Shown: positions 1 through 64,000 of the stretch, piece by piece
Layout of the letters: the number at the start of each line of letters is the position of its first letter
Numbering within the stretch: the first letter of the stretch is position 1
NCBI GenBank assembly: GCA_963714055.1
Contig: OY970227.1
Location: 2,933,330-2,997,329 of the forward strand
DNA length: 64,000 nucleotides
Source of the DNA: an uncultured Acidimicrobiia bacterium
Lineage (GTDB): Bacteria; Actinomycetota; Acidimicrobiia; Spongiisociales; UBA5794
Direction of reading: 5' to 3'
The notes under the pieces: generated by a model
Seen by the model: the letters and a program-made list of their open reading frames with translations, nothing else
Database searches by the model: none
What the model was told of the DNA's origin: nothing
Made by a program: the position numbers and the translations under genes

Positions 1-145
1 CAACCGCAAGATCACCGGTGCGCTGGTCGGGATCCAGCCCTTCGGCGGGTTCAAGCTTTCGGGATCGAACGCCAAGGCAGGAGGGCCCGACTACCTGAGG
101 TTGTTCACCGAGATGAAGTCTGTCACCAGGCGGCTCCAGCCGTGA
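1..145 (+). CDS. 3' end (partial) of an aldehyde dehydrogenase of the 1-pyrroline-5-carboxylate / glutamate-semialdehyde dehydrogenase type
   Basis: Frame 2 reads ...[47 protein letters not shown], then stop at 143-145. This is the typical C-terminal motif of the PruA/RocA-type ALDH family. Confidence 0.6.
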
Positions 146-202
146 CGAGAGGCGTGGTGCCCGCCCGCTGACTCGGTTTCTCCCCGGGTGGTGGGATAAT
201 CG

Positions 203-1441
203 GTGCCCGCCCGACCGGAAGCCATGCAGTCTCGCCGCATCCCGTTCCTCGCCAGTGCGCTCCTCGCCGCCCTCATCGTGGGCGCCTGCGGCGCCGCCGA
301 CCCCGCCATCGGGGGAGCGGCGGTGCGGGGTGTCACCGAGACCGGTCCCGGAGGAAGCGGCGCACCGGACGACGGCGGCGGCACGACCGGAGCTCCCGAT
401 GGCGACGGCGCCCCGTCCACGACACCTGCCCCGGTCGAGGCGGCGGATTCGGCGGTCGGGGTTGCCGTGGTCGGCGCCGACGGCGCCGACCTGGCTGCCA
501 GCGCCGGGGGCGAGCCGGCGGTGCGGGCCGCGTCGGGGCTGCCACTCCCTGTGGTGGCGCGATCGGGCGAGTGGCTCGAGGTGGTCGACAGTTGCGGCAA
601 CCCCGCCTGGGTGCAGAGCACCGACGTCGAGCTGACTCCCCAGGAGGCGGGCGGCGGCACGCCCGGGCCCGGGTTCGACCTGTCGGAAGCGGTGGTGGTG
701 GTCGACGCCGGTCACGGCGACCGCGACTGGGGCGCCATCGGCCCGGAGGGACTGTCCGAGAAGGTGCTGAACCTCGACATCGCCACCCGGGTGCGGGAGC
801 TGATGCTGCGGTCGAACTCGGTGGACTGGACCACCGGCACGATCACCGACGGCTCCGACATCCCCGCCTTCGGGACCGTGTGGCTGACCCGTCCGCCGGA
901 GGGCCCCCTGGGCGGCCAGTACGAAGCCGGCCTGGCCTTTCGGGCCGAGCTGGCCAACAGCGCCGGCGCCGACGTCCTGGTGTCGGTCCACAACAACACC
1001 GTCCCCAAGGTGGAGAGCGAAGCTCCCGGCACCCAGGTGCTCTACTCGGTGGGCAACGAGGACTCGGCACGGCTCGGGGCGCTGCTCTACGAGGAGGTGC
1101 TGCGCAGCATGTCGGCGTTCGAGGCCGACTGGTCCGCCGGCGACCTGGTCGGTGCCATCGCCCGATACAACCCCGACACCGGCGAGGATTACTACGGGCT
1201 GCTCCGTCGGGCCACGATGCCATCCGCCATCGTCGAGGGCCTGTACCTGTCCGAGCCCGAGGAGGAGGCGCTGCTGGCCACCGAGGAGGTCAAGCAGGCC
1301 TATGCCGAGGGGGTGTACCGAGGGGTGGTGCGTTTCCTCACCACCGACGACGCCGGTACCGGGCTGAGGCCTCCCGACCCGTATCCCGAGGAGCGCACCC
1401 CCACCGGCACGTCCGCCTGCGTCGTTCCCGCCCAGTCGTGA
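203..1441 (+). CDS. Secreted N-acetylmuramoyl-L-alanine amidase (Amidase_3) with SH3b-like domain, paralog 1
   Basis: N-terminal signal peptide MQSRRIPFLASALLAALIVGACG. SH3b-like segment PLPVVARSGEWLEVVDSCGNPAWVQSTDVEL. Amidase_3 core VVVDAGHGDRDWGAIGPEG...LVSVHNN...YYGLLRRATMPSAIVEGLYLSEPEE. Confidence 0.8.
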   Translation: MPARPEAMQSRRIPFLASALLAALIVGACGAADPAIGGAAVRGVTETGPGGSGAPDDGGGTTGAPDGDGAPSTTPAPVEAADSAVGVAVVGADGADLAASAGGEPAVRAASGLPLPVVARSGEWLEVVDSCGNPAWVQSTDVELTPQEAGGGTPGPGFDLSEAVVVVDAGHGDRDWGAIGPEGLSEKVLNLDIATRVRELMLRSNSVDWTTGTITDGSDIPAFGTVWLTRPPEGPLGGQYEAGLAFRAELANSAGADVLVSVHNNTVPKVESEAPGTQVLYSVGNEDSARLGALLYEEVLRSMSAFEADWSAGDLVGAIARYNPDTGEDYYGLLRRATMPSAIVEGLYLSEPEEEALLATEEVKQAYAEGVYRGVVRFLTTDDAGTGLRPPDPYPEERTPTGTSACVVPAQS

Positions 1442-2739
1442 ACGCTCCCCTTCGTCGCCAGCGAGCACCGTTGTGGCGGGCGTTGGCGCTGTGCGGTCTT
1501 CTCGCCTTCGCCGGTTCGGGATGCACCGGGGCGTCGGCGGTCGAAGAGTGGGACGCACGCGGGGTCACCTCGCAGCCGATCGCACCGCTTCCGAGCATCA
1601 CCGTGGTCGCCGCCGGTCCGCCGACGACCACCAGGGCGCCGGAGCCCACCGGGCCGCCCCGGCCGGTCGCCGACGCTCCCGAACCGACGCCCCCGGCGCC
1701 CCGGCCGGGCAGCGAGCCCGGCTTCGCCGGCCGGGGGACCGTGGTCGTCGCAAGAGGCGGGGCGGAGTTGCGGCCCGAGAGGAGTGGCGAGCCGGTGGCC
1801 ACCATCCGCGAAGGGGTCGTGCTCCCCGGGCTCGGCCAGAGCACCGACGGGAGGTGGACCCGGGTGCTCACCACGTGTGACCAGGAGATGTGGCTGCCCA
1901 CCGCCCGAGTCCATGCGACCCCGCCGGCTCCGCCGGGGCCGATCGGCGCCGGGTTCGACTTCGGCGACGCGGTGATCGTCGTCGACGCCGGTCACGGTGG
2001 CCCGGTGAACACGGGGGCGCAGAGCCCGGGCGGCGTGGTCGAGAAGGAGAACAACCTGCTCATCGCCGCCCGGCTGCGCGACCTGCTGGAGCGGCCCTCG
2101 ACCATCGACTGGGAGACCGGGGCCATCCACGACGGCAGCGCCATCCCGGCGGCGGGGCGGGTCATCATGACCCGGGTGGGCGACGGGCCCGCCGGGGACT
2201 ACGAGGCCGGGCTCACCTTCCGCGCCACCGTCGCCAACACCGCCGCCGCCCATGCTCTGGTCTCGATCCACACCAACGCCGGCTGGGACCGGGACACCGA
2301 GATCCCGGGGAGCGACGTCTACTACCAATCGCAACGGGATGTGACCAAGGACTCACGGCGGCTGGCCAAGCTCATGGTCGAGGAGCTCCGCCGGGGGTTG
2401 ACCCCGTTCGAGGCCGACTGGGTCGGCACCACGCTGATGGGCGCCAAATCCCGGCTCAGCCCGCGAACCGGCGGCCAGTACTACGGCATCCTCGACGACG
2501 CTTCGGTGCCGGCGGTGATCGCCGAGGGTGCGTACATCGCCAACCCCAGCGAGGGGGAGCTCCTGGAGACTCCCGAGTTCCAGCAGGCCTATGCAGACGC
2601 CATGTACCGGGCGCTGGTCCGCTTCCTCACCACCGACGACCCGGGCAGGGCGCCCAGCCACGACCCGGAGGTGTGGTACGGCGCGGTGTTCCGGGGCGGT
2701 CCCCAGCCCGACTGCGAGGTTCCCCAGCAGGATTCCTGA
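1438..2739 (+). CDS. Lipoprotein N-acetylmuramoyl-L-alanine amidase (Amidase_3) with SH3b-like domain, paralog 2
   Basis: GTG start overlaps the stop of paralog 1 (GTGA at 1438-1441). Lipobox LAFAGSGC. Same architecture as paralog 1: IVVDAGHGGPVNTGAQSPGGVVEKENNL...LVSIHTNAG...YYGILDDASVPAVIAEGAYIANPSE. The 722-aa ORF upstream of 1438 is GC-rich read-through. Confidence 0.75.
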   Translation: MNAPLRRQRAPLWRALALCGLLAFAGSGCTGASAVEEWDARGVTSQPIAPLPSITVVAAGPPTTTRAPEPTGPPRPVADAPEPTPPAPRPGSEPGFAGRGTVVVARGGAELRPERSGEPVATIREGVVLPGLGQSTDGRWTRVLTTCDQEMWLPTARVHATPPAPPGPIGAGFDFGDAVIVVDAGHGGPVNTGAQSPGGVVEKENNLLIAARLRDLLERPSTIDWETGAIHDGSAIPAAGRVIMTRVGDGPAGDYEAGLTFRATVANTAAAHALVSIHTNAGWDRDTEIPGSDVYYQSQRDVTKDSRRLAKLMVEELRRGLTPFEADWVGTTLMGAKSRLSPRTGGQYYGILDDASVPAVIAEGAYIANPSEGELLETPEFQQAYADAMYRALVRFLTTDDPGRAPSHDPEVWYGAVFRGGPQPDCEVPQQDS

Positions 2740-2839
2740 GCGGGTAGGAGCCGTGCGGAGCTCAGCGGAAACGTCTACGGCCCGCGATGGGGTAGGGGCC
2801 CCATCTGCGGGAGGAGGCGAGCGCCAGCGAGCCGGGCAG

Positions 2840-3493
2840 TTACACGGCCCGCAGTTGCCGTCCTCCGGAGTCCGCCCAGGACTGCCGGAGCGAATCGGTG
2901 AGCCGGTCGAGCGACCGCACCTGGGTGACGATCCCCGCTACCGCCAGCCCCAGGTACAGGGCGTACCACCACCAGTCGTCGTCGAGCCGTTGCGTGGTGG
3001 CCAGGGTCATCTGGTCGAGGTCGACGACACCGAACAGCAGCATCGCACCGGTGACGATGGTGCCTGCCCCGGCGAAGGCACTCAGCACGACCAGGATCAC
3101 CATCGGCATGTTGCCGGCGAGGGCGAGAACGGCGAGGACGACGGCGAGGGCGATGCCGGCGAGCACGATCACCCACGACCAGGTGACCCCGAGTGCCACC
3201 AGCAGATGACTGGCCAGGGCGAACCCGATGGCGGCCATCGCCAGGACCACGGCCACCTCGTAGAACAAATAGGCCAGCGCCCCGAAGAGGATGGCGAAGG
3301 CGAACCCGACCAGCCACCCGGTCGCGGTCGACAGGAAGCCCTCGTCCCAGAACGAGGCGACCAGGCCGGCTCCGAACACGAACCCGGCGAAGGCTCCCCA
3401 GATGGGGATGATGATCCGCATCATCAGCCACCCGCCGAAGCAGAAGGCGGCCCCGATCGCGATGGCGAGCAGCCCGACGACGATGTCTTCCAC
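2840..3493 (-). CDS. Integral membrane protein (DUF4203/TM7S3-like multi-pass)
   Basis: 217 aa, highly hydrophobic with 6-7 predicted TM helices (MEDIVVGLLAIAIGAAFCFGGWLMMRIIIPIWGAFAGFVFGAGLV...). Confidence 0.5.
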   Translation of the reverse strand: MEDIVVGLLAIAIGAAFCFGGWLMMRIIIPIWGAFAGFVFGAGLVASFWDEGFLSTATGWLVGFAFAILFGALAYLFYEVAVVLAMAAIGFALASHLLVALGVTWSWVIVLAGIALAVVLAVLALAGNMPMVILVVLSAFAGAGTIVTGAMLLFGVVDLDQMTLATTQRLDDDWWWYALYLGLAVAGIVTQVRSLDRLTDSLRQSWADSGGRQLRAV

Positions 3494-3585
3494 GCCCGTT
3501 CCCTCCCGGGTTGATCACCGGATGCTAGAGACGCCAGGCGATCCGTCCGAGGATGGCTCCGGCGTCGTCGGCCGCCGGGCGAGGC

Positions 3586-4416
3586 TCACGGGTACACCAG
3601 CCGGTCGACCACCGCGCCCTCGGCGGTGAGGAGGAGGGCGGTGTCGCCGCCGTTGGACCACACCGGGGATTCGGCACACCAGAACCGCTCGCCCTGCCCC
3701 AGCTCCCCACATCCCGAGAAGACGGTGATCGAGGCGCCCGGCTCGAGCACGTCCTCTTCCTGGAACTCGAACCGGTTGGCGGTCGACTCGTCTCGCAGCA
3801 CCCAGCCACCGAGCGCCACCATGCCGTCGCTCCGGTTGTCGATCGTGACGTGCTCCCCGTTGGGCGACCGGTCGTCCGGCCCCTCGGGGTCGGCGACCAG
3901 GTCGGAGATCTCTACGCCGTCCGGTGCCGGCCCGCACACGGAGGTACCCCACATCCCCAGCCGTCCCTCCCAGGCGGCGTCGCCGGCGGCCAGCAGCTCG
4001 TCCTGGCCGTCCCGGCCGGTGTGGATGACCATGGCGTACCCGTCCTCCACCGCCTCGAGGTTGAGCCACCGAGGCCCCACCCAGACGTCGCGCAGCAGCC
4101 GGTCGAAGTCGTCGGTGTCGCTCTCGTTGCCCACCGGGACCAGCGTCACCTCGGCCCCGGCGGCGTCGGTCATCCACCGGTGCGCCTCGGCCCCGAAGCA
4201 CTCGTCCTGCTCGGGGGCATTGACCCCGGCGAGGCGGACCTCCCGCTCGCCGGTGTCGGTGTCGACCAGCATCGAATCCCCGTCGAACACGGTGACCACG
4301 CTCGCCGCGGCGCCGGCGGGAGCGGAGCCCCCGGCGGTGGCGTCCGTGGCGTTTCCCGAGACGGCGCACCCGCCGATGACCACGAGCGCGAGCAGGGCGG
4401 GCGACGCTCTGGGCAT
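3586..4416 (-). CDS. Secreted/lipoprotein thermonuclease (SNase-like) fused to a lamin-tail domain (LTD)
   Basis: ATG at 4416..4414. Signal/lipobox MPRASPALLALVVIGGCAVSG. SNase motifs VVTVFDGDSMLVDTDTGEREVRLAGVNAPE...RLLRDVWV...LNLEAVEDGYAMV. C-terminal LTD GEHVTIDNRSDGMVALGGWVLRDESTANRFEF...ITVFSGCG. The annotated 571-aa ORF upstream of the Met is a GC shadow. Confidence 0.7.
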   Translation of the reverse strand: MPRASPALLALVVIGGCAVSGNATDATAGGSAPAGAAASVVTVFDGDSMLVDTDTGEREVRLAGVNAPEQDECFGAEAHRWMTDAAGAEVTLVPVGNESDTDDFDRLLRDVWVGPRWLNLEAVEDGYAMVIHTGRDGQDELLAAGDAAWEGRLGMWGTSVCGPAPDGVEISDLVADPEGPDDRSPNGEHVTIDNRSDGMVALGGWVLRDESTANRFEFQEEDVLEPGASITVFSGCGELGQGERFWCAESPVWSNGGDTALLLTAEGAVVDRLVYP

Positions 4417-4473
4417 GGCGGCACCGTAGCCAGATGCGGCGGCGTACCCTCCAGCAGGACGAAGGAGGCAGGG

Positions 4474-5160
4474 GTGCGGGTGCTCGTGGTGGAGGACGAA
4501 CAGGACCTGGCGGTGGCACTCGCCGCCGGGCTTCGCCGGGAGGGCTATGCCGTCGACCTGGTGGCCGAGGGCGAAGCGGCCATCACCAAGCTCGAGGTCA
4601 GCGAGTACGACCTGGTGTGCCTCGACCTCAACCTGCCCGACATGGACGGGATCGAGGTGTGCCGGTTCATCCGAGCCGGGAAGGCGGCGGGTGACGTGGA
4701 ACCGCGGGTGCTGATGCTCACCGCTCGGGATGGGCTCGACCACCGGGTCGAGGGCCTCGACGAAGGTGCCGACGACTACCTGGTGAAGCCGTTCGCCTTC
4801 CCCGAGCTGCTGGCGCGGGCACGCGCCCTCGGCCGGCGGGGGTTCGCCTCTACCGGGGCGTTGCTCGAGGTCGGTCCGTTGACGCTCGACGCCGCCCGTC
4901 GCACCGCGGCCTATGCCAACTCGCCGCTCGAGCTGACCGCCAAGGAGTTTGCCCTGCTCCGCTACTTCATGCTCCACGGCGGTGAGGTGTTGTCGGCGGA
5001 GCGGCTGCTCGAGCACGTGTGGGACGAGCACGCCGACCCGTTCACCAACACGGTGCGGGTGACCGTGTCCAACCTGCGGCGCAAGCTGCGCAGCGCCGGC
5101 GCCGACGGCGCCATCGAGACCGTCGTGGGGGCGGGCTACCGGCTCACCGGGTCGCCGTGA
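4474..5160 (+). CDS. OmpR-family response regulator (MprA-like)
   Basis: GTG start after RBS GAAGGAGG. Receiver VLVVEDEQDLAVAL...LVCLDLNLPDMDG...LMLTARD. Winged-helix LTAKEFALLRYF...GAGYRL. Confidence 0.85.
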   Translation: MRVLVVEDEQDLAVALAAGLRREGYAVDLVAEGEAAITKLEVSEYDLVCLDLNLPDMDGIEVCRFIRAGKAAGDVEPRVLMLTARDGLDHRVEGLDEGADDYLVKPFAFPELLARARALGRRGFASTGALLEVGPLTLDAARRTAAYANSPLELTAKEFALLRYFMLHGGEVLSAERLLEHVWDEHADPFTNTVRVTVSNLRRKLRSAGADGAIETVVGAGYRLTGSP

Positions 5161-6389
5161 GCCGACTCTCCGCCTTCTTCCGGTCGATCCGGTTCCGGTT
5201 GGCGCTGACGTTCTCGCTGGTGGTGTTCGGGATGGCCTTCCTGGTGATCGCCGGGGTGAACTATGCGCTGTCGCAGTCGCTGGACGACGAGACGGTGGCA
5301 CAGATGGTCGAGCTCAACTCGTTCTTCGACCCCCTGGGCAACCGGGTGATCATCGCCGAGCAGATCGAGGGTCGCCTGGTGACTCTGGAGCAGCTGGCCA
5401 ACGAGCGCGCCCTGGAGACTCTGCGCCGCTACTCGGTCATCGCCCTGCTCGGGATGTTCCCGCTGTCGATCGCCGCCGGCTGGGTGATCGCCGACCGCAC
5501 GCTGCGCCCGATCGGCCGGATCACCGAGGTGGCCAAGGAGATCCAGACCGGGGACCTCTCCGAGCGGATCGACCTCGGCGGCCCCGACGACGAGCTCAAG
5601 GAGCTGGCCGACACCTTCGACGACATGCTCGGGCGACTGGAGGCGGGGGCGGAGGCGCAGCGGCGGTTCATCCAGGACACGTCCCACGAGCTCCGCAACC
5701 CACTGGCGGTGATGGCCACCAACCTCGACGTGGTGCTGTCCGATCCGGGGGCCGATGTCGACACCTACCGGAAGACCGCCGAGGTGGTGCGGCGCACCGT
5801 CGACCGGGCGGCGCAGACGGTCGACGACCTGGTGGTGTTCGCCCGCCGTGACGTCCCCGCCTCGGTGCGTACCCAGGTGTCGTTGCGTGAGATGGCCGAG
5901 GAGGTGGTGGCCGAGTACATCGGGCCGATGGAGGAGCGCCGCATCGAGGTCGAGTACCTGGGCCAGGACGCCGTCGTCAAGGTCGACGCCGAGGGGCTGA
6001 AACGCGCATTCGGGAACCTGGTCAACAACGCGGTGCGCCTCACCCGGGAGGGATCGGTCGTCGAGATCGGGTCCGGCCGGCACCTGGGGTTCGCCTGGCT
6101 GGGGGTCGCCGACCAGGGCCCCGGGATCGACGCCAGGGACCACGAGGCGGTGTTCCAGCGCGGCTGGAGCGCCGACGGCACCAGCCTCGGAGACGAGACC
6201 CGCAACGGGCTGGGGCTGGCCATCGCCCGGCAGATCGCCAAGGCCCACGGCGGCGAGCTGACCCTTCGCTCGGTGCGGGGCGCCGGGGCCGCATTCGTCA
6301 TCTGGCTGCCGCTGGCCGCCGGCGCCGACCACGCCGACATCACCGAAGACGGCATCCACCCCGTCCACGACCCCTTCGCCGAGGTCTGA
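5157..6389 (+). CDS. Sensor histidine kinase (MprB-like; HAMP + HisKA + HATPase_c)
   Basis: GTG overlaps the regulator's stop (GTGA). Two TM segments. H-box FIQDTSHELRNPLAVM. G-boxes GLGLAIARQIAKAHGGEL. Confidence 0.8.
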   Translation: MSRLSAFFRSIRFRLALTFSLVVFGMAFLVIAGVNYALSQSLDDETVAQMVELNSFFDPLGNRVIIAEQIEGRLVTLEQLANERALETLRRYSVIALLGMFPLSIAAGWVIADRTLRPIGRITEVAKEIQTGDLSERIDLGGPDDELKELADTFDDMLGRLEAGAEAQRRFIQDTSHELRNPLAVMATNLDVVLSDPGADVDTYRKTAEVVRRTVDRAAQTVDDLVVFARRDVPASVRTQVSLREMAEEVVAEYIGPMEERRIEVEYLGQDAVVKVDAEGLKRAFGNLVNNAVRLTREGSVVEIGSGRHLGFAWLGVADQGPGIDARDHEAVFQRGWSADGTSLGDETRNGLGLAIARQIAKAHGGELTLRSVRGAGAAFVIWLPLAAGADHADITEDGIHPVHDPFAEV

Positions 6390-6517
6390 GTCGTCCTCCC
6401 GGCGTTCGTACCGGGCAGTCGTGGGTCGTGGGACCTGATCTGGGTCTTTAGCCCCGGTTTATCCGGACCTACGTACGGTGCGGCAGCCTGGACATCGAAA
6501 TAGGAGTCGCCCGCCCC

Positions 6518-7837
6518 ATGACGCTCGACACCGACCAGCCCTCCGCAGGGAACATCACGACCGGCCGTTCGTGGCGCGATCTACCCCAGTCACCGCCGGA
6601 GGTGGACGAGCCGGGGGCGATCCCGGATCTCGCCATGTCGGCGCCAACCGCAACGGCCACACAGCTGGTCGAGCCGCCGGCGGGCACCACCACCGTCGAG
6701 ATCCCTCCTTCGTCACCGGACCAGGTCCCCGTCCAGCCGCGTCCCGCCTCCCCGCCCCCGGACAAGCCCCGCGGCTTCATGGAGCGGTGGGGATGGGCAC
6801 TGGGCGCCGGCGGTGTCCTCGCTCTGCTCATCGCGTTGTTCGCCTGGGCGCCGTGGGATGACGACCCGAACGACGCCGCCCTCGCCGGCGTCGACGAACC
6901 CATAGCCGACGTTGCCGCGTCCCTGCTGCCTTCGGTGGTCCAGATCGAGCGGGCGGGCATGGTCGGCTCCGGGTTCGCCTACGCCGACGGCAGGGTGCTC
7001 ACCGCCGCCCATGTGGTGGCCGGCGCCACCGAGGTCACCGTGCGCACCTCGGACGGGCGCGAGCTCACCGGCACCGTGCTCGGCGGCGACTCCGAAGCCG
7101 ACGTGGCCGTGGTCGCCGTCGACGACGAGATCCCGGCGGCGCCGCTGTCCTTGGAGGACCCGGTCCGGGTGGGCCAGGTGGCCATCGCCATTGGCAGCCC
7201 CCTCGGGTTCGACCAGTCGGTGACCTCGGGGATCGTGTCCGCCGTCGACCGTGAGCTGGACGTCCCCGGCGGCGGTCACCTGGAGAACCTGATCCAGACC
7301 GATGCCCCGATCAACCAGGGCAACTCGGGTGGTCCGCTGGCCGACCAGGACGGGCGGGTGATCGGGGTCAACGTGGCCATCGCCAGCTTCTCGGGGGGCA
7401 GTGACGGGCTCGGGTTCGCCGTCGCCATCGACGAGGCGGTGGCCATCGCCGACCAGTTCTCGACGGACGACCCGCAGCCCGAGTCGCTCGACCCCGGCTC
7501 GACGGTGCCCGGGCTCGACGACTTCGGTGGCGCCGTGCCACCCGAGTTGCGTGACCTGCTCGACCAGTTCCTCCAGGACCCGCAGAGCATCCAGCCCGAC
7601 GACCTCGCCCCGCTCATGGACGACTTCCTCGACCAGTTCGGTGACGACCTCGGTGGCTCGGAGTTCCTCGACGATCCGGAGCTGCGCGACCTGCTGGACG
7701 AGCTGCTCCAGGATCCGGGCGCCGTCGGGCCGGAGGACCTGGCCCCGCTGCTCGACGACTTCCTGCTCGGCGACGAGGTGGACCCGATGCTGGAGAACCT
7801 CCTCGACCAGCTCTACGACAACCTGTTGGGAGAATGA
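6518..7837 (+). CDS. Trypsin-like serine protease (S1C/HtrA-PepD-like) with no recognisable PDZ domain and a C-terminal tandem acidic repeat
   Basis: RBS AGGAG then ATG 6518. TM/Pro-rich N-terminus. Catalytic triad context TAAHVV...DVAVVAV...GNSGGPL. C-terminus has two copies of about 37 aa: (P/D)PELRDLLD(Q/E)(F/L)LQDP...(D/E)DLAPL(M/L)DDFL. Confidence 0.75.
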   Translation: MTLDTDQPSAGNITTGRSWRDLPQSPPEVDEPGAIPDLAMSAPTATATQLVEPPAGTTTVEIPPSSPDQVPVQPRPASPPPDKPRGFMERWGWALGAGGVLALLIALFAWAPWDDDPNDAALAGVDEPIADVAASLLPSVVQIERAGMVGSGFAYADGRVLTAAHVVAGATEVTVRTSDGRELTGTVLGGDSEADVAVVAVDDEIPAAPLSLEDPVRVGQVAIAIGSPLGFDQSVTSGIVSAVDRELDVPGGGHLENLIQTDAPINQGNSGGPLADQDGRVIGVNVAIASFSGGSDGLGFAVAIDEAVAIADQFSTDDPQPESLDPGSTVPGLDDFGGAVPPELRDLLDQFLQDPQSIQPDDLAPLMDDFLDQFGDDLGGSEFLDDPELRDLLDELLQDPGAVGPEDLAPLLDDFLLGDEVDPMLENLLDQLYDNLLGE

Positions 7838-8952
7838 CGATGCACGACGAGTTCACCAAGCGGTCGGCCCAGCTCGAACAGGCCCTGTTCGAGATGCGCC
7901 GGGTCGTCGTAGGCCAGGACCGCGTTCTCGAGCGGCTGATGGTGGCGCTGCTGGCGGGCGGCCACACCCTGCTCGAGGGCGTGCCCGGGCTGGGGAAGAC
8001 CCTGACGCTGGCGACACTGGCCAGGGTGCTCGGCGGGAGCTTCTCCCGCATCCAGTTCACCCCCGACCTGCTCCCCGCCGACATCGTCGGGACCCGGATC
8101 TTCCTGGCGTCGCAGGAGAAGTTCGACGTCGAGCCGGGCCCGGTGCTGGCCAACTTCGTGCTCGCCGACGAGATCAACCGGGCGCCCGCCAAGGTGCAGT
8201 CGGCGATGCTCGAGGTCATGCAGGAGCACCAGGTCACCATCGGCGACCAGACGTTCCCCGCCCCGGCGCCGTTCCTGGTCATGGCCACCCAGAACCCGAT
8301 CGAGTCGGAAGGCGTCTACCCGCTGCCCGAGGCGCAGCGCGACCGCTTCATGATGCGGGTGCCGGTCGGCTATCCGTCCGTCGACGAGGAGCGGGAGATC
8401 GTGCGTCGCATGGACGTGACCTCGTCCGCCGCCGAGCCGATCCTCGACCCGGCCGACGTCCTCGCCATGCAGAAGGTGGCCGGCGACGTGTTCGTCGACC
8501 AGAAGGTCATCGACTACGCCCTGAGGATCGTGACCGCCACCCGGCGTCCCGCCGACGTGGGGATGCCTCAGCTCGAGGGGCTCATCGAGTACGGGGGCAG
8601 CCCGCGGGCCAGCATCGCCCTCATCCGCGGTGCCCAGGCGATGGGGCTGCTCCGCGGCCGCGGCTACGCCTTGCCGCAGGACGTCTACGAGATCGCCTAC
8701 GACGTGCTCAATCACCGGTTGGTGCTGTCCTACGCCGCCCTTGCCGACGGCGTCACCATCGACGACGTGCTGGTCGACCTGCTCTCCAAGCTGCCCGCCC
8801 CGCGCATCACCGTGACCGAGGCGCACACCTCGGCTACCTGGGCGGCAGCGGTGCCCACCCGGGAGGCGGCGCCTCCTGCCGAGGTGCGCCCGGGCAGCCC
8901 CGCCGACCTCCCCGACACCCCGCCGGCGATCGACGGCGTCCCCACCACATGA
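7834..8952 (+). CDS. moxR: MoxR-family AAA+ ATPase
   Basis: ATGA overlap with the protease stop. Walker A GVPGLGKT, Walker B VLADEINRA; typical MoxR length (372 aa). Confidence 0.85.
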   Translation: MTMHDEFTKRSAQLEQALFEMRRVVVGQDRVLERLMVALLAGGHTLLEGVPGLGKTLTLATLARVLGGSFSRIQFTPDLLPADIVGTRIFLASQEKFDVEPGPVLANFVLADEINRAPAKVQSAMLEVMQEHQVTIGDQTFPAPAPFLVMATQNPIESEGVYPLPEAQRDRFMMRVPVGYPSVDEEREIVRRMDVTSSAAEPILDPADVLAMQKVAGDVFVDQKVIDYALRIVTATRRPADVGMPQLEGLIEYGGSPRASIALIRGAQAMGLLRGRGYALPQDVYEIAYDVLNHRLVLSYAALADGVTIDDVLVDLLSKLPAPRITVTEAHTSATWAAAVPTREAAPPAEVRPGSPADLPDTPPAIDGVPTT

Positions 8953-9860
8953 TCACCGGGTCGGTGGTGGACCCGTCCCGACAGGCGGCACTCCGCACCC
9001 TGGAGCTGACCGTGCTGCGGAGGCTCGACGGCATCCTGCAGGGCGACTACCGCGGGCTGCTCCCGGGACACGGCTTCGACGCCGGTGAGGCGCGTCCCTA
9101 TCTTCCCGGCGACGAGGTGCGCCGGATCGACTGGAACGTCACCGCCCGCACCAACGAGCCCCACGTGCGGGACACCATTGCCGACCGCGAGCTGGAGACC
9201 ACGTTGGTGGTCGACCTGAGCGGATCGATGGCCTTCGGCACCGCCCTCGAGGAGAAGCGGGACACTGCCCTGGCCATCGCCGGCGCCCTCGGGTTCCTGG
9301 TGTCCAGGGGGGGCAACCGGGTGGCCGCCCTGGTCGCCGCCGGCCAGGACCTCGACTGGGTGCGGCCCCGCTCCGGTCGCGCCCACCTGATGGGCTTGCT
9401 GGCCCGGCTCGACGCCGTCGGCCGGGACACCGGGCCCGGTGACCTCGCCGCTGCCATCCACACCGCCCACCGCACCGCCGTCCACCGGGGCTTCGTCGCC
9501 GTCGTCTCCGACTTCATCGACGACGGTCCTTGGGAACAGGCGTTGCGAGCGTTGACCCATCGCCACGACGTGCTCGCCGTCGAGGTCGTCGACCCGCGTG
9601 AGTTGGAGCTCCCCGATGTCGGGATGCTCACCATGACCGACCCGGAGACCGGCCGGAAGCGGTTCGTCGACACCCGTTCCACCCGGCTGCGCACCGACTA
9701 CGCCGCCGCCGCCCAGGAGCAGCGGGTGGACACCGCCCGAAGGATTCGCGCCACCGGCGCCGACCATCTCACCCTGCACACCGATCGAGACTGGGTGGTC
9801 GACCTGGTGCGCCACATCGTGCTCCGCCGTTCCGGCCGAGCGACCGGGAGGAAGCCATGA
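8949..9860 (+). CDS. DUF58 protein (MoxR-associated, vWA-fold)
   Basis: ATGA overlap with moxR. Motifs GDYRGLLPGHGFDAGEARPYLPGDEVRRIDWNVTART...LVVDLSGSM. It lies inside the artefactual 819-aa ORF at 7401..9860. Confidence 0.75.
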   Translation: MITGSVVDPSRQAALRTLELTVLRRLDGILQGDYRGLLPGHGFDAGEARPYLPGDEVRRIDWNVTARTNEPHVRDTIADRELETTLVVDLSGSMAFGTALEEKRDTALAIAGALGFLVSRGGNRVAALVAAGQDLDWVRPRSGRAHLMGLLARLDAVGRDTGPGDLAAAIHTAHRTAVHRGFVAVVSDFIDDGPWEQALRALTHRHDVLAVEVVDPRELELPDVGMLTMTDPETGRKRFVDTRSTRLRTDYAAAAQEQRVDTARRIRATGADHLTLHTDRDWVVDLVRHIVLRRSGRATGRKP

Positions 9861-10861
9861 CCTTTCTCGAACCGGCCCGGCTGGCGCTGCTGGTCCTGCC
9901 GGTGGCGGGCCTGTTGTTCTACCTCGCCGCCCTGCAGCGGCGCGAGCAGTACGCGGTGCGGTTCACCAACCTGGCGCTGCTCGACAAGGTCGCCCCGGAG
10001 ACCCCGGGATGGCGCCGCCACCTTCCTGCTGCCGTGCTCCTGGTCGGGGTGCTCGCCCTGGTGCTGGCGGTGGCCAAGCCGGCGGTGGCCGTCGAGGTCC
10101 CCCGCGACCAGGCGACGGTGATCCTGGCCATCGACGTGTCGCTCTCCATGGACGCCGCCGACGTCGCCCCGTCTCGCATCGAGGCAGCCCGGGAGGCGGC
10201 GCGCAACTTCCTCGAGCTGGCGCCGCCGGAGTTGGAGGTGGGGATCGTCGCCTTCGCCGGCTCGGCGGCAGCGGTTCTGCCGCCCACCGTCGACCGCGAT
10301 GCCGCCGAGCGGGCCATCGAGCGGCTCCAGCTCGGCGAGGGCACCGCCATCGGCGAGGGGATCTACGCCTCGGTGGACATGGCGCTGGCACACCGGGCAG
10401 TAGTGTCAGATGACCCGGCTGAGGGTGACGAAGGGGCGACCGAGGACGATCCCGAGGAGGGCGAGGAGGAGACTCCTGCCGAGGCGATCATCGTGCTCTC
10501 CGACGGCGAGACCACGATGGGCCGTCCCGACGCCGACGCCGCCGCGGAAGCCGCAGACGCCGGCATCCCGGTGTCCACCATCTCGTTCGGCACCGCCGAC
10601 GGCGTCGTCTTCATCCAGGGTGAAGAGATCCCGGTGCCTCCCAACGAGGAGGCGCTCGAGGAGATCGCCACCACCACCGACGGCACCGCTTTCACCGCCG
10701 CCACCGCCGGCGAGCTGCAGTCGATCCTCGACACCGTGGGCAGCCAGGTGGCGGTCGAGGAGGAGCAGCGGGAGGTCACCGACTGGTTCGCCGGCGCCGG
10801 CCTCGCCCTCGTCCTGCTCGCCGGCGCAGGCTCACTCCTCTGGTTCTCTCGCCTGCCGTAG
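9857..10861 (+). CDS. Membrane-anchored VWA domain protein (BatA-like)
   Basis: ATGA overlap. N-terminal TM. MIDAS-containing VILAIDVSLSMDA...SDGETT. C-terminal TM. Confidence 0.75.
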   Translation: MTFLEPARLALLVLPVAGLLFYLAALQRREQYAVRFTNLALLDKVAPETPGWRRHLPAAVLLVGVLALVLAVAKPAVAVEVPRDQATVILAIDVSLSMDAADVAPSRIEAAREAARNFLELAPPELEVGIVAFAGSAAAVLPPTVDRDAAERAIERLQLGEGTAIGEGIYASVDMALAHRAVVSDDPAEGDEGATEDDPEEGEEETPAEAIIVLSDGETTMGRPDADAAAEAADAGIPVSTISFGTADGVVFIQGEEIPVPPNEEALEEIATTTDGTAFTAATAGELQSILDTVGSQVAVEEEQREVTDWFAGAGLALVLLAGAGSLLWFSRLP

Positions 10862-10945
10862 GAGGTGCGCCTCCGGCGCAGCTCCTACGGCGAACCTGAG
10901 GTTCCTACGTACCGTCTCGGTACCTCAGAACCTCAGGTTCAGCGG
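10861..10945. terminator. Hairpin and inverted-repeat cluster between the convergent VWA and aceA genes; likely bidirectional terminator
   Basis: Hairpin GGAGGtgcgCCTCC at 10861-10874. Extended imperfect inverted repeat at 10892-10940 that contains two copies of the palindrome GAACCT-N-AGGTTC. Confidence 0.4.
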
Positions 10946-10951
10946 TGACTC

Positions 10952-12231
10952 TCAGAACTGGGCCTGCTCGGTCGATCCTTCGAGGGCGAGCGTGGAGGCG
11001 GTTCCGCCGGAGATGACGCCGGCGACGTCGTCGAAATAGCCGGCGCCCACCTCGCGCTGGTGACGGGTGGCGGTGTAGCCGGCACCCTCCATGGCGAACT
11101 CGCGCTCCTGTAGGGCGACGTAGGCGGTCATCCCCTCGGTGGCGTAGCCCCTGGCCAGCTCGAACATGGCGGCGTTGAGGGCGTGGAACCCTGCCAGCGT
11201 GATGAACTGGAACCGGTAGCCCATTGCCCCCAGCTCCTTCTGGAACCGGGCGATGGTGGTGTCGTCCAGGTGCCGTCTCCAGTTGAACGACGGCGAGCAG
11301 TTGTACGCCAGCATCTTCCCGGGGTGGCGCTCGTGGATGGCGGCGGCGAACAGCTCCGCCTCATCGAGGTCCGGCGTCGAGGTCTCGCACCAGATGAGGT
11401 CGGAGTACGGGGCATACGCCACACCGCGGGCGATGGCGGCGTCGATGCCGTTCCGGACGTGGAAGAACCCCTCTGCGGTCCGCTCGCCGGTGACGAACGG
11501 CCGGTCGGCGTCGTCGACGTCGCTGGTGAGGAGCGTCGCCCCCAGCGAGTCGGTGCGGGCGATCACCAGTGTGGGCACCGCCGCCACGTCGGCGGCGATG
11601 CGGGCAGCCTTCAGGGTGCGGACGTGCTGGCTGGTGGGCACCAGCACCTTCCCGCCCATGTGGCCGCACTTCTTCTCGGAGGCCATCTGGTCCTCGAGGT
11701 GGACGGCGGCGGCGCCTGCCTCGATGTACGCCCTGGTGAGCTCGTAGACGTTGAGCGCCCCTCCGAAGCCGGCCTCGGCGTCGGCGACGATGGGGAGGAG
11801 GTGTTCGGCGTCCTCGCCCTCACCCCAGGCGATCTGGTCGGCGCGGAGCAGGGCGTTGTTGATCCGGCGGACAAGCTCGGGCCCGCTGTTGGCCGGGTAC
11901 AACGACTGGTCGGGGTAGACCTGGCCGGCGGTGTTGGCGTCTCCGGCCACCTGCCAACCGGAGAGGTAGATCGCCTCCAGCCCGGCCTTGGCCATCTGCA
12001 CCGCCTGGCCGCCGCTCAAGGCACCGAGCGCCGGCACGTAGTCGCGCTCGGCGAGCAGCCGCCACAGCTTCTCGGCGCCGCCTCGCGCCAGCGTGTGGTC
12101 GACGACGGTCGGGCCCTGGAGGCGGACGACGTCGGCGGCGGAGTGGTCACGGGTGACTCCGTCCCATCGGGGATTCGAGGCCCATTCGGCCTCGAGGGCG
12201 GCCACCCGGCCGGCCCGGTGGTGGTTCTGGC

Positions 12232-12235
<4 letters not shown>
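10952..12235 (-). CDS. aceA: Isocitrate lyase
   Basis: [24 protein letters not shown]...[10 protein letters not shown]...[14 protein letters not shown] is canonical ICL. ATG 12235..12233 overlaps the aceB stop (ATGA). The N-terminal 325 aa of the 753-aa ORF are GC-rich junk. Confidence 0.9.
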
Positions 12236-13911
<1,676 letters not shown>

Positions 13912-13937
13912 GGACAGGGTCGCGAAGATCACAAGGC

Positions 13938-13978
13938 CTTGCAAGCCGCTGACCACGCAATATCATGTGAAGTTCACA
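13938..13978. promoter_or_regulatory. Palindromic candidate operator sites in the divergent aceB / ramB intergenic region
   Basis: CTTGCAAG at 13938-13945 has a TTGCAA core like corynebacterial RamB boxes. Perfect 13-bp palindrome TGTGAAGTTCACA at 13966-13978. Confidence 0.35.
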
Positions 13979-13992
13979 GGACGTTGAGAAGG

Positions 13993-15471
13993 GTGCAGGT
14001 TGTGACCGGTCGAGCGACGACGGCACAGACGGTCGACGGGGCGACCCTGGGGCACCGGATCCGCCATTTCCGCAAGCTGCGGGGAATGACCCTCGACGAG
14101 CTCGGGCAGCGGATCGGCAAGACGGCCCCGTTCCTGTCGATGCTGGAGAACGGCAAGCGGGAGCCCCGCCTCGGGCTGCTCAACGACATCGCCGCCGCTC
14201 TCGACGTCGACACGGTGGAGCTGATGAGCCCGCAGCCGCCCACCCGGCGAGCCGAGCTGGAGCTGGCGCTCACCGGCGCCCAGGACGACCCGTTGTACGC
14301 CGGGTTGGGCCTGCCCCGCCTCCGCCCGTCGGCCAAGGTCCCCGACCTCGTGCTGGAGCACCTGGTCGGGCTGTACCGGGAGCTGCGGCGCCGCGTGTTC
14401 CCCACGGTGGCCACCCGTGAGGAAGCTCGCATCGCCAACGCCGAGCTCCGCGCCGAGATGCGGGAACGGGGCAACTACTTCGCCGAGATCGAGCAGGTCG
14501 CCGCCGGCCTGGTCACCAGGGTCGGGTACCGGGGCGCCGCCCTCACCGAGGGCGACATGCGCGAGATCGCCGCCGCCCTCGGCTTCACCGTGCACCGGTC
14601 GCAGAACGTGCCGTCGACGGTGCGCTCGGTCACCGACCTGCGCCACCGGGTGATCCACATCCCGCAACGAGACGCCATGCCGACCGCCGGGGCCCGCTCG
14701 GTGATCATGCAGACGCTCGGCCACTTCGCCCTCGAGCACCGCGACCCGGTCGACTTCGCCGACTTCCTCCGCCAGCGGGTGGAGGCCAACTACTTCGCCG
14801 GGGCGGTGCTGCTCCCCGAGGTGGCGGCGGTGCCGCTGCTCGACCAGGCCAAGGCGGAGCGCGACCTGGCCATCGAGGACCTGCGCGATGCCTTCTCGGT
14901 CTCGTACGAGATGGCGGCGCACCGCTTCACCAACCTGGCCACCGAGCACCTCGGGTTGCGGACCCACTTCGTCCGCTCCGACGAGGCCGGGATCATCTGG
15001 AAGGCGTACGAGAACAACGACGTCCCGTTCCCGCGCAACTCGGTGGGTGCCATCGAAGGTCAGCGGCTGTGCCGGGAGTGGGGAACCCGGCAGGTGTTCG
15101 AGTCCGACGACAAGTACTCGATGCACTACCAGTACACCGACACCGCCGGCGGCACCTACTGGTGCGGCACCCACGTCGAAGCGGCGAGGGAGCCGGTGGC
15201 GGCGATCACCGTGGGAGTCGGGTTCGACGACGCCCAGTTCTTCCGGGGCAGGCAGACCAACCGCCACTCGGTCTCCAACTGCCCCGACGGCGACTGTTGC
15301 CGGCGTCCCCCTCCCGACCTGGCCGAGCGCTGGGAGGGGTGGGCGTGGTCGTCGGTGCGGCCCAACAGCCACGTCCTCGCCGCCATGCCGGTGGAGACCG
15401 TCCCCGGTGTCGACGTCACCGAGATCTACGAGTTCCTCGACCGCCACACTGGTGAACAAGTGAGCGAGTGA
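13993..15471 (+). CDS. ramB: RamB/ScfR-family transcriptional regulator (XRE HTH + DUF2083 metallopeptidase-like domain)
   Basis: HTH LGHRIRHFRKLRGMTLDELGQRIGKTAPFLSMLENGKR followed by a long C-terminal domain. Divergent from aceB-aceA, as RamB is divergent from icl1 in mycobacteria. The N-terminal part of the 1018-aa ORF is an artefact. Confidence 0.7.
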   Translation: MQVVTGRATTAQTVDGATLGHRIRHFRKLRGMTLDELGQRIGKTAPFLSMLENGKREPRLGLLNDIAAALDVDTVELMSPQPPTRRAELELALTGAQDDPLYAGLGLPRLRPSAKVPDLVLEHLVGLYRELRRRVFPTVATREEARIANAELRAEMRERGNYFAEIEQVAAGLVTRVGYRGAALTEGDMREIAAALGFTVHRSQNVPSTVRSVTDLRHRVIHIPQRDAMPTAGARSVIMQTLGHFALEHRDPVDFADFLRQRVEANYFAGAVLLPEVAAVPLLDQAKAERDLAIEDLRDAFSVSYEMAAHRFTNLATEHLGLRTHFVRSDEAGIIWKAYENNDVPFPRNSVGAIEGQRLCREWGTRQVFESDDKYSMHYQYTDTAGGTYWCGTHVEAAREPVAAITVGVGFDDAQFFRGRQTNRHSVSNCPDGDCCRRPPPDLAERWEGWAWSSVRPNSHVLAAMPVETVPGVDVTEIYEFLDRHTGEQVSE

Positions 15472-15472
15472 C

Positions 15473-15489
15473 GACGCCTTGGCGGCGTC
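15473..15489 (+). terminator. Short terminator-like hairpin right after the ramB stop
   Basis: TGA then cGACGCCttggcGGCGTCag. Confidence 0.3.
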
Positions 15490-15632
15490 AGTCGCACATG
15501 GGTTTTCATGCGCCCAAGCCCTGGGCGTATGGGTCCGGCCAGGCGGCGAGGGTCACGGCCCCCCGGGCTGGACTTCAACCTCCGGTGGCTGCGTAGAGCC
15601 GCCAGGTGCCGGGCACGCCGCGCAGCTCCACC

Positions 15633-16901
15633 TCACCGCGTGGCTCGAACTCGAGCTCGGAGCCGACGACGAGGTCTCGCACCGTGCTCGACACCAGGAC
15701 CTCGCCGGGCGCCGCCGCGCTCTCGATGCGGGCGCCGATGTGGACCCCGATGCCGGCGAGGTTCCCGTCGGTGATCTCCACCTCGCCGGTGTGGATCCCC
15801 ACGCGTACCTCGATGCCCAGGCCGCGCATCGCCGCCGACACGGCCACAGCCTGCCCGGACGGCGCGGGCGGGCCCGTCGAAGCGCGCCAGGGTTCCGTCA
15901 CCGGCCGTCGCCACCTCCTGGCCTCCGAAACGGGCGGTCTCCTTGCGGACCAGCTGGCGGTGCCGCTCGAGCAGCTCACGCCATCGGCGATCGCCGAGCC
16001 TCGCCGCCAGCCCGGTCGAGCCCACGATGTCGGTGAACACCACGGTGGAGAGCACCCGATCGGGCGTTGGCCCGGACCGCACCCCGGTGAGGAATTCCTC
16101 CACCTCGTCGACGATCTGGTCAGGGTCGATCCAGGGGAGGTGGTCGTCGCCGTCCAGCTCGACGAACCGGGATCCGGCGATGTGCGCCGCGATGTACCGC
16201 CCCTCGTCGACGTGGGCGTCGGCGTCGCCGACCCGGTGCAGCACCAGCGTGGGCACCTGGATCGTCGGGAGCACCCGACGGACGTCGATGCTGCTGTTCA
16301 TGAGGATCAGGTCGCGGGCGGCACCCGGGCTGGCCGAGGCGCGGGCCCGAGCCGACCACCACCGGGTGAGGGCGGCGTCGGCCGAAGGGGCGATGGTCGA
16401 GATGTCGCTCTCGGCGCCCCAGACGCTCTCGATCCTGGCGGCCTCGGCCGTCCGGTTGGCCCGGGTCGGTGCCCAGGGATAGTCGTCGTCCGGGTCGACC
16501 CGCTTGGCGTAGGACCCGTAGAGGACGAGGGCGGAGGTCCGGTCCGGATAGGTGGCGGTGAATAGGACCGACATGGGACCGCCCTCGGAGTAGCCGAACA
16601 GAGCGGCTCGCTCGCTGCCGACCGCATCCATGACGGCGCGGACATCGTCCATCCGGGTCTCCAGGTCGGGCAGGCCACCCGGGCGGTCGGACAGCCCCGT
16701 GCCCCTCTTGTCGAACCTGATCAACCGGGCGAACGAGCCGAGCCGGTCGAGGAAGTGGGCCGATCTCGGCTCCTCCCAGTCGACCTCGAGGTGGGAGACG
16801 AACCCGGGCACCAGCACGAGGTCGATGGGGCCGCCGCCGGTGACCTGATAGGCGATGTTGACCCCGGCGCTCCTGGCGTAGCCGACCTCGATGTCGGTCA
16901 T
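15633..16901 (-). CDS. LipJ-like alpha/beta-hydrolase fused to a class III adenylate/guanylate cyclase domain; frameshifted in this assembly
   Basis: Hydrolase N-terminus [18 protein letters not shown]...[10 protein letters not shown]. Cyclase start [12 protein letters not shown]...[21 protein letters not shown]. The rest of the cyclase domain ([25 protein letters not shown]...GVHIGARIE) is in the frame of ORF 15575..15979. A 1-nt shift lies near 15845-15865. Confidence 0.6.
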
Positions 16902-16922
16902 CCCCTGCGACAGGTCCCCGGC

Positions 16923-17372
16923 CTAGTCGGTGCGGTCGTCGGGTGGCGTTTCCGTGTCGAGGGCGAGCGCCGCCGAGTTCATGCAGTAGCGGAGCCCGGT
17001 GGGCCGGGGGCCGTCCTTGAACACGTGGCCGAGATGGGCGCCGCAGTTGGAGCACACCACCTCGGTCCGGGGCATGAACAGCTTGAAGTCGGTGTGGGTG
17101 TCCACCGCCGAGGGATCGACCGGCTCGAAGAACGAGGGCCAGCCGGTGCCCGAGTCGTACTTGGTCTCGGACGAGAACAGAGGCTCGCCGCACACGATGC
17201 ACCGGTAGACGCCCGGCGTCTTGGCGTCCCAGTACACACCGGTGAATGCCGGCTCGGTGCCGGCCTCCTGGGTGACGTGGTACTGCTCTGGCGTCAGACG
17301 CTCCCGCAGCTCGGCATCGGTCGGCTTGGCGTGGGCATCGGTCATGCCCGGATCGTACCGGGACGGCGACAC
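16923..17372 (-). CDS. msrB: Peptide-methionine (R)-S-oxide reductase MsrB
   Basis: [25 protein letters not shown]...[12 protein letters not shown]: two CxxC pairs plus the catalytic Cys. The true start is possibly at MTDAHAK (17345). Confidence 0.85.
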
Positions 17373-17384
17373 CGCGACGACGGG

Positions 17385-17816
17385 TCAGCCCTGTGGCTGA
17401 TCGGAGACGACCACCTCGGGGGTCAAGCCCAGCCGGCGCGCCTCCTCGATGTCGACGATCTCCCGCCCGAACGGGGTGAGGGCGATCGGGATCAGCTTGA
17501 AGTTGGCGAGACCCAGCGGGATCCCGATGATGGTGAGGATCATGGCGACCCCGGCTATCAGGTGGGCGAGGGCGAGCCACCACCCGGCGAGGACCACCCA
17601 CACGATGTTGCCCACCACCGAGGCGACCCCGCGATCGGGACGGAGCAGCACCGTCCTCCCGAACGGCCACAGCGCGTACATCGCCAGCCGGGCGGCGGCG
17701 ATCCCGAAGGGGATGGTGAAGATCATGAGGAACATGACGAGGGCGGCCAGGCCGTAGCCCAACGCCAGCACCAACCCGCCGAACACCAGCCAGACGATGT
17801 TGAGGGCGATGCTCAC
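17385..17816 (-). CDS. YccF-like inner membrane protein (DUF307)
   Basis: 143 aa with two repeated hydrophobic halves, each containing a TIPFGIAA / IGIPLGLA motif. Confidence 0.6.
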   Translation of the reverse strand: MSIALNIVWLVFGGLVLALGYGLAALVMFLMIFTIPFGIAAARLAMYALWPFGRTVLLRPDRGVASVVGNIVWVVLAGWWLALAHLIAGVAMILTIIGIPLGLANFKLIPIALTPFGREIVDIEEARRLGLTPEVVVSDQPQG

Positions 17817-17856
17817 CGGCCTACTGCCCGGTCGAGGCGGCGACGGGCCACCGTGG

Positions 17857-19293
17857 TCAGCCTGCCGGACGGAGGAGGAACAGCCGCCGTTCGCACTCGG
17901 GGAGGGCTTCCTCGGCCTCGACGATGAACCGGTCGGCGAGGTACCGCCGCAGCGACTCCTCGTCGTAGTCCCCGTGGATCTCGTGGGGCCGCTTGTTCAC
18001 CGACAGGAGCTCGACCATCGGGTCGCCGGGGGGCACGAACTCGAGGATCACCCGGGAGTCGAGGTCGGCCAGCCAGTCGACGACTTGGCGCAGCGGCACG
18101 TTGCGCCCCACCACCAGGTGGTGGATGACGGCGAAGCAGAGGACGAGGTCGGGTGACGACCGGTCCTCCATCCGCGCCCGCTCGCCGCCTCGCCAGCCGA
18201 GCCCGGGGGACGGCGCCGAGAGATCCTGGAGCATGGGAAGGATGAGGGCGTTGCCCTCGGCATGGAGGCTGCGGTAGAAGCCGTCGAGAACCTCCTCGTC
18301 GGCGTCGACGGCGAGCACCGAAGCGGCCACCGTCGCCGCCACCCGGGAGAAGTGCCCGTCGTTGGCGCCGAGGTCCCACACCACGTTCGGACGGTGCTCG
18401 GCGAGCACCTTCTCCAGGAAGTCGGTCTTGGGACCGCGGTCACGGGAGACGTGGCTGCACTCGTCGGCGTACCGGTTCCAGGTCGACCGGCCGTGGTCCC
18501 AATGGAGGCCTGCCACGGTGGAGCGCAGCCCGCGCACGTTGCTCTGGATGAGCTCCTTCTTGAACCCGGCGGCGCGGAACTCGGAGCGGAAGTCCCTGGT
18601 GCTGTCCTTGTAGCGGCGCTCGCCCCGGGCGGGCAGGGTCACGTGGAGCAGCGTCGCCTTGTGGGCTCGGTGGCGGAGAGGGAGCATCGCCGCCATCTGC
18701 TCGGCGGTGGGTCCTTCGGCATCGCCGCGCAGCCACGGCTGGTGGGGGACTCCCACATACGCCCGCAGCATCAGCGGGTAGAGGTACTGGCGGAGGAACT
18801 GCCGGTAGCCCACCCAGATGTCGCCCGGCTCGAGCGGCTCGAACGACCCGACGTCGATGAACACCGGCCTGGCGCCGACGAACTGCACGTTGTACGGCGT
18901 CGAGTCCTTCAGGATCATGTCCTCCGCCAGGGCGGCCTCGAGGAGGTCGAGCTGCAGGAGTGCTGCGTCACGCAGCATGGAGAACGTCCACTCGTATGGG
19001 TACGAGATGATCGGGATCCTCCGGTGGTGGAGCACCCCGGCCCACCCTCCCGGCGGCGCTCCCGCCGGTGTCGGGACGCCGGCGGCCGGCTCGGTGTCGA
19101 CCACGTTGCCCCGGACCAGTTGCTCGCCGAAGAAGCGGGAGCTGCTCAACGCCTCCCAGGCGTCGAGGTTTCGCTTGTCGAGTGCCCGGTAGACCTCCCC
19201 GTCCACGGTGAAGACCCGGTTGCCCGGGTCGCGGAACGACCCCGGGTCGATTCGGGCTCCGGACGCGGCCGGATGCTCGACGGGGGTGGTCAC
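17857..19293 (-). CDS. Class I SAM-dependent methyltransferase (two-domain); start uncertain
   Basis: Motif I VVWDLGANDGHFS; post-I DLVLCFAVIHHLV. The annotated N-terminal 55 aa are P/S-rich low complexity and overlap the upstream small gene, so GTG 19293 is proposed as the start. Confidence 0.5.
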   Translation of the reverse strand: MTTPVEHPAASGARIDPGSFRDPGNRVFTVDGEVYRALDKRNLDAWEALSSSRFFGEQLVRGNVVDTEPAAGVPTPAGAPPGGWAGVLHHRRIPIISYPYEWTFSMLRDAALLQLDLLEAALAEDMILKDSTPYNVQFVGARPVFIDVGSFEPLEPGDIWVGYRQFLRQYLYPLMLRAYVGVPHQPWLRGDAEGPTAEQMAAMLPLRHRAHKATLLHVTLPARGERRYKDSTRDFRSEFRAAGFKKELIQSNVRGLRSTVAGLHWDHGRSTWNRYADECSHVSRDRGPKTDFLEKVLAEHRPNVVWDLGANDGHFSRVAATVAASVLAVDADEEVLDGFYRSLHAEGNALILPMLQDLSAPSPGLGWRGGERARMEDRSSPDLVLCFAVIHHLVVGRNVPLRQVVDWLADLDSRVILEFVPPGDPMVELLSVNKRPHEIHGDYDEESLRRYLADRFIVEAEEALPECERRLFLLRPAG

Positions 19294-19324
19294 GGGTGCT
19301 CCGGCGGTGACCGGCGTCTCGGCG

Positions 19325-19519
19325 CTACTCGGGCTTGGTGGCGGCGTCGATCTCGGCGGGCTCGGCGGCGGCCGGCTCGTCGACGGGCACGTCCTGCTTG
19401 CGCTTGAAGATCTGCTTGCCCTTCGCCTTGAAGAGGATGGCGACGCCGGCGGCACCGCCGATCACGGCCTGGGCGATGAAACTGCCGGTGCCGGGGTCGA
19501 GATATGCGATGAGCTTCAC
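19325..19519 (-). CDS. Small membrane-anchored protein (64 aa), function unknown
   Basis: GTG 19519 preceded by GGAGG. One TM (FIAQAVIGGAAGVAILF) followed by a Lys-rich then acidic tail. First gene of the minus-strand operon. Confidence 0.4.
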   Translation of the reverse strand: MKLIAYLDPGTGSFIAQAVIGGAAGVAILFKAKGKQIFKRKQDVPVDEPAAAEPAEIDAATKPE

Positions 19520-19710
19520 GGTGCCTCCGTCGGGGGCTGGGGGTATACGCCTGATGATCCGAATGAGCAGGTGATCTGGTGGACGGGCTTCCGTCCCTGG
19601 GCAGTGTACCCGCACGTGGCGTGAAGGTGACTCCACGGTGACTACCTTGCCCCGTCGGACCCGGGGTGATTCAATGCCACCCGAGCGGAGAGCACCGGAG
19701 GTAGCCGCCA

Positions 19711-20160
19711 ATGCGCAACGTCCTGCTGGTCATCCACATCGCGGCCGCCGGGATCTGGCTGGGGGCATCGGTGACCCAGATGGTGGTGGCGCCGATGCTC
19801 ACCCGGCAGTCCGGCGAGGTGGCGGCGGCCTGGATGACCGCATCGATGAACCTCGCCAAGCGGTTGTATCCGGTCGCCGGTGTGGTGATCCTCGCCGCCG
19901 GCATCGGCCTGGTGCTGGTGTCGGACGTTTATGGATTCGCCGATGTGTTCGTCGGCATCGGGATCGTGGTGATCATCCTGGCGGGCATCCTCGGCGGCCG
20001 GGTGTTCGGTCCGGCGGCGGCGCAGGCGGCAGACGCCTACCGTTCTGGCGACACCACAGCCGGGCGAGCGGCGAGCGTCAAGATCGCCCGCTTCGGGATC
20101 CTGGATGTCGTCCTGCTGCTGGTCGCCACCACCGCCATGGTTGCCAAGTGGGGAGTGTGA
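19711..20160 (+). CDS. Membrane protein, 4 TM (DUF2269-like)
   Basis: RBS GGAGG, ATG 19711; hydrophobic throughout. Confidence 0.5.
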   Translation: MRNVLLVIHIAAAGIWLGASVTQMVVAPMLTRQSGEVAAAWMTASMNLAKRLYPVAGVVILAAGIGLVLVSDVYGFADVFVGIGIVVIILAGILGGRVFGPAAAQAADAYRSGDTTAGRAASVKIARFGILDVVLLLVATTAMVAKWGV

Positions 20161-20597
20161 CCGGGCTGACCCCCTCGGTTGCCGTCGAGGTTCCACTCCT
20201 CGGGGACGACCGCGGCAAGAACTGGGCGAAGGTGGTCACCAACGTCGACCCTTCGCTCGCCAGCGGCTGGGCCTACGAGGGCGAGTTCATCGCCTCGGGC
20301 GGCGTCCAGGACGTGCCGGTCGGGTCGGTGCTGCTCGTGTACGGGGAGCGGGGGAGCCGCGACCGGCCGGTGATCGCCGCCAAGGTGTTCACCGCCAACG
20401 GCGACGGCACCCTCACCGCCGAGGCGGAGGCGTCGGGCCGGGCCTGGGCCCGCACCCTGCGCGACCGAGTGGAGGACCTGCTGTCGGAACAGCTCGGCAT
20501 CGCCGGGGACGGCGGCCTGCCATGGTCGCCTGACCTGATGGCCTGGAGCGACCAGGCGATCCTCGACGAGCTGGCCCGTCGCGGCCTGTCGACGTGA
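20157..20597 (+). CDS. Hypothetical protein (146 aa), translationally coupled to the membrane protein
   Basis: GTGA overlap at 20157-20160; ORF has no recognisable motif. Confidence 0.4.
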   Translation: MTGLTPSVAVEVPLLGDDRGKNWAKVVTNVDPSLASGWAYEGEFIASGGVQDVPVGSVLLVYGERGSRDRPVIAAKVFTANGDGTLTAEAEASGRAWARTLRDRVEDLLSEQLGIAGDGGLPWSPDLMAWSDQAILDELARRGLST

Positions 20598-20730
20598 GGC
20601 CATGGTTCGCCCCGTGCCGGGACGAGGCACCCGACGAGAGGCCGGCGTGGCGCCAAGAAGGATCACGTGCGGTTTCGGTGCCGCCGAACGTCGGTATCTC
20701 GGGGACAGCGGTCGGATGGGCGGGTGACCT

Positions 20731-21522
20731 GTGCCAGTGATCGAGGTGCGGGGTGTCGAGCTGCTCTACACCGATGCCGGGTCGGGGCCGGTGGCGTTGT
20801 TCGTCCACGGGTTCCCGCTCGACGGGACGGTGTGGACCGAGCAGGTGGAGCGGCTCAGCGGGGAAGGGCGCCGCTGCGTCGTCCCCGACCTGGCCGGCTT
20901 CGGGCGCTCGGCGCCGGTGGTCACCGCTTCGCTCGACATGGAGCGCCACGCCGACGACCTCGCCGGGTTGCTCGACGCCCTCGGTGTCGACCGGGTCGAC
21001 CTGGTGGGGCTGTCCATGGGCGGCTACGTCGCCCTCGCCTTCGCCGAGCGCCACCCCGGGAGGCTGCGGACGATGGCGCTGGTCGACACCAAGGCGACCG
21101 CCGACACTCCGGAGGGCAAGGCGGGGAGGGACGCCGCCGTAGCCCGGCTGATCGACGGGGGTCGGGCGGCGTTCGCCGCCGAGATGGCAACGGTGCTTCT
21201 CGGGCCCGACGCCGGGCCGATGCTCCATGCCCGGGTCCGGCAGATGATCGAGTCGACCCGCTACGAGACGATCGTCGCCGCCCTGGTCGGGTTGCGCGAC
21301 CGGGGCGACCGCACCGCCGTCCTGGCGGGGAGCATGGTGCCGGTGGCGGTGGTGGTCGGGGAACACGACGGCGTCACCCCACCGGCTGCCGCCGAGGCGA
21401 TGGTGGCGCTGCGCAAGGAGGCGACGCTCCATGTCGTCCCCGGTGTCGGCCACCTGACCCCCATCGAGGCACCGGACGCGGTGGCAGGGGTTCTGCAGGG
21501 GGTCTTCGACCGAGGGGCCTGA
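20731..21522 (+). CDS. Alpha/beta hydrolase fold protein
   Basis: HGFPLDGTVW...GLSMGGYVA nucleophile elbow...GEHDGVTP. Confidence 0.75.
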   Translation: MPVIEVRGVELLYTDAGSGPVALFVHGFPLDGTVWTEQVERLSGEGRRCVVPDLAGFGRSAPVVTASLDMERHADDLAGLLDALGVDRVDLVGLSMGGYVALAFAERHPGRLRTMALVDTKATADTPEGKAGRDAAVARLIDGGRAAFAAEMATVLLGPDAGPMLHARVRQMIESTRYETIVAALVGLRDRGDRTAVLAGSMVPVAVVVGEHDGVTPPAAAEAMVALRKEATLHVVPGVGHLTPIEAPDAVAGVLQGVFDRGA

Positions 21523-21524
21523 GC

Positions 21525-22493
21525 TCAGGCCCGGGCGTGCCCCCAGGCGGCCTCGATCCTGTCGACCAGGTCGTCGGGTGCTCCGAGGACGGTGTGGCCC
21601 AGGGAGAAGGCTCTGGTCTGGAGGCGGTGCCGGCGCTCCTCAACCGCACCGAGCACCCGGTCCCGCCACCGCTCGTCGGGGACCAGGTCGGGCTGGGTGT
21701 CGACGAGGGACTCCAGCACGGCCAGGTCGTGCTCGTCGCCGAGGACGTCGCCCAGCTCCTGGAGGCGGCCGGCCACGGCACCGAACAGCTCTTCCCACAC
21801 CGGCTGCACGATCTCCATGTGGTGGCGCAGGTACTTGACATCCTTGCGCCACTGGTGCAGGAGATGGGCGGTCGGCCTCGCCTCGGCGACGTCCATGTCC
21901 GTCGCCGCGCGACGGGCGATGCGGGCCAAACCCGGGCGGATCGAGGCGAATTGGTCGGGGAAGGCGCCGTCGCCGACGACCGGGAATCGGGCCACTCGTG
22001 ACCGGAAGGCCAGCAGTGTTGTCACGGTGTCGGTCCGCAGCTGCCGGTCGGACCCGATCTCCGTGCGCAGCGCGTCGGCGCGGGCGTCGAGGATCGCCAC
22101 CAGCCGTCGCCCCAGCAACTCGCCGAACAGCTCGGTGTCATCGGTGAGGTCGGAGGCGACGCCGGCGGTGACCGCCGCCTCGCGCAAGGGCGACCAGCGG
22201 CGGGCGGTGTCCCGGATCACCACGTTCTCCTGGCGATAGCGGAACCGGCCCAGCTCGCCCCTCGTCAGGCGCAGCACCGCCCGCACCCGCTTCAGCGCCT
22301 TGCGCAGCTCGTGCACGCACCGGTCGAGGTCGGGCTCGTGGCGGAGCAGGTCGGTGCACCGGTCGACCTGCTCGATCACGATCCGGCGCATCCCCAGCGC
22401 CAACGGCTCGCCGACACCGAGGCGGAAGCCCTCGGCCGGCCGGAGCGGTGAGACGGCGGGCAGTGGAGCATGCGTTCGCTCGAGCTCGGTCAC
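21525..22493 (-). CDS. CHAD domain-containing protein
   Basis: GAAGGAG RBS then GTG 22493. Conserved CHAD helices VHELRKALKRVRAVLRL...HQWRKDVKYLRHHMEI. Confidence 0.6.
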   Translation of the reverse strand: MTELERTHAPLPAVSPLRPAEGFRLGVGEPLALGMRRIVIEQVDRCTDLLRHEPDLDRCVHELRKALKRVRAVLRLTRGELGRFRYRQENVVIRDTARRWSPLREAAVTAGVASDLTDDTELFGELLGRRLVAILDARADALRTEIGSDRQLRTDTVTTLLAFRSRVARFPVVGDGAFPDQFASIRPGLARIARRAATDMDVAEARPTAHLLHQWRKDVKYLRHHMEIVQPVWEELFGAVAGRLQELGDVLGDEHDLAVLESLVDTQPDLVPDERWRDRVLGAVEERRHRLQTRAFSLGHTVLGAPDDLVDRIEAAWGHARA

Positions 22494-22602
22494 GTCGGCT
22501 CCTTCGGGGGAAGTGGCACCACCAAGGCTACCAGCGAGGGTGCTCCCGAGATGGTTGCCCGAGAGCACCGGCCGTCCGTATCGTCCCCGCCCGGAGGTGG
22601 TC

Positions 22603-23958
22603 ATGGCGGCGATCGTGAAGAACGACAGGCGCACCGTCTTCGGGTGGGCCATGTACGACTGGGCCAACTCCGCCTACATCACCACCGCCGGAGCCATCGT
22701 CGCCGCCTTCTTCACCGGCGAGATCGTCCCGGAAGACGGCTACGCCGGCATGTCGGGCGAGACCCTGTGGGCATACGCCGTCTCGATCGGCTCGCTCGTC
22801 CTGTTCCTGTCGATGCCGGTGCTCGGTGCCGTGGCCGACTTCGCCGGGGCCAAGCGCGCCTTTCTCCGCGCCTTCGCCTTCATCGGGGCGGTGACGACGA
22901 TGGCGGTTCCGTTCGTGCCGACCGGGGCGGTGCTGGCCTTCGTCGGAGTGTTCCTGGTGACGCAGGTGGGGTTCAGCGGCTCCATCGTCTTCTCCGACTC
23001 GTACCTGCCCCACATCTCCACCGACGACACCATCGATCGGGTGTCCTCCCGCGGCTACGCGCTGGGCTACGTGGGAGGCGGGTTGTACCTGTTGCTGGCG
23101 TTGGTCCTGATCCTGCTCAGCGGCGACGACGGAGCCACCGGCCTGTCCACCGAGACGGCCGCCCGGATCACCATCTTCGGCTCCGGGGTGTGGTGGCTGG
23201 GATTCACCATCTTCGCCCTGAGGCGCCTCCCCGAGCCGGGCAGGCCCGAGCAACTGCCCGCTGAGCTGCAGGGCGGGTCGCTCGTCGCCTTTGCCCGGGT
23301 CGGGTTCGCCCGCACCGTGGGCACCGCCCGCAAGCTGATCGGCTTCCGCCACCTGATGCTGTTCGTGCTCGCCTTCCTCTTCTACAACGACGGCGTGCAG
23401 ACGGTGATCGACGTGTCGGGCGCCTACGCCGAGGACACGTTGGGGCTGGCCACCGAGGAGATCGTCATCGCCTTCCTCATCGTCCAGTTCGTCGCCTATT
23501 TCGGGGCGCTCGGGTTCGGCGTCCTGGCCGACCGGATCGGGACCAGGCCGGCGATCATGGTGGCGCTGGCCGGCTGGTCGCTCATCGCCGTCGGCGGCTA
23601 CCTGCTGCCCGCCGGGGAGACGACGCCGCTGTACGTGCTGGCGGTGTTCATCGGGATCGTGCTCGGCGGGGTGCAGGCATTGAGCCGCAGCCTGTACGGG
23701 TCCATGATCCCCGAGGAGGCGTCCGCCGAGTTCTACGGGTTCTTCTCGGTGTTCTCCAAGTTCTCGGCGATCTTCGGCCCCTTGGTGTTCGCCGTCGTCT
23801 CCGATCAGGCCGACTCGGGACGGCCGGCGATCCTGTCGATCGTCGCCTTCTTCGTCATCGGGATGGCCATCCTGAGTCGGGTCGACGTCGGCGCCGCCCG
23901 GGCTTCACGCGGCGAGTGGCACTTCGCCGGGTCCGAGGTGGAGGTCTCCCGGGACTGA
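22603..23958 (+). CDS. MFS transporter (UMF1/YxiO-like)
   Basis: RBS GGAGG, ATG 22603; 12 predicted TM segments; motif WAMYDWANSAY. Confidence 0.7.
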   Translation: MAAIVKNDRRTVFGWAMYDWANSAYITTAGAIVAAFFTGEIVPEDGYAGMSGETLWAYAVSIGSLVLFLSMPVLGAVADFAGAKRAFLRAFAFIGAVTTMAVPFVPTGAVLAFVGVFLVTQVGFSGSIVFSDSYLPHISTDDTIDRVSSRGYALGYVGGGLYLLLALVLILLSGDDGATGLSTETAARITIFGSGVWWLGFTIFALRRLPEPGRPEQLPAELQGGSLVAFARVGFARTVGTARKLIGFRHLMLFVLAFLFYNDGVQTVIDVSGAYAEDTLGLATEEIVIAFLIVQFVAYFGALGFGVLADRIGTRPAIMVALAGWSLIAVGGYLLPAGETTPLYVLAVFIGIVLGGVQALSRSLYGSMIPEEASAEFYGFFSVFSKFSAIFGPLVFAVVSDQADSGRPAILSIVAFFVIGMAILSRVDVGAARASRGEWHFAGSEVEVSRD

Positions 23959-24092
23959 GCTTCTACCCGGGCCGACTTCGGCGGCTCACGCCGCCGAACA
24001 GACGCTGGTCGGCCCTCCTCCGCATGTGGGGCCCCTACCCCACAGCGGCCGTGCCGGCCGCATTACTAGCAGTCGTCGCTAGCTTCGATGAG

Positions 24093-25335
24093 ATGCGGCG
24101 GCGTCGGCTGGCCGGGTTGGCGGTGTTGATCGTGGTTCTGGGCGGTTGCTCGGCCGCTCCCGAAGCCGACCCATCCACGACCGCGGTCGCTGCGGTGACT
24201 ACGTCGACCGAAGCACCGGCCGCTGCCGTGACCACGACGCTGCCGCCCTCGACGACCGCCGCGCCGGGCACCACCAGCGTCCCGTCAACCACCTCGACCA
24301 CCCGGCCACCGCCTCCCTCGCCCGGAGATCTGGTCCTGGTCCCGGTGGTCGATGGCCTGGAGCAGCCGGTCCTGGCGCTGGCGCCACCCGGCTCTCGCCG
24401 GCTCTACGTCGTCGACCAGGTGGGGCGCATCGTCACCGCCGGTGGCGAGGTGGTGCTCGACATCGCCGATCGGGTGCTGTTCCAGGGGGAGCAGGGCTTG
24501 CTCGGGCTGGCCTTCCCTGACGACTTCGCCACCACGGGGCGGCTGATCGTCAACTACATCGACCTGTCGGGGGACACCAAGGTTTCCGAGTTCACTGTCG
24601 GGGACCCGGACAGCGAGCGGCTGATCATCGGCATGGACCAGCCCGCCGCCAACCACAACGGCGGGATGATCGCCTTCGGGCCCGACGGCAATCTGTGGAT
24701 CGGCATGGGCGACGGTGGCGGTGCCGGCGACGACTTCGGCAATGGGCAGAACGCCGCATCGCTGCTGGGTGGGATGCTGCGGATCGACCTGGACGGCGAT
24801 CCGTACGCCATCCCGGACGACAACCCGGGCCTCGACGGTTGGCTCGCGGAGAAGTGGGCGATCGGGCTGCGCAACCCGTGGCGGTGGGCGTTCGACGGTG
24901 ACGACCTGTGGATCGCCGACGTCGGCCAGGGATCCTGGGAGGAGGTCAACGTCGTCGACGTCGGCGACAGTGGTCGTGGCCTCAACTTCGGGTGGCCGGT
25001 GTTGGAAGGCACCCACTGCTACGCCAACGTCCCCTGCGACGACGCCGGGACGGTGGTCCCGGTTGCCGAGTACTCACACAGCGACGGGTGCTCGGTCACC
25101 GGCGGGTTCGTCTACCGGGGGAGCGCCATCCCCGGGCTCGATGGCCACTACTTCTTCGGCGACTACTGCGGGGGCTGGGTCCGCAGCCTGGTGCCGGCGC
25201 GCCGGGGGCTTCGAGGAGACGCAGTGGTTCCCGCCGGGGACGGTCACCGGTCTCACCGGGTTCGGTGTCGACGGTGACGGCGAGCTGTACGTCACCAGCG
25301 TCGACGGCTCCGTGTACCGGATCGAGCAGGGCTGA
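24093..25335 (+). CDS. PQQ-dependent sugar dehydrogenase (soluble glucose/sorbosone dehydrogenase family), lipoprotein; frameshifted
   Basis: Lipobox LIVVLGGCSAA. GMDQPAANHNGGMIAFGPDGNLWIGMGDGG...GLRNPWRWAFD...NFGWPVLEG...HSDGCSVTGGFVYRG. The C-terminal 45 aa (FEETQWFPPGTVTGLTGFGVDGDGELYVTSVDGSVYRIEQG) are in the frame of ORF 24715..25335. Shift near 25191-25210 in a GCGCGCCGGGGG run. Confidence 0.65.
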
Positions 25336-25387
25336 GCGGCGCAGTCCCCACGCCGGAGTCGTCGCCACCGATAGGCTCACCGGCCAC

Positions 25388-26291
25388 ATGACCGATCGCA
25401 TCGTGGTGGTGGGCTCGATCAACCGCGACACCGTCGTCGGGGTCGACCGCATCCCGGTGGCGGGCGAGACCGTGCTCGGTCGCCACCTCGGCTCCTTCCC
25501 CGGCGGCAAGGGCGCCAACCAGGCGGTGGCGGCCGCCCGGCTCGGGCGTCAGGTGGCGATGGTGGGGCGGGTTGGGTCGGACGCCTTCGGTACCGCCGCC
25601 CTCGAGGGCATGGCGGCGGAGGGCATCGACACCACCGAGGTCGGGATCGACGCCGAGCTGCCCACCGGCTCGGCGACCATTCTGGTCGACGCCGGCGGGG
25701 AGAACAGCATCGTCGCCGTCCCTGGTGCCAATGGGAGGCTCGGCGCCGCGGAGATCGAATCGGCCGCCGCGGTGCTGGAGGCGGCGGCCGTTGTCCTCGT
25801 CCAGTTGGAGGTGCCGATCGAGGCGGTGGCGGCAACGTTGCGGTGGAGCGGCGGGACCGTGATCGTGCAACGCCGCTCCCGCCCGGCCGCTCCCGGAGGA
25901 GATCATGGGCGGCGCCGGTGTCCTCGTTGTCAACCGATCCGAGCTCGCCGTGCTCGGGGGCGGGCCCGAGGCGTCCACACCGGGCGAAGTCGTCGATCGA
26001 GCCGGTCGCCTCGGCTTCCACGGCTCGGTGGTGGTCACCATGGGAGCCGCCGGCGCGGTGGTGCTCACCGCCGCCGGGGTCACCGAGGTACCCTCGATCC
26101 CGGTCGACGTGGTCGACACCACCGGTGCCGGCGATGCCTTCTGTGGTGGGCTGGCCGACGGCCTCGCCCGGGGCACCACCCTGGTGGAAGCGACCCGGTG
26201 GGCGGTGCGGGTGGCGGCCCTCGCCACCACTCGCCTCGGTGCCCAGGAGGCGCTGCCCACCACCGAAGAGGTGGATCAGCAAGGAGCGTGA
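25388..26291 (+). CDS. rbsK: Ribokinase (PfkB family); frameshifted
   Basis: N-terminus MTDRIVVVGSINRDTVV...GGKGANQAVAAARLG. C-terminus in the other frame: VLVVNRSELAVLGG...DTTGAGDAFCGGLADGLA. Shift near 25861-25875. Its stop overlaps the GTG of the next gene. Confidence 0.65.
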
Positions 26292-27220
26292 GCGTGCGGC
26301 GGATCATCATCGACACCGACCCGGGACAGGACGACGCCGTCGCCATCCTCACCGCCCTGGCGTCACCCGAGCTCGACGTGGCGGCGATCACCACCGTCGC
26401 CGGCAACGTCCCGCTCGAGCGCACCACCAACAACGCCCTCGCCATGGTCGAGCTGGCCGGCCGTCCCGACGTGCCGGTCTACGCCGGGTGCCGGCGACCG
26501 ATGGTGCGGCAGCTGGTGACCGCCGAGTACGTGCACGGTCCCACCGGGATCGACGGGGCGGACCTGCCCGCCCCCGGCATCTCGGCTGCGTCGGGGCACG
26601 CCGTCGACGCCCTCGTCGACCTCCTGCTGGCCGCAGAGGCGACCACGGTGTGCCTGCTCGGCCCGCAGACCAACCTGGCGATGGCGATGGTGAAGGAGCC
26701 CTCGATCGTCGACCACATCGACGAGGTGGTGCTGATGGGCGGCGGCTTCTTCGAGGGGGGCAACACCACCCCGGCCGCCGAGTTCAACATCTACGTCGAT
26801 CCGCACGCCGCCCACGTGGTCTTCTCCAGCGGCGTCCCCATCACGATGATGCCGCTCGACGTGACCCACCGGGCGCTGACCACCGACGCCCGCATCGCCC
26901 GGTTCCGTGGGCTGGGGACGGCGGCCGGCGACGCCACCGCCGGGATGCTCGACTTCTATGACCGGCACGACGAGGCCAAGTACGGCACCGAGGGCGGCCC
27001 CCTGCACGACCCGTGCGTCGTCGCCTACCTGCTTCGTCCCGAGCTCTTCACCGGCCGGCGGTGCAACGTCGCCATCGAGCACCGGTCGGAGCAGACGATG
27101 GGGATGACCCTGGTCGACTGGTGGGGGGTGACCGGCGCCGAGGCCAATGCCCGGGTGATGCGGTGGATCGACGCCGACGGCTTCTACGACCTGCTGGTGG
27201 AGCGCATCGGCCGGCTGTGA
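26288..27220 (+). CDS. Nucleoside hydrolase (IUNH/RihA-like)
   Basis: RBS AAGGAG, GTG 26288. Signature IIIDTDPGQDDAVAIL. This is the C-terminal part of the artefactual 770-aa ORF. Confidence 0.8.
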   Translation: MSVRRIIIDTDPGQDDAVAILTALASPELDVAAITTVAGNVPLERTTNNALAMVELAGRPDVPVYAGCRRPMVRQLVTAEYVHGPTGIDGADLPAPGISAASGHAVDALVDLLLAAEATTVCLLGPQTNLAMAMVKEPSIVDHIDEVVLMGGGFFEGGNTTPAAEFNIYVDPHAAHVVFSSGVPITMMPLDVTHRALTTDARIARFRGLGTAAGDATAGMLDFYDRHDEAKYGTEGGPLHDPCVVAYLLRPELFTGRRCNVAIEHRSEQTMGMTLVDWWGVTGAEANARVMRWIDADGFYDLLVERIGRL

Positions 27221-27321
27221 CCGGACCGATCATCGACAAACTTTGAGCGAGTGACGCCACCAGATGGCTTCAATCGCACAAAGTTCGCCCAGGCGGGAAT
27301 GTCGCTCCGCAGTGCCGGGTT

Positions 27322-27330
27322 TGTGTCACA
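27322..27330. promoter_or_regulatory. Palindrome TGTGTCACA about 25 bp upstream of the NurA start
   Basis: Perfect 9-bp palindrome in the only sizeable intergenic gap before the NurA-HerA-Mre11-Rad50 operon. No mycobacterial-type LexA box (TCGAAC-N4-GTTCGA) seen. Confidence 0.2.
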
Positions 27331-27352
27331 CCCCGTTCCTACCATTCCCACC

Positions 27353-28315
27353 ATGACCGAGTTGTTCGTGGAGGCGTGGGCGCCGGAGTACGGGAATCCC
27401 TTCGAGGCCGATCTCGAGCTGGCCGATCCGTCCAAGGTGGACGACACCGTCGAGGTCGCATCGACCTGGGACCCGATCCCGGGCGTCGACGACGGGATCG
27501 CCACCGTGGCGTTCGTCGACGGGGTGCGAAGGATCGACGCCAGGCTCACGCTCGACGCGCCCGGGGGCCCGATCCCGGGCATCTGCGGGACCTACGCCGT
27601 CGGCGCCGCCACCTGGCGGCGCGACATCCCCCGCACCGACATCGATCGGGTGAGGGTCGACCGGCTGGCCGTGTTCGGGCACGGGGCGGCCGCCCCGGTG
27701 CCGGTGGCGGGGCCGCAGCTCGCCTACCGGTCGGAGTCGGTACCGGGGAGCGACGCCCAGGAGCTGATCCAGCGCTTCCACGGCGCCATGCGGAAGGCCG
27801 AGGCGGTCCTGTCGGAGGCGCTGGCCCAAGAGGGGTGCTTCGTCGTCGCCGACGGCCCGATCAACGATCTCTCCGCCACCGAGAAGGTCGGGTTCATCAA
27901 GACGCATCGGGCGCCCTACCTCCCGCCGGAGCGGATCCCGGTCGTCGCCGCTCTCCGGCGGGCGGAGCGGACCCCGCTGTTCCTCATCGGCAAGGAGGGG
28001 GCCTACCCGCGGTACTCCTGGTACCAGCGTCTCGCCACCCTGCCAGACGCGCACTCCTGGAGCGGTGTCGTCCGGTGCGAGGTGTCCAGCCATCTCGACC
28101 TGGCGACGGCACGGCGCATCGCCGACCGGACCGCCGCCATCCTGCCGCTGGTGGGCTCCGAGCCGCAGGTTGAGCCGCGAGCACCGCAGAACCTGGTGCC
28201 CATCGGGGCGCTCGAGCGGCACCTCCGTCGCCACATGGGTGAGCCCGGGTTCGTCAACCGTGCGCTACGGTCGGCGGTGACGCGACAGCGCCGGGCAACG
28301 GGGGTGACGGCATGA
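27353..28315 (+). CDS. nurA: NurA-like 5'-3' nuclease (RNase H-fold)
   Basis: About 320 aa. D-containing motif IATVAFVDGVRRIDARL resembles NurA motif I (vaiDGS). Sits immediately upstream of, and ATGA-coupled to, a HerA-type ATPase and then Mre11-Rad50. Start is uncertain (ATG 27251 and ATG 27353 both possible). The call rests mainly on context. Confidence 0.5.
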   Translation: MTELFVEAWAPEYGNPFEADLELADPSKVDDTVEVASTWDPIPGVDDGIATVAFVDGVRRIDARLTLDAPGGPIPGICGTYAVGAATWRRDIPRTDIDRVRVDRLAVFGHGAAAPVPVAGPQLAYRSESVPGSDAQELIQRFHGAMRKAEAVLSEALAQEGCFVVADGPINDLSATEKVGFIKTHRAPYLPPERIPVVAALRRAERTPLFLIGKEGAYPRYSWYQRLATLPDAHSWSGVVRCEVSSHLDLATARRIADRTAAILPLVGSEPQVEPRAPQNLVPIGALERHLRRHMGEPGFVNRALRSAVTRQRRATGVTA

Positions 28316-30045
28316 GCGAAGGTGGCGCCGGAGTCGGTCGTGTGCTCGGCACCCAGCACACCACCACCAGCGGGTTCCGCGTCGTGCTCGACGACGACGA
28401 CTACCTCCAGCTCGACGATCTGGTGGTGGTCCGCACCCAGGTGCCGAAGGGTGGCGAGGTGCGCACCTACGGAGTGGTCACCGAGAGCGAGGCGATCTAC
28501 GAGGGGGCCCAGTACGAGTCGGACACCCACCGGATCGCCGCCGAGGGCATCCTGCCGGCCGCCAAGGTGCGGTCGGCGCAGGTGGCGGTGACCCGGGTCG
28601 ATCCCGAGATCTGGGTATCGCCGGATCCGGGGGAGGTGGTGGAGCGCGCCGCCGGCGCCGAGCGGGCCAAGGCCCTCTACCTCGACCAGATGGAGCGTGC
28701 CCTGCCCATCGGGCTGGGCCGCGACGGCGAGCCGGTGTACGTCGACCTCGACTTCTTCGACGGGAGGAAGGGCGGGCACATGTCCATCTCGGGTATCTCC
28801 GGGGTGGCGACCAAGACGTCCTTCGCCTTGTTCTTCCTCAGGTTGCTCAGCGGCCGGCCCGACATCGTGGGCGAAGGCGCCGCCAACCTCCGCATCCTGG
28901 TCTTCAACGTCAAGGGCGAGGATCTGCTCTGGCTCGACCGGCCCAACCGCTTCTTCGATCCCGAGGCGGCCACCGTCTGGGAGCGGCTCGGGGTCGCCGC
29001 CGGGCCCTTCCCCTCGGTGGCGTTCTGGGCGCCGCCGCGGTCGTCGTCGGGCGACACCGTGATCCCGGACATCGGGGGGCGCCTCGAAGGTGTTGCCGCC
29101 TTCACCTGGACACCGCGGGAGTTCATCGACGAAGGGCTGTTGCGGTTCCTGTTCACCGATGCCGCCGACTCCCGCAACCAGATCCCGTTCATCGAGGAGC
29201 GGGTCAGGGCGCAGCTCCGCCGGTTCGCGGTGGACGTCGAGGGCCTGCCGGGAGCGGTGGTCCTGCGCGACCCGTCGGTCGAGTCGTTCCGGCCCGGCGA
29301 GCGGGCGGTGGCCCACCAGGGCGAGCGGGTGATCACCGATCTGCGGACCCTGGTCGAGGCGGTCACCGAGTTCGTCGACCCTGATGACGGGTCGGAGCCC
29401 GATCAGAAATGGACCGGTCGGGTGCAGGCAGGCACCGTCTCGGCGTTCGCCCGCAGGCTCCACGCCGCGGTCAGTCGCCTCGGTCACCTGGTGCGGGCCG
29501 GGGAGAGCAGGAGGATCGACCGCGCGGCCGCCCAGGTCACCGTGGTCGGCATCCAGTCGCTCCACGACCTCGGCCAGCGCTTCGTCGTTGGGGCGCTGCT
29601 CGCCGAGACGTTCGCCGAGAAGGAGAACACCGGCCAGCGGTTGCCGTTGTCGGTGGTGGTGCTCGACGAGCTCAACAAGTACGCCCCCCGCGACGGGTCG
29701 AGCGCCCTCAAGGACATGCTGGTGGACATCGCCCAACGGGGCCGTTCGCTCGGTGTCCTTCTCGTGGGCGCCCAGCAGACGGCGTCGCGGGTCGCCCAGG
29801 AGGTGATGGAGAACGCCGCCATCCGGGTCGCCGGCCGGCTCGATGCCGCCGAGGCCGAGAGGGCCGAGTACGGGTGGATGCTCCCGTCGACCCGGGCGAG
29901 GGCGCGCCTGCTCAAACCGGGGACGATGGTGGTGAGCCAGCCTTCGATCCCGGTGCCGCTGGTGGTCGAGTTCCCCTTCCCACCGTGGGCCACCCGCAAG
30001 GAGGAGGTCGACGACCGAGACGTCGACCCGTTCGCCGGCCTGTGA
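28312..30045 (+). CDS. herA: HerA-like FtsK/HerA-superfamily hexameric ATPase/helicase with a deviant Walker A
   Basis: N-terminal HAS-barrel-like beta region (GFRVVLDDDDYLQLDDLVVVRTQVPKGGEVRTYGVVTE). P-loop region HMSISGISGVATKTS, a deviant GxxGxxxKT rather than GTTGSGKS. Walker B LSVVVLDELNKYAP. 577 aa, typical of bacterial HerA. Confidence 0.6.
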   Translation: MSEGGAGVGRVLGTQHTTTSGFRVVLDDDDYLQLDDLVVVRTQVPKGGEVRTYGVVTESEAIYEGAQYESDTHRIAAEGILPAAKVRSAQVAVTRVDPEIWVSPDPGEVVERAAGAERAKALYLDQMERALPIGLGRDGEPVYVDLDFFDGRKGGHMSISGISGVATKTSFALFFLRLLSGRPDIVGEGAANLRILVFNVKGEDLLWLDRPNRFFDPEAATVWERLGVAAGPFPSVAFWAPPRSSSGDTVIPDIGGRLEGVAAFTWTPREFIDEGLLRFLFTDAADSRNQIPFIEERVRAQLRRFAVDVEGLPGAVVLRDPSVESFRPGERAVAHQGERVITDLRTLVEAVTEFVDPDDGSEPDQKWTGRVQAGTVSAFARRLHAAVSRLGHLVRAGESRRIDRAAAQVTVVGIQSLHDLGQRFVVGALLAETFAEKENTGQRLPLSVVVLDELNKYAPRDGSSALKDMLVDIAQRGRSLGVLLVGAQQTASRVAQEVMENAAIRVAGRLDAAEAERAEYGWMLPSTRARARLLKPGTMVVSQPSIPVPLVVEFPFPPWATRKEEVDDRDVDPFAGL

Positions 30046-31211
30046 AGGTCCTCCACACGTCCGACTGGCACGTCGGCAGACGCATCGGGCGCTACGACCG
30101 TTCCGAGGACCACCGCAACGTGATCGACGAGGTGGTGGGCATTGCCGACGCCGAGGACGTCGACCTGGTGCTCCACTCCGGCGACCTCTTCGACCGGCCC
30201 TTTCCCCCGGTCGAGTCGCTTCACATCGCCCTCGGGGGACTCGTCCGTCTCGCCGCCGGCGGACGGCGCCCGGTGGTGGTCATCGCCGGCAACCACGATT
30301 CGCCCGGTTTCTTCGAGGCGTTGGCTCCGTTCGTGCGCAGCACCGGCATCCACCTCGTGGGGGACGTCCATCGCCCGGACGAAGGCGCCGTGCTCGACCT
30401 CGAAACCGCCGCCGGCAGGGCGGTGGTCAGCTGTTTCCCGTTCCTGCGCGAGGGCCGCGCCTTCCACGCCTGGGAGCCGATCGACGAGCACTACAAGAAG
30501 TACGCCGATCGGCTGCGCGGCATATCCGAGGCGTACAGCGCCCACGCCTCGAAGGTGGCCGGCGCCGGCGCGGTGACGTTCCTCGTTGCCCACTTCCTGG
30601 TCGGCGGGGCCAAGGTCCACGGGCACGGGGCGGTCCGGGGAGAACGTGAGCTGCACATGGGCGAGGCCTATGCCGCCACCCCCGAGGCGATCCCACCGGG
30701 CCCGCAGTACGTGGCGCTGGGGCACATCCACGCCCCCCAGCGGGTGCCGGGCGCGAGGGTGCCGGCCGAGTACGCCGGGTCCCTGCTCGAGCTCGACTTC
30801 GGCGAGGCCGGCGAGCACAAGCGCGTCGTGGTCGTCGACGTCGAGCCGGGGCTGCCCGCCACGGTGCGCTCGATGCCGTTGTCCAGAGGGAGACGGCTGG
30901 TCCGGGCCAGGGGGGAGTGGGCCGACCTGGTCGCCCGCGACGACCTGAGGGAGGCCTACCTCGATATCACCGTAGAGACGGCCGGCCCCGATCCCGGCCT
31001 GGCGGAACGGGCGCTCGAAGAGTTCGACTTCGTGGTCAACGTCCGAGCGGAGTATCCCAAGGTCGAGGGAGAGCGCCCCCATCGGGCACATCGGACGCTC
31101 GACGACCTCTACGTCGACTACTGCACCGAAGGCGATGGAGTGGCGCCACCCGACGCCCTGGTGGCGGCATTCCGGTCGGTGATGGAGGAGGTCGCCGGTG
31201 CGCCCGCTTGA
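30042..31211 (+). CDS. sbcD: Mre11/SbcD nuclease (calcineurin-like phosphoesterase)
   Basis: GTGA overlap with herA. Phosphoesterase motifs DWHVG, GDLFD, GNHD, ...GHIH. Confidence 0.85.
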   Translation: MKVLHTSDWHVGRRIGRYDRSEDHRNVIDEVVGIADAEDVDLVLHSGDLFDRPFPPVESLHIALGGLVRLAAGGRRPVVVIAGNHDSPGFFEALAPFVRSTGIHLVGDVHRPDEGAVLDLETAAGRAVVSCFPFLREGRAFHAWEPIDEHYKKYADRLRGISEAYSAHASKVAGAGAVTFLVAHFLVGGAKVHGHGAVRGERELHMGEAYAATPEAIPPGPQYVALGHIHAPQRVPGARVPAEYAGSLLELDFGEAGEHKRVVVVDVEPGLPATVRSMPLSRGRRLVRARGEWADLVARDDLREAYLDITVETAGPDPGLAERALEEFDFVVNVRAEYPKVEGERPHRAHRTLDDLYVDYCTEGDGVAPPDALVAAFRSVMEEVAGAPA

Positions 31212-33714
31212 GCTGCGGCTGCGCAACTTCCGTTCCTACTTCGGCTCACAGGCCGCCTTCGACTTCCGCAACCGGTCGCTGGTCGGGATCGTCGGCCCGA
31301 TCGGCAGCGGCAAGTCGTCGCTCCTCGACGGGGTCGCCTTCGCCCTCTACGGGCGGACGCCGTCCGAGGGCTCGGCCACCTCCCGCCTGATCCACCAGCG
31401 CGCCGGTGACGGAGGTGTCAGCCTGCGGTTCGAGGTGGACGGCGAGGTGTGGGAAGCGGTTCGGGTCCTGCGCCGCAAGGGACAGAGCCAGCACGCCCTC
31501 TACCGGTACGACGAGGACACTCCCGAGGCGGAGCCGGTCGAGAAGGTCACCCAGGAGCGCCAGGTGAACGACCGGATCAGAGACCTCCTCGGTCTCGATT
31601 TCGACACGTTCGGGCGATCGGTGCTGCTCGCCCAGGGCAGGTTCGCCGAGTTCCTCAAGGGAGCGCCCGCCGACCGCGACCGGGTGCTGAAAGGCGTCTT
31701 CGGTCACGACCGCATCGACCAGATGCGCGAGGTCGCCAAGGCCAGGTCGGTGGTGCTCGGCCAAGAGGTTGCCGCGTTCGACGGCAGGTTGGCCCAGGTT
31801 TCCGTGCTGGAGGCGAAACTGGCGGAGCGCGTCGCCGAGCTCGAGGACATCGAGGTGAGGCTCGAGGCCCTGGCCAAGGCGGAGCCTGCGGTCGTCGATC
31901 TCGAGCTGCGGATCTCCGCAGCGCGCGCCGGTGTCGAGAGGGCCACGGCCAGGCGGGAGGAGCTGGCTCCGCTCGGCGAGCGCCTGGCGTCCCCCGCCGC
32001 GGTCGCCGAGCTCGAGGAGCGTCTCGGCGCGCTCGAGGGAAGACGGCGCCGGCTCGCCGTCGAGATGGACGAGGCCGACGCCGCCCGGAAGGAGGCAGAC
32101 GGTCTGCTGGCCGAGATGGAGGCGGCCGGGGAGCAGGATTTGATCAGCGCCGCCGAGATGGCAGTCGCCACGCACCAGCAGGTGACACTCCGCATGGCGG
32201 CCGCCGGCGACGAGTCCGCACGCGTTGCCGACCAGCTCGAAAGGGTGATCGCCAAGCACGGAGCCATCGTCACCCGCCGGGAGGAGGCCGTGCTCCTCGA
32301 ACAGTCCGCCGAGGCCGCCCTGGCCGTCGCCGACCGGGCTCTGCGTCAGGCGAGGTCCGAACGGCACGATGCGGCGCACCGCAACATGGCGATCGAGTTG
32401 CGCAAGGAGATCACCGCCGGTGACGCCTGCCCGGTGTGCCGCCAGCCGGTGGAGACTCTGCCCGCTCCGACTGCGGCACCGGACCTCGACGCAGCCGAGG
32501 CCGCCGAGTCAGCCGCAGAGGATGGCCTGCGGGCGGCGCGGCAGCGAAGGGACGATGCAGCCGCTGCCGTCGTCCAGTTGGAGGCAACGGCGACTGCAGT
32601 CGACGATGAGGTCGTCCGGCTCCGCGCCGACGTGGAGCGGGCCGACGAGGCACGTGCCACCTCGACCCGTGCCGTCGCCGCGGCGGCGTCAGAGGTCTGC
32701 CGGCTCCTCGGCGAGGGTGACGCGTCCGAGTTGCTCGAGGCGCGGCGTCAGCGACTGGCCGCAGCCAGGGGAGCCGCCATCGAGACCCGCCGACGATTCG
32801 AGGCGGTGGATGGTGAGCTGCGGCGGGTGGTGGACGACGTGACTGCGGTTGCGGCCGGTGTCGGCGAGCTCCGCAGGGAGGCCGACCGGGTGGCGGGCCG
32901 TCTCGGCCTCGACGACGACCCCGGCGTCACAGAAGCCGAGGAGTTCGGTGTGTACCTGGCCCGCCTTCGACTGGCATGGTCGACTTCGCTGGCCGAGGCG
33001 TCGGCCCACGCCGACGCCTCTGCCGTCGAGCTGGCCGCGTCGACGGCATCCCGATCCGAGCTGCTCGCCGAATTGGGGGTGACCGGGGATTTCCACCAGG
33101 GGCTCGCCGCCGCCAGGGCCGATGTCGATCGGCTGGCGAAGGACGTCGCCGCCGATCGGCTCGAGGTCGCCGCGGCAAGCTCGCTCGAGGCGGAGCGCGA
33201 GGCGACGGCAGCAGACAAGGCCATCTACGACCGCATCGCCGGCGACCTCACCAACGCCAACTTCATCCGCTTCCTCCTCGACGACGAACGGGCACGGCTG
33301 GCGGACCTCGGCGGCGACCACTTCATGCGACTCACCTCTGGCCGCTATCGCTTCACCGATGACGGGGTCTTCGATGTCGTCGACCAGACGGCGGCGGGGG
33401 CGGTCCGCAAGGCCTCCAGCCTGTCCGGCGGGGAGACCTTCCTGGCATCGCTGGCGCTGGCGCTGGCCCTGGCCGAGATGGTCACCAGGACCGGGGGACG
33501 CCTCGACGCGTTCTTCATCGACGAGGGGTTCGGCTCGCTCGACCCGGAGCACCTCGATCTGGCGATGGAAGGGATCGGCAGCCTGGTCGCGAACGGATCG
33601 TCCCGCCTGGTGGTCGTGGTCAGCCATGTCCCCGAGCTGCAGGAGACCATCGGTGACCTCATCAAGCTGGACCGTGATCCCCTGACGGGCGACACCCGGG
33701 TGATCCGCGCCTGA
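31198..33714 (+). CDS. sbcC: Rad50/SbcC ATPase
   Basis: Walker A GPIGSGKSSLLD. Long coiled coil with zinc-hook CPVC (about residue 400). Signature SLSGGETFLASLALAL. Walker B FFIDEGFGSLD. H-loop VVSHV. 838 aa. Confidence 0.85.
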   Translation: MRPLELRLRNFRSYFGSQAAFDFRNRSLVGIVGPIGSGKSSLLDGVAFALYGRTPSEGSATSRLIHQRAGDGGVSLRFEVDGEVWEAVRVLRRKGQSQHALYRYDEDTPEAEPVEKVTQERQVNDRIRDLLGLDFDTFGRSVLLAQGRFAEFLKGAPADRDRVLKGVFGHDRIDQMREVAKARSVVLGQEVAAFDGRLAQVSVLEAKLAERVAELEDIEVRLEALAKAEPAVVDLELRISAARAGVERATARREELAPLGERLASPAAVAELEERLGALEGRRRRLAVEMDEADAARKEADGLLAEMEAAGEQDLISAAEMAVATHQQVTLRMAAAGDESARVADQLERVIAKHGAIVTRREEAVLLEQSAEAALAVADRALRQARSERHDAAHRNMAIELRKEITAGDACPVCRQPVETLPAPTAAPDLDAAEAAESAAEDGLRAARQRRDDAAAAVVQLEATATAVDDEVVRLRADVERADEARATSTRAVAAAASEVCRLLGEGDASELLEARRQRLAAARGAAIETRRRFEAVDGELRRVVDDVTAVAAGVGELRREADRVAGRLGLDDDPGVTEAEEFGVYLARLRLAWSTSLAEASAHADASAVELAASTASRSELLAELGVTGDFHQGLAAARADVDRLAKDVAADRLEVAAASSLEAEREATAADKAIYDRIAGDLTNANFIRFLLDDERARLADLGGDHFMRLTSGRYRFTDDGVFDVVDQTAAGAVRKASSLSGGETFLASLALALALAEMVTRTGGRLDAFFIDEGFGSLDPEHLDLAMEGIGSLVANGSSRLVVVVSHVPELQETIGDLIKLDRDPLTGDTRVIRA

Positions 33715-33738
33715 TGGTGCGTCCGGTCAACCCGTCCG

Positions 33739-34461
33739 TCACTTCAGGAGGAGCGTCGAGATCCGGCGTGAGGTGATGACGGCGCCCACCAGCCCCATCG
33801 TCGCCAGGACGGCGACGTGGACCAGCATCCCCCAGTCGAGCAGTCCGAGCGTCAGCCCGCGGATCAGCTCGGTACCGTGGTACAGCGGCGAGAAGCGGGC
33901 GACGACCTGCAGCCACTCGGGATAGACCGAGATGGGATAGAACGTCGCCGAGAAGAGGAACAGCGGCAGGGTGACCAGGGCGACGAGGTCGAAGTCCTGC
34001 CACGACTTCATGTAGGTGGTGGCCGCCATCCCGGTGGCGGCGAAGGCCAGCCCGATGAGCAGGGCCGCCGGCACGGCGAGCACCCCCCACATCGAGGGCA
34101 TGAGGCCCATGGCGACCATCACGATGAGGAAGCACACGGCGTAGATGGCGCCGCGCATCAACGACCAGGTGATCTCGCCGACGGCGACGTCGCCAGGCCC
34201 GAGCGGCGTGGCCAGTACCGCGTCGTAGGTCCTCGCCCACTTCAGCTTGAAGAAGATGTTCATCGTCGACTCGTAGACGGCACCGTTCATCGCCGACGAG
34301 GCGAGCAGCGCCGGAGCGACGAACTCGGGGTAGGACACGACGTGCCCCCCGCCGACATCGACGTCGCCCACCAGGGCCCCGATGCCCACGGCGACCGCGA
34401 ACAGGTAGAAGACCGGCTCGAAGAACCCGGAGAACACGATCACCCATATCCGGCGGTACAC
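33739..34461 (-). CDS. ABC-2 type transporter permease
   Basis: 6 TM; ABC-2 signature region; downstream of its paralog and of the ATPase. Confidence 0.7.
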   Translation of the reverse strand: MYRRIWVIVFSGFFEPVFYLFAVAVGIGALVGDVDVGGGHVVSYPEFVAPALLASSAMNGAVYESTMNIFFKLKWARTYDAVLATPLGPGDVAVGEITWSLMRGAIYAVCFLIVMVAMGLMPSMWGVLAVPAALLIGLAFAATGMAATTYMKSWQDFDLVALVTLPLFLFSATFYPISVYPEWLQVVARFSPLYHGTELIRGLTLGLLDWGMLVHVAVLATMGLVGAVITSRRISTLLLK

Positions 34462-34548
34462 CAGCAGGTTCCGTTCGACCAGCCGGAGGGAGCGACGGCT
34501 CCCGAGCGCAGCACGGGGGCACCACCCGGGCGATGAGAGTGCCCGTCG

Positions 34549-35328
34549 TCATTTCTCCAACCTCCGCCGGAAGTTGTAGAGGGAGATGGCCGTTCCCACC
34601 CCGAACCACAGCAGCAGGTAGCCGACGTGGAGGCCGACCGGCCCCGTCGGCTCGATGTCGAGGGCGGCCGCCCTGGTGAGGTCGACACCGTGCCACAGCG
34701 GAGTGAGGTAGGCGACCGGCTGGATCCAACCGGGGAGCTGGGTGATCGGGAAGAACGTCCCAGAGAAGAGGAACATGGGGATGATCCCGAAGCGGAACAG
34801 CGAGCTGAGCCCGAACTCGTTCTCCAGCGACGACGTGAAGGCGGTGACCGCCCCGGCGAACGCCAACCCGGTCAACGCGGCCGGCAGGCAGGCGAGCAGC
34901 GCCCGGGGGAGCGTGGCGGCGTCGAACAGGACCATGGCGGCGGCGAAGGCGACCACCGTCATGGCCACCCGGGCGAGCACCCAGGCCAGATGCCCGCCGA
35001 CCAGGTCGGTGATGCCGACCGGGGTGGCCAGGGCGGCGTGGTAGGTCTTGGTCCACTTGATGCCCGCCATGACGGGGTAGGAGGCGTCGGCGGTGCCGGT
35101 CTGCATCGCCGCCGCGGCGAGCAGGCCCGGCGCCAGGAACGCCACATAGGGGACCCCCGGGATCGGCTCGGTGCCCGTGCCGCCGTCGACCATGGTCCCC
35201 AGGCCCACCCCCATCGCCGCCAGGTAGAGCACCGGGTTGAGGAAGGTCGAGATGAGGCTCCCCCGGAAGGTGTGCCGGTAGGTGCGAGCGTGGGTCTCGA
35301 AGACGCGCAGGGTGGCGGAGACGGCCAT
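34549..35328 (-). CDS. ABC-2 type transporter permease (paralog)
   Basis: Start chosen at MAVSATLRV (ATG 35328), 4 nt after the ATPase stop. The longer annotated ORF would overlap the ATPase. Confidence 0.65.
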   Translation of the reverse strand: MAVSATLRVFETHARTYRHTFRGSLISTFLNPVLYLAAMGVGLGTMVDGGTGTEPIPGVPYVAFLAPGLLAAAAMQTGTADASYPVMAGIKWTKTYHAALATPVGITDLVGGHLAWVLARVAMTVVAFAAAMVLFDAATLPRALLACLPAALTGLAFAGAVTAFTSSLENEFGLSSLFRFGIIPMFLFSGTFFPITQLPGWIQPVAYLTPLWHGVDLTRAAALDIEPTGPVGLHVGYLLLWFGVGTAISLYNFRRRLEK

Positions 35329-35332
35329 CGGG

Positions 35333-36265
35333 TCAGTCGACCAGGCTGCGCCCGGTGAGCCGGAGGAAGACGTCTTCGAGCGTGCTTCGCCGCACCACGA
35401 CCGCCTCCGGCTCCAGGCCGCGGCCGTGTACGTCGGCGACGGTGGCGTCACCGTCGTCGGTGTAGAGCAGCACCCGGTCGGCGAGGGTCTCGGTGCGCTT
35501 GGCCAGCCCGTCGAGCCGGTCGAGCACGGTCTCCTGCACCCCGACCGGGAAGCGCAACTCCACCACTTCCCGGGTGGAGTGCTCGGCGATGAGCTGGAGC
35601 GGGCTGCCCTCGGCGACGATGGCTCCCCGGTCCATCACCACCAGCCGATCGCAGAGTTGCTCGGCCTCGTCCATGTAGTGGGTGGTGATGATCAACGTGA
35701 CACCTTGCTGCTTGAGCCGGTACAGACGGTCCCACAGGACGTGGCGGGCCTGCGGGTCGAGTCCGGTGGTCGGCTCGTCGAGAATGAGCAGGTCCGGCTG
35801 GTTGATGAGCGAGCGGGCGATGGTCAGTCGCCGCTTCATGCCCCCCGACAGCGATTCGACCTTCGAGGTGCGCCGCTCGGCGAGCTGGGCGAACTCGAGC
35901 AGCTCGTCGATGCGGGGCTTGAGCACCTTTCGGGACAGGTCGAAGTAGCGACCGTAGATGAGCAGGTTCTCCTCCACAGGGAGCTCGCCGTCGAGGTTGT
36001 CGTCCTGGGGGACCACGCCGAGCCTGGCGCGGATCGCCGCCCCGTCGACCTCCGGGTCCAAGCCGAGCACGCGCAGGGTCCCGGAGGTGACCGGAGACAC
36101 GGCGCCGATCATCCGCATCGTCGAGCTCTTACCGGCGCCATTTGGACCGAGGAACCCAAACGCCTCCCCCTGGCGGACCTCGAAGTCGATGGCGTCGACG
36201 GCGACGAAGTCGTCGAAACGCTTGGTGAGTTGGCGGGCTTCCACCAGGGCGCGCATGGCGAGCAC
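35333..36265 (-). CDS. ABC transporter ATP-binding protein (DrrA/NodI-like exporter ATPase)
   Basis: Walker A GPNGAGKSS, signature LSGGMKRRL, Walker B LLILDEPT. Confidence 0.85.
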   Translation of the reverse strand: MLAMRALVEARQLTKRFDDFVAVDAIDFEVRQGEAFGFLGPNGAGKSSTMRMIGAVSPVTSGTLRVLGLDPEVDGAAIRARLGVVPQDDNLDGELPVEENLLIYGRYFDLSRKVLKPRIDELLEFAQLAERRTSKVESLSGGMKRRLTIARSLINQPDLLILDEPTTGLDPQARHVLWDRLYRLKQQGVTLIITTHYMDEAEQLCDRLVVMDRGAIVAEGSPLQLIAEHSTREVVELRFPVGVQETVLDRLDGLAKRTETLADRVLLYTDDGDATVADVHGRGLEPEAVVVRRSTLEDVFLRLTGRSLVD

Positions 36266-36333
36266 ACTACCGGCGGCCCCATGGGCGGAACGCCGACCAA
36301 GGGGCCTGGAGCCGGAGTGCTACGGTCGCCGCG

Positions 36334-37458
36334 ATGGGCCCGCTCCACGGTGTCACGGTGATCGAGCTCGAGGCGATCGGGCCGGTGCCGATGGCGGGGA
36401 TGGTGCTCGGCGACCTGGGGGCCGATGTGGTGAGGGTCGACCGGCCGGGCGGTTCGGGCGACCCGCTGCGGACCCTGATGGGACGGAACCGGCGCTCGGT
36501 CGCCGTCGACCTCAAGCACCCCGACGGCGCCGGGGTCGTGGTGCGGCTCGCCGCCGAGGCCGACGTGCTCATCGAGGGGATGCGCCCCGGTGTCGCCGAG
36601 CGGCTGGGCGTCGGTCCGGAGGCGTGCCACGCGGTGAACCCGCGCCTGGTCTACGGACGCATGACCGGGTGGGGGCAGGAGGGCCCGCTCGCCGCCACCG
36701 CCGGCCATGATCTCACCTACATCGCGGTGGCCGGCGCCCTCCATCCCATCGGCGACGCCGCCGAGCCACCGCCACCGCCGCTCAACCTGATCGGCGACTT
36801 CGGAGGAGGAGCCCTCTTTCTGGCCGTCGGGGTCCTGGCGGCGCTGCTGGAACGGGAGCGGTCCGGCTTCGGCCAGGTGGTCGACGCGGCGATGATCGAC
36901 GGGACGGGATCGCTCCTCACCATGTTCCACGAGCTCACCGCGATGGGGTTGTGGGACGAACGGCGTGGTGGCCAGCTGCTCGACGGTGGAGCCCCCTTCT
37001 ACCGAACGTACCGAACCGCCGACGGGAAGTACGTGGCGGTGGGCGCGCTCGAGCCGCCGTTCTTCACCGCCCTCCTTGCCGGGCTGGGGCTCGAGGGCGA
37101 GTTCCCGGCCCAGCACGACCGATCGCGGTGGCCCGAGATGCGCCACCGGTTCTCCGAATGCTTCGCCCGACGCACCCGGGACCAGTGGGAGTCGACCTTC
37201 GCCGGTAGCGACGCCTGCGTCGCCCCGGTGCTGACCATGGCCGAGGCGACCACCCATCCCCAGATCGCCGGCAGGAACGGCCACCTGGAGGTCGGCGGCG
37301 TTCGCCAACCGGCGCCGGCGCCCCGCTTCTCCCGCTCCGTCCCGGCCACTCCCCGGCCGGCGGTCGGGCCGGGAGCGGACACCGACGGCGTGCTCGGCGC
37401 CGCCGGGTTCACTTCTGCGGAGGTCGCCGAGCTGCGCGCCGGCGGCGTCGTCGCCTGA
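36334..37458 (+). CDS. CoA-transferase family III protein (CaiB/BaiF; alpha-methylacyl-CoA racemase-like)
   Basis: MGPLHGVTVIELEAIGPVPMAGMVLGDLGADVVRVDRP...conserved Asp region GMRPGVAERLG. Confidence 0.8.
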   Translation: MGPLHGVTVIELEAIGPVPMAGMVLGDLGADVVRVDRPGGSGDPLRTLMGRNRRSVAVDLKHPDGAGVVVRLAAEADVLIEGMRPGVAERLGVGPEACHAVNPRLVYGRMTGWGQEGPLAATAGHDLTYIAVAGALHPIGDAAEPPPPPLNLIGDFGGGALFLAVGVLAALLERERSGFGQVVDAAMIDGTGSLLTMFHELTAMGLWDERRGGQLLDGGAPFYRTYRTADGKYVAVGALEPPFFTALLAGLGLEGEFPAQHDRSRWPEMRHRFSECFARRTRDQWESTFAGSDACVAPVLTMAEATTHPQIAGRNGHLEVGGVRQPAPAPRFSRSVPATPRPAVGPGADTDGVLGAAGFTSAEVAELRAGGVVA

Positions 37459-37502
37459 CCTCGGGGGCCGCTCGCCGGCGGGTTCCACATCGAGGCCTCG
37501 GG

Positions 37503-37619
37503 CTAGGAGGGTGCTGAAAAATGGGTTCTCCGGTTCGAGGAGAGAGGGATCTGGCGACAATGGGTGAAGAGCGAGAGTGTCGGGCGAACCGGTCCAGCAC
37601 TTTTTCAGCACCCTCCTAG
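37503..37619. repeat. 19-bp perfect inverted repeat flanking a 79-bp spacer (MITE-like or long stem-loop)
   Basis: CTAGGAGGGTGCTGAAAAA at 37503-37521 and TTTTTCAGCACCCTCCTAG at 37601-37619. Locally AT-richer than the flanks. The spacer could encode a 33-aa peptide (MGSPVRGERDLATMGEERECRANRSSTFSAPS) whose RBS and stop codon both lie within the repeat arms. Confidence 0.5.
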
Positions 37620-37654
37620 GCTCGGCGAAAGCCCCCCACGAGATAGGAGTGCCT

Positions 37655-38068
37655 GTGGCCACTCGTCTCAACCCGTACATCAGCTTCGACGGCGACGCCC
37701 GGCAGGCCATGGAGTTCTACCGCGATGTGTTCGGTGGCACCCTGGCCCTCAACACCTTCGGCGAGTACGGCGCCCCCGACACCCCGGAGGCCGACAAGAT
37801 CATGCACGGCATGTTGGAGACCGACGCCGGCATCACCCTCATGGGAGCCGACACGCCTCCGGGGATGGAGCACAAACCGGGAGACAACATCGCCGTCAGT
37901 CTGAGCGGCGACGACGCCGACGAGCTGCGCGGCTACTGGGAGAAGCTCACTGCCGATGGCACCGTCTCGGTGCCGCTCGAGAAGCAGATGTGGGGTGACG
38001 AGTTCGGCATGTGCGTGGACCGCTTCGGTATCGGCTGGATGGTGAACATCGCCCAACCAGAGGGCTGA
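37655..38068 (+). CDS. VOC-family (glyoxalase/bleomycin-resistance, PhnB-like) protein
   Basis: RBS AGGAG then GTG 37655. VATRLNPYISFDGDARQAMEFYRDVFGG...VDRFGIGWMV. The longer ORF from ATG 37577 would start inside the inverted-repeat element. Confidence 0.7.
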   Translation: MATRLNPYISFDGDARQAMEFYRDVFGGTLALNTFGEYGAPDTPEADKIMHGMLETDAGITLMGADTPPGMEHKPGDNIAVSLSGDDADELRGYWEKLTADGTVSVPLEKQMWGDEFGMCVDRFGIGWMVNIAQPEG

Positions 38069-38083
38069 GCCTGGGCGTCTGCT

Positions 38084-38632
38084 TCAGTCGAAAAGGTCGG
38101 CGTTCGACAGCGACGGGGCCACCTGGTCCTTGGCCGAGAGGATCGGGGTCCCGTCAGCCGGCCACTCGATGCCTATGTCGGGGTCGTCCCAGCGCAGCGA
38201 CCGGTCACTGTCACCGTGGTACAGGGCGGTGGTCTTGTAGAGCAGCTCGGCGTCGGTGAGCGCGACGAACCCGTGGGCGAACCCAGGCGGTATCCAGAGT
38301 TGGAGCTTGTTGTCGGCGGTCAGCTCGACCCCGGTCCACGACCCGAACGTGGGTGAGGAGCGGCGGATGTCGACCGCCACGTCGTACGCCGCCCCGATGA
38401 TGGCCCGGACCAGCTTGCCCTGGGCGTGGGGCGCCAGCTGGTAGTGCAACCCGCGTAGCACACCGGCCGTCGAACGCGAGTGGTTGTCCTGGACGAACGT
38501 GGCGTCGACCCCGGTTGCAGCTGCGAAGTCGTGGGCGTTCCACGACTCGAAGAAGAACCCGCGATCGTCGCCGTGGACCGTCGGCCGGAGGATGAGGACC
38601 CCGGCCAGCCCGGTTGTGGTGACTTCGATCAC
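38084..38632 (-). CDS. rmlC: dTDP-4-dehydrorhamnose 3,5-epimerase
   Basis: LILRPTVHGDDRGFFFESWN...GVLRGLHYQ...QLWIPPGFAHGFVAL...LYKTT. Confidence 0.85.
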   Translation of the reverse strand: MIEVTTTGLAGVLILRPTVHGDDRGFFFESWNAHDFAAATGVDATFVQDNHSRSTAGVLRGLHYQLAPHAQGKLVRAIIGAAYDVAVDIRRSSPTFGSWTGVELTADNKLQLWIPPGFAHGFVALTDAELLYKTTALYHGDSDRSLRWDDPDIGIEWPADGTPILSAKDQVAPSLSNADLFD

Positions 38633-39564
38633 GGCTCGACGGCCATCCGCTCGGAGAGGGTCCGGAACGGCAGGCTGACCTCCTCGGTCACCGCGATGAA
38701 CCGTTCCACCGCGGGAGCCAGGGTACGGCCGGCGACGGTGGCGACAGCGATCGGTCGAGGCGGCAGCGGGGGCTCGATCGGCCGCACGACCACTTCGGGA
38801 TCCTCGGTGTCGACGGCGAGCAGCGGCATCACCGCGCAGCCCAGCCCGCTACGCACCATGGCCTGGAGGGCCGCATTGTCGCTCGACCGGAACACGTACT
38901 CCGGTTCGACCCCGATGCCGGCGAGGCCCCGGTCGATGAGGATCTGGCAGCTCGAGGGCTGTTCCCCGATCAAGGGGAGCCCGGCGAGCTCGGCGGCGGT
39001 CATCGGCCCGACGACGGCGCCGTCGTCGCCTCGGGCGGTCACGGCGACGAACGGGTCGAAGAACAGCTCGGTGATGTCGAGCCGGGGGTCCTCGATCCGG
39101 GCCACGACGAAGGCGACGTCGAGCGAGCCGGACAGCAGCTGTTCGAGGATCGCCTCGTGTTCGTCCGACTCGTGCAGCCTGATCTCGACTCCCGGTCGTT
39201 CGGCCCGCATCGCCTTGACCACGGACGGCAGGATGCGCACCGAGACGCTCTGGAAGGTACCGACGGTCAGGTGGCCGGCGCTCCCGGTGCGGAGGCGGTC
39301 GAGATCGTCGGAGGCGGTGACGATACGGCCGAGGATCGCCTCGGCATGCTCCAGGAGGAGCGCCCCGGTCGGGGTTAGCTCGACCCGCTTGGGTCCGCCG
39401 GGCCGGTCGAACACGGGGGAGCCCACGGCGCGCTCGAGGGCGGCGATCTGCTGGCTGACGGCGGATTGACTGAAGCCGAGCCTGGTGGCGGCACGACCGA
39501 ACGAGCCCTCTTCGGCCACAGCCTTGAGAGCGGAGAGGTGGCGGATTTCGATGTCTTGCAGCAT
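38629..39564 (-). CDS. LysR-family transcriptional regulator
   Basis: HTH IRHLSALKAVAEEGSFGRAATRLGFSQSAVSQQIAALE plus a LysR substrate-binding domain. Its stop overlaps the rmlC GTG. Confidence 0.85.
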   Translation of the reverse strand: MLQDIEIRHLSALKAVAEEGSFGRAATRLGFSQSAVSQQIAALERAVGSPVFDRPGGPKRVELTPTGALLLEHAEAILGRIVTASDDLDRLRTGSAGHLTVGTFQSVSVRILPSVVKAMRAERPGVEIRLHESDEHEAILEQLLSGSLDVAFVVARIEDPRLDITELFFDPFVAVTARGDDGAVVGPMTAAELAGLPLIGEQPSSCQILIDRGLAGIGVEPEYVFRSSDNAALQAMVRSGLGCAVMPLLAVDTEDPEVVVRPIEPPLPPRPIAVATVAGRTLAPAVERFIAVTEEVSLPFRTLSERMAVEP

Positions 39565-39674
39565 TAGGAGAGCTTATCACATCGAACAGGGATCATCGTT
39601 GGACGTGATGGATCGGGTGTCGTACCTTGTAGATCAGGAGCAGAGGAAATCGAGTCGGAAAGGAGCTCCCGATC

Positions 39675-39902
39675 ATGTTGGACCAACTCGCTTGGAGCAT
39701 CTCGGCATCGGGAATCAGCCGTTTCGAGGACGAGGTCGCCGCCTACGTGAAGCGTGCGGTGCGCGCCGGCGCTCCCGGGCACCTGACCTCAGTGGTCTGC
39801 GACCGGTCCAGTCCCGATGTCGTTCGGGAGCGGGCGTTCGGCCGGCTGGCGGAGTTCCTGGCGGGTGCCAGGCTCGTCGCCGACCGGCGTCCCGCCGCCT
39901 GA
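39675..39902 (+). CDS. Small hypothetical protein (75 aa), divergent from the LysR gene
   Basis: Strong RBS GGAAAGGAG 7 nt before the ATG. No recognisable domain. Confidence 0.35.
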   Translation: MLDQLAWSISASGISRFEDEVAAYVKRAVRAGAPGHLTSVVCDRSSPDVVRERAFGRLAEFLAGARLVADRRPAA

Positions 39903-40055
39903 CCCCACTGCCCGACAACCGTCCGGAAACGACCCCCGGTAGGGGGTCGTTCCTCTTCTGACCCGGCGGCTGGCGCCGCCCTGCTCGGCGGGGGACCGGC
40001 CCCGCCGCCGGCGGGCGCCGTAACCTGACGGGCCCGATCGGAGGACCCGAGAGCA

Positions 40056-40958
40056 ATGGAGTTCGGACTCATCCTTTCCCAGTTCACCGACCGCTGGGAC
40101 CACGTCATCGGCGACGCCCGTCGCGCCGAGGCGGCGGGGCTGGACAGCGTATGGCTCGTCGACCACCTGCTCGGGATATCCGCCGACACCCCGGTGTTCG
40201 AAGGCTGGACCGCCCTGGCCGCCGTGGCCGGTGCCGTCGACCGGGTCCGGTTGGGCCACCTGGTCACCTGCGTCGGGTTCCGCAACCCGGGGCTGCTGGC
40301 CAAGATGGCGGCCACTCTCGACCACGCCTCGGCCGGACGGCTCGAGCTGGGCCTCGGGGCCGGGTGGTACCAAGCCGAGTACGAGGCGTTCGGCTTCACC
40401 TACGGCACCGCCGGCGACCGCCGCCGCCACTTCACCGCCTACATCGAGGCGGTGGCCGCCATGCTCGGCGGCGATCGCGTCGACTACGAGGGACCAGGCG
40501 TGTCACTGCGGCGGGCGATCGTCAACCCTCGACCGGTGCAGCCGCGGATCCCGATCGTGGTCGGCGCCGGGCGACGGATGATGCTCGAGGTGACCGGCCG
40601 GGTGGCCGACACCTGGAACTGCCCCGCCGGGCTCATCCCGACGCTGGAGGCTCCCCAGGCCGTCGTCCACGCCGCCGCAGCGGGTCGCCCGGTGCGCACC
40701 ACGATCCAGGTGCCGGTGGTGGTCGGTCGTACCCGGGAGGAGGCCGATGCCGCCCTCGCCGCCTCCGGGCCGCTCGCCTGGATGGGCGACGTCGCCGCCA
40801 TCGGTCTCCGGGGCACCGTCGAGGAGGCGGTCGAGAAGGTCGCCGGCTACCGAGACCGCGGTGTCGACGGCTTCATCGCCCAGCTGCCGGGAACCAGGAG
40901 GCGTCCCGACTTCATCGCCGCGTATGGCGAGCTGGCGGCCGCCTGCCGGGACCTGTGA
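40056..40958 (+). CDS. LLM-class (luciferase-like) flavin/F420-dependent oxidoreductase
   Basis: [10 protein letters not shown]...DSVWLVDHL...[15 protein letters not shown]; typical 300-aa LLM. Confidence 0.75.
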
Positions 40959-41410
40959 GAGCCGTCGTCTCGCGCGTCTCGTCGGCATCGGTCGTGGTCG
41001 GCGGCGAGCTCGTCGGCGCCATCGGTCCCGGCCTGCTCGTGTTGGTGGGCGTTGCCGGCAGTGACTCGGAGGCCGAGGCCGACGCCCTTGCCGGCAAGCT
41101 CACCGGACTGCGCATCTTCGACGACGGGCACGGTCGGATGAACCGCTCGGTCACGGACGTCGGCGGTGGGGTGCTGGTGGTGAGCCAGTTCACCCTGCTC
41201 GCCGAGACGGCGCGGGGACGGCGCCCGTCGTTCACCGGCGCCGCCGACCCAGCCGTGGCAGAACCACTGGTGGCACGGCTCGTCGCCGCGGTCGACGCCA
41301 CCGGGATCGCCACCGCCACCGGGCGGTTCGGCGCCCGGATGCAGGTGTCTTCGGTCAACGACGGGCCGGTGACCATCCTGCTCGAGGTCGCCGGCGGGCG
41401 GGTCCGCTGA
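40955..41410 (+). CDS. dtd: D-aminoacyl-tRNA deacylase
   Basis: GTGA overlap with the LLM gene. [13 protein letters not shown]...LLVLVGV...[19 protein letters not shown]. Invariant SQFTL motif. Confidence 0.8.
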
Positions 41411-41416
41411 GCCGGG

Positions 41417-44400
41417 TCACGCTCCGGCCGCGGCGGCGACGTGGCGCCGGCCGGCTTCGCAGGCGTTGAGGAAGTCGCATCGGCGGCACGCCTCGCCGGG
41501 GGTCGGGTCGAATCGATCGCCGGTGACCTGCGCCGCCAGTGCCTCGAGCCGGGTCCCGGCCGCCGTCAGCCACGCCGTGTCGGCTTCGTGCACCACCTCG
41601 TCGGCCGGGTCGGTGCCGAGGTACACGAACCCGGCGGTGATCCGCTCCGGGCGTCCCCCGACGACGCCTCCGCGGGCGGCGGCCACGGCGTAGGCCTCGA
41701 GCTGGACCACCGCGGTGGGATCGTCGGACCGGGTGCCCGTCTTCCAGTCGATGATCTCCCACCACCCCGGCTCGGGCTCGAAGACGGCATCGATCCGGCC
41801 CCTCACCCGCACCCCGGACAGTGTCAGGTCGATCGGGGTCTCGGTGAGCCGGGGCTTCACGGTGGCGAACCGGGTGGCCGAGAACGCATCGAAGGGGTCG
41901 CCGGCATCGTGGCCGCTCCCGCCGGCGACCTCGGCGGTCGGTGGCGCGTCAGGTTCCAGGTCGTCGAACGGCCGCACCCCCATGTGGTGCAGCTCGATTC
42001 TGCGGTGCACCTCGCTGCCCCGGCGCAGCCATGGGCCGGGGCGCCGGGGGAGCGGGTCGATCTCAGTCCAGAAGAACCGCTGGGGACACGATGCCAGGGT
42101 CACCAGCCCGGTCACCGACGTGGTGGGCGCCGGCGGGGGTGCGGCCGGGGGACCGGCGGGCAGGCCGTCGAGCATGAGCTCGAGCTGACGCCGGGCCGGC
42201 TCGGTGTCGGCGGCTAGCCCCACTTCGCCGCCTTCGACGGCCTCGAGCAGCTTCTGCGCGCCATCCGGAGGGAAAGTGCGGATCAGGCCCTTCGGCGCCG
42301 GCGGTGAGCGTCACGTCCTGCGGGCGCTCACCTGGGTCGTTCACCCATTCGATCTGGCTGGCCCCGGGCACATCCCGTGCCAGCGCCAGCAACTCGCCGG
42401 GGACGTACGCCGTTCGAGGGCGGTCCCAGGCGGCGCCGGTCATCAGCAGCCGCCGGCGGGCCCGGGTGACGGCGACGTAGGCGGTCCGCAGCTCGCTGTG
42501 GTGGTGGTGGTGCCGTAGCCGCTCGGTGATCTCGGCCTGTCTGCCGGTGAGGTCGGGAAGGTCGGCGGTGTCGAGTCGGAGCTCGTAGGGCAACCACCGC
42601 GACTTCGCCGTCGGGTTGTCGAAGCCGAAGGACTTTCCGGGGAACACCTGGTGAGCCAAGGCGGGCATGAAGACGGTGTGCCACTCGAGGCCCTTGGCCC
42701 GGTGCACCGTGAGCAGTGGGACGGCATCCTCCCCGCCTACGGTTGCGGTGTCGAGCTCGGCGGCGGCCCGATCCTCGGAGAGCAGGTCGAGGTAGCCGAG
42801 GAAGCCCTCCAACGACGGCCTACCCGCCAGCGGGCTCCAGTCCTCAGCCAGGTCGAGGAATCGGTAGAGGTTGAGCCGAGCGGTGAGCCCGGCCACCTCT
42901 GGCATCGCCTCGATCTCCGTCCATCCTTCGATGGCGTCGATGACCCGTCGGATGAGCTCGACCAGCGTGCATTGCTGGGCGGCCGCCAGTAGGGCCCGAT
43001 AGGTGTCGCGGAAGTCGTCGAGCACCCCGGCGACCTCCGGTGAGGTGGCCCCCTCACCCCGGTCGAGCGCCTCGAGCATTGGATAGGGGAGCGCCAGGTC
43101 GGGATCGGAGTCGCCGCCGTGCCGGTGGCGCACCCAGCGGGCGAGCGGCGCCAGGTCGCCCAACCCGAGCCGGTACCGGCTCCCGAGCAGGATGCGGGCG
43201 AGCGCTACCGAGTCGTCGGGAGCGGCGAGGATCCGTAACCAGGCGTGGACGTCGGCCACCTCGGGCACCTCGATCAGCCCTCCCATGGAGACGACCTCGT
43301 GGGGGACGTCGGCGGCCGCCAGGGCGGTCCGCACCGGCCCGATCGAGCGGTGCCGCCGGAACAGCACTGCCATGTCCCGCCACTCGATGTCTTCTTCGTC
43401 GTGGAGGCGCCGGATCTCCCCGGCGATCCACGCCGCTTCGTCGGCGGACGTGCGGAACCAGCCGTAACCCAGGTGGTCGGGGACGGGCTCGGCGGGCACC
43501 AGCGGATCGGTGGCGGCCCCTTCGTGGAGAAGGTCCTTCACGGCGTTGGCGACAGCGAGGATCGTCGGTCCGGAACGGCGGTTGGTGGTGAGCGGGAGGC
43601 TGTGAGCCGGCTTGCCGTCGGTACGGAGGAAGTGTTCCCCGAACCCGGTGAAGTTGGTGAGCGATGCGCCGCGCCATTCGTAGATCGTCTGGTCGCCGTC
43701 ACCGACGGCGGTGACGGGGAACCCGTGCCCGAAGATCGCCTGGAGCATCATGCGCTGGCCGGGGTCGGTGTCCTGGTACTCGTCGAGCACTACGACCCGG
43801 TAACGGTCCCTGATGCGTCCGGCGATCTCGGGATGGCGTTCCACGACCCGGTACGCCAGGTGCACCAGGTCCCCGAAGTCGACCACACCGAGACGGCGCT
43901 TGGTGGCTTCGTACGATGTGAGGATCCGGGCCAGCTCGAGCCGCTCCAGCCAGACGTCGTCGGGGTCGCTCGGAACAGCGGCGGCGATGTCGGAGGGGGC
44001 AACGAGGTTGGCGGCGGCCTGAGCCCCCAATGTCGCCGCCTCGTCGAGGCGTTGGGGGAGGGCGGTCATCTCGAGGTGGTCGTACACCTCGGTGCCGATG
44101 CTCTCGTGGAGCAGTTGCCGCACGTACCCGGCGCCGACCACCGCCAGGTCCCGCTCGACCCCGATCACCGCCCCGAACTCGCGCGAGTATCCGCAGCGCG
44201 AACCCGTGGTAGGTGTTGACCTCGACCTCGCGGCCGTCGGCGGCGTGCCTGGGCATCCGCCAGCGGAGCCGGTCGGCCAGCTCCTCCGCCGCCTTGTTGG
44301 TGAAGGTGATGCCCAGCGCCTCCTCGGGCTCGACGCCGCCGTCCACGGCGGCCACCAACCGCTCCACCACCGTTGCCGTCTTCCCGGTCCCCGCTCCGGC

Positions 44401-44475
44401 GGCGACCCGCAGTGGCTCGGGCGGGTGGTCGACCACCGCTTGCTGCTCCGGGGTGAGGGTGAAGGGAGCCGTCAT
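41417..44475 (-). CDS. AdnB-like UvrD-family helicase with C-terminal RecB-type (PD-(D/E)XK, Cys-cluster) nuclease; second gene of the pair; two frameshifts in this assembly
   Basis: ATG 44475 overlaps the upstream stop (ATGA). Walker A AGAGTGKTATV. Motif II LDEYQDTD. Nuclease core IIDWKTGTRSD...CRRCDFLNAC. A run of five consecutive His (RLRHHHHHS). Reading-frame changes at about 44175-44190 (GCGCG) and about 42278-42290 (CCC/GGG run). Confidence 0.65.
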
Positions 44476-47400
44476 GCGACGAACCCCTCGGCGCCCTCGG
44501 GCCAGGCCGGGCAGACGGTGCGGACCGGGCAGCGGTCGCAGTGATCGCCTGTCCTCGGGGTCCAGTCCTCCGAGGTTATGCCGCCGGCGATGGCGGACAT
44601 CCGCTCGGCCACGGCCGGGAGGTTGGCCATGTCGAACTCCAGCCGCCTGAGGCTCTTCTGACCGCGGCTGGCCCACGGGAACCACATCTCGGCGCCGGTC
44701 ACCTCGCCTCCGACGGCGACCTCGGGGTCTCTCCGGCCGGCGAGCACGTAGAAGCCGAGTTGGAGGGACTCCGCCGCCTCGGGTCTCGTCGGTGCGGTGC
44801 TCCCCGTCTTGTAGTCGACGATGACCAAGCCGGCGGGGCGACCTTCGATGAGATCGACCCGCCCCACCCACCTGGTCCCGGCATGGTCCATCTCCAGCTG
44901 CCGTTCGACCATGACCGATTGGCCGCCGACGGGCCGCTTCAGGTAGAGCTGCTCTATCACGATCCCGGCGCGCCGCCGCCACGCCGTTGCGTGCGGCTCG
45001 CCGCCGAACGAGTAGCCGTCGAACAGCCGGTCGAGCTCGGTGTCGGCGTCCTCGAAGGTGCTCGGCGGGGCGTCGGGAGTCTCGATCACGGCACGCTCGA
45101 CGTTCTCCATGACCCTGTGCACCAGTGAGCCGAGCTCGGCGTGGTGGGAGCCGGCGTCGCCGATGGCCAGGCGCCGCGTGAGGGCGTGGCGGCGCGGGCA
45201 CTGTTCGTAGGACTCGCCCTGGCTGGGGGAGAGGCGCAACGGGAGCTCGACCAACCCGGTGTCCGGGCCTCGGTGCCGGAAGCCGGCGAAGCTGGTGACC
45301 GGGCGCATGCCCCAGCGGGCGCCGTCGGCCAAGACGGCGATGGCCGCCTCACGCAAGGGACGGCCGGCGCGCACCACAGAGGGGCCGCCGCCGGCGACCG
45401 GCAGCTCCACCCTGGCCTCGGGATCGCCGGCCAGGCGCCGGAGCAATCCCTCCGCCTCGGCGACGGTCACCGGGGGATGGCGTGGTGGCTCGTCGACCGC
45501 TTCGTCGACGGTCTCCACGCCGGCGGCGAGGGCGAAGAACCGGGACGGCAGCCCCTGACCCATCTCGGACCCGGTCGAGGTGGCCGTCCACACCACCCGG
45601 CGCGAGGCGCGGGTCATCGCGGTGTAAGCGAGTCGTCGTTCCTCTTGGAGGCGGAAGCGGCGGTACCCCGGCGAGTCGTGAGGCACGTCGGCGAGGAGGT
45701 GGCGAACCCCGAGCAGGCTGTCCTGCATCCGCAGGTCGGGGAAGACACCCTCGACGGCGTCGGCGATGAACACGACCTCGAATTCCAGGCCCTTGGCCTG
45801 GTGGAGCGTCGTGATGGTCACCTGGTCTTCCTCCGGGGCCCGGTACGAGACCAGGGGTCTCGCCTCGAAGGACTCCTCGTCGAGCAGCGCCGCGTACTCG
45901 ATGAGCGTCCCCGCGGGGTTGCGCTCGTTCCAGCGGGTGAGCACCTGGAGCAGGGACGCCCATGCCCGCCGTGACCGGCGGTGCTCGGCACCGGTGGTCA
46001 AGGCGGCGAGCTGGGGGAGCGACTCCCACACCTTCCAGGCGCCTTCGGCGGCGGCGGCGGCGGTTGCCCACCGGTCGTCGCCGAGCAGCCCGGCCAACTC
46101 GGGGAAGCGCGGTCGGAGGGTCTCCACCCAGTGCCCGGTGGCCGCATGGGCCCGTTCCACGTCGCGCACCTGACCCAGGGTGAGCCCGAACCACGACCCG
46201 AGCAGGAGGTGCCTGACGTGGCGGGCGAGCACAGGCGACTCCGGCGTGGTGGCTGCGGCGACCAGGTCGAGGAGGAAGCGGACCTCGGGCTGCTCGGTGG
46301 TGCGGCTGCTCGGTGGCTCGTGGGCGATGCCGCGACGTGACAGCGCCCGTGACAGCTCGGCGACGAACCTCCGTTTGCTGCGCACGAAGACCGCCATCGA
46401 CCCGAAGCGCAACCCGTCGCGCAGGTTGAGGCGGAGGATCTCGGCGGCGATCCACTCGGCCTCGGCGGTCTGCTGGTGGAATCGGTGCAGATCGACTCGG
46501 CCATCGCCCGCCGCCGCCGTCACCGGACCCGCTGCTCCGGGGATGTCGGTCCCCGCCACCCTCTCGGCGGCGCGCAGGATCGCCTGCGGCGTGCGGAACG
46601 ATGTGGTGAGCACCACCCGGCGCGCCGGTGACCCGACTCCGCCGAACGTCTCTCCGAAGCGGGCGACGTTCTCGACGGCGGCGCCCCGGAAGCTGTATAT
46701 CGATTGGTAGGGATCGGCGGCGGCGGTGATGTTGCCGTCGGCGGCGAGGACCCGGAGCAACTCCACCTGGGCGGTGGTGGTGTCCTGGTACTCGTCGACG
46801 AGCACGTAGCGAGGTTTCAGCGGGTGGTCGGCGAGGACGGCGACGGCCTCGGCGAGGACCATCCCGTAGTCGATGCGGCCATCGGCGATCAGTCGCCTGC
46901 GGTAGCGCTCCATGAACTCGGGCAGGCCGCGCCATTCGTCGCGCTCCATGGCGGCGACGTCGCCGGCGTCATGGAGTTGCTCGCCGGCGCGCAGCAGGAA
47001 GTCGGTGACCTCGTCGGCGAACGTCCTGGTGCACAGCAAGGGGCGCATCGCCACCGACCACGCCGACGGTTCCTCTTCGGCGAGCAGACGGCGAACCAGC
47101 GCCGCCTGCTCGGGGCCGGTGAGGATCTGCGGGGGCCGGTGCCATCCACGGTCGCCGTGGTGGACCTCCACCAAGCCGGCGGCGAGGGCGTGGAACGTGG
47201 TCACCGTGATCGGGGGCGAGTCGGGCGGGGTTGTAGCGGCGATGCGCCGCTCGAGGTCGGCCACCCCGCGGCGGCCGAAGGCGACCACGCTGATGGCGTC
47301 GGCGGGCACGCCGGCCCCGACCAGGTGGGCGGCGCGTCGCACCAGGAACTCGGTCTTGCCGGTACCAGGGCCGCCGACGACGATCTGGGGCCCGTCGGTC

Positions 47401-47570
47401 GACGCTACCGCATACCCCCAGTCCTCGGGTCCCACCTCGATCTGTGCCTCGGAGCCGCCGCCCGCGGTCCTCTCGTTCCCGACCGTCTTCACAACCCTCC
47501 GTTCTGACGACCAGCAGTGGTGCCGCCCTCCTCGACCACCCTCGGTCACCGTATCAAACGGGGGTGACAC
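44472..47570 (-). CDS. AdnA-like UvrD-family helicase with C-terminal RecB-type nuclease (intact, 1032 aa); first gene of the pair
   Basis: Walker A GGPGTGKTEF. Motif II VLVDEYQDTT. C-terminal nuclease LVIVDYKTGS...CDRCPVRTVCPAW. Confidence 0.75.
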   Translation of the reverse strand: MSPPFDTVTEGGRGGRHHCWSSERRVVKTVGNERTAGGGSEAQIEVGPEDWGYAVASTDGPQIVVGGPGTGKTEFLVRRAAHLVGAGVPADAISVVAFGRRGVADLERRIAATTPPDSPPITVTTFHALAAGLVEVHHGDRGWHRPPQILTGPEQAALVRRLLAEEEPSAWSVAMRPLLCTRTFADEVTDFLLRAGEQLHDAGDVAAMERDEWRGLPEFMERYRRRLIADGRIDYGMVLAEAVAVLADHPLKPRYVLVDEYQDTTTAQVELLRVLAADGNITAAADPYQSIYSFRGAAVENVARFGETFGGVGSPARRVVLTTSFRTPQAILRAAERVAGTDIPGAAGPVTAAAGDGRVDLHRFHQQTAEAEWIAAEILRLNLRDGLRFGSMAVFVRSKRRFVAELSRALSRRGIAHEPPSSRTTEQPEVRFLLDLVAAATTPESPVLARHVRHLLLGSWFGLTLGQVRDVERAHAATGHWVETLRPRFPELAGLLGDDRWATAAAAAEGAWKVWESLPQLAALTTGAEHRRSRRAWASLLQVLTRWNERNPAGTLIEYAALLDEESFEARPLVSYRAPEEDQVTITTLHQAKGLEFEVVFIADAVEGVFPDLRMQDSLLGVRHLLADVPHDSPGYRRFRLQEERRLAYTAMTRASRRVVWTATSTGSEMGQGLPSRFFALAAGVETVDEAVDEPPRHPPVTVAEAEGLLRRLAGDPEARVELPVAGGGPSVVRAGRPLREAAIAVLADGARWGMRPVTSFAGFRHRGPDTGLVELPLRLSPSQGESYEQCPRRHALTRRLAIGDAGSHHAELGSLVHRVMENVERAVIETPDAPPSTFEDADTELDRLFDGYSFGGEPHATAWRRRAGIVIEQLYLKRPVGGQSVMVERQLEMDHAGTRWVGRVDLIEGRPAGLVIVDYKTGSTAPTRPEAAESLQLGFYVLAGRRDPEVAVGGEVTGAEMWFPWASRGQKSLRRLEFDMANLPAVAERMSAIAGGITSEDWTPRTGDHCDRCPVRTVCPAWPEGAEGFVA

Positions 47571-47576
47571 GAACGC

Positions 47577-47607
47577 GGCTCGGCCCGGGCACTACGCCCG
47601 GGCCGAG
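47577..47607 (-). terminator. Perfect 13-bp stem / 5-nt loop hairpin between the opuAC stop and the helicase operon
   Basis: GCTCGGCCCGGGC actac GCCCGGGCCGAGC; no U tract. Confidence 0.4.
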
Positions 47608-47630
47608 CAATTCAGCCGAAGATCGACCGG

Positions 47631-48587
47631 TCAGAAGCCGTTGTCGGCGAGCCAGTCGGCGGCGATGACGTCGGCGTCCTCGGTGTCGATGTCGAAGCGC
47701 CGGTTCATCTCGGTGAGGCCCTCGGTGGTGAGCGCCGCCGAGATGTCGTCGAGCACGTCGGTGAGCTGGTTTCCATACGCCTCTTGCAGCTCGGTGGTGA
47801 GCACCGGGAGCACGTTGTCGGCGGCCAGCATCTGCTGGTCGTCCTCGAGGAGCACCCATCCCCGGTCGGCGATGATGCCGCTGGTGGAGAAGAGGATGGC
47901 GACGTCGATCTCGCCGGCATCCAGCGCCGCCACCGTCACCTGGCCGGCATCGAGCGGCTGGAAGTTGGCGCTCATGTCGAGCCCGTACACGGTGTTCAGC
48001 CCGGGGATGCAGAAGGCGTTGGTCTCACAGTCGGGCGGCCCCCCGAGGACCAGGTCGGCGCCGTTGGCGGCCAGGTCGCTGAGCGAGGCGAGACCGACCG
48101 AGTCGGCGGTCTCCTGGGTCACCACGAAGGCATTGGTGTCGATCGCCTCCGATGGCGCCAACGCCACCAACCCGATCTCGGTCAACCGGGCGTTGAGCAG
48201 ATCGGTGGTCTCGGCGGCGTCGCTGGTCGCTTCCCCGGCGAAGTCGTTGAGGAACTCCAGCATCGAGGCGGCGTACTCCGGCGCCAGGTTGATGTCACCG
48301 CTCTCGAAGGCTGCCATCGACAGGTCGCGGAACCCGCCAACCGGCTGCACACTGGCGGTGAATCCCTCCGCCTCCAGCGCCCCCCGGTAGATCTCGGCGA
48401 GGATGGCGCTCTCCCCGAAGTCCTGGGCACCAATGACGATCTCCGGTCCCTCCACCGGGGCGGGGGCCGTGGTCGGGGCGGCGGACGATCCGTCGGCGGC
48501 GTCATCACCCGAGTCGCCGCAGGCGGCGCCCAGGAGGGCGAACGCCAGGAGACTCGCCCCGATGACGCGGTTGCGGTGCTTCCGCAT
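47631..48587 (-). CDS. Glycine betaine/choline ABC transporter substrate-binding lipoprotein (OpuAC family)
   Basis: Lipobox LLGAACG; OpuAC-type fold motifs. Confidence 0.75.
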   Translation of the reverse strand: MRKHRNRVIGASLLAFALLGAACGDSGDDAADGSSAAPTTAPAPVEGPEIVIGAQDFGESAILAEIYRGALEAEGFTASVQPVGGFRDLSMAAFESGDINLAPEYAASMLEFLNDFAGEATSDAAETTDLLNARLTEIGLVALAPSEAIDTNAFVVTQETADSVGLASLSDLAANGADLVLGGPPDCETNAFCIPGLNTVYGLDMSANFQPLDAGQVTVAALDAGEIDVAILFSTSGIIADRGWVLLEDDQQMLAADNVLPVLTTELQEAYGNQLTDVLDDISAALTTEGLTEMNRRFDIDTEDADVIAADWLADNGF

Positions 48588-48635
48588 GGGTCACTCCTTG
48601 TAATTAGCTGTGCCGCCGGAGGCGGCGGCGTCAAG

Positions 48636-49379
48636 CTAACCGACCGGGACGGCGTCGATGACGTCGCCGGGGTCGAGCGCCTCGGGCCTCCGCCGGCGCC
48701 CGGCGGGATGGCTGTGGTCGAGCCGGCGTTGGGCCCAGCCCAGCGTGCTCTCAGTGAGGATGGCGAGGAGGGCGACGGCGACTCCTCCGATGAACACCTC
48801 TTCGTACTTCCGTTGGGCGAAGCCGTCGATGATGAACCGCCCCAAACCCCCGAACCCGACCACGGCGCCGAGGGTGGCGGTGGCGATCACCTCGACGGCC
48901 GCGGTGCGCACGCCGGCCATCACCACCGGCGCCGCCAGGGGCAGCTCGACCCCGGTGAGCACCTGCCGTTCGGTCATCCCCATGCCCCGGGCGGCTTCGA
49001 CCAGCGCCGGATCCGTGTGGCGGATGCCAGTGTGGGCGTTGACGAACATCGGCGGCAGCGCCAGCGCCACCAGCGCCACCAGCGTCGCCCAGAAGCCCAG
49101 CGGGGACAGCCCGAGCGCCAGGGTGATGGGGAAGGCGATGCCGACGATGCCGAAGGACGGGACCGCCCTTCCGATGTTGACCGCGGAGACGGCGAGCACA
49201 CCGCCCCGACCGCGGTGGCCGAGCACGACACCGGCGGGGAGGGCGGTGGCCCCGGCCAGGATCAATGCCAGGCCCGACACCGCCACGTGCTCCCAGAGGC
49301 GGTTTGGCAGTCCGGAGCGGCCGGTCCAGTTGGCCGGATCGCCGAGCCAGGCCGCCACCTCGCCGAAGAAGTCGATCAC
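48636..49379 (-). CDS. ABC transporter permease (OpuAB/ProW-like)
   Basis: GTG start after GGAGG. EAA-like loop VEAARGMGMTERQVLTGVELP. Confidence 0.75.
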   Translation of the reverse strand: MIDFFGEVAAWLGDPANWTGRSGLPNRLWEHVAVSGLALILAGATALPAGVVLGHRGRGGVLAVSAVNIGRAVPSFGIVGIAFPITLALGLSPLGFWATLVALVALALPPMFVNAHTGIRHTDPALVEAARGMGMTERQVLTGVELPLAAPVVMAGVRTAAVEVIATATLGAVVGFGGLGRFIIDGFAQRKYEEVFIGGVAVALLAILTESTLGWAQRRLDHSHPAGRRRRPEALDPGDVIDAVPVG

Positions 49380-50023
49380 ACTGCCTCCGTCCTGCGTGCC
49401 CACGGCGTGATCCGCCGCTCGAGGGCGACGAGGGCGATGTCGGCGGCCACCGCCAGCAGCACCGACAGGACCGTCCCGACCAGGATCTCGGTGAGGAACT
49501 GGCGGCGGATGCCGCGCAGGATGAACACGCCGTAGCCGCCCTGGCCGATGAGCGCGGTCACCGTTACCAGCCCGATCGTGGAAACGGTGGCGATGCGGAT
49601 GCCGGCGATGATCACCGGCACCGCCAGCGGCAGCTGCACTCCCAGGAACAGATTCCGGTCGGTCATCCCCATCCCCCGAGCCGACTCGAGGACCGGTTCG
49701 GGCACCCCGTCGATGCCGGCGACGATGTTGCGCACCAGGATGAGGAGGGTGTACGACACCAGGGCGATCTCGGCGGTGACCATGCTCAGCCCGAAGAAGG
49801 GGATGAAGAAGGTGAACAACGCCAGGCTGGGGATGGTGTAGAGGATCCCGGTGAACCACGTGATCGGCCCGTAGGCCGGGCGCCACCGGAGCGCCACCAG
49901 CGAAAGGGCCATCGCCAGCAGGAAGCCGGAGACCACGGCGATGACGGTGAGGGTGACGTGCTGGGTCGTCGCCTCCCACATGTCACTGAAGTGTCCGGCG
50001 ATCCAACCCCAGTCGATCGTCAT
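49376..50023 (-). CDS. ABC transporter permease (OpuBB-like)
   Basis: EAA loop LESARGMGMTDRNLFLGVQLP. Confidence 0.75.
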   Translation of the reverse strand: MTIDWGWIAGHFSDMWEATTQHVTLTVIAVVSGFLLAMALSLVALRWRPAYGPITWFTGILYTIPSLALFTFFIPFFGLSMVTAEIALVSYTLLILVRNIVAGIDGVPEPVLESARGMGMTDRNLFLGVQLPLAVPVIIAGIRIATVSTIGLVTVTALIGQGGYGVFILRGIRRQFLTEILVGTVLSVLLAVAADIALVALERRITPWARRTEAV

Positions 50024-50042
50024 CGGCGGGACCCCACGACGG

Positions 50043-51134
50043 TCATTGCAGGATCGCCCGGCCGATGGCGTCGGCGGTCAACATCCCCAGGTACCGGTCA
50101 CCGTCGAACACCGCCGCCACGTTGGTCCGTGAGCTCACCACCACGTCGAGGGCGTCGATCAGCGATTCGTCGACTGTCAGCCACGATTGGAAGCGCCGCA
50201 ACGTCACGTTGGTGAGATCGTGCCGGTCGTCGAGCTCGGCGGCCGGGACCCAGCCGTCGAGCCGCCCGTCGCCGCCGACGGCGATCCAGTCGATCCCGTG
50301 CTCGGCCATCACCCGGCGGGCCTCCTCGACGGTCGCCGTCGCCGGAAGCACCGGACCGGGCTCGAGCGGCACGGTGCTTATCGGGAGCAGCTTGAGCCGC
50401 TTCAGACCCCGTTCCGAGCCGAGGAAGTCGACCACGAACTCGTTGGCGGGCCTTTCCAGGATGTCGGCGGGCGCGTCGTACTGCTCGAGGATGCCGCCGT
50501 TGTTCAGGATGGCGATGCGGTCACCCAGCTTGATGGCCTCGTCTATGTCGTGGGTGACCAGGACGATGGTCTTGCCCAGCCGCTCGTGGAGGTCCAGGAA
50601 CTGGTCCTGGAGCCGGCCCCTGGCGATGGGGTCGACGGCACCGAACGGCTCGTCCATCAGCATCACCTGCGGATCGGCGGCAAGCGCCCTGGCCACCCCG
50701 ACCCGCTGGCGCTGCCCGCCGGACAGCTCGGACGGGTAACGGTCTCGCATCGAGCGGTCGAGGTCGACTACGGCGAGCAGCTCGTCGACGCGGTGGTCGA
50801 TGCGCCCCTGGTCCCACCCGAGCAGCTTGGGCACCGTGGCGATGTTCTCGGCGATGGTGCGGTGCGGGAACAGACCGATCTGCTGGATGACGTAGCCGAT
50901 GCTTCGCCTCAGTTCGGACGGGCTCAGCGACGTGATGCTGCGGCCCGCCACCTCGATGGTGCCCGCGGTCGGCTCGATCAGCCGGTTGATCATCTTGAGC
51001 GTGGTCGTCTTGCCGCACCCCGATGGGCCCACCAGCACGGCGACCTCACCTTCGGCGACGTCGAGCGACAGGTCGGTGACCGCCGGGCCGTCGCCGCTCG
51101 GGTAGGACTTCGACACCCGGTCGAGCCGGATCAT
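50043..51134 (-). CDS. proV: Glycine betaine/proline ABC transporter ATP-binding protein with tandem CBS domains (OpuAA/ProV)
   Basis: ATG 51134 (MIRLDRVSKSY). Walker A GPSGCGKTT, signature LSGGQRQRV, Walker B VMLMDEPF. CBS pair at the C-terminus. Confidence 0.8.
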   Translation of the reverse strand: MIRLDRVSKSYPSGDGPAVTDLSLDVAEGEVAVLVGPSGCGKTTTLKMINRLIEPTAGTIEVAGRSITSLSPSELRRSIGYVIQQIGLFPHRTIAENIATVPKLLGWDQGRIDHRVDELLAVVDLDRSMRDRYPSELSGGQRQRVGVARALAADPQVMLMDEPFGAVDPIARGRLQDQFLDLHERLGKTIVLVTHDIDEAIKLGDRIAILNNGGILEQYDAPADILERPANEFVVDFLGSERGLKRLKLLPISTVPLEPGPVLPATATVEEARRVMAEHGIDWIAVGGDGRLDGWVPAAELDDRHDLTNVTLRRFQSWLTVDESLIDALDVVVSSRTNVAAVFDGDRYLGMLTADAIGRAILQ

Positions 51135-52001
51135 CGCGTCGGTAACGCCGCCACCTCCGGGTCGCCGCTCTGCCCACGCCGGGCACAGGTCCTTGTAGGC
51201 GCACCAGTCGCACAGCCGGCCCGGCCTGGCGGGGAACCGATCGGAGCTGATCGCCCGATCGATCGCAGCCCACAGCGCCACCAGCTGGCGCTCCATGGCG
51301 TCGAGCTGGACGTCGCTGACCGGTATCTCGTACACCGAGGGCCCGTTGAGGTACAGCAGCCGGAGCCTCGCCGGGGTGCGACCGGTGCGGTGCCGGACCA
51401 GCAGGGCGTAGATCTTGAGGGCGAAGAAGGCGGGAATGGCGTAGCGCTCGGGCGGCGCCTTCCCTGACTTGTAGTCGGTGATGACCAGCCCGTCATCGGT
51501 CTCGTCCATCCGGTCGAGGATCCCGCGTATGGTCATGTCGCCGAGCTGTTCGGCGAGCTCGAGCTCGCGGCCGGTCGGTTCGATCGTCGTCGGGTCCTCG
51601 ACTCCGAAGTAGTTGGCCAGGATCCCGAGGCTCTCGAGGCCCCAACGCCGCTCGACGGCAACGTCATCGAACAAACCGGTGAACTCGTCGTCCTTCACCT
51701 CGACCCAGGCCTGGCGGAACAGGTCGAAGAGTCGGTCTGGAGTCCGTTCGTCGGCCGGGAGGTCGAACAGGCGTTGCAGCGCCAGGTGGGCGGTCGTGCC
51801 CCGCGCCTGGGACTCGGTCGGTGGATCGGGGATGCGGTCGATCGAGCGGAACTTGTACAGCTGCGGGCAGGTCTTGAAGTCGCTGGCCCGCGACGGCGAC
51901 AGCGTCTCCAGTCCCCGGGGGGCCGCGATCTCGCCGGTGTCGATGTCGCCGGTGTCGATGTCGCCGGTGTCGATGTCGATCGCGGCCGTCGTCGTCGCCA
52001 T
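51131..52001 (-). CDS. PD-(D/E)XK (RecB/Cas4-family) nuclease, Rv2119-like; 3' end unresolved
   Basis: ATG 52001. N-terminal 15-bp x3 tandem repeat (IDTGD x3). Conserved LSPSRASDFKTCPQLYKFR. Catalytic ITDYKSGK. Cys cluster CDWCAYKDLCPAW. The ORF continues in frame into proV with no stop. A +1 frame terminates TGA at 51131 overlapping the proV ATG. Confidence 0.55.
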
Positions 52002-52135
52002 GGTGGGCACTCTACGGCGCCGGGGTGACACAAACCACATGCATGTAGTTTCGCGTCGGCGGTGCCACCGGACCACGGTGGCATGGTACGGCCGGAGTGC
52101 GTGCTCGAACGGCCGGCAGGCCCCTTAGCCGGCAC

Positions 52136-52516
52136 CGCGAAAACCAGGAAAGCGGTCGCGAAAACCAACCACCGTTCTCGTTTGACGCGCTCGGGACCCC
52201 GGGCCTACGTTGCCGCTCCCTTCGGGGCTTCGGCCCGGGAGGGGAGCACTCGGGGCGGTTCCTCGGAACCAAACCGGGACGGAGGGAGCCGCAAGGCGAC
52301 AACCGACCCGGGTCCCGGGAGCAGCGGACCGGCTTCGGCCGGGACGCAGCTCGGAGGGCTTCGGCCGGAAGAGCACGGCGGGAGAACGCCCCTTCGGGGG
52401 CACGGGCGCCGTCCCGTTATCTCTCGCTTCCGTCGGAGACGGGGTTCGCCCCGGCGCCGGCGGACAGGAGAACCCCGAGAGGGTTGAGGCTTCGGCCGAG
52501 GCTCCCTCGGGGTTTT
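52136..52516 (+). repeat. Paralogous structured intergenic element, copy C (candidate sRNA gene)
   Basis: CGCGAAAAC at 52136-52144 and 52157-52165. TTGACG 52182-52187, 18-nt spacer, TACGTT 52206-52211. About 250 nt containing C(UUCG)G hairpins (cccTTCGggg, gggcTTCGgccc, ccggcTTCGgccgg, gccccTTCGggggc). Hairpin aaccccgagagggttgaggcTTCGgccgaggctccctcggggtttt at 52471-52516. Confidence 0.45.
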
Positions 52517-52528
52517 CCGCGTCGTTCG

Positions 52529-54525
52529 TCAGCCGCCGCGCTGGTCGGGTACGTCGAGTGCGGGGTTGGCGTCGAAGAAGCCTGCGGGATGGAGCTCGAA
52601 GCCGATCTGGCGTGTTGCCGCGACCGGGTACTGCTCGAGCACGGGGTGGTGGGTGAGGCCGGTCGTGAACCACACGACGAGATCTCCGTTGGACACGTTC
52701 TCCGGGGTCGAGGTGTAGGCGGCGAGGCCGTCGCCGGCGTTTCCCTGGTTGGGGTAGTCACCGGCGGCGTACAGCTCCCGCGGCTGATACCGCGTGACCC
52801 ACAGCGGATGCTGGGCGAACGCCGCCCGTTGGAGAGGCAGGTAGTCGAGGCTGGAATAGGGGACGGTGGTGTCGGCGGCGGTGAGCATGTACGCCGTCGG
52901 TTCGCCGCGCCCGTTGTGGTTGGTGAGGCTCTCGACCATCCAGCTCCTCGCGGTGGCGGCGTTGGCGTCGCGTGACTGCTCGCCTGTCAGCACGGTGTGG
53001 TGGGCATGGAAGGCGTTGCCGGTCGGGCTGGCGACGGGCACCGTGTCGATCTCGACGAGGCGGTTGGCGGTCCCGTCGACGTCGAAGTCGATGCGGAAGT
53101 TGAAGAAGTGCTGGTGCGCCGGGGCGGCGATGTTGTCGGCGACGGTGGTCCCGAACTGGTTGCCGTCGGCGTCATCGCTGACACCCTGGTTGAGGGTCGT
53201 GCCGGTGAGCCCGACGCGTACATCGATCGTGCCGTCGAGCCGGAACGTGTAGGCGGTGGTGTAGGTGTAGTTGCCGATGTTGTTGGTCGCGGTGACGACC
53301 AACTCGCGGGCGAGGCGGGCGTCGCGCTCATAGGTCTCCGGGTCGAGGCGGTCCCACAGCACCCCGGCGTGTTGCTCGTAGATCGCCACTGCGTGCGGCA
53401 GGGCGTAGGTGCCGTCGACGCTTCCGGTGTCGGCGCCGACGGTCTCGTCGAGGAACACCGCGTTGCCGGGCACGTCGACGAGCCTGCGGAGATCCTCGGC
53501 GTACTGGCCGATGTCGTACTCGCCGACGTCGAACGCCGAACGCCACGCCCAGTTCTCGTCGGGGAGGGCGTAGGGGACGTAGATCTCGTCGAGGCCGATG
53601 CGGTAGATGATCGGGCGTACGACACCGTTGTCGAGGTAGCCGATCTGATGCAGGACGAGGCCCTCACGAGGGTTGTAGCCGACTCGGAACTGCCAGTTCT
53701 GCCACACCACCTGGCGGCCGTCGATCCGGAAGCTCGGACCGTCGGGCTGCCGGATGATGAGGTCGGTGAGACCGGTGCGCTCGTGGTGGCGTTGCCGGTG
53801 ATGGTCGTGTTGACCGGGCGGATGCCGGTGTCGACGAACTCGACGACCTGCCCGGTGTTCATGTCGACGGTGACGATCACCCCCTCGATCGGCCGGTCGT
53901 ACACGTTGGGGAGATCGCCGCGGTAGAACGACACCGCCCGCATCAGCCGGGCGCCGGGATCGCCCGGCGGGTCCGCGTCGTCACCGCGTGCCCACACGTC
54001 GAGATAGACGTCGTGCGGCTCGATCCCGCGGCGGCGCATCGCCCTGCGCCACCGCGGGTCGGCGCGCACGATCTCGTCGGCGACGGTGTACTCGGTCAAG
54101 TAGACGGCGGGCTGCACCCCGGGACGGGGATCCCACGACACGACCTGGCCGGCGGACAGGTCGACGACCACCTCGATTGCCCGGTTCGTCACCGGGTCGT
54201 ACACGTTGGCGAAGGCGCGGCGCCCGATCGGCTGTCCCGGCGACCAGGCGAGCACCGCTGCCTTGGCCGGCTCCTGCAGGGTGACGATCGGGAAGTACGC
54301 CCCTTCAGGAAACCGCGGATCCGCCTCGATCACCTCGAAGGCGGTGTCGATCTCGACCGCGGTCAGGGGGTCGAGTGGATGCGACGGTGACGCGGCGGCG
54401 CCATCCGCCGATGTCCCGTTGACCAGCCCGGTGGTGAGCAGCGTCGCCAACGCCGATGCGGCGACGAGCGGCCCGGCGGGGAACCGTCGCCGCCGGCGGG
54501 ACGCAGGAACCCCATTGGTGGACAT
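52529..54525 (-). CDS. Copper-containing amine oxidase (TAT-secreted); frameshifted
   Basis: RBS AGGAG, ATG 54525. Twin-arginine signal SRRRRRFPAGPLVAASA. N2/N3 domains, then catalytic domain (QPDGPSFRIDGRQVVWQNWQFRVGYNPREGLVLHQIGY...NIGNYTYTT...HQHFFNFRID). Frame change near 53800-53812. Confidence 0.7.
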
Positions 54526-54758
54526 CGGCAAGCTCCTCAGGTAGTGGGCGGGCACACGGCTGCTGCGGCGACCAGCCGCCTCGTCGCGTGGTGTCGCTCC
54601 AGGTTCATCGGGTCCTCCTGGTTCCTCGAGATCACGACGTGTGCGGAGCTTGGCTCGGCGCTGTTCCCGTTGTCACGGGGCGGGGCTCCCTTCTCTGTCG
54701 GGAAGAACACTAGGAGAGCCGGACACCGCGGAATGAACAGGGGCGCCCGCGGTAGGGT

Positions 54759-54885
54759 CGCGAAATTCAGGGACAAAGCGCGAAAACGATCTACCGATCT
54801 GATTTGCGCCGTCGCCGAACCACGCGTATGTTCACTCTCGAACCCCGAGGGGGTGGCGGCTTCGGCCGAGACTCTCTCGGGGTTC
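54759..54885 (+). repeat. Paralogous intergenic element, short copy A (repeats and promoter-like box fused directly to the hairpin)
   Basis: CGCGAAAT 54759-54766 and CGCGAAAAC 54779-54787. TTGCGC 54804-54809, 17-nt spacer, TATGTT 54827-54832. Hairpin aaccccgagggggtggcggcTTCGgccgagactctctcggggtt at 54841-54885. Confidence 0.4.
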
Positions 54886-54975
54886 ACTCGCGTCCCCACG
54901 ACTTCTCCTCCCCGAATGGTGCCCGATGCGGCAGGAGTGGCCTCAGGGGAATCCCGCTGGACGATCTCCGTGGCT

Positions 54976-55330
54976 CGCGAAACATCGGGACGAGACGCGA
55001 AAACGATGTAGCGATCTCACTTGACGGCCCTGGGTCGCCCGACCTACGTTGCCCCCGTGCCGCAGCGGGAAACCGAGGTGGCACCGGGTGAGGGCCTTCG
55101 GGCGCTGACCCACCGGGACCGCCTTCGGGCGGACCCACCGTCCGTTCCGGACGCCACCCTTCGGGGTGGGTTCTCCCCTTCGGGGGAGAGGACGCCGGCC
55201 TTCGGGTCGGCGACGGTCGGGACAGACCGCCGAACGGGCTTCGGCCCGGGAGGCATCGGCCAGCCTTCGGGCTGACCGAAGGGAAAACCCCGAGAGGGTG
55301 GAGGCTTCGGCCGATACTCCCTCGGGGTTT
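54976..55330 (+). repeat. Paralogous structured intergenic element, copy B (candidate sRNA or 5' leader of the downstream gene)
   Basis: CGCGAAAC 54976-54983 and CGCGAAAAC 54996-55004. TTGACG 55021-55026, 18-nt spacer, TACGTT 55045-55050. At least seven consecutive C(UUCG)G hairpins between 55090 and 55275 (ccgccTTCGggcgg, cacccTTCGgggtg, ctccccTTCGggggag, ccggccTTCGggtcgg, cgggcTTCGgcccg, cagccTTCGggctg). Hairpin aaaaccccgagagggtggaggcTTCGgccgatactccctcggggttt at 55284-55330, 27 nt before the next ATG. Confidence 0.45.
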
Positions 55331-55356
55331 CCCGCGTCGGGCAGCAGCCTCCGTAT

Positions 55357-55987
55357 GATGCCGGCCATGACCTTCTCCGAACGCAACCTCACCGAGGGCG
55401 AGCAGATCATCACGAAGTTCCGCCCCCACTGGCGGTTGCTCTTCGTCCCGGTCGGCTGGATCCTGCTGGGGCTCGTCGCCCTGTGGTTGGTCTACGCGGT
55501 GATCCCATGGGAGAACACCTCGTTCCAGCTGGTGATGACCGGTCTGATCCTCCTCGCCCTCATCCCGTTGACCATCGCGCCGCTCATCACGTGGTGGTTC
55601 ACCACCTACATCCTGACCACCGAGCGTCTGGTCACCCGAAGCGGGATGATCGCCAGGCGCGGTGTCGAGATACCGCTCGAGAACATCAACAACGTGCTGT
55701 TCCACCAAGGCCCGATCGAGCGGATCCTGAAGTCCGGCGACCTGCTCGTGGAGTCGGCCGGCGAGACCGGCCAGAGCCGATTCCGTAGCATCCCGCAGCC
55801 CGAAGAGTTCCAGACATTGCTGTACAAGACTCGCGAGGCTCGCTCGATGGAGCTCGCCCAACCGGCGGCGGTGGTGGCCCCCGATGTGACCGCCCAGCTC
55901 GACCGGCTCGCCAAGCTCCATCGGGACGGCGTCCTCACCGACGCCGAGTTCCAGGAGAAGAAGCAGAAGCTGCTCGACCAGATCTGA
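55357..55987 (+). CDS. Membrane protein with bPH_2 (YdbS/YdbT-like PH) domain and C-terminal SHOCT domain
   Basis: Two TM helices then a PH-like region. C-terminus DRLAKLHRDGVLTDAEFQEKKQKLL is a SHOCT motif. Start ambiguous (55357, 55360 or 55375); no clear SD. Confidence 0.6.
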
Positions 55988-56009
55988 CTCTGGCGTGCAG
56001 GAGGTCACG

Positions 56010-56555
56010 ATGAGCGAGTACGTCAGCCCTTCGACCAGGCCGGCGGCGTACCCGAGCGACCTGGAGGTCCAGCTCCCGCTCGAGGACGGCCGGACCGTCC
56101 TGGTGCGCCCTGTGGTCCCCGACGACGCACCGATGCTCGTGCGGCAGCTGGAGCACGCCGATCCGGACACGATCTACCAGCGCTTCTTCCGCTACCCCGT
56201 CCACCTCGACGCGGAGACGCTCGACCACATGACCCGTCTCGACTACCACGACCGCTTGGCCCTGGCCGCCTTCGCCGCCGACGGCGAAGGTGTCGCCATC
56301 GCCCGGTACGAGATCATCGAGCCCGGCCTCGCCGAGGTGGCCGTCGTCGTGCAGCCCGAGTGGCGTCTGCTCGGGCTCGGGACCGCCTTGCTGGAGATGC
56401 TCGAGGTCGCCGCCCTGGAGCGTGGGATAACCAGGTTCACCGCGATCTTCCTGCCCGACAACCGCCAGATCGCCTCACTGCTGGAGCGGGTCGGGTTCAC
56501 CTCTGGCGGCATCGACGGCGGGCTCGGCACCGCCTCGAAGGACCTCGCCGGCTGA
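56010..56555 (+). CDS. GNAT-family N-acetyltransferase
   Basis: RBS AGGAGG then ATG 56010. Acetyl-CoA binding region VVVQPEWRLLGLGTALL. Confidence 0.65.
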   Translation: MSEYVSPSTRPAAYPSDLEVQLPLEDGRTVLVRPVVPDDAPMLVRQLEHADPDTIYQRFFRYPVHLDAETLDHMTRLDYHDRLALAAFAADGEGVAIARYEIIEPGLAEVAVVVQPEWRLLGLGTALLEMLEVAALERGITRFTAIFLPDNRQIASLLERVGFTSGGIDGGLGTASKDLAG

Positions 56556-56743
56556 GGTCTGCCGCCGATCGGCGAGCCGTCGCCATCAGGATGACGCTCG
56601 TCGCCCGCCAACGACTGGACCCGTCCGATCGCCATCGTCAGGCCGGAGAGCCTTCTTGTAGAGTCGCCGCGATGGTGCCTCGGAGTGACAGCCACCCGGT
56701 GCCCGGACCGGAGGCTGATCAGACGCCGTCCCGCCGGGGCACG

Positions 56744-57650
56744 ATGCGTCGTGTCCTCGCCGTCCTCGGCGTCGTGCTGGTACTGATCGCCCTGTGGGAG
56801 CTCTACAAGGTGGTGGGCAAGGCCGCCGGCGGTGTCATCCCGTTCACCGACATCCGGCTGCGGCCCCCTCCGGACGACCGGTCGATGCCCCACGTCTGGG
56901 ACATTGTCGCCGCCATGTTCGAGCCGTCGCGCCGCGGCGCCGCCCCGTTGTGGACGGTACTCGGCTCGTCGGCATTGTTCACCCTGCGCGAGGCGTTCGT
57001 CGGGTTCGTGATCGGGGCAACGGTCGGCTTCGCGCTCGGCGGTGTTGTTCGTGCGCTCCGGGCTCGCCGAGCGTGCCTTCCTGCCGTACGTGGTCGCCTC
57101 CCAGACGGTCCCCATACTCGCCATCGCCCCGATGGTGGTGGTGTGGGGCGGCCGCATCGGGTTTCCCCAGTGGCTGGCGGTGGCGACGATCGCCGCCTAC
57201 CTCACGTTCTACCCGGTGACGATCAACACGCTGCGCGGGCTGCGCTCGCCGGCGGCGACCGCCACCGAGTTGATGCGGTCGTACGCCGCCACCGACCGCC
57301 AGCGGCTATGGAAGCTGCAGGTGCCCTCCGCCCTGCCGTACATCTTCACCGCCCTCAAGATCTCGGCGGCGGCGAGCGTGGTCGGCGCCATCGTCGGCGA
57401 GCTGCCCACCGGCGCCAACGCCGGGCTGGGTCGGGCACTCCTGTCGTATTCGCAGCAGTTCACCGCCGCCCCGGAGAAGCTGTACGCCACGGTGATCTTC
57501 TGCGGGTTGGCCGGCGCGCTGTTCGTCGGGCTGGTGACGCTGGTCGAGCGCCGGGTGGTGGGCCCGGGTGGCATGCCCCCGATCCAGACGGACCGCCAGA
57601 GCCTGCTGATGATGGCGGATGCGCCCGGGACGACCGGGGTGGCGGCGTGA
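56744..57650 (+). CDS. ABC transporter permease (NitT/TauT family); frameshifted
   Basis: N-terminal part in the frame of ORF 56360, C-terminal part in ORF 57042..57650. Shift near 57036-57050. Confidence 0.6.
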
Positions 57651-58486
57651 CCGGCACGGTGACCGGCGCCACCGTCCCGATCGCCGCGGTGGCCGCCGCC
57701 GGGCTGGGCAAGGTGTTCGAAGGCGCCGGCTCGGAGCGGATCGAGGCACTCACCGACATCGATCTCTCCATCGCCCCCGGCGAGTTCGTATCACTGATCG
57801 GGCCGTCCGGCTGCGGCAAGAGCACGCTGCTCAGACTGATCGGCGACCTGCTGGCCCCGACGGCGGGGAGCCTCGTGGTCAATGGCAAGACGCCCCACCA
57901 GGCCCGGCTCGATCGCGACTACGGGATCGTGTTCCAGCAGGCGACCCTGCTCGACTGGCGCACGGTGCGACGGAACGTCGAGCTGCCGATGGAACTGGTC
58001 GACGTCCCCAAGGGGGATCGGGCCACCCGGGCGGAGCAGATGCTCGACCTCGTCGAGTTGACCGACTTCGCCGACCATCAGCCCTGGCAGCTCTCCGGTG
58101 GGATGCAGCAGCGGGTGGCGATCGCCCGCGCTCTGGTGCTCGACCCGGCGCTCCTACTGATGGACGAGCCCTTCGGAGCGCTCGACGAGATGACCAGGGA
58201 ACGGATGCAGCAGGAAGTCCTGCGCATCTGGCGCGCCACCGGCAAGACGGTGGTGTTCGTCACCCATTCGATCCCCGAGGCCGTCTTCCTGTCATCGCGG
58301 GTGGTCGTCATGTCGCCGCGCCCTGGTCGGATAGCACACGTCATGGAGGTCGGGTTGGGACCGCAGCGCGACGACGACACACGCGAGGACCAGCGGTTCT
58401 TCGAGGCGGTCACCGAGGTGCGCGAGGCGCTGCGCCGTCCGCGCGGGGTCTCTACCGGCCCACCGTTGCGGGAGGCCTCGTCGTGA
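57647..58486 (+). CDS. ABC transporter ATP-binding protein (NitT/TauT family)
   Basis: GTGA overlap. Walker A GPSGCGKST, signature LSGGMQQRV, Walker B LLLMDEPF. Confidence 0.8.
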   Translation: MTGTVTGATVPIAAVAAAGLGKVFEGAGSERIEALTDIDLSIAPGEFVSLIGPSGCGKSTLLRLIGDLLAPTAGSLVVNGKTPHQARLDRDYGIVFQQATLLDWRTVRRNVELPMELVDVPKGDRATRAEQMLDLVELTDFADHQPWQLSGGMQQRVAIARALVLDPALLLMDEPFGALDEMTRERMQQEVLRIWRATGKTVVFVTHSIPEAVFLSSRVVVMSPRPGRIAHVMEVGLGPQRDDDTREDQRFFEAVTEVREALRRPRGVSTGPPLREASS

Positions 58487-59259
58487 CCCGGGCGCGCCGC
58501 TACCTGCCGGCGGTGATCGCCTTCGTCGCCGTGCTGGTGCTGTGGGAGGGGCTGGTCCGGCTTTTCGACGTGCAGAGCTTCGTCCTGGCCAAGCCCACCG
58601 AGATCGCCGCTTCGTTCGTCGAGAACTTCCCGGTGATCTGGGGCGCCGGCCTCCGCACCCTGGTCGAGGCGCTGGGCGGGCTCGTGATCGGCGTCGTGCT
58701 GGGGGTTGGGGCCGCCCTGGCCGCCACCCGCTGGATCCCGGTTCGCCACGGCCTACTCCCGATAGCCATCGCCGCCTCGGCCATGCCCATCGTCGCCGTG
58801 GCCCCGATCATGAACCAGTGGTTCACCATCACCAGCCCGGTCTCCAAGATGATGGTGGTGTCGGTGATCGTCTTCTTCCCGGTGATGATCAACACGGTGA
58901 GGGGCCTCACCGAGGTCGATCAGAGCCAGATCGAGCTGATGCACTCGCTCGCCGCCCCGCCAAGGGAGATCCTCACCGGGGTGCGGATACCGTCGGCGAT
59001 GCCCTACTTCTTCAGCGCCCTCAAGGTGGCATCGGCCCTGGCTCTGATCGGCGCCATCGTCGCCGAGTACTTCGGGGGCCCGCAGGACGTGCTCGGCCAG
59101 TACATCATCAACAGGGCCAACCTGTTCCAGTTCCCCGACGCCTGGGCGGCGATCCTGGTTGCTTCGCTGATCGGGATCGGGTCGTACCTGGTGGTGTCGG
59201 CGATCGAGCGGCTGGTGATGCCATGGCACGTCTCGATGCGGTCCGGGGCCGAACGGTGA
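58483..59259 (+). CDS. ABC transporter permease (NitT/TauT family), second copy
   Basis: RBS GGGAGG, GTG 58483 overlapping the ATPase stop. EAA-like region ELMHSLAAPPREILTGVRIP. Confidence 0.75.
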   Translation: MTRARRYLPAVIAFVAVLVLWEGLVRLFDVQSFVLAKPTEIAASFVENFPVIWGAGLRTLVEALGGLVIGVVLGVGAALAATRWIPVRHGLLPIAIAASAMPIVAVAPIMNQWFTITSPVSKMMVVSVIVFFPVMINTVRGLTEVDQSQIELMHSLAAPPREILTGVRIPSAMPYFFSALKVASALALIGAIVAEYFGGPQDVLGQYIINRANLFQFPDAWAAILVASLIGIGSYLVVSAIERLVMPWHVSMRSGAER

Positions 59260-59347
59260 TCGACGTCGGTCGCGAGATTTCTGTCACTCGATCGTGACAG
59301 GATGGGGAGCCGGCGCAGCCGGCACAGAGAGAGAAGAGAGAGAGCAC

Positions 59348-60499
59348 ATGACACTGAGACGACACGGGCGCTGGCTGGTCGTGCTGGCGCTGCTCCTGGT
59401 GGTCGCCGCCTGCGGCGGGGACGACGACACCGACGGCACCGACGCCCCGGACGGCACCGAGGCGTCGGGCGGGACCGCCGCCGAGTGCACCGAGCCCGAC
59501 GAGGTCCGCCTCCAGCTGCAGTGGGTGGCGCAGTCGCAGTTCGCCGGGTACTTCGCCGCCCTGGACGAGGGGTTGTACGAGGAAGAGTGCCTGAACGTGA
59601 CCATCCTGGAGGGTGCGGTCGACATCGTGCCCCAGCAGGTGCTGGCCACCGGTGGAGCCGAGTTCGCCCTGGCGTGGGTGCCGAAGGCGTTGGTGAGCCG
59701 CGAGGCGGGCGCCGACATCGTCAACATCGCCCAGGTGTTCGAGCGGTCGGGCACGTTGATGGTGGCGTTCGCCGACAGCGGGATCGCCTCGGTCGAGGAC
59801 TTCGCCGGCAAGAACGTGGGGAACTGGGGCTTCGGCAACGAGTTCGAGCTGACCGCGGCGATCGCCGAGGCGGGGTTGACCGACCAGGTCTCCCTGGTGG
59901 CGCAGGACTTCACCATGAACGCCCTGCTCAACGGTGAGATCGACGTGGCGGAGGCGATGACCTACAACGAGTACGCCCAGGTGCTCGAGGCGGTCAACCC
60001 GGACACCGGTGAGCTGTACCAGCCGGAGGACCTCAACGTGATCGACTTCAACGAGGTCGGCACCGCCATGCTCCAGGACGCGGTGTGGGCCGAGTCGTCA
60101 TGGCTGGCCGACAACGAGGACGTGGCGGAGCGGTTCCTGCGGGCCTCGTTCCGGGGCTGGGTGTTCTGCCGGGACAACTTCGACGCCTGCGTCGACATCG
60201 TCCTCAACCACGGCACCACCCTCGGGGAGAGCCACCAGCGGTGGCAGCTCAACGAGATCAACGCCCTCATCTGGCCGGCGACGAACGGCATCGGGGTGAT
60301 GAATCAGGAGCTGTGGGACCAGACCGTCGAGGTGGCCACTTCGCAGATCCCCGAGCTCCAGGGTGTGGAGATCCCGGCCGAGGCGTTCCGCACCGACCTG
60401 GCGGAGGCGGCGGTGGCGGCGCTCGAAGCCGAGGGCCTCGAGGTCACCGGCGAGGGGTTCGAGAAGATCGAGGTCGAGCTGACCGAGGGCGGTTCCTGA
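59348..60499 (+). CDS. ABC transporter substrate-binding lipoprotein (NMT1/THI5-like; SsuA/ThiY fold)
   Basis: Purine-rich RBS, ATG 59348. Lipobox LVVAACGG. LQLQWVAQSQFAGYFAA. Confidence 0.7.
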   Translation: MTLRRHGRWLVVLALLLVVAACGGDDDTDGTDAPDGTEASGGTAAECTEPDEVRLQLQWVAQSQFAGYFAALDEGLYEEECLNVTILEGAVDIVPQQVLATGGAEFALAWVPKALVSREAGADIVNIAQVFERSGTLMVAFADSGIASVEDFAGKNVGNWGFGNEFELTAAIAEAGLTDQVSLVAQDFTMNALLNGEIDVAEAMTYNEYAQVLEAVNPDTGELYQPEDLNVIDFNEVGTAMLQDAVWAESSWLADNEDVAERFLRASFRGWVFCRDNFDACVDIVLNHGTTLGESHQRWQLNEINALIWPATNGIGVMNQELWDQTVEVATSQIPELQGVEIPAEAFRTDLAEAAVAALEAEGLEVTGEGFEKIEVELTEGGS

Positions 60500-60613
60500 G
60501 GTCGGCGCCCGTAACGCGCCATTTGCGGTTGGTGGGGTCCCGGTGCGCCGGGGCCCCACCGTGCCGACCGTCGCTAGCGTGAGCTGCGAGATCGAGTGAG
60601 AGGAGGAGCGGTC

Positions 60614-61456
60614 ATGGCCAACGTGTTGCGCGCCGCCATCGTGCAGACCGCCTGGACCGGCGACGTCGACTCGATGATCGAGAAGCACGAGAAGTACGCC
60701 AGGGACGCCGCCAACCAGGGGGCCCGGGCGATGTGCTTCCAGGAGTTGTTCTACGGCCCGTACTTCTGCCAGGTGCAGGACGACGAGCACTTCTCGCTGG
60801 CCGAGCCGATCCCCGACGGTCCCACCACCCAGCGGATGATGGCGCTGGCGAAGGACACCGGGATGGTCCTGTTCGTCCCCATCTTCGAGAAGGAGGACGA
60901 CGGCTTCTACTACAACACCGCCGCCGTCATCGATGCCGACGGCACGTACCTGGGCAAGTACCGCAAGACCCACATCCCCCATGTCGGCGGGTTCTGGGAG
61001 AAGTACTACTTCCGGCCGGGGAACACCGGGTACCCGGTGTTCGACACCGCCGCCGGCAGGCTCGGGATCTACATCTGCTACGACCGGCACTTCCCCGAGG
61101 GGTGGCGGGCGCTGGGCCTGGCCGGGGCCAAGGTGGTGTTCAACCCGTCGGCCACCAGTCGGGGCCTGTCGATGTACCTGTGGAAGCTGGAGCAACCCGC
61201 ATCGGCGGTGGCCAACGAGTACTTCATCGGGGCCATCAACCGGGTTGGCAAGGAGCCATACGGAGAGAACGACTTCTACGGGTCGTCGTACTTCGTCGAC
61301 CCCCGTGGCCAGTTCGTCGGTGAGCCCGCCTCGGACACCGAGGAGGAGCTGGTGGTGCGCGACCTCGACCTCGACATGATCGACACGGTGCGCAAGACCT
61401 GGGCGTTCTATCGCGACCGCCGGCCCGACGCCTACGGCCCGCTGGTGGCGCCGTGA
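60614..61456 (+). CDS. Carbon-nitrogen hydrolase (beta-ureidopropionase / N-carbamoyl-amine amidase family)
   Basis: RBS GAGGAGG. Catalytic E-K-C context CFQELF...RKTH...GIYICYDRHFPE. Confidence 0.8.
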   Translation: MANVLRAAIVQTAWTGDVDSMIEKHEKYARDAANQGARAMCFQELFYGPYFCQVQDDEHFSLAEPIPDGPTTQRMMALAKDTGMVLFVPIFEKEDDGFYYNTAAVIDADGTYLGKYRKTHIPHVGGFWEKYYFRPGNTGYPVFDTAAGRLGIYICYDRHFPEGWRALGLAGAKVVFNPSATSRGLSMYLWKLEQPASAVANEYFIGAINRVGKEPYGENDFYGSSYFVDPRGQFVGEPASDTEEELVVRDLDLDMIDTVRKTWAFYRDRRPDAYGPLVAP

Positions 61457-62760
61457 CCTCAGCGAAGGGGATCCACGCCGAGCTCCATGCCCGTCACCGC
61501 CAGGTGTTGCCGTCGTGGCTGGCGCTCTACTACGAGCAACCGATCGCCCTGGTCGACGGCGACGGCCGGCGGGTGGTGGACGCCGAGGGCAACGAGTACC
61601 TCGACTTCTTCGGCGGCATCCTCACCACCATGACCGGGTACAACGTGCCCGAGATCGTCGCCGCCGTCCAGGAGCAGGCGGGGAAGATGGTCCACACGTC
61701 GACGCTCTACCTCATCGAGCAGCAGGTGGAACTGGCCGAGAAGCTGATCGCCCTGTCGCCGATCCCCGACGCCAAGGTGTTCTTCACCAACTCGGGCACC
61801 GAGGCCAACGACACCGCGCTGATGCTGGCCACCCAGTACCGGCGCTCCAACCAGGTGCTGGCGTTGCGCAACAGCTACCACGGCAAGTCGCATTCCGCCA
61901 TCGCCGTCACCGGCAACCGGTCGTGGTCGGCCACCACGCTGAGCCCGTTCCAGGTGACGTACATCCACGGCGGGTACAAGTACCGCTCGCCGTTCGGGCA
62001 CCTGTCGGACGACGACTTCACCGCCGCCTGCGTCGGTGACCTGCGCGACCTGCTCGCCATCGCCACCGCCGGTGACGTCGCCTGCATGATCGCCGAGCCC
62101 ATCCAGGGTGTCGGCGGTTTCGTGGTGCCGCCCGACGGGTTCTTCGGCGCCATGAAGGAGGTGCTCGACGAGCACGGCATCCTGTTCATCGACGACGAGG
62201 TGCAGACAGGGTGGGGGCGCACCGGGGAGCACTTCTGGGGGATCGACGCCCACGGGGTGGTGCCCGACATGATCACCTTCGCCAAGGGTCTCGGCAACGG
62301 CCTGTCGATGGGTGGGGTGATCGCCCGCGCCGAGATCATGGACTGCGTCAAGGCAAACCACATCTCCACGTTCGGAGGGAACCCGCTGTCGACGGCCGGG
62401 GCGCTGGCCAACCTCGACTACTTGATCACGCATGACCTGCAGGAGAACGCCCACAAGGTCGGTCAGCAGCTCCGCAACGACCTCGACCGGCTGGCAACCG
62501 AGGTGCCCGAGATCGGCGAGGTGAGGGGCAAGGGGCTGATGCTCGGGGTCGAGCTGGTCGAAGCCGGGTCGAAGACGCCCGACGCCGCCATGGCGACGAG
62601 GGTCCTCGAGGCGGCTCGGGACGAGGGGCTGCTCATCGGCAAGGGCGGGCTGTACGGCAACGTGCTGCGCATCGCCCCGCCGCTGAGCCTCACCGCCGAC
62701 GAGGCCACCGAGGGCTTCACCAAGCTCGAGACGGCGGTCAAGGCTGCACAGGAGACGTAG
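61453..62760 (+). CDS. Class III (omega) aminotransferase, PLP-dependent
   Basis: GTGA overlap with the hydrolase gene. SGTEANDTAL...DEVQTGWGRTG...TFAKGLGNG with the PLP lysine. Confidence 0.85.
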   Translation: MTSAKGIHAELHARHRQVLPSWLALYYEQPIALVDGDGRRVVDAEGNEYLDFFGGILTTMTGYNVPEIVAAVQEQAGKMVHTSTLYLIEQQVELAEKLIALSPIPDAKVFFTNSGTEANDTALMLATQYRRSNQVLALRNSYHGKSHSAIAVTGNRSWSATTLSPFQVTYIHGGYKYRSPFGHLSDDDFTAACVGDLRDLLAIATAGDVACMIAEPIQGVGGFVVPPDGFFGAMKEVLDEHGILFIDDEVQTGWGRTGEHFWGIDAHGVVPDMITFAKGLGNGLSMGGVIARAEIMDCVKANHISTFGGNPLSTAGALANLDYLITHDLQENAHKVGQQLRNDLDRLATEVPEIGEVRGKGLMLGVELVEAGSKTPDAAMATRVLEAARDEGLLIGKGGLYGNVLRIAPPLSLTADEATEGFTKLETAVKAAQET

Positions 62761-62877
62761 CGTCGTCGGCTGACGTCGGTCGTGCCGCCGACCGCCGCGA
62801 ATCCGGGAACCAGCTTCCGTCGCGGTTGGTTGTTGGCCACGGTTGTCGAGCCGGCAGGCGAGGAAGGGAGTCCGCAA

Positions 62878-63629
62878 TGGTGATGAACGCGCGGATGCAG
62901 GAGCTGAACACCATGTCGCAGTGGGACTTCAGCGACCTGCGGGCGATGATCGTCAACTGCACGCTGAAGCCGTCGCCGGAGGTGTCCAACACCGCCGGGC
63001 TGCTCGAGATCCCCAAGGCGATCCTCGAGGGCAACGGGGTGGCCATTGACGAGGTGCGCGCCGTCGATCACGAGCTGCCCCCCGGGGTCTACCCCGACAT
63101 GCGGGAGCACGGGTGGGACCGCGACGACTGGCCCGGGCTGTTCAGCCGGGTGGTTGCGGCCGACATCGTGATCGTCGGCACCCCCATCTGGCTGGGGGAG
63201 AAGTCGTCGGTCTGCACCAGGGTGATCGAGCGGCTCTACGGCAACTCGTCGATGCTCAACGAGCACGGCCAGTACGCCTACTACGGCAGGGTGGGCGGGT
63301 GCATCGTCACCGGCAACGAGGACGGCATCAAACACTGTGCGATGAACATCCTCTATTCGCTGCAGCACCTGGGCTTCGTGATCCCCCCGCAGGCCGACGC
63401 CGGCTGGATCGGGGAAGCGGGCCCCGGCCCGTCCTACCTCGACGAAGGCTCGGGTGGTCCGGAGAACGACTTCACCAACCGCAACGCCACCTTCATGACC
63501 TGGAACCTGCTGCACCTCGCCCGGATGCTCAAGGACGCCGGCGGGATGCCCGCCCACGGCAACCAGCGCGCCGGTTGGGACGCCGGGTTCCGCTACGACT
63601 CGCCAAACCCCGAGCACCGGATGACCTGA
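62878..63629 (+). CDS. NAD(P)H-dependent FMN reductase / flavodoxin-like fold protein
   Basis: RBS GAAGGGAG, ATG 62878. MIVNCTLKPSP...ADIVIVGTPIWLGEKSS. Confidence 0.65.
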
Positions 63630-63641
63630 CGCCGGAACCGG

Positions 63642-64000
63642 TCACGCCACCGGGTCGTCGTCGTCGTCCTGGAAGAACACCCGGCGGGCCTTGCCGATCT
63701 CGGGCCGGGGAATGGTGCCCGGGTCCCGGACGTCCACCGCCACCCTGATCCGCACCCGGTCGTGCAGCCGGGCGGCGAGGCGGTCCCGGACCTCGTCCTC
63801 GCGGCCGGCGAGGCCCGTGTCGGCCATCTCGACGCGGGCGATCAGCTCGGGCAGGGTGCGACGGCGGTCGACGATGATGGCATAGGTGCCGGACACCGAG
63901 TCATCGTCGAGCAGCACCTCCTCGATCTCCCTCGGGTAGACGTTGATGCCGCGGATGATGAGCATGTCGTCGGAACGTCCCTCGATCCGGGCGATCCGCC
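63642..64000 (-). CDS. paaK: Phenylacetate-CoA ligase (PaaK-like) C-terminal part; continues beyond the window end
   Basis: MLIIRGINVYPREIEEVLL...ELIARVE...RIRVAVDVRDPGTIPRPEIGKARRVFF is the characteristic PaaK C-terminus. Confidence 0.7.
   Translation of the reverse strand, partial: RIARIEGRSDDMLIIRGINVYPREIEEVLLDDDSVSGTYAIIVDRRRTLPELIARVEMADTGLAGREDEVRDRLAARLHDRVRIRVAVDVRDPGTIPRPEIGKARRVFFQDDDDDPVA

Follow-up and report, generated by a model that had tools for sequence, protein, structure and literature searches.

The four overlapping genes at positions 27353 to 33714 of the window, as we call the whole 64-kb stretch of DNA analysed here, probably form a DNA-end-processing operon in which a bacterial-type NurA-HerA pair is joined to SbcD and SbcC behind a damage-type promoter. 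The same explanation, which we hold with good confidence as a whole, makes the operon a chromosomal, vertically inherited locus of an Acidimicrobiia-class actinobacterium. A large bacterial subclade has this arrangement as a rule, with near-universal linkage of the four genes. The one new point is the conserved PafBC-type promoter motif that precedes nurA; our literature search found no link between such a promoter and nurA-herA.

All four genes, nurA, herA, sbcD and sbcC, read in the same orientation on the plus strand with the coordinates given by the first-pass annotation, and the translational coupling that it described is real. The TGA of nurA shares bases with the ATG of herA in an ATGA at 28312 to 28315, the TGA of herA shares bases with the GTG of sbcD in a GTGA at 30042 to 30045, and sbcC begins at a GTG at 31198, 14 nt upstream of the sbcD stop at 31211. 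The longest open reading frame of nurA opens at a GTG at 27251. A start at the ATG at 27353 is supported because gene call P0271, of 320 aa, is identical, because orthologues are mostly 315 to 320 aa long, and because conservation, with the N-terminal motif W-x-P-E-Y-G, sets in from this codon onwards. The operon has the GC content of its surroundings, and its GSDH, MFS and CoA-transferase neighbours are common to the Acidimicrobiia loci that we compared for synteny.

NurA (27353 to 28315; 320 aa) had been named mainly from its context, and the name is right: in phmmer searches the protein matches the solved NurA of Deinococcus radiodurans (drNurA; 7F6D_H) at E=1.9e-24 and Thermotoga TM1739 (1ZUP) at E=1.7e-9, and a profile of its orthologues (A2) reaches the two at 2.6e-55 and 4.5e-25. 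Neither NurA nor HerA of the window is directly recognised by Pfam or NCBIfam models; nevertheless, 9 of 22 NurA orthologues match the Pfam NurA family (PF09376), and NCBI gives one orthologue the name NurA. Three acidic residues are invariant among the aligned orthologues, namely D56 in FVDG (residues 54-57), which contains the VDG motif quoted by the first-pass annotation, E150, and D167 in ADGP. The protein carries W9-x-PEYG near its N terminus and RAPQNLVP near its C terminus, and drNurA likewise keeps the acidic residues and the RAPQNL motif.

HerA (28312 to 30045; 577 aa) is a bacterial-type hexameric dsDNA translocase/ATPase with a HAS-barrel, a RecA-like core and a helical insertion. 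Its residues 5-569 align with residues 12-604 of solved D. radiodurans HerA (drHerA; 7F6D_B) over the full length at E=8e-126 (phmmer), it scores 2.4e-222 against the clade profile A1, and its homologues are labelled "DNA helicase HerA-like ATPase" by JGI. The nucleotide- and DNA-binding residues of drHerA (K175, T176, D220, D487, E488, R495 and R552) are all kept, as K168, T169, D204, D452, E453, R460 and R517. Three of these fall in VVVLDELNKYAPR (29653 to 29691), which combines Walker B (VVVLDE, residues 448-453), including D452 and E453, with the pore arginine R460; neither D452 nor E453 varies in alignment A1, and the roles of their drHerA counterparts D487 and E488 and of R495 have been described (PMC9960219).

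The identities of the remaining two genes were also correct as first given. SbcD (30042 to 31211; 389 aa) is an Mre11-family metallophosphoesterase nuclease that matches Pfam Metallophos (1.7e-13) and SbcD_C, exceeds the cutoff of TIGR00619 (148 bits against 77.65), and has a complete set of phosphoesterase motifs (DWH, GDLFD, GNHD and GHIH). SbcC (31198 to 33714; 838 aa) is a Rad50-family SMC-like ATPase that matches Pfam AAA_23, SMC_N and SbcC_Walker_B, scores 210 bits on TIGR00618 (sbcc), under its cutoff of 478, and retains Walker A (GPIGSGKSS), the signature LSGGE, Walker B (FFIDEGF) and the H-loop VSH. Midway along its long Ala/Glu/Arg-rich coiled coil, direct reading of the sequence reveals CPVC at residues 411-414 (32428 to 32439), the CxxC form of the Rad50/SbcC zinc hook. 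With such family matches, the four are genuine genes and not open reading frames that arose by chance in high-GC DNA.

The first-pass annotation regarded a complete four-gene module as unusual, but it is routine among relatives. Among 56 related species-level genomes having enough flanking DNA, 54 carry the four-gene cluster, always with its genes on the same strand, and only 2 have nurA-herA alone. The order of the window, nurA-herA-sbcD-sbcC, occurs in 35 of the 56, and herA-sbcD-sbcC-nurA in 19, 4 of which have sbcC inferred from an sbcC-sized gap in herA-sbcD-nurA. Micromonospora, Actinoplanes and Actinomadura are among the carriers represented in RefSeq, with cultured members in Micromonospora and Actinoplanes, and the subclade with the arrangement spans Actinomycetota, Chloroflexota, Acidobacteriota and others. 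The closest solved counterpart, the NurA-HerA of D. radiodurans (DR_0836/DR_0837; PDB 7F6D, 7WRW and 7WRX), also has nurA immediately 5' of herA; in the window, however, the pair shares one overlapping operon with sbcD-sbcC and has a PafBC-type promoter. The window host has AdnAB-like genes, whereas Deinococcus, to our knowledge, has neither RecBCD nor AddAB. The nurA/herA pair of Deinococcus and Thermus does not adjoin sbcCD (PMC5448004; PMC4663267). Oceanithermus profundus, which belongs to the Deinococcota and not the Actinomycetota, was reported in 2017 to have the same four genes as nurA-hepA-sbcD-sbcC, with sbcD and sbcC 3' of the herA homologue, an arrangement noted there from genome context without a survey (PMC5448004).

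The promoter motif TGTCACACCCCGTTCCTACCAT occupies 27324 to 27345 on the plus strand, ends 7 nt 5' of the nurA ATG, and consists of a GTC "-26 element" and the -10 hexamer TACCAT. It matches the published 22-nt consensus of PafBC-type (RecA-NDp) promoters, tGTCgg(N10)tA(N3)T (PMC8635444; PMC5656591). TGTC-N12-TANNNT has only 3 matches in the 64 kb, and the other two precede an adnA-like gene and a PD-(D/E)XK nuclease gene. Of 73 orthologous loci, 40 have GTC-N12-TANNNT at the equivalent position (background, 0.009 per 210 nt), and in 35 of those 40 the first in-frame start codon lies 6-8 nt past the motif. It is absent from the Micromonospora and Actinoplanes loci, and PafBC-type regulation is therefore not universal. 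As in the mycobacterial PafBC promoters, the window motif is a 22-nt bipartite element in which 12 nt separate an invariant GTC from TANNNT and no -35 element is present, and it heads adnA-like and sbcD-containing transcription units, just as the mycobacterial PafBC regulon includes adnAB and sbcD (PMC11348249). It differs in that the hexamer after GTC is ACACCC and not GG-rich, and in comparison with the mycobacterial promoters it is positioned for a leaderless mRNA. This placement predicts an operon transcribed as a leaderless mRNA from the -26 GTC/-10 TANNNT promoter, and the promoter type predicts induction by DNA damage or fork collapse, which may occur jointly with the AdnAB-like genes; we infer that both PafBC dependence and damage induction apply to this operon.

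By homology, we propose that SbcCD, of the Mre11-Rad50 family, would recognise, open or trim blocked, hairpin or broken DNA ends, and that a HerA hexamer would load onto the duplex end and use ATP to pump dsDNA into a NurA dimer docked at its HAS-barrel face. NurA would then separate the strands and degrade chiefly the 5' one, so that a 3' tail is left on which RecA can act. Biochemistry and structures of the D. radiodurans pair support this mechanism, and the pair resects dsDNA ends to 3' tails in vitro (PMC9960219). We presume here both the direction of resection and that NurA-HerA cooperates, physically or functionally, with SbcCD; whether the bacterial NurA-HerA pair and SbcCD are functionally linked is an open question in the literature (PMC4663267).

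Two other readings concern the nature of the proteins themselves. The Walker A of HerA, GISGVATKT (residues 161-169; 28792 to 28818; K168 and T169), has one residue more than GxxGxGK[ST] and than the general GxxxxGK[ST] consensus with which it was compared. The first-pass annotation reported this loop and the intact Walker B correctly, and suggested from the departure that nucleotide handling may be altered or that HerA may be a regulatory subunit. We consider a HerA with altered catalysis or a solely regulatory role very unlikely. The form is found clade-wide, with G161, G164, A166, K168 and T169 invariant in 25 diverse members (alignment A1), and nothing in it is peculiar to this genome. drHerA has the identical ISGISGVATKTS. 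In drHerA crystals, the beta-phosphate of ADP and Mg2+ are bound by its K175 and T176, and mutation of K175 impairs both ATPase activity and resection (PMC9960219). A loop that is invariant in the clade and functional in drHerA is thus no mark of a degenerate or regulatory subunit, and HerA also retains its Walker B, catalytic acid and pore arginines. Since drHerA has a Mg-ATPase 10- to 100-fold below that of its Sulfolobus counterpart, and one that Mn2+, DNA and NurA stimulate (PMC9960219), a clade-wide tuning of ATP handling is conceivable. The label "archaeal-type" holds for the organisation of the operon and fails for its proteins, all four of which are of bacterial lineage. As in the HerA-Mre11-Rad50-NurA operon of Sulfolobus and Pyrococcus, four matching functional roles are united in one operon, and the proposed mechanism is alike, with a HerA hexamer feeding dsDNA to a NurA dimer and Mre11-Rad50 at the end. 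The herA-sbcD-sbcC-nurA order of Micromonospora-type loci is, we take it, also that of the Sulfolobus cluster. Thermophilic archaea have the identical four-gene content (PMC2288612). A recent horizontal acquisition of such an archaeal cluster nevertheless seems scarcely credible: bacterial models give SbcD 155 and 148 bits and archaeal Mre11 gives it 58, SbcC scores at most 73 bits on archaeal Rad50 models against its 210 on bacterial sbcc, Sulfolobus HerA (SsoHerA; 4D2I) is matched by the HerA clade profile over the ATPase core alone and no better than at E=0.002, and both the GC content and the synteny kept within the class speak against it. Archaeal NurA and HerA, moreover, share less than 20% identity with the bacterial proteins, and bacterial NurA forms its dimer in another way and has a pin motif (PMC9960219).

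The other two readings accept bacterial-type proteins and question what they are for. It is conceivable, if unlikely, that the same proteins and chemistry serve mainly a physiological substrate other than double-strand-break ends, such as hairpins and replication forks that collapse or converge, or that they act in DNA transfer, a role proposed for Thermus HepA/NurA. Deletions of nurA/herA in D. radiodurans and Thermus leave damage resistance modestly affected or even improved, the D. radiodurans mutants are barely radiosensitive, and the role of the genes has been called controversial and other roles suggested (PMC9960219; PMC4663267). In Thermus, transjugation is influenced by hepA and by a paralogue of NurA (PMC5448004), and fork repair is the function ascribed to the PafBC-regulated sbcD and adnAB of mycobacteria (PMC11348249). 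End processing nonetheless agrees with the in vitro products of drNurA-HerA, with the close packing of the pair and SbcCD in one operon and with a promoter of the damage type, and the two roles may coexist. HerA-family and Rad50/SMC-like ATPases are also known from several defence systems, and the four genes could be read as an anti-phage or anti-plasmid system in which an SMC-like sensor and a HerA-family ATPase would work with a nuclease effector. With PADLOC, HerA matches mad8 (3e-8) and a HerA model (3e-6), and SbcC matches mad3 and LmuB; the HerA matches, however, cover about 75-100 profile positions each and are confined to the Walker B region, those of SbcC are to general SMC-like ATPase models, and NurA has no PADLOC match. 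Other solved HerA chains (8XAU, 8ZIQ and 8WIV) align only to the C-terminal ATPase region (about 434-567) at E 2e-4 to 0.36, far below drHerA, and by far the closest solved relatives are the D. radiodurans end-resection proteins. The chromosomal neighbourhood is conserved across Acidimicrobiia, a damage-type promoter is held in common with adnA, and the neighbour ORFs that were scanned, some of them without a Pfam match, showed no SIR2, DUF4297 or methylase partner. We therefore give a defence role very little credence and retain the end-processing operon as the preferred explanation.

The AdnAB-type machine reported near the operon is also present, as a minus-strand AdnAB-like pair at 41417 to 47570, which lies 7.7 kb downstream. 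Its adnB-like gene is broken across three reading frames in assembly GCA_963714055.1.

The operon at 27353-33714 encodes NurA (27353-28315), HerA (28312-30045), SbcD (30042-31211) and SbcC (31198-33714) in four plus-strand ORFs that are intact over their full length. The operon and the P-loop of its HerA are ordinary for the family, so our result is mostly corrective and does not represent a discovery. The value of the locus lies not in unusualness but in the breadth of the family, its near-obligate linkage to SbcCD and a conserved damage-type promoter. The translational coupling reported by the first-pass annotation is borne out, with an ATGA overlap between nurA and herA (28312-28315), a GTGA overlap between herA and sbcD (30042-30045) and an sbcC GTG start at 31198 that lies 14 nt ahead of the sbcD stop codon. 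The motifs quoted there are present as well: GISGVATKT (residues 161-169) and VVVLDE (448-453) in HerA and FVDG (54-57) in NurA. The composition of the operon is unremarkable relative to the window, whose G+C content is ~70% throughout; at this level, long ORFs on the antisense strand are to be expected as noise, and homology has to decide what is coding. For nurA, the ATG at 27353 is supported over a longer ORF from the GTG at 27251, as an identical 320-aa gene call exists from this ATG, orthologues are mostly 315-320 aa and conservation starts at M-x-x-L-x-V-E-x-W-x-PEYG.

The first-pass annotation had called NurA mostly from its context. This call was correct, since the protein matches two solved structures, the Deinococcus radiodurans NurA (drNurA; chain 7F6D_H, E=1.9e-24) and Thermotoga TM1739 (1ZUP, tmNurA; E=1.7e-9), and a profile of 22 orthologues raises these scores to 2.6e-55 and 4.5e-25, respectively. 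The window protein has no match to the Pfam NurA family PF09376 at E<=0.1; 9 of the 22 orthologues do match (best, 5.2e-7), a homologue 71% identical to the window NurA has a precomputed PF09376 match, and one that is 69% identical is named "DNA double-strand break repair nuclease NurA" by NCBI. Homology to the solved chains suggests that the protein adopts an RNase H-like fold. Within this predicted core, D56, E150 and D167 are invariant among the 22 orthologues and count as putative catalytic residues; in the alignments with drNurA and TM1739, D56 and D167 fall within the VDG and DGP motifs of those proteins. Glu105 and His411 of PfNurA would be the residues for a structural comparison. An N-terminal W9-x-PEYG motif is also conserved; W8 and pin residues 10-15 of drNurA are its possible counterpart, and the N-terminal 88 aa of the window NurA aligned with PDB chains at residues 33-86 only.

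HerA is similarly well anchored. Residues 5-569 of the second ORF align with residues 12-604 of D. radiodurans HerA (drHerA; chain 7F6D_B) at E=8e-126 (phmmer), and a profile of the HerA clade matches drHerA at 2.4e-222, with similarity spanning the HAS-barrel, the RecA-like core and the helical insertion. A Pfam scan for curated HerA, DUF87 or HAS-barrel recognition returned no family at E<=0.1, and an NCBIfam scan gave weak EccC/EssC Walker-B matches and nothing else. Because the solved drHerA and drNurA homologues match strongly, these missing matches reflect the reach of the models rather than misassignment. They do mark an annotation gap, in that both NurA and HerA are missed by Pfam and NCBIfam. 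The listed homologues are mostly named "ATP-binding protein" or "hypothetical protein" by NCBI, one being called NurA. In the JGI annotation, homologues of NurA are each a "hypothetical protein" and those of HerA a "DNA helicase HerA-like ATPase."

The Walker A loop of HerA was read by the first-pass annotation as deviant, with altered nucleotide handling or a regulatory subunit as possible meanings. By inspection, the loop is indeed one residue longer than GxxGxGK[ST] and has Ala at the last Gly position. However, it is not peculiar to this genome: the Walker A of drHerA is identical (ISGISGVATKTS), and G161, G164, A166, K168 and T169 are invariant in the window HerA and 24 representatives with 33-57% identity. 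Window residues K168, T169, D204, D452, E453, R460 and R517 align with drHerA K175, T176, D220, D487, E488, R495 and R552, the first five being invariant across the clade alignment, so that the Walker A Lys/Thr, the Walker B Asp-Glu, the catalytic acid after beta2 and the pore arginines are all present. In drHerA crystals K175 pairs with the beta-phosphate of ADP and T176 binds Mg2+, and mutants of K175 or D487/E488 lose ATPase activity and resection (PMC9960219). Together, the identical loop, its invariance and the phenotypes of the drHerA mutants leave the idea of a regulatory subunit unsupported. The Mg-ATPase of drHerA is 10- to 100-fold below that of Sulfolobus HerA and is stimulated by Mn2+ (PMC9960219). 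The clade-wide loop may relate to this behavior, which in that case would characterize the family as a whole.

The two remaining proteins are readily classified. SbcD matches Metallophos (1.7e-13) and SbcD_C in Pfam, scores 148 bits against a cutoff of 77.65 for TIGR00619 and contains all of the calcineurin-like phosphoesterase motifs DWH, GDLFD, GNHD and GHIH. SbcC matches Pfam AAA_23, SMC_N and SbcC_Walker_B and has the Walker A, LSGGE and Walker B motifs of a split ABC-type head, a long coiled coil and CPVC at residues 411-414. Its TIGR00618 score of 210 bits is below the cutoff of 478, which marks it as a divergent, shorter (838 aa) member.

The experimental literature describes bacterial NurA-HerA as occurring "only in a few bacteria." Actinobacteria are among the groups for which a review gives NurA/HerA homologues (PMC8708640), and the same four-gene arrangement has been noted in Oceanithermus profundus (PMC5448004). 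Our scan of one genome per species indicates that the pair is far more widespread, with a HerA relative in at least 595 genomes. The HerA family comprises at least 7997 clusters at 90% identity and 1064 at 50% identity (both at E<=1e-10). The best 80 of these at least 595 loci come from Acidimicrobiia, other Actinomycetota (including RefSeq Micromonospora, Actinoplanes and Actinomadura), Chloroflexota, Acidobacteriota and others. In 56 of the best 80 loci the flanking DNA sufficed to read gene order, and all genes lie on one strand. The order nurA-herA-sbcD-sbcC is found in 35 of the 56, herA-sbcD-sbcC-nurA in 15, herA-sbcD-nurA with an sbcC-sized gap in 4, and nurA-herA alone in 2. The second order (L049, L050, L053, L062, L063, L067, L068, L070, L071, L073, L074, L076 and L078-L080 among the surveyed loci) was seen in Micromonospora, Actinoplanes, Actinomadura, Microthrixaceae and Rhabdothermincola. 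The four-gene arrangement had been considered unusual, with routine occurrence in actinobacterial genomes named as the finding that would speak against this; the survey finds it routine in relatives, in 54 of the 56 loci if the 4 with an sbcC-sized gap are included. More distant members of the HerA clade (35-38% identity) have no adjoining sbcCD, as reported for Deinococcus and Thermus. One of them (L081, 7001-8803) lacks an sbcCD neighbor and any obvious adjoining nurA; another (L082, 1433-3307), also without sbcCD, is preceded by a 358-aa gene with no Pfam match that is likely nurA. The near-universal linkage within the subclade provides genome-context evidence on the link between bacterial NurA-HerA and SbcCD, a question left by the Deinococcus groups, and suggests cultured Micromonospora and Actinoplanes for testing it.

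Two of the surveyed loci call for a comment on sequence quality. In the nearest relative among the best 80 (L027, Acidimicrobiia MAG MFD05567.bin.2.61; 94-96% DNA identity), the frames of sbcD and sbcC are broken at several points (9735-13417), and the apparent fast divergence of its SbcC (53% identity) is produced by these frameshifts. In a Dehalococcoidia MAG (L043, ~6894-9644) the nurA frame appears to run into herA without a stop, which could be a fusion or a long-read MAG frameshift.

The operon had also been described as archaeal type. This holds for its organization, as the four genes are clustered and co-oriented like those of the archaeal HerA-Mre11-Rad50-NurA operon. We take herA-sbcD-sbcC-nurA to be the order of the Sulfolobus operon, of which the order in the window would be a circular permutation. 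An archaeal lineage of the proteins is not borne out by the SbcD, SbcC and HerA comparisons: SbcD scores 155 and 148 bits with bacterial models versus 58 bits with Sulfolobus Mre11, SbcC scores 210 bits with the bacterial sbcc model versus at most 73 bits with Rad50, and the profile of the HerA clade matches Sulfolobus HerA (SsoHerA, 4D2I) at no better than E=0.002, over the ATPase core only. In addition, Acidimicrobiia loci down to 47% HerA identity share the neighboring glucose/sorbosone dehydrogenase, MFS transporter and CoA-transferase genes. These shared neighbors and the bacterial-type scores indicate that the operon is a stable chromosomal feature, neither an island nor a recent transfer.

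Scans of 26.5-34.5 kb for sigma-70 promoters, intrinsic terminators and Rfam families found none. The 132-nt spacer upstream of nurA contains, at 27324-27345 on the plus strand, a sequence (TGTCACACCCCGTTCCTACCAT) that fits the 22-nt consensus of PafBC (RecA-NDp) promoters, tGTCgg(N10)tA(N3)T or tTGTCRgtg-8nt-TAnnnT (PMC8635444, PMC5656591), its two parts standing where a -26 and a -10 element would. Only 7 nt separate the -10 hexamer from the nurA ATG, a geometry that predicts a leaderless mRNA. TGTC-N12-TANNNT occurs three times in the 64 kb versus 0.64 expected. The second occurrence (TGTCACCCCCGTTTGATACGGT, 47548-47569, minus strand) is at the 5' end of the adnA-like ORF, and the third (52009-52030, minus strand) lies 7 nt before the ATG at 52001 of a PD-(D/E)XK nuclease ORF. 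Among 73 orthologous loci, 40 have GTC-N12-TANNNT directly upstream of the first gene of the operon, against a background rate of 0.009 per 210 nt (104 in 2.38 Mb), and in 35 of these 40 the first in-frame start codon is 6-8 nt past the -10 hexamer. None of the Chloroflexota or other non-actinobacterial loci checked has the motif, and neither do the Micromonospora and Actinoplanes loci. In mycobacteria, adnAB and sbcD are members of the PafBC regulon (PMC11348249). Along with the conserved motif, this membership leads us to predict that nurA-herA-sbcD-sbcC is damage inducible under PafBC-type control, and the operon, adnA and the PD-(D/E)XK nuclease gene would belong to a predicted LexA-independent damage regulon outside mycobacteria. 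The -10 hexamer at the adnA-like gene shares nucleotides with an in-frame GTG (47549), a candidate start codon. The nurA spacer also carries an inverted repeat at 27239-27285 (AACTTTGAGCGAGTGACGCCA / TGGCTTCAATCGCACAAAGTT; 21-nt arms, 86% complementary, 5-nt loop), between the upstream stop at 27220 and the motif, which may act as an operator or as a terminator hairpin that lacks a T-tract; the nearest relative has an indel just past it.

The D. radiodurans system offers a basis for a mechanism. There, HerA forms a hexameric ring that translocates on dsDNA, and its ATPase is stimulated by DNA and NurA (PMC9960219). Adding SbcCD to this scheme, we infer that SbcCD would open or trim the DNA end, hexameric HerA would pump the duplex into the NurA dimer, and NurA would split the strands and degrade chiefly the 5' one, so that a 3' tail remains. 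The conserved linkage suggests the cooperation of NurA-HerA with SbcCD, and the drNurA-HerA model suggests the polarity of resection. A different role, as an anti-phage defense system, might be read from PADLOC matches to HerA and SbcC. Those to HerA, however, are weak and extend over only ~75-100 positions of the profiles; the models matched by SbcC describe SMC-like ATPases in general, and no model matches NurA. The genes flanking the operon are conserved across the class. A search for a defense HerA model with a cognate effector (SIR2, DUF4297 or others) in a variable island found no such combination among the ORFs scanned at this locus. Given matches that are weak and confined to ATPase cores, we disfavor the defense reading.

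Within a role in DNA processing, it is possible that the main task is the processing of forks or hairpins rather than classical double-strand-break repair. Returning to end resection by the four proteins together, we would tentatively extend it, as a proposal we regard as rather doubtful, to a large subclade spanning Actinomycetota, Chloroflexota, Acidobacteriota and others. Here NurA-HerA would be an obligate partner of SbcCD in a damage-induced resection or fork machine that works alongside AdnAB, or might even stand in for it, adnB looking frameshifted in this assembly. The clade-invariant GxxGxA[TA]KT loop, with its extra residue, may slow the motor with Mg2+ and make it dependent on its partner, DNA or Mn2+.

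Several other genes of the window have broken frames. The adnB-like gene (41417-44541, minus strand) is split over three reading frames that hold the UvrD N-terminal part (43699-44541), the rest of the helicase (42063-44168) and the PD-(D/E)XK nuclease (41417-42223), the frame changing near 44018-44178 and 42063-42223, and the adnA-like ORF (44472-47570, minus strand) is intact. Upstream of the operon, a pfkB-family kinase gene (25397-26291, plus strand) is split by an apparent frameshift at 25820-25905, with profile positions 3-147 in the frame of the plus-strand ORF 24908-27220 and positions 184-301 in that of the plus-strand ORF 25905-26291; it is followed by an inosine-uridine nucleoside hydrolase gene (26303-27220, plus strand). 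The RecB/Cas4-like PD-(D/E)XK nuclease ORF (50043-52076, minus strand; start ATG 52001) lacks a stop codon at ~51100 and continues into a CBS-domain ABC ATPase that is OpuAA-like. An indel error, loss of the stop or a natural gene fusion could explain this. The breaks in the three ORFs reflect either indel errors or pseudogenes. Elsewhere in the window (10952-15471), a minus-strand isocitrate lyase gene adjoins a plus-strand ORF with HTH_3 and IrrE-like Peptidase_M78 domains, an ORF that, in its place beside icl, resembles the RamB/PrpR-type regulators of actinobacteria.

Follow-up and report, generated by a model that had tools for sequence, protein, structure and literature searches.

Three intergenic elements on a chromosome of an uncultured Acidimicrobiia bacterium, designated copies C, A and B, are probably three separate non-coding genes for structured RNAs. 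As judged from sequence comparison, they belong to an Acidimicrobiia family that shares a common expression frame. The window analysed is a stretch of 64,000 nt (assembly GCA_963714055.1, contig OY970227.1, positions 2,933,330 to 2,997,329 of the forward strand). All three elements lie on the + strand and follow one layout: two CGCGAAA boxes set 20-21 bp apart, a -35 hexamer, a spacer of 17-18 nt, a TAYGTT -10 element and a 40-nt hairpin. An earlier, sequence-only reading had proposed this order of operator-like boxes, -35, -10 and hairpin. Every part was found where that reading had placed it, and the distances it gave are exact, with the -35 hexamer of each copy starting 16 nt past the second box and the 17-18 bp spacer following.

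The arrangement exceeds chance. The paired-box pattern occurs three times in the window and in none of 100 shuffles, while a search allowing up to two mismatches adds one match, which is at chance level. A lone CGCGAAAAC box is unremarkable (four matches against 10.6 expected at up to one mismatch), so the significance rests with the paired arrangement. The terminal hairpin pattern is matched three times against zero expected, at 52473-52512, 54843-54882 and 55288-55327. No additional copies were found within the 64 kb by BLASTN.

Copy C opens with two CGCGAAAAC boxes of 21-bp period (52136-52144 and 52157-52165, + strand), recognised by the pattern count against shuffles. The core promoter, assigned from the family geometry, consists of a -35 TTGACG (52182-52187), an 18-nt spacer and a -10 TACGTT (52206-52211), with the start of transcription predicted near 52218. 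In the orthologue from locus L240 both boxes are identical at 7/7 positions and the -35 and -10 are each kept at 6/6, against 9/14 for the inter-box spacer. The predicted RNA body of about 255 nt (52218-52472, + strand) is built of short hairpins that are mostly capped by tetraloops, as indicated by folding and covariation. Its + strand folds at -199.3 kcal/mol (z -5.4) and the reverse complement at -162.8 kcal/mol (z -2.0). The predicted loops comprise five C(UUCG)G together with CCUCGG, CGCAAG and GUUCGC. A consensus structure was obtained from four genomes. Against the L146 orthologue, eight of 103 pairs are changed by compensatory substitution, seven on one side and none is broken; differences are found at 27% of the unpaired positions, against 11% of the paired. 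The terminal hairpin (52473-52512, + strand), identified by pattern, fold and the covariation of alignment A2, is followed by a U-tract (52513-52516) and a CCGCG tail that extends to 52522. Copy C converges on the neighbouring gene and no co-oriented gene lies downstream. This neighbour is a copper amine oxidase gene (52529-54555, - strand) between C and A, which is frameshifted and appears as two overlapping ORFs with complementary Pfam domains. It is missing from the RNA site in L146/L243, L241, L242 and L240, and is no part of the RNA system.

Copy A has boxes at 54759-54765 and 54779-54787, a -35 TTGCGC at 54804-54809, a 17-nt spacer and a -10 TATGTT at 54827-54832, all on the + strand. 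It had been described as a promoter joined straight to the hairpin, and this holds, with the last -10 base at 54832 and the first stem base at 54843. The terminal hairpin stands alone (54843-54882, + strand, from folding and the L240 comparison) with a UUCACUCGCG tail that reaches 54894. It folds at -38.1 kcal/mol and the predicted RNA is about 45-55 nt long. Compared with L240, the boxes are kept at 7/7 and 7/7 positions, the -10 at 6/6, the hairpin at 40/40 and the tail at 11/12. The non-motif DNA has diverged, with 4/13 and 9/17 in the spacers and 8/40 in the upstream flank, and the flanks cannot be aligned. On this comparison copy A reads as a conserved hairpin-only gene and not as a truncated leftover. 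Its retention amid unalignable flanks suggests that the hairpin itself is functional.

The promoter of copy B (boxes 54976-54982 and 54996-55004, -35 TTGACG 55021-55026, -10 TACGTT 55045-55050, + strand) has an 18-nt spacer and a predicted start near 55057; its boxes, -35 and -10 are wholly conserved in L240. The conservation of these elements beside diverged spacers in the L240 footprint points to a genuine promoter. The RNA body (55057-55287, + strand), delimited by folding and a loop census, begins with a GAAA-loop hairpin that is followed by an array of C(UUCG)G hairpins. It folds at -188.4 kcal/mol (z -6.1) on the + strand and at -170.9 kcal/mol (z -4.4) on the reverse complement, so that across B and C the + strand is the more stable by 17-36 kcal/mol. 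Eight C(UUCG)G hairpins and one G(GAAA)C are predicted; the earlier reading had given at least seven UUCG loops in B and about five in C, in agreement with the eight and five of the folds. A structure derived from four genomes has 91 pairs, of which three show compensatory change and one is broken in one sequence, and the L243 orthologue carries one additional hairpin unit. The terminal hairpin (55288-55327, + strand, by pattern and fold) is the same at 39/40 positions in L240 and is followed by UUU (55328-55330) and a CCCGCGU tail to 55337. Downstream lies a bPH_2-SHOCT membrane protein gene (55358-55987, + strand; Pfam PF03703 and PF09851), whose start is either 55355 or 55358. The gap from the end of the U-tract is thus 24-27 nt, and the 27 nt originally given fits the 55358 start, which yields a 209-aa product with a 99% identity match in a public assembly.

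The family was traced by scanning with the hairpin pattern and, independently, with the promoter pattern, which recovered at least 119 genome and at least 120 metagenome stretches. The idea of a small family of three is thus outgrown, and the bodies are very different from one another. Labelled stretches among the matches listed are nearly all Acidimicrobiia or Actinomycetota, and hundreds of loci among these matches have kept promoter and hairpin together. Starting from the hairpin, 135 of 135 strict promoters among the matches listed are followed by a hairpin, 117 canonical and 18 slight variants. Starting from the promoter, a canonical hairpin follows 113 of the 151 promoters among the matches listed and 17 are lost at a contig end; about 15 of the remaining 21 have covarying variant hairpins on inspection. 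Conversely, the two-box promoter precedes 165 of 197 hairpins among the matches listed, with 11 more at a locus edge. Inspection of the other 21 revealed at least one CGCGAAA box upstream of 20; the exception, the L063 hairpin, has no such box and is a chance match.

The promoter geometry is rigid. In the 132 unique promoters among the matches listed, the box period is 20 or 21 bp and the spacer 17 or 18, and the distance from the second box to the -35 is exactly 18 nt in 130. The -10 agrees with TATAAT at only three of six positions, and a simple consensus scanner calls neither these promoters nor the terminators. The boxes lie about 60-62 and 80-82 bp upstream of the predicted start. This position and the fixed distance to the -35 suit an activator, as opposed to an operator lying over the core promoter; the sequence-only reading had called the boxes an operator. 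An MprA-like response regulator, a LysR protein and RamB had been put forward as box binders, but since none is a conserved neighbour of the family they are unsupported in this role. No candidate for a box-binding regulator or a hairpin-binding protein was found, and no response regulator adjoins a conserved nearby histidine kinase.

The terminal hairpin also behaves as a family feature. An alignment of 103 sequences among the matches listed is 98.2% paired with seven covarying pairs, and none of the 500 shuffles and none of the slid controls scores as high. In the genome set the hairpin search pattern itself accounts for part of the lower-stem conservation, whereas a G-U wobble, present in 102 of the 103 hairpins, occupies a position that the pattern left free. 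Among the matches listed, the U run after the hairpin is most often 3 nt and is absent (0 nt) in about 23% of members, and CGCG follows the hairpin directly in about 60%. As the U-tract is usually only 3 nt, the efficiency of termination is uncertain. The CGCG goes beyond a plain terminator model and could mark a longer RNA or a site acting at the DNA level. In 28 of 192 cases among the matches listed for the genome set, the hairpin is followed by TTT(T)CGCG, the reverse complement of the box.

Box promoter and hairpin, which almost always go together among the matches listed, enclose RNA bodies of about 40-780 nt made from UUCG- and GNRA-capped hairpins. The 230 unique RNAs among the matches listed contain 2039 predicted hairpins, 83% of which have tetraloops (646 UUCG and 752 GNRA), and their length follows hairpin number with r = 0.96. 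About 69% of nucleotides are predicted to be paired. The linkers are short and purine-rich (49% A, 31% G); GGA and GGAA are common only there, with GGAA in just 15 of the 2039 predicted loops. This scarcity of GGA loops speaks against a protein-sponge RNA of the Csr/Rsm type. At the same chromosomal position the body differs completely between lineages and falls into unrelated classes, the short classes having a conserved loop sequence, e.g., GGCCCGCUUUCCC. In three related assemblies the orthologues of C and B preserve their stems by compensatory changes; covariation in relatives had been proposed as a check. These orthologues differ by indels of 1-3 nt and by a hairpin unit of about 25 nt, and no ORF overlapping the RNA bodies has a Pfam match. 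With frame-breaking indels and no Pfam match, the bodies are not coding sequence, and the same observations weigh against the degraded coding sequence named at the outset as a refuting outcome. A CRISPR array or tandem repeat is likewise rejected, as first proposed: Tandem Repeats Finder reports nothing within C, A and B, and the hairpin units are not repeats in sequence.

Most of the RNAs among the matches listed are flanked, like those of the window, by a PD-(D/E)XK nuclease gene on one side and a bPH_2-SHOCT gene on the other. In the window the nuclease gene (50043-52004, - strand, by Pfam) is in one frame with an ABC ATPase and is transcribed divergently from C. As left-hand neighbour of the RNA locus it is conserved, with synteny in 45 loci among the matches listed. 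The conserved neighbours in the same set are PDDEXK_1, bPH_2-SHOCT and an AMP-ligase, and in most loci the RNA is followed by bPH_2 and then by the AMP-ligase. B-type RNAs keep their downstream gene, whereas C, A and many other members do not have a conserved one. A TetR gene faces the class II RNAs in convergent orientation. Genomes carry several paralogues, some of which stand in tandem, in arrays of up to five units. The shared chromosomal position across the recovered loci argues for vertical inheritance.

The proposed scheme starts with one or two CGCGAAA boxes, which most likely bind an activator that touches RNA polymerase at the adjoining housekeeping-type promoter, with its TTGAC-like -35, 17-18 nt spacer and TACNTT -10. 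The transcript would usually open with a GNRA-capped hairpin, continue into a lineage-specific body of autonomous hairpins with stable tetraloops, and be closed by the conserved 40-nt hairpin and short U-tract. Because the hairpin-only gene A is conserved, the 40-nt hairpin is probably also a common functional module, e.g., one that binds a shared protein or serves as a stability element. Bodies appear to change length as hairpin units are added or lost, and loops to swap between UUCG and GNRA. This turnover, together with the purine-rich linkers and the absence of a conserved single-stranded seed, suggests a role through folded shape or protein binding over pairing with mRNA. At B, termination is probably incomplete, and the B promoter would then also feed the bPH_2-SHOCT gene by read-through. 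Co-regulated sRNAs or a leader/attenuator had both been suggested initially. The former is strongly supported by the co-conservation of promoter and hairpin, covariation, frame-breaking indels and the + strand preference, and the latter has some support at B only.

It is rather unlikely that B and the RNAs at the same position serve the bPH_2-SHOCT operon (often with an acyl-CoA synthetase) primarily as a long 5′ leader acting in cis, with the terminal hairpin as a regulated attenuator and the other copies as duplicates without that function. Such a leader would account for two observations: 60 of the 114 bPH_2 genes among the matches listed have a family hairpin on their own strand about 15-105 nt ahead of the start, a gap that, like the one at B, leaves little room for a separate promoter; and the gene order is recurrent. 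Yet the same frame is found on RNAs lacking a co-oriented downstream gene (C, class II and the tandem arrays), and A is conserved as a hairpin only. The complete difference between bodies of different lineages leaves no conserved aptamer-like core, and an unsystematic look upstream in B noticed no segment that competes with the terminator arms. A family of trans-acting sibling sRNAs that pair with mRNAs through short seeds, like the families controlled by response regulators, is quite improbable. Independent genes with a shared regulated promoter, their own closing hairpin and several paralogues per genome are as such a family would have them, as are conserved loops such as GGCCCGCUUUCCC in short classes. 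Against it, substitution in C is faster at unpaired than at paired sites, and no single-stranded seed stands out as conserved. The nucleotides are largely paired, the loops are generic UUCG/GNRA caps whose type differs between members, the linkers are short and purine-rich, and lengths of up to about 780 nt are atypical of seed-type sRNAs.

The RNA beside bPH_2 is very unlikely to be the Acidimicrobiia counterpart of Ms1 or 6S RNA, abundant and binding RNA polymerase. The B-type RNAs do measure 250-450 nt, have hairpins at the 5′ and 3′ ends and adjoin a PH-domain gene, but the conserved neighbours in the matches listed include no HAD-IB hydrolase, B and C fold as strings of short hairpins with no long imperfect duplex and central bubble, and there is no Rfam similarity. 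The least probable reading takes these loci for repetitive or mobile elements of a MITE-like or REP-like kind, or for decayed coding sequence, with hairpins acting as DNA. The unit is bounded at its 5′ end by CGCGAAAA-type boxes, and some members have an inverted box copy after the hairpin; multiple copies and arrays exist, and A adjoins a gene missing from relatives. The conserved chromosomal position speaks against mobility, as do the lack of a transposase among the conserved neighbours (matches listed) and 0 matches in 2.9 million viral contigs, which also weigh against the remnant of a known mobile element raised earlier as a refuting outcome. The covariation is strand-specific, with G-U pairs as intermediates, the UUCG and GNRA loops are RNA stability motifs, and decayed coding sequence is at odds with the orthologue indels and the absence of Pfam matches.

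Within the preferred reading of separate RNA genes, a wider RNA regulatory system dedicated to this purpose in Acidimicrobiia, made of components without precedent elsewhere, is conceivable from the sequence patterns, if only tentatively. One CGCGAAA activator would control almost only RNA genes, and the hairpin would be the handle for one RNA-binding protein, e.g., a chaperone or a sequestered regulator. Copy A would be a minimal decoy, and the bodies would tune stability or recruit partners. If true, this would be a counterpart in function to the Gac/Rsm or Hfq-sRNA networks, with an independent origin; Acidimicrobiia are not known to use Hfq, ProQ or CsrA. These bacteria occur in large numbers in soils, fresh water, the sea and wastewater and have barely been cultured. 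The rigid promoter signature and the hairpin signature, recurrent in many of their assemblies, make the family easy to search for. Its loci are now annotated as nothing or as false hypothetical proteins, and masking them would clear recurrent spurious ORFs from Acidimicrobiia annotations. There are two experimental handles: the DNA motif for the regulator and the 40-nt RNA hairpin for a partner protein. The shared frame and the hairpin-only member also bear on the origin of new non-coding RNAs, through body swapping within a fixed expression frame.

As the sequence-only reading had supposed, no known RNA family is matched. Rfam 15 at gathering thresholds gave zero hits in the window, 18 related loci and five further loci, bar one tRNA elsewhere, and a relaxed search gave only far sub-threshold matches (E-values of at least 0.065). 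We found no literature on this family and no papers describing RNA regulators in Acidimicrobiia. Its closing element resembles intrinsic terminators in having a G+C-rich stem-loop and then U residues where the transcription unit is predicted to end, and the U-tracts of C and B could pair with a purine run upstream. Ordinary terminators conserve structure and not sequence, whereas the recovered loci have the stem sequence, the G-U wobble and an A-C mismatch inside the stem in common, and the mostly 3-nt U-tract is followed by a conserved CGCG.

Sibling sRNAs under one response regulator each are known as the CiaR-dependent csRNAs of Streptococcus, the LisR-dependent LhrC1-5 of Listeria and the GacA-dependent RsmX/Y/Z of Pseudomonas. 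These too are paralogous RNA genes, sometimes in tandem, each with a promoter that has a conserved upstream regulator site and with a closing hairpin. Rsm/Csr bodies vary in hairpin number and evolve fast, as do those of the Acidimicrobiia RNAs. The latter differ in that the closing hairpin is conserved in sequence family-wide, a hairpin-only gene exists, the bodies measure anything from 0 to some 700 nt and belong to unrelated classes, and the loops are generic UUCG/GNRA caps in place of the GGA motifs of Rsm RNAs.

Ms1 is about 300 nt long and carries additional short hairpins at both termini, and the annotation phrases of its flanking genes include 'PH' in some Actinobacteria (PMC9130861). 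Its defining neighbour is an HAD-IB hydrolase gene, in a study whose coverage does not extend to Acidimicrobiia (PMC9130861). The likeness to Ms1/6S lies in the phylum Actinomycetota (for Ms1), the size of B-type RNAs, hairpins at both ends and a conserved position. The Acidimicrobiia RNAs have no HAD-hydrolase neighbour, no rod-with-bubble fold and no similarity by sequence or covariance model, and they form a multi-class family as against one gene.

The large ornate bacterial RNAs OLE, ROOL, GOLLD and raiA all have Rfam models and one conserved core each. The present family shares with them many GNRA-capped helices, adenosine-rich junctions, spread within a single lineage and a function that is not evident from context. 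It differs in matching no Rfam model and in that conservation falls on the promoter and 3′ hairpin and not on the cores, which vary. It is unusual for a family to be united by a common promoter and 3′ hairpin instead of a core, and equally so for a conserved member to consist of the hairpin only.

The elements C (52136-52516), A (54759-54885) and B (54976-55330) are most simply accounted for as independently transcribed, co-regulated, stable structured RNAs, which would share one common expression frame. The parts that a sequence-only reading had described for them (direct-repeat boxes, promoter, hairpin array and terminal hairpin) were all found in place on the + strand when 51800-55700 was read. 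Each copy carries two + strand boxes, CGCGAAA(A)C, with a period of 21 bp in C and 20 bp in A and B. Exactly 16 nt past the second box lies the -35 hexamer (TTGACG in C and B, TTGCGC in A; + strand), followed by a spacer of 18 nt in C, 17 in A and 18 in B, and a -10 of TACGTT in C and B or TATGTT in A. The window has three instances of the paired-box pattern, versus 0 in 100 shuffles; tolerating up to two mismatches adds one match, at chance level, and a single CGCGAAA box is not rare there. The hairpin pattern also has three matches in the window, with none expected, and BLASTN found no further copies of the elements within the 64 kb. A consensus promoter and terminator scan did not call C, A or B, which is read as a limit of E. 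coli-type criteria and not as counter-evidence.

The family had been taken for a small one of three members. In a scan of one genome per species, at least 119 stretches matched a degenerate hairpin pattern, and metagenomes were scanned with the promoter pattern alone to avoid ascertainment by the hairpin; in both scans, per-genome copy numbers and taxonomic range are lower bounds. Nearly all of the hairpin matches listed are labelled Acidimicrobiia or Actinomycetota by their submitters. Among these matches, 17 stretches are labelled Acidobacteriota yet have the same neighbouring genes, and a single Planctomycetales stretch was dismissed as a chance match. A collection of viral contigs scanned with the hairpin pattern gave 0 matches.

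Promoter and hairpin are closely linked. Among the matches listed for loci found by their hairpin, every strict promoter (135/135) is followed by a hairpin 130-750 nt on, 117 of them canonical and 18 slight variants. Conversely, a two-box promoter stands upstream of 165 of the 197 hairpins listed, with 11 more at a locus edge, and inspection of the other 21 revealed at least one CGCGAAA box upstream in 20. In the promoter-only metagenome scan, a canonical hairpin follows 113 of the 151 promoters among the matches listed and a contig end cuts 17. Of the other 21, about 15 have hairpin variants that covary (e.g., CCCCGGAGGGG...CUCAGCCGGGG), one is apparently ahead of a protein-coding gene, and five stand before a short C-rich RNA, located upstream of dnaB, that has another kind of terminator. 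This last RNA, CUUCCCCGCUGGCAGAAUUGGCUUCCCCGCC, is found at L132, L147 (267-430), L156, L218 and L225, with the same two-box promoter and another CGCGAAA box after it. It brings to mind 6C RNA, whose loops are C-rich; an assignment to 6C was rejected, as Rfam does not recognise it at gathering threshold. On sequence comparison, the whole is rated as a putative bacterial ncRNA gene family, unusual in that a common promoter and 3′ hairpin would define it around unrelated bodies.

Tandem arrays occur in several of the loci listed, with up to five copies. The five-gene arrays (L012 4048-5690, L053 1706-3259 and L061 3882-5529) alternate units of ~150 nt and ~380 nt, each with box promoter and hairpin; that of L012 adjoins a PD-(D/E)XK gene. 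At L013 (~4800-5050), long heptanucleotide microsatellites, (TCCAGTC)n and (GTTGCTC)n, directly follow the last RNA gene of the array.

The geometry of the promoter is strict. Among 132 unique promoters, the box period is 20 bp in 78 and 21 bp in 53, the second CGCGAAA lies 18 nt from the -35 in 130, and the spacer is 17 nt in 89 and 18 nt in 43, with TTGACG and TAC[T/G/A/C]TT as the commonest hexamers. Between the window and L240, a related locus whose bPH_2 protein is 90% identical to that of the window, boxes, -35 and -10 are kept and the spacers have diverged. The boxes had been called an operator; with start sites predicted from the -10 alone they are centred at ~-62 and ~-82, a position that fits an upstream activator site instead. 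Some members retain only the proximal box. Because the boxes keep a fixed distance to the -35, and since the promoter is found almost solely ahead of family RNA genes, the boxes are probably bound by an activator. The nearby regulators once proposed as box binders are not supported, as they are not conserved neighbours of the family. A conserved GAF-HisKA kinase 3-5 kb off was rejected for want of an adjacent response regulator, and so was a TetR gene at a second site of the family, which is convergent with the RNA; TetR proteins typically bind palindromes. At L029, L083 (3732-4399) and L114, two family RNA genes stand back to back on opposite strands, with the CGCGAAA boxes of both in one short divergent control region.

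The terminal hairpin, a stem-loop of 40 nt with which C, A and B all end, is a conserved structure. Aligned with one another, 103 distinct hairpins show 98.2% pairing and seven covarying pairs, part of the lower stem being fixed by the search pattern, and the alignment beats all 500 shuffles and every slid control. At positions left free in that pattern, a G-U wobble (columns 19/43) is present in 102 of the 103, and an A/C opposition (columns 17/45) is A-U in a subgroup. Lower-stem changes in the more distant members from the promoter scan are compensated. The U run that comes next usually measures 3 nt, and ~60% of members have a CGCG within 14 nt past the stem (consensus GGGGUUUCUCGCGU). By this comparison, the constraint on the hairpin sequence is greater than a terminator needs.

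Copy A joins the promoter directly to this hairpin, as the sequence-only reading had held, with the stem beginning 10 nt after the -10. The same fusion exists in L240, immediately downstream of its C orthologue. The two genes are identical in the hairpin (40/40), both boxes (7/7 each) and the -10 (6/6), and nearly so in the tail (11/12), while the box spacer (4/13), promoter spacer (9/17) and upstream flank (8/40) diverge. On this pattern, A is a conserved island and not a decayed remnant, and selection appears to act on the hairpin as a product in its own right. That the hairpin is conserved in sequence, has a near-invariant wobble and exists as a gene by itself suggests that it would act as a functional module besides ending the transcript.

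The bodies vary widely in length. Predicted transcripts range from ~84 to 777 nt in the promoter-only set, and that of A is 38 nt. Several body classes are deeply conserved: ~135 nt (loop GGGGGCCCGCUUUCCCGG), ~145 nt, ~220 nt and 350-450 nt (cores ACGGGGAUCCUUCGGGAUCGUCGAGCGG and GGAGUUGGGUCCCCGGCCCGAC); other bodies are lineage-specific. Clustering groups B solely with its orthologue in the metagenome contig L146 and leaves C a singleton, thus neither is assignable to a deeply conserved class; both have clear orthologues in related assemblies. Across 230 unique RNAs, tetraloops close 83% of the 2039 predicted hairpins (646 UUCG, 752 GNRA), and RNA length follows hairpin number (r = 0.96) at ~34 nt per hairpin. 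Linkers are 49% A and 31% G, and a GNRA-capped hairpin forms the 5′ end of most family RNAs, B included. Although MFE folds of such G+C-rich RNA are approximate, the + strand values are -188.4 kcal/mol for B (z -6.1) and -199.3 kcal/mol for C (z -5.4), the reverse complements being weaker by 17 and 36 kcal/mol, respectively. The UUCG arrays earlier counted from the sequence alone (at least seven in B, about five in C) were borne out, with eight C(UUCG)G hairpins in the predicted fold of B and five in that of C.

Stem covariation, which the sequence-only reading had left to be checked, was seen as compensatory changes in C, B and the terminal hairpin. The contig L146 (the same contig as L243) and the assemblies L241 and L242 are syntenic with the window at ~82% nucleotide identity. 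Against L146, the 103 predicted pairs of C comprise 88 unchanged, eight with two-sided changes, seven with one-sided changes and 0 broken; 27% of unpaired positions differ versus 11% of paired ones, and indels are 1-3 nt. In consensus folds over four genomes, 99 pairs are kept in C (six compensatory) and 91 in B (three compensatory). The B orthologue in L243 has one extra hairpin unit of ~25 nt, CCCACCGGGAACACCUUCGGGUGGA, at ~5750-5780 (4290-4320 in L146 numbering), a tandem duplication of the adjoining unit; the arrays therefore change by gain or loss of hairpin units. A protein-coding reading was rejected, as none of the eight ORFs overlapping the elements has a Pfam match and reading frames are disrupted by the indels between orthologues. 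In public annotations, hypothetical proteins (224-380 aa, no Pfam domain) exactly cover RNA genes, at 4791-5897 (-) in L241-L243, 6815-7525 (-) in L240 and ~3206-3952 (+) in L244-L246. Such calls are probably spurious ORFs that recur systematically in the annotation of Acidimicrobiia.

Two conserved sites emerged when the ORFs at the 119 loci listed were clustered. At the first, a divergent PD-(D/E)XK nuclease gene is followed by one to five RNA genes and a co-oriented bPH_2-SHOCT membrane protein gene, with a co-oriented AMP-dependent ligase often beyond. At the second, the neighbours are an LLM-type oxidoreductase, the TetR gene and RmuC. The window is of the first kind: nuclease ORF 50043-52004 (-), C, A, B and, from 55358 (+), bPH_2. 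Of 114 bPH_2 genes, 60 have a family hairpin whose end is 78-170 nt ahead of the conserved FRPHW motif, which puts it ~15-105 nt ahead of the start codon; B-type RNA and bPH_2 are thus probably linked by read-through. In L240 (5609-7477), the B and bPH_2 segment is inverted relative to C and A; these two form a tandem on the opposite strand, convergent with bPH_2, and local rearrangement has thus left the RNA genes together. Between C and A, a copper amine oxidase gene (52529-54555, -) consists of two overlapping ORFs, 52529-53710 (enzyme domain) and 52987-54555 (N2/N3 domains), which implies a frameshift between ~53710 and ~53814, and it is probably a pseudogene. As the gene is absent from the same site in four relatives (L146/L243, L241, L242 and L240), the comparison points to a recent insertion or to loss elsewhere. 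In the window, one frame (50043-52076, -) joins the nuclease domain (aa 34-275) to an OpuAA-like ABC ATPase with a CBS domain; in L241-L243 the two parts are encoded by genes with a 4-nt overlap, and in L240 by separate genes, therefore the window has a genuine fusion or else a frame error. Three to four copies of a 15-nt tandem repeat, GTCGATGTCGCCGGT (51927-51990), encoding DIDTG repeats, stand at the 5′ end of the nuclease ORF; this tandem repeat produced a false match to mir-598 in the relaxed Rfam search.

Several less likely rival readings bear on these RNAs. B could be a leader or attenuator. The members could also be seed-type sRNAs. Their loop types differ from member to member, the linkers between hairpins are short and rich in purines, and change is faster at unpaired than at paired positions. 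This suggests that the RNAs would work by their shape or by binding protein, not by seed pairing. The least likely rival, a DNA-level or mobile element, has against it that synteny is conserved, that covariation is strand-specific and that viral contigs gave no match; Tandem Repeats Finder reported no repeats within the elements.

The expectation that the predicted RNAs match no known family was upheld by Rfam 15, which returned none at gathering or relaxed thresholds for the window, 23 related loci and class representatives. A literature search on RNAs of Acidimicrobiia found nothing relevant. An Ms1-like polymerase-binding RNA is a further rival, having phylum, size and the phrase ‘PH’ among flanking-gene annotations in common with the family, whereas the HAD-hydrolase neighbour and fold of Ms1 were not found in it; a link to Ms1 was rejected on the mismatch of synteny apart from that phrase. 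The closest working analogues of C, A and B include hairpin-array sponge RNAs, although their defining GGA loops are absent from the family and a Csr-like sponge was rejected on the loops of the predicted folds. The other is that of sibling sRNA families under one response regulator.
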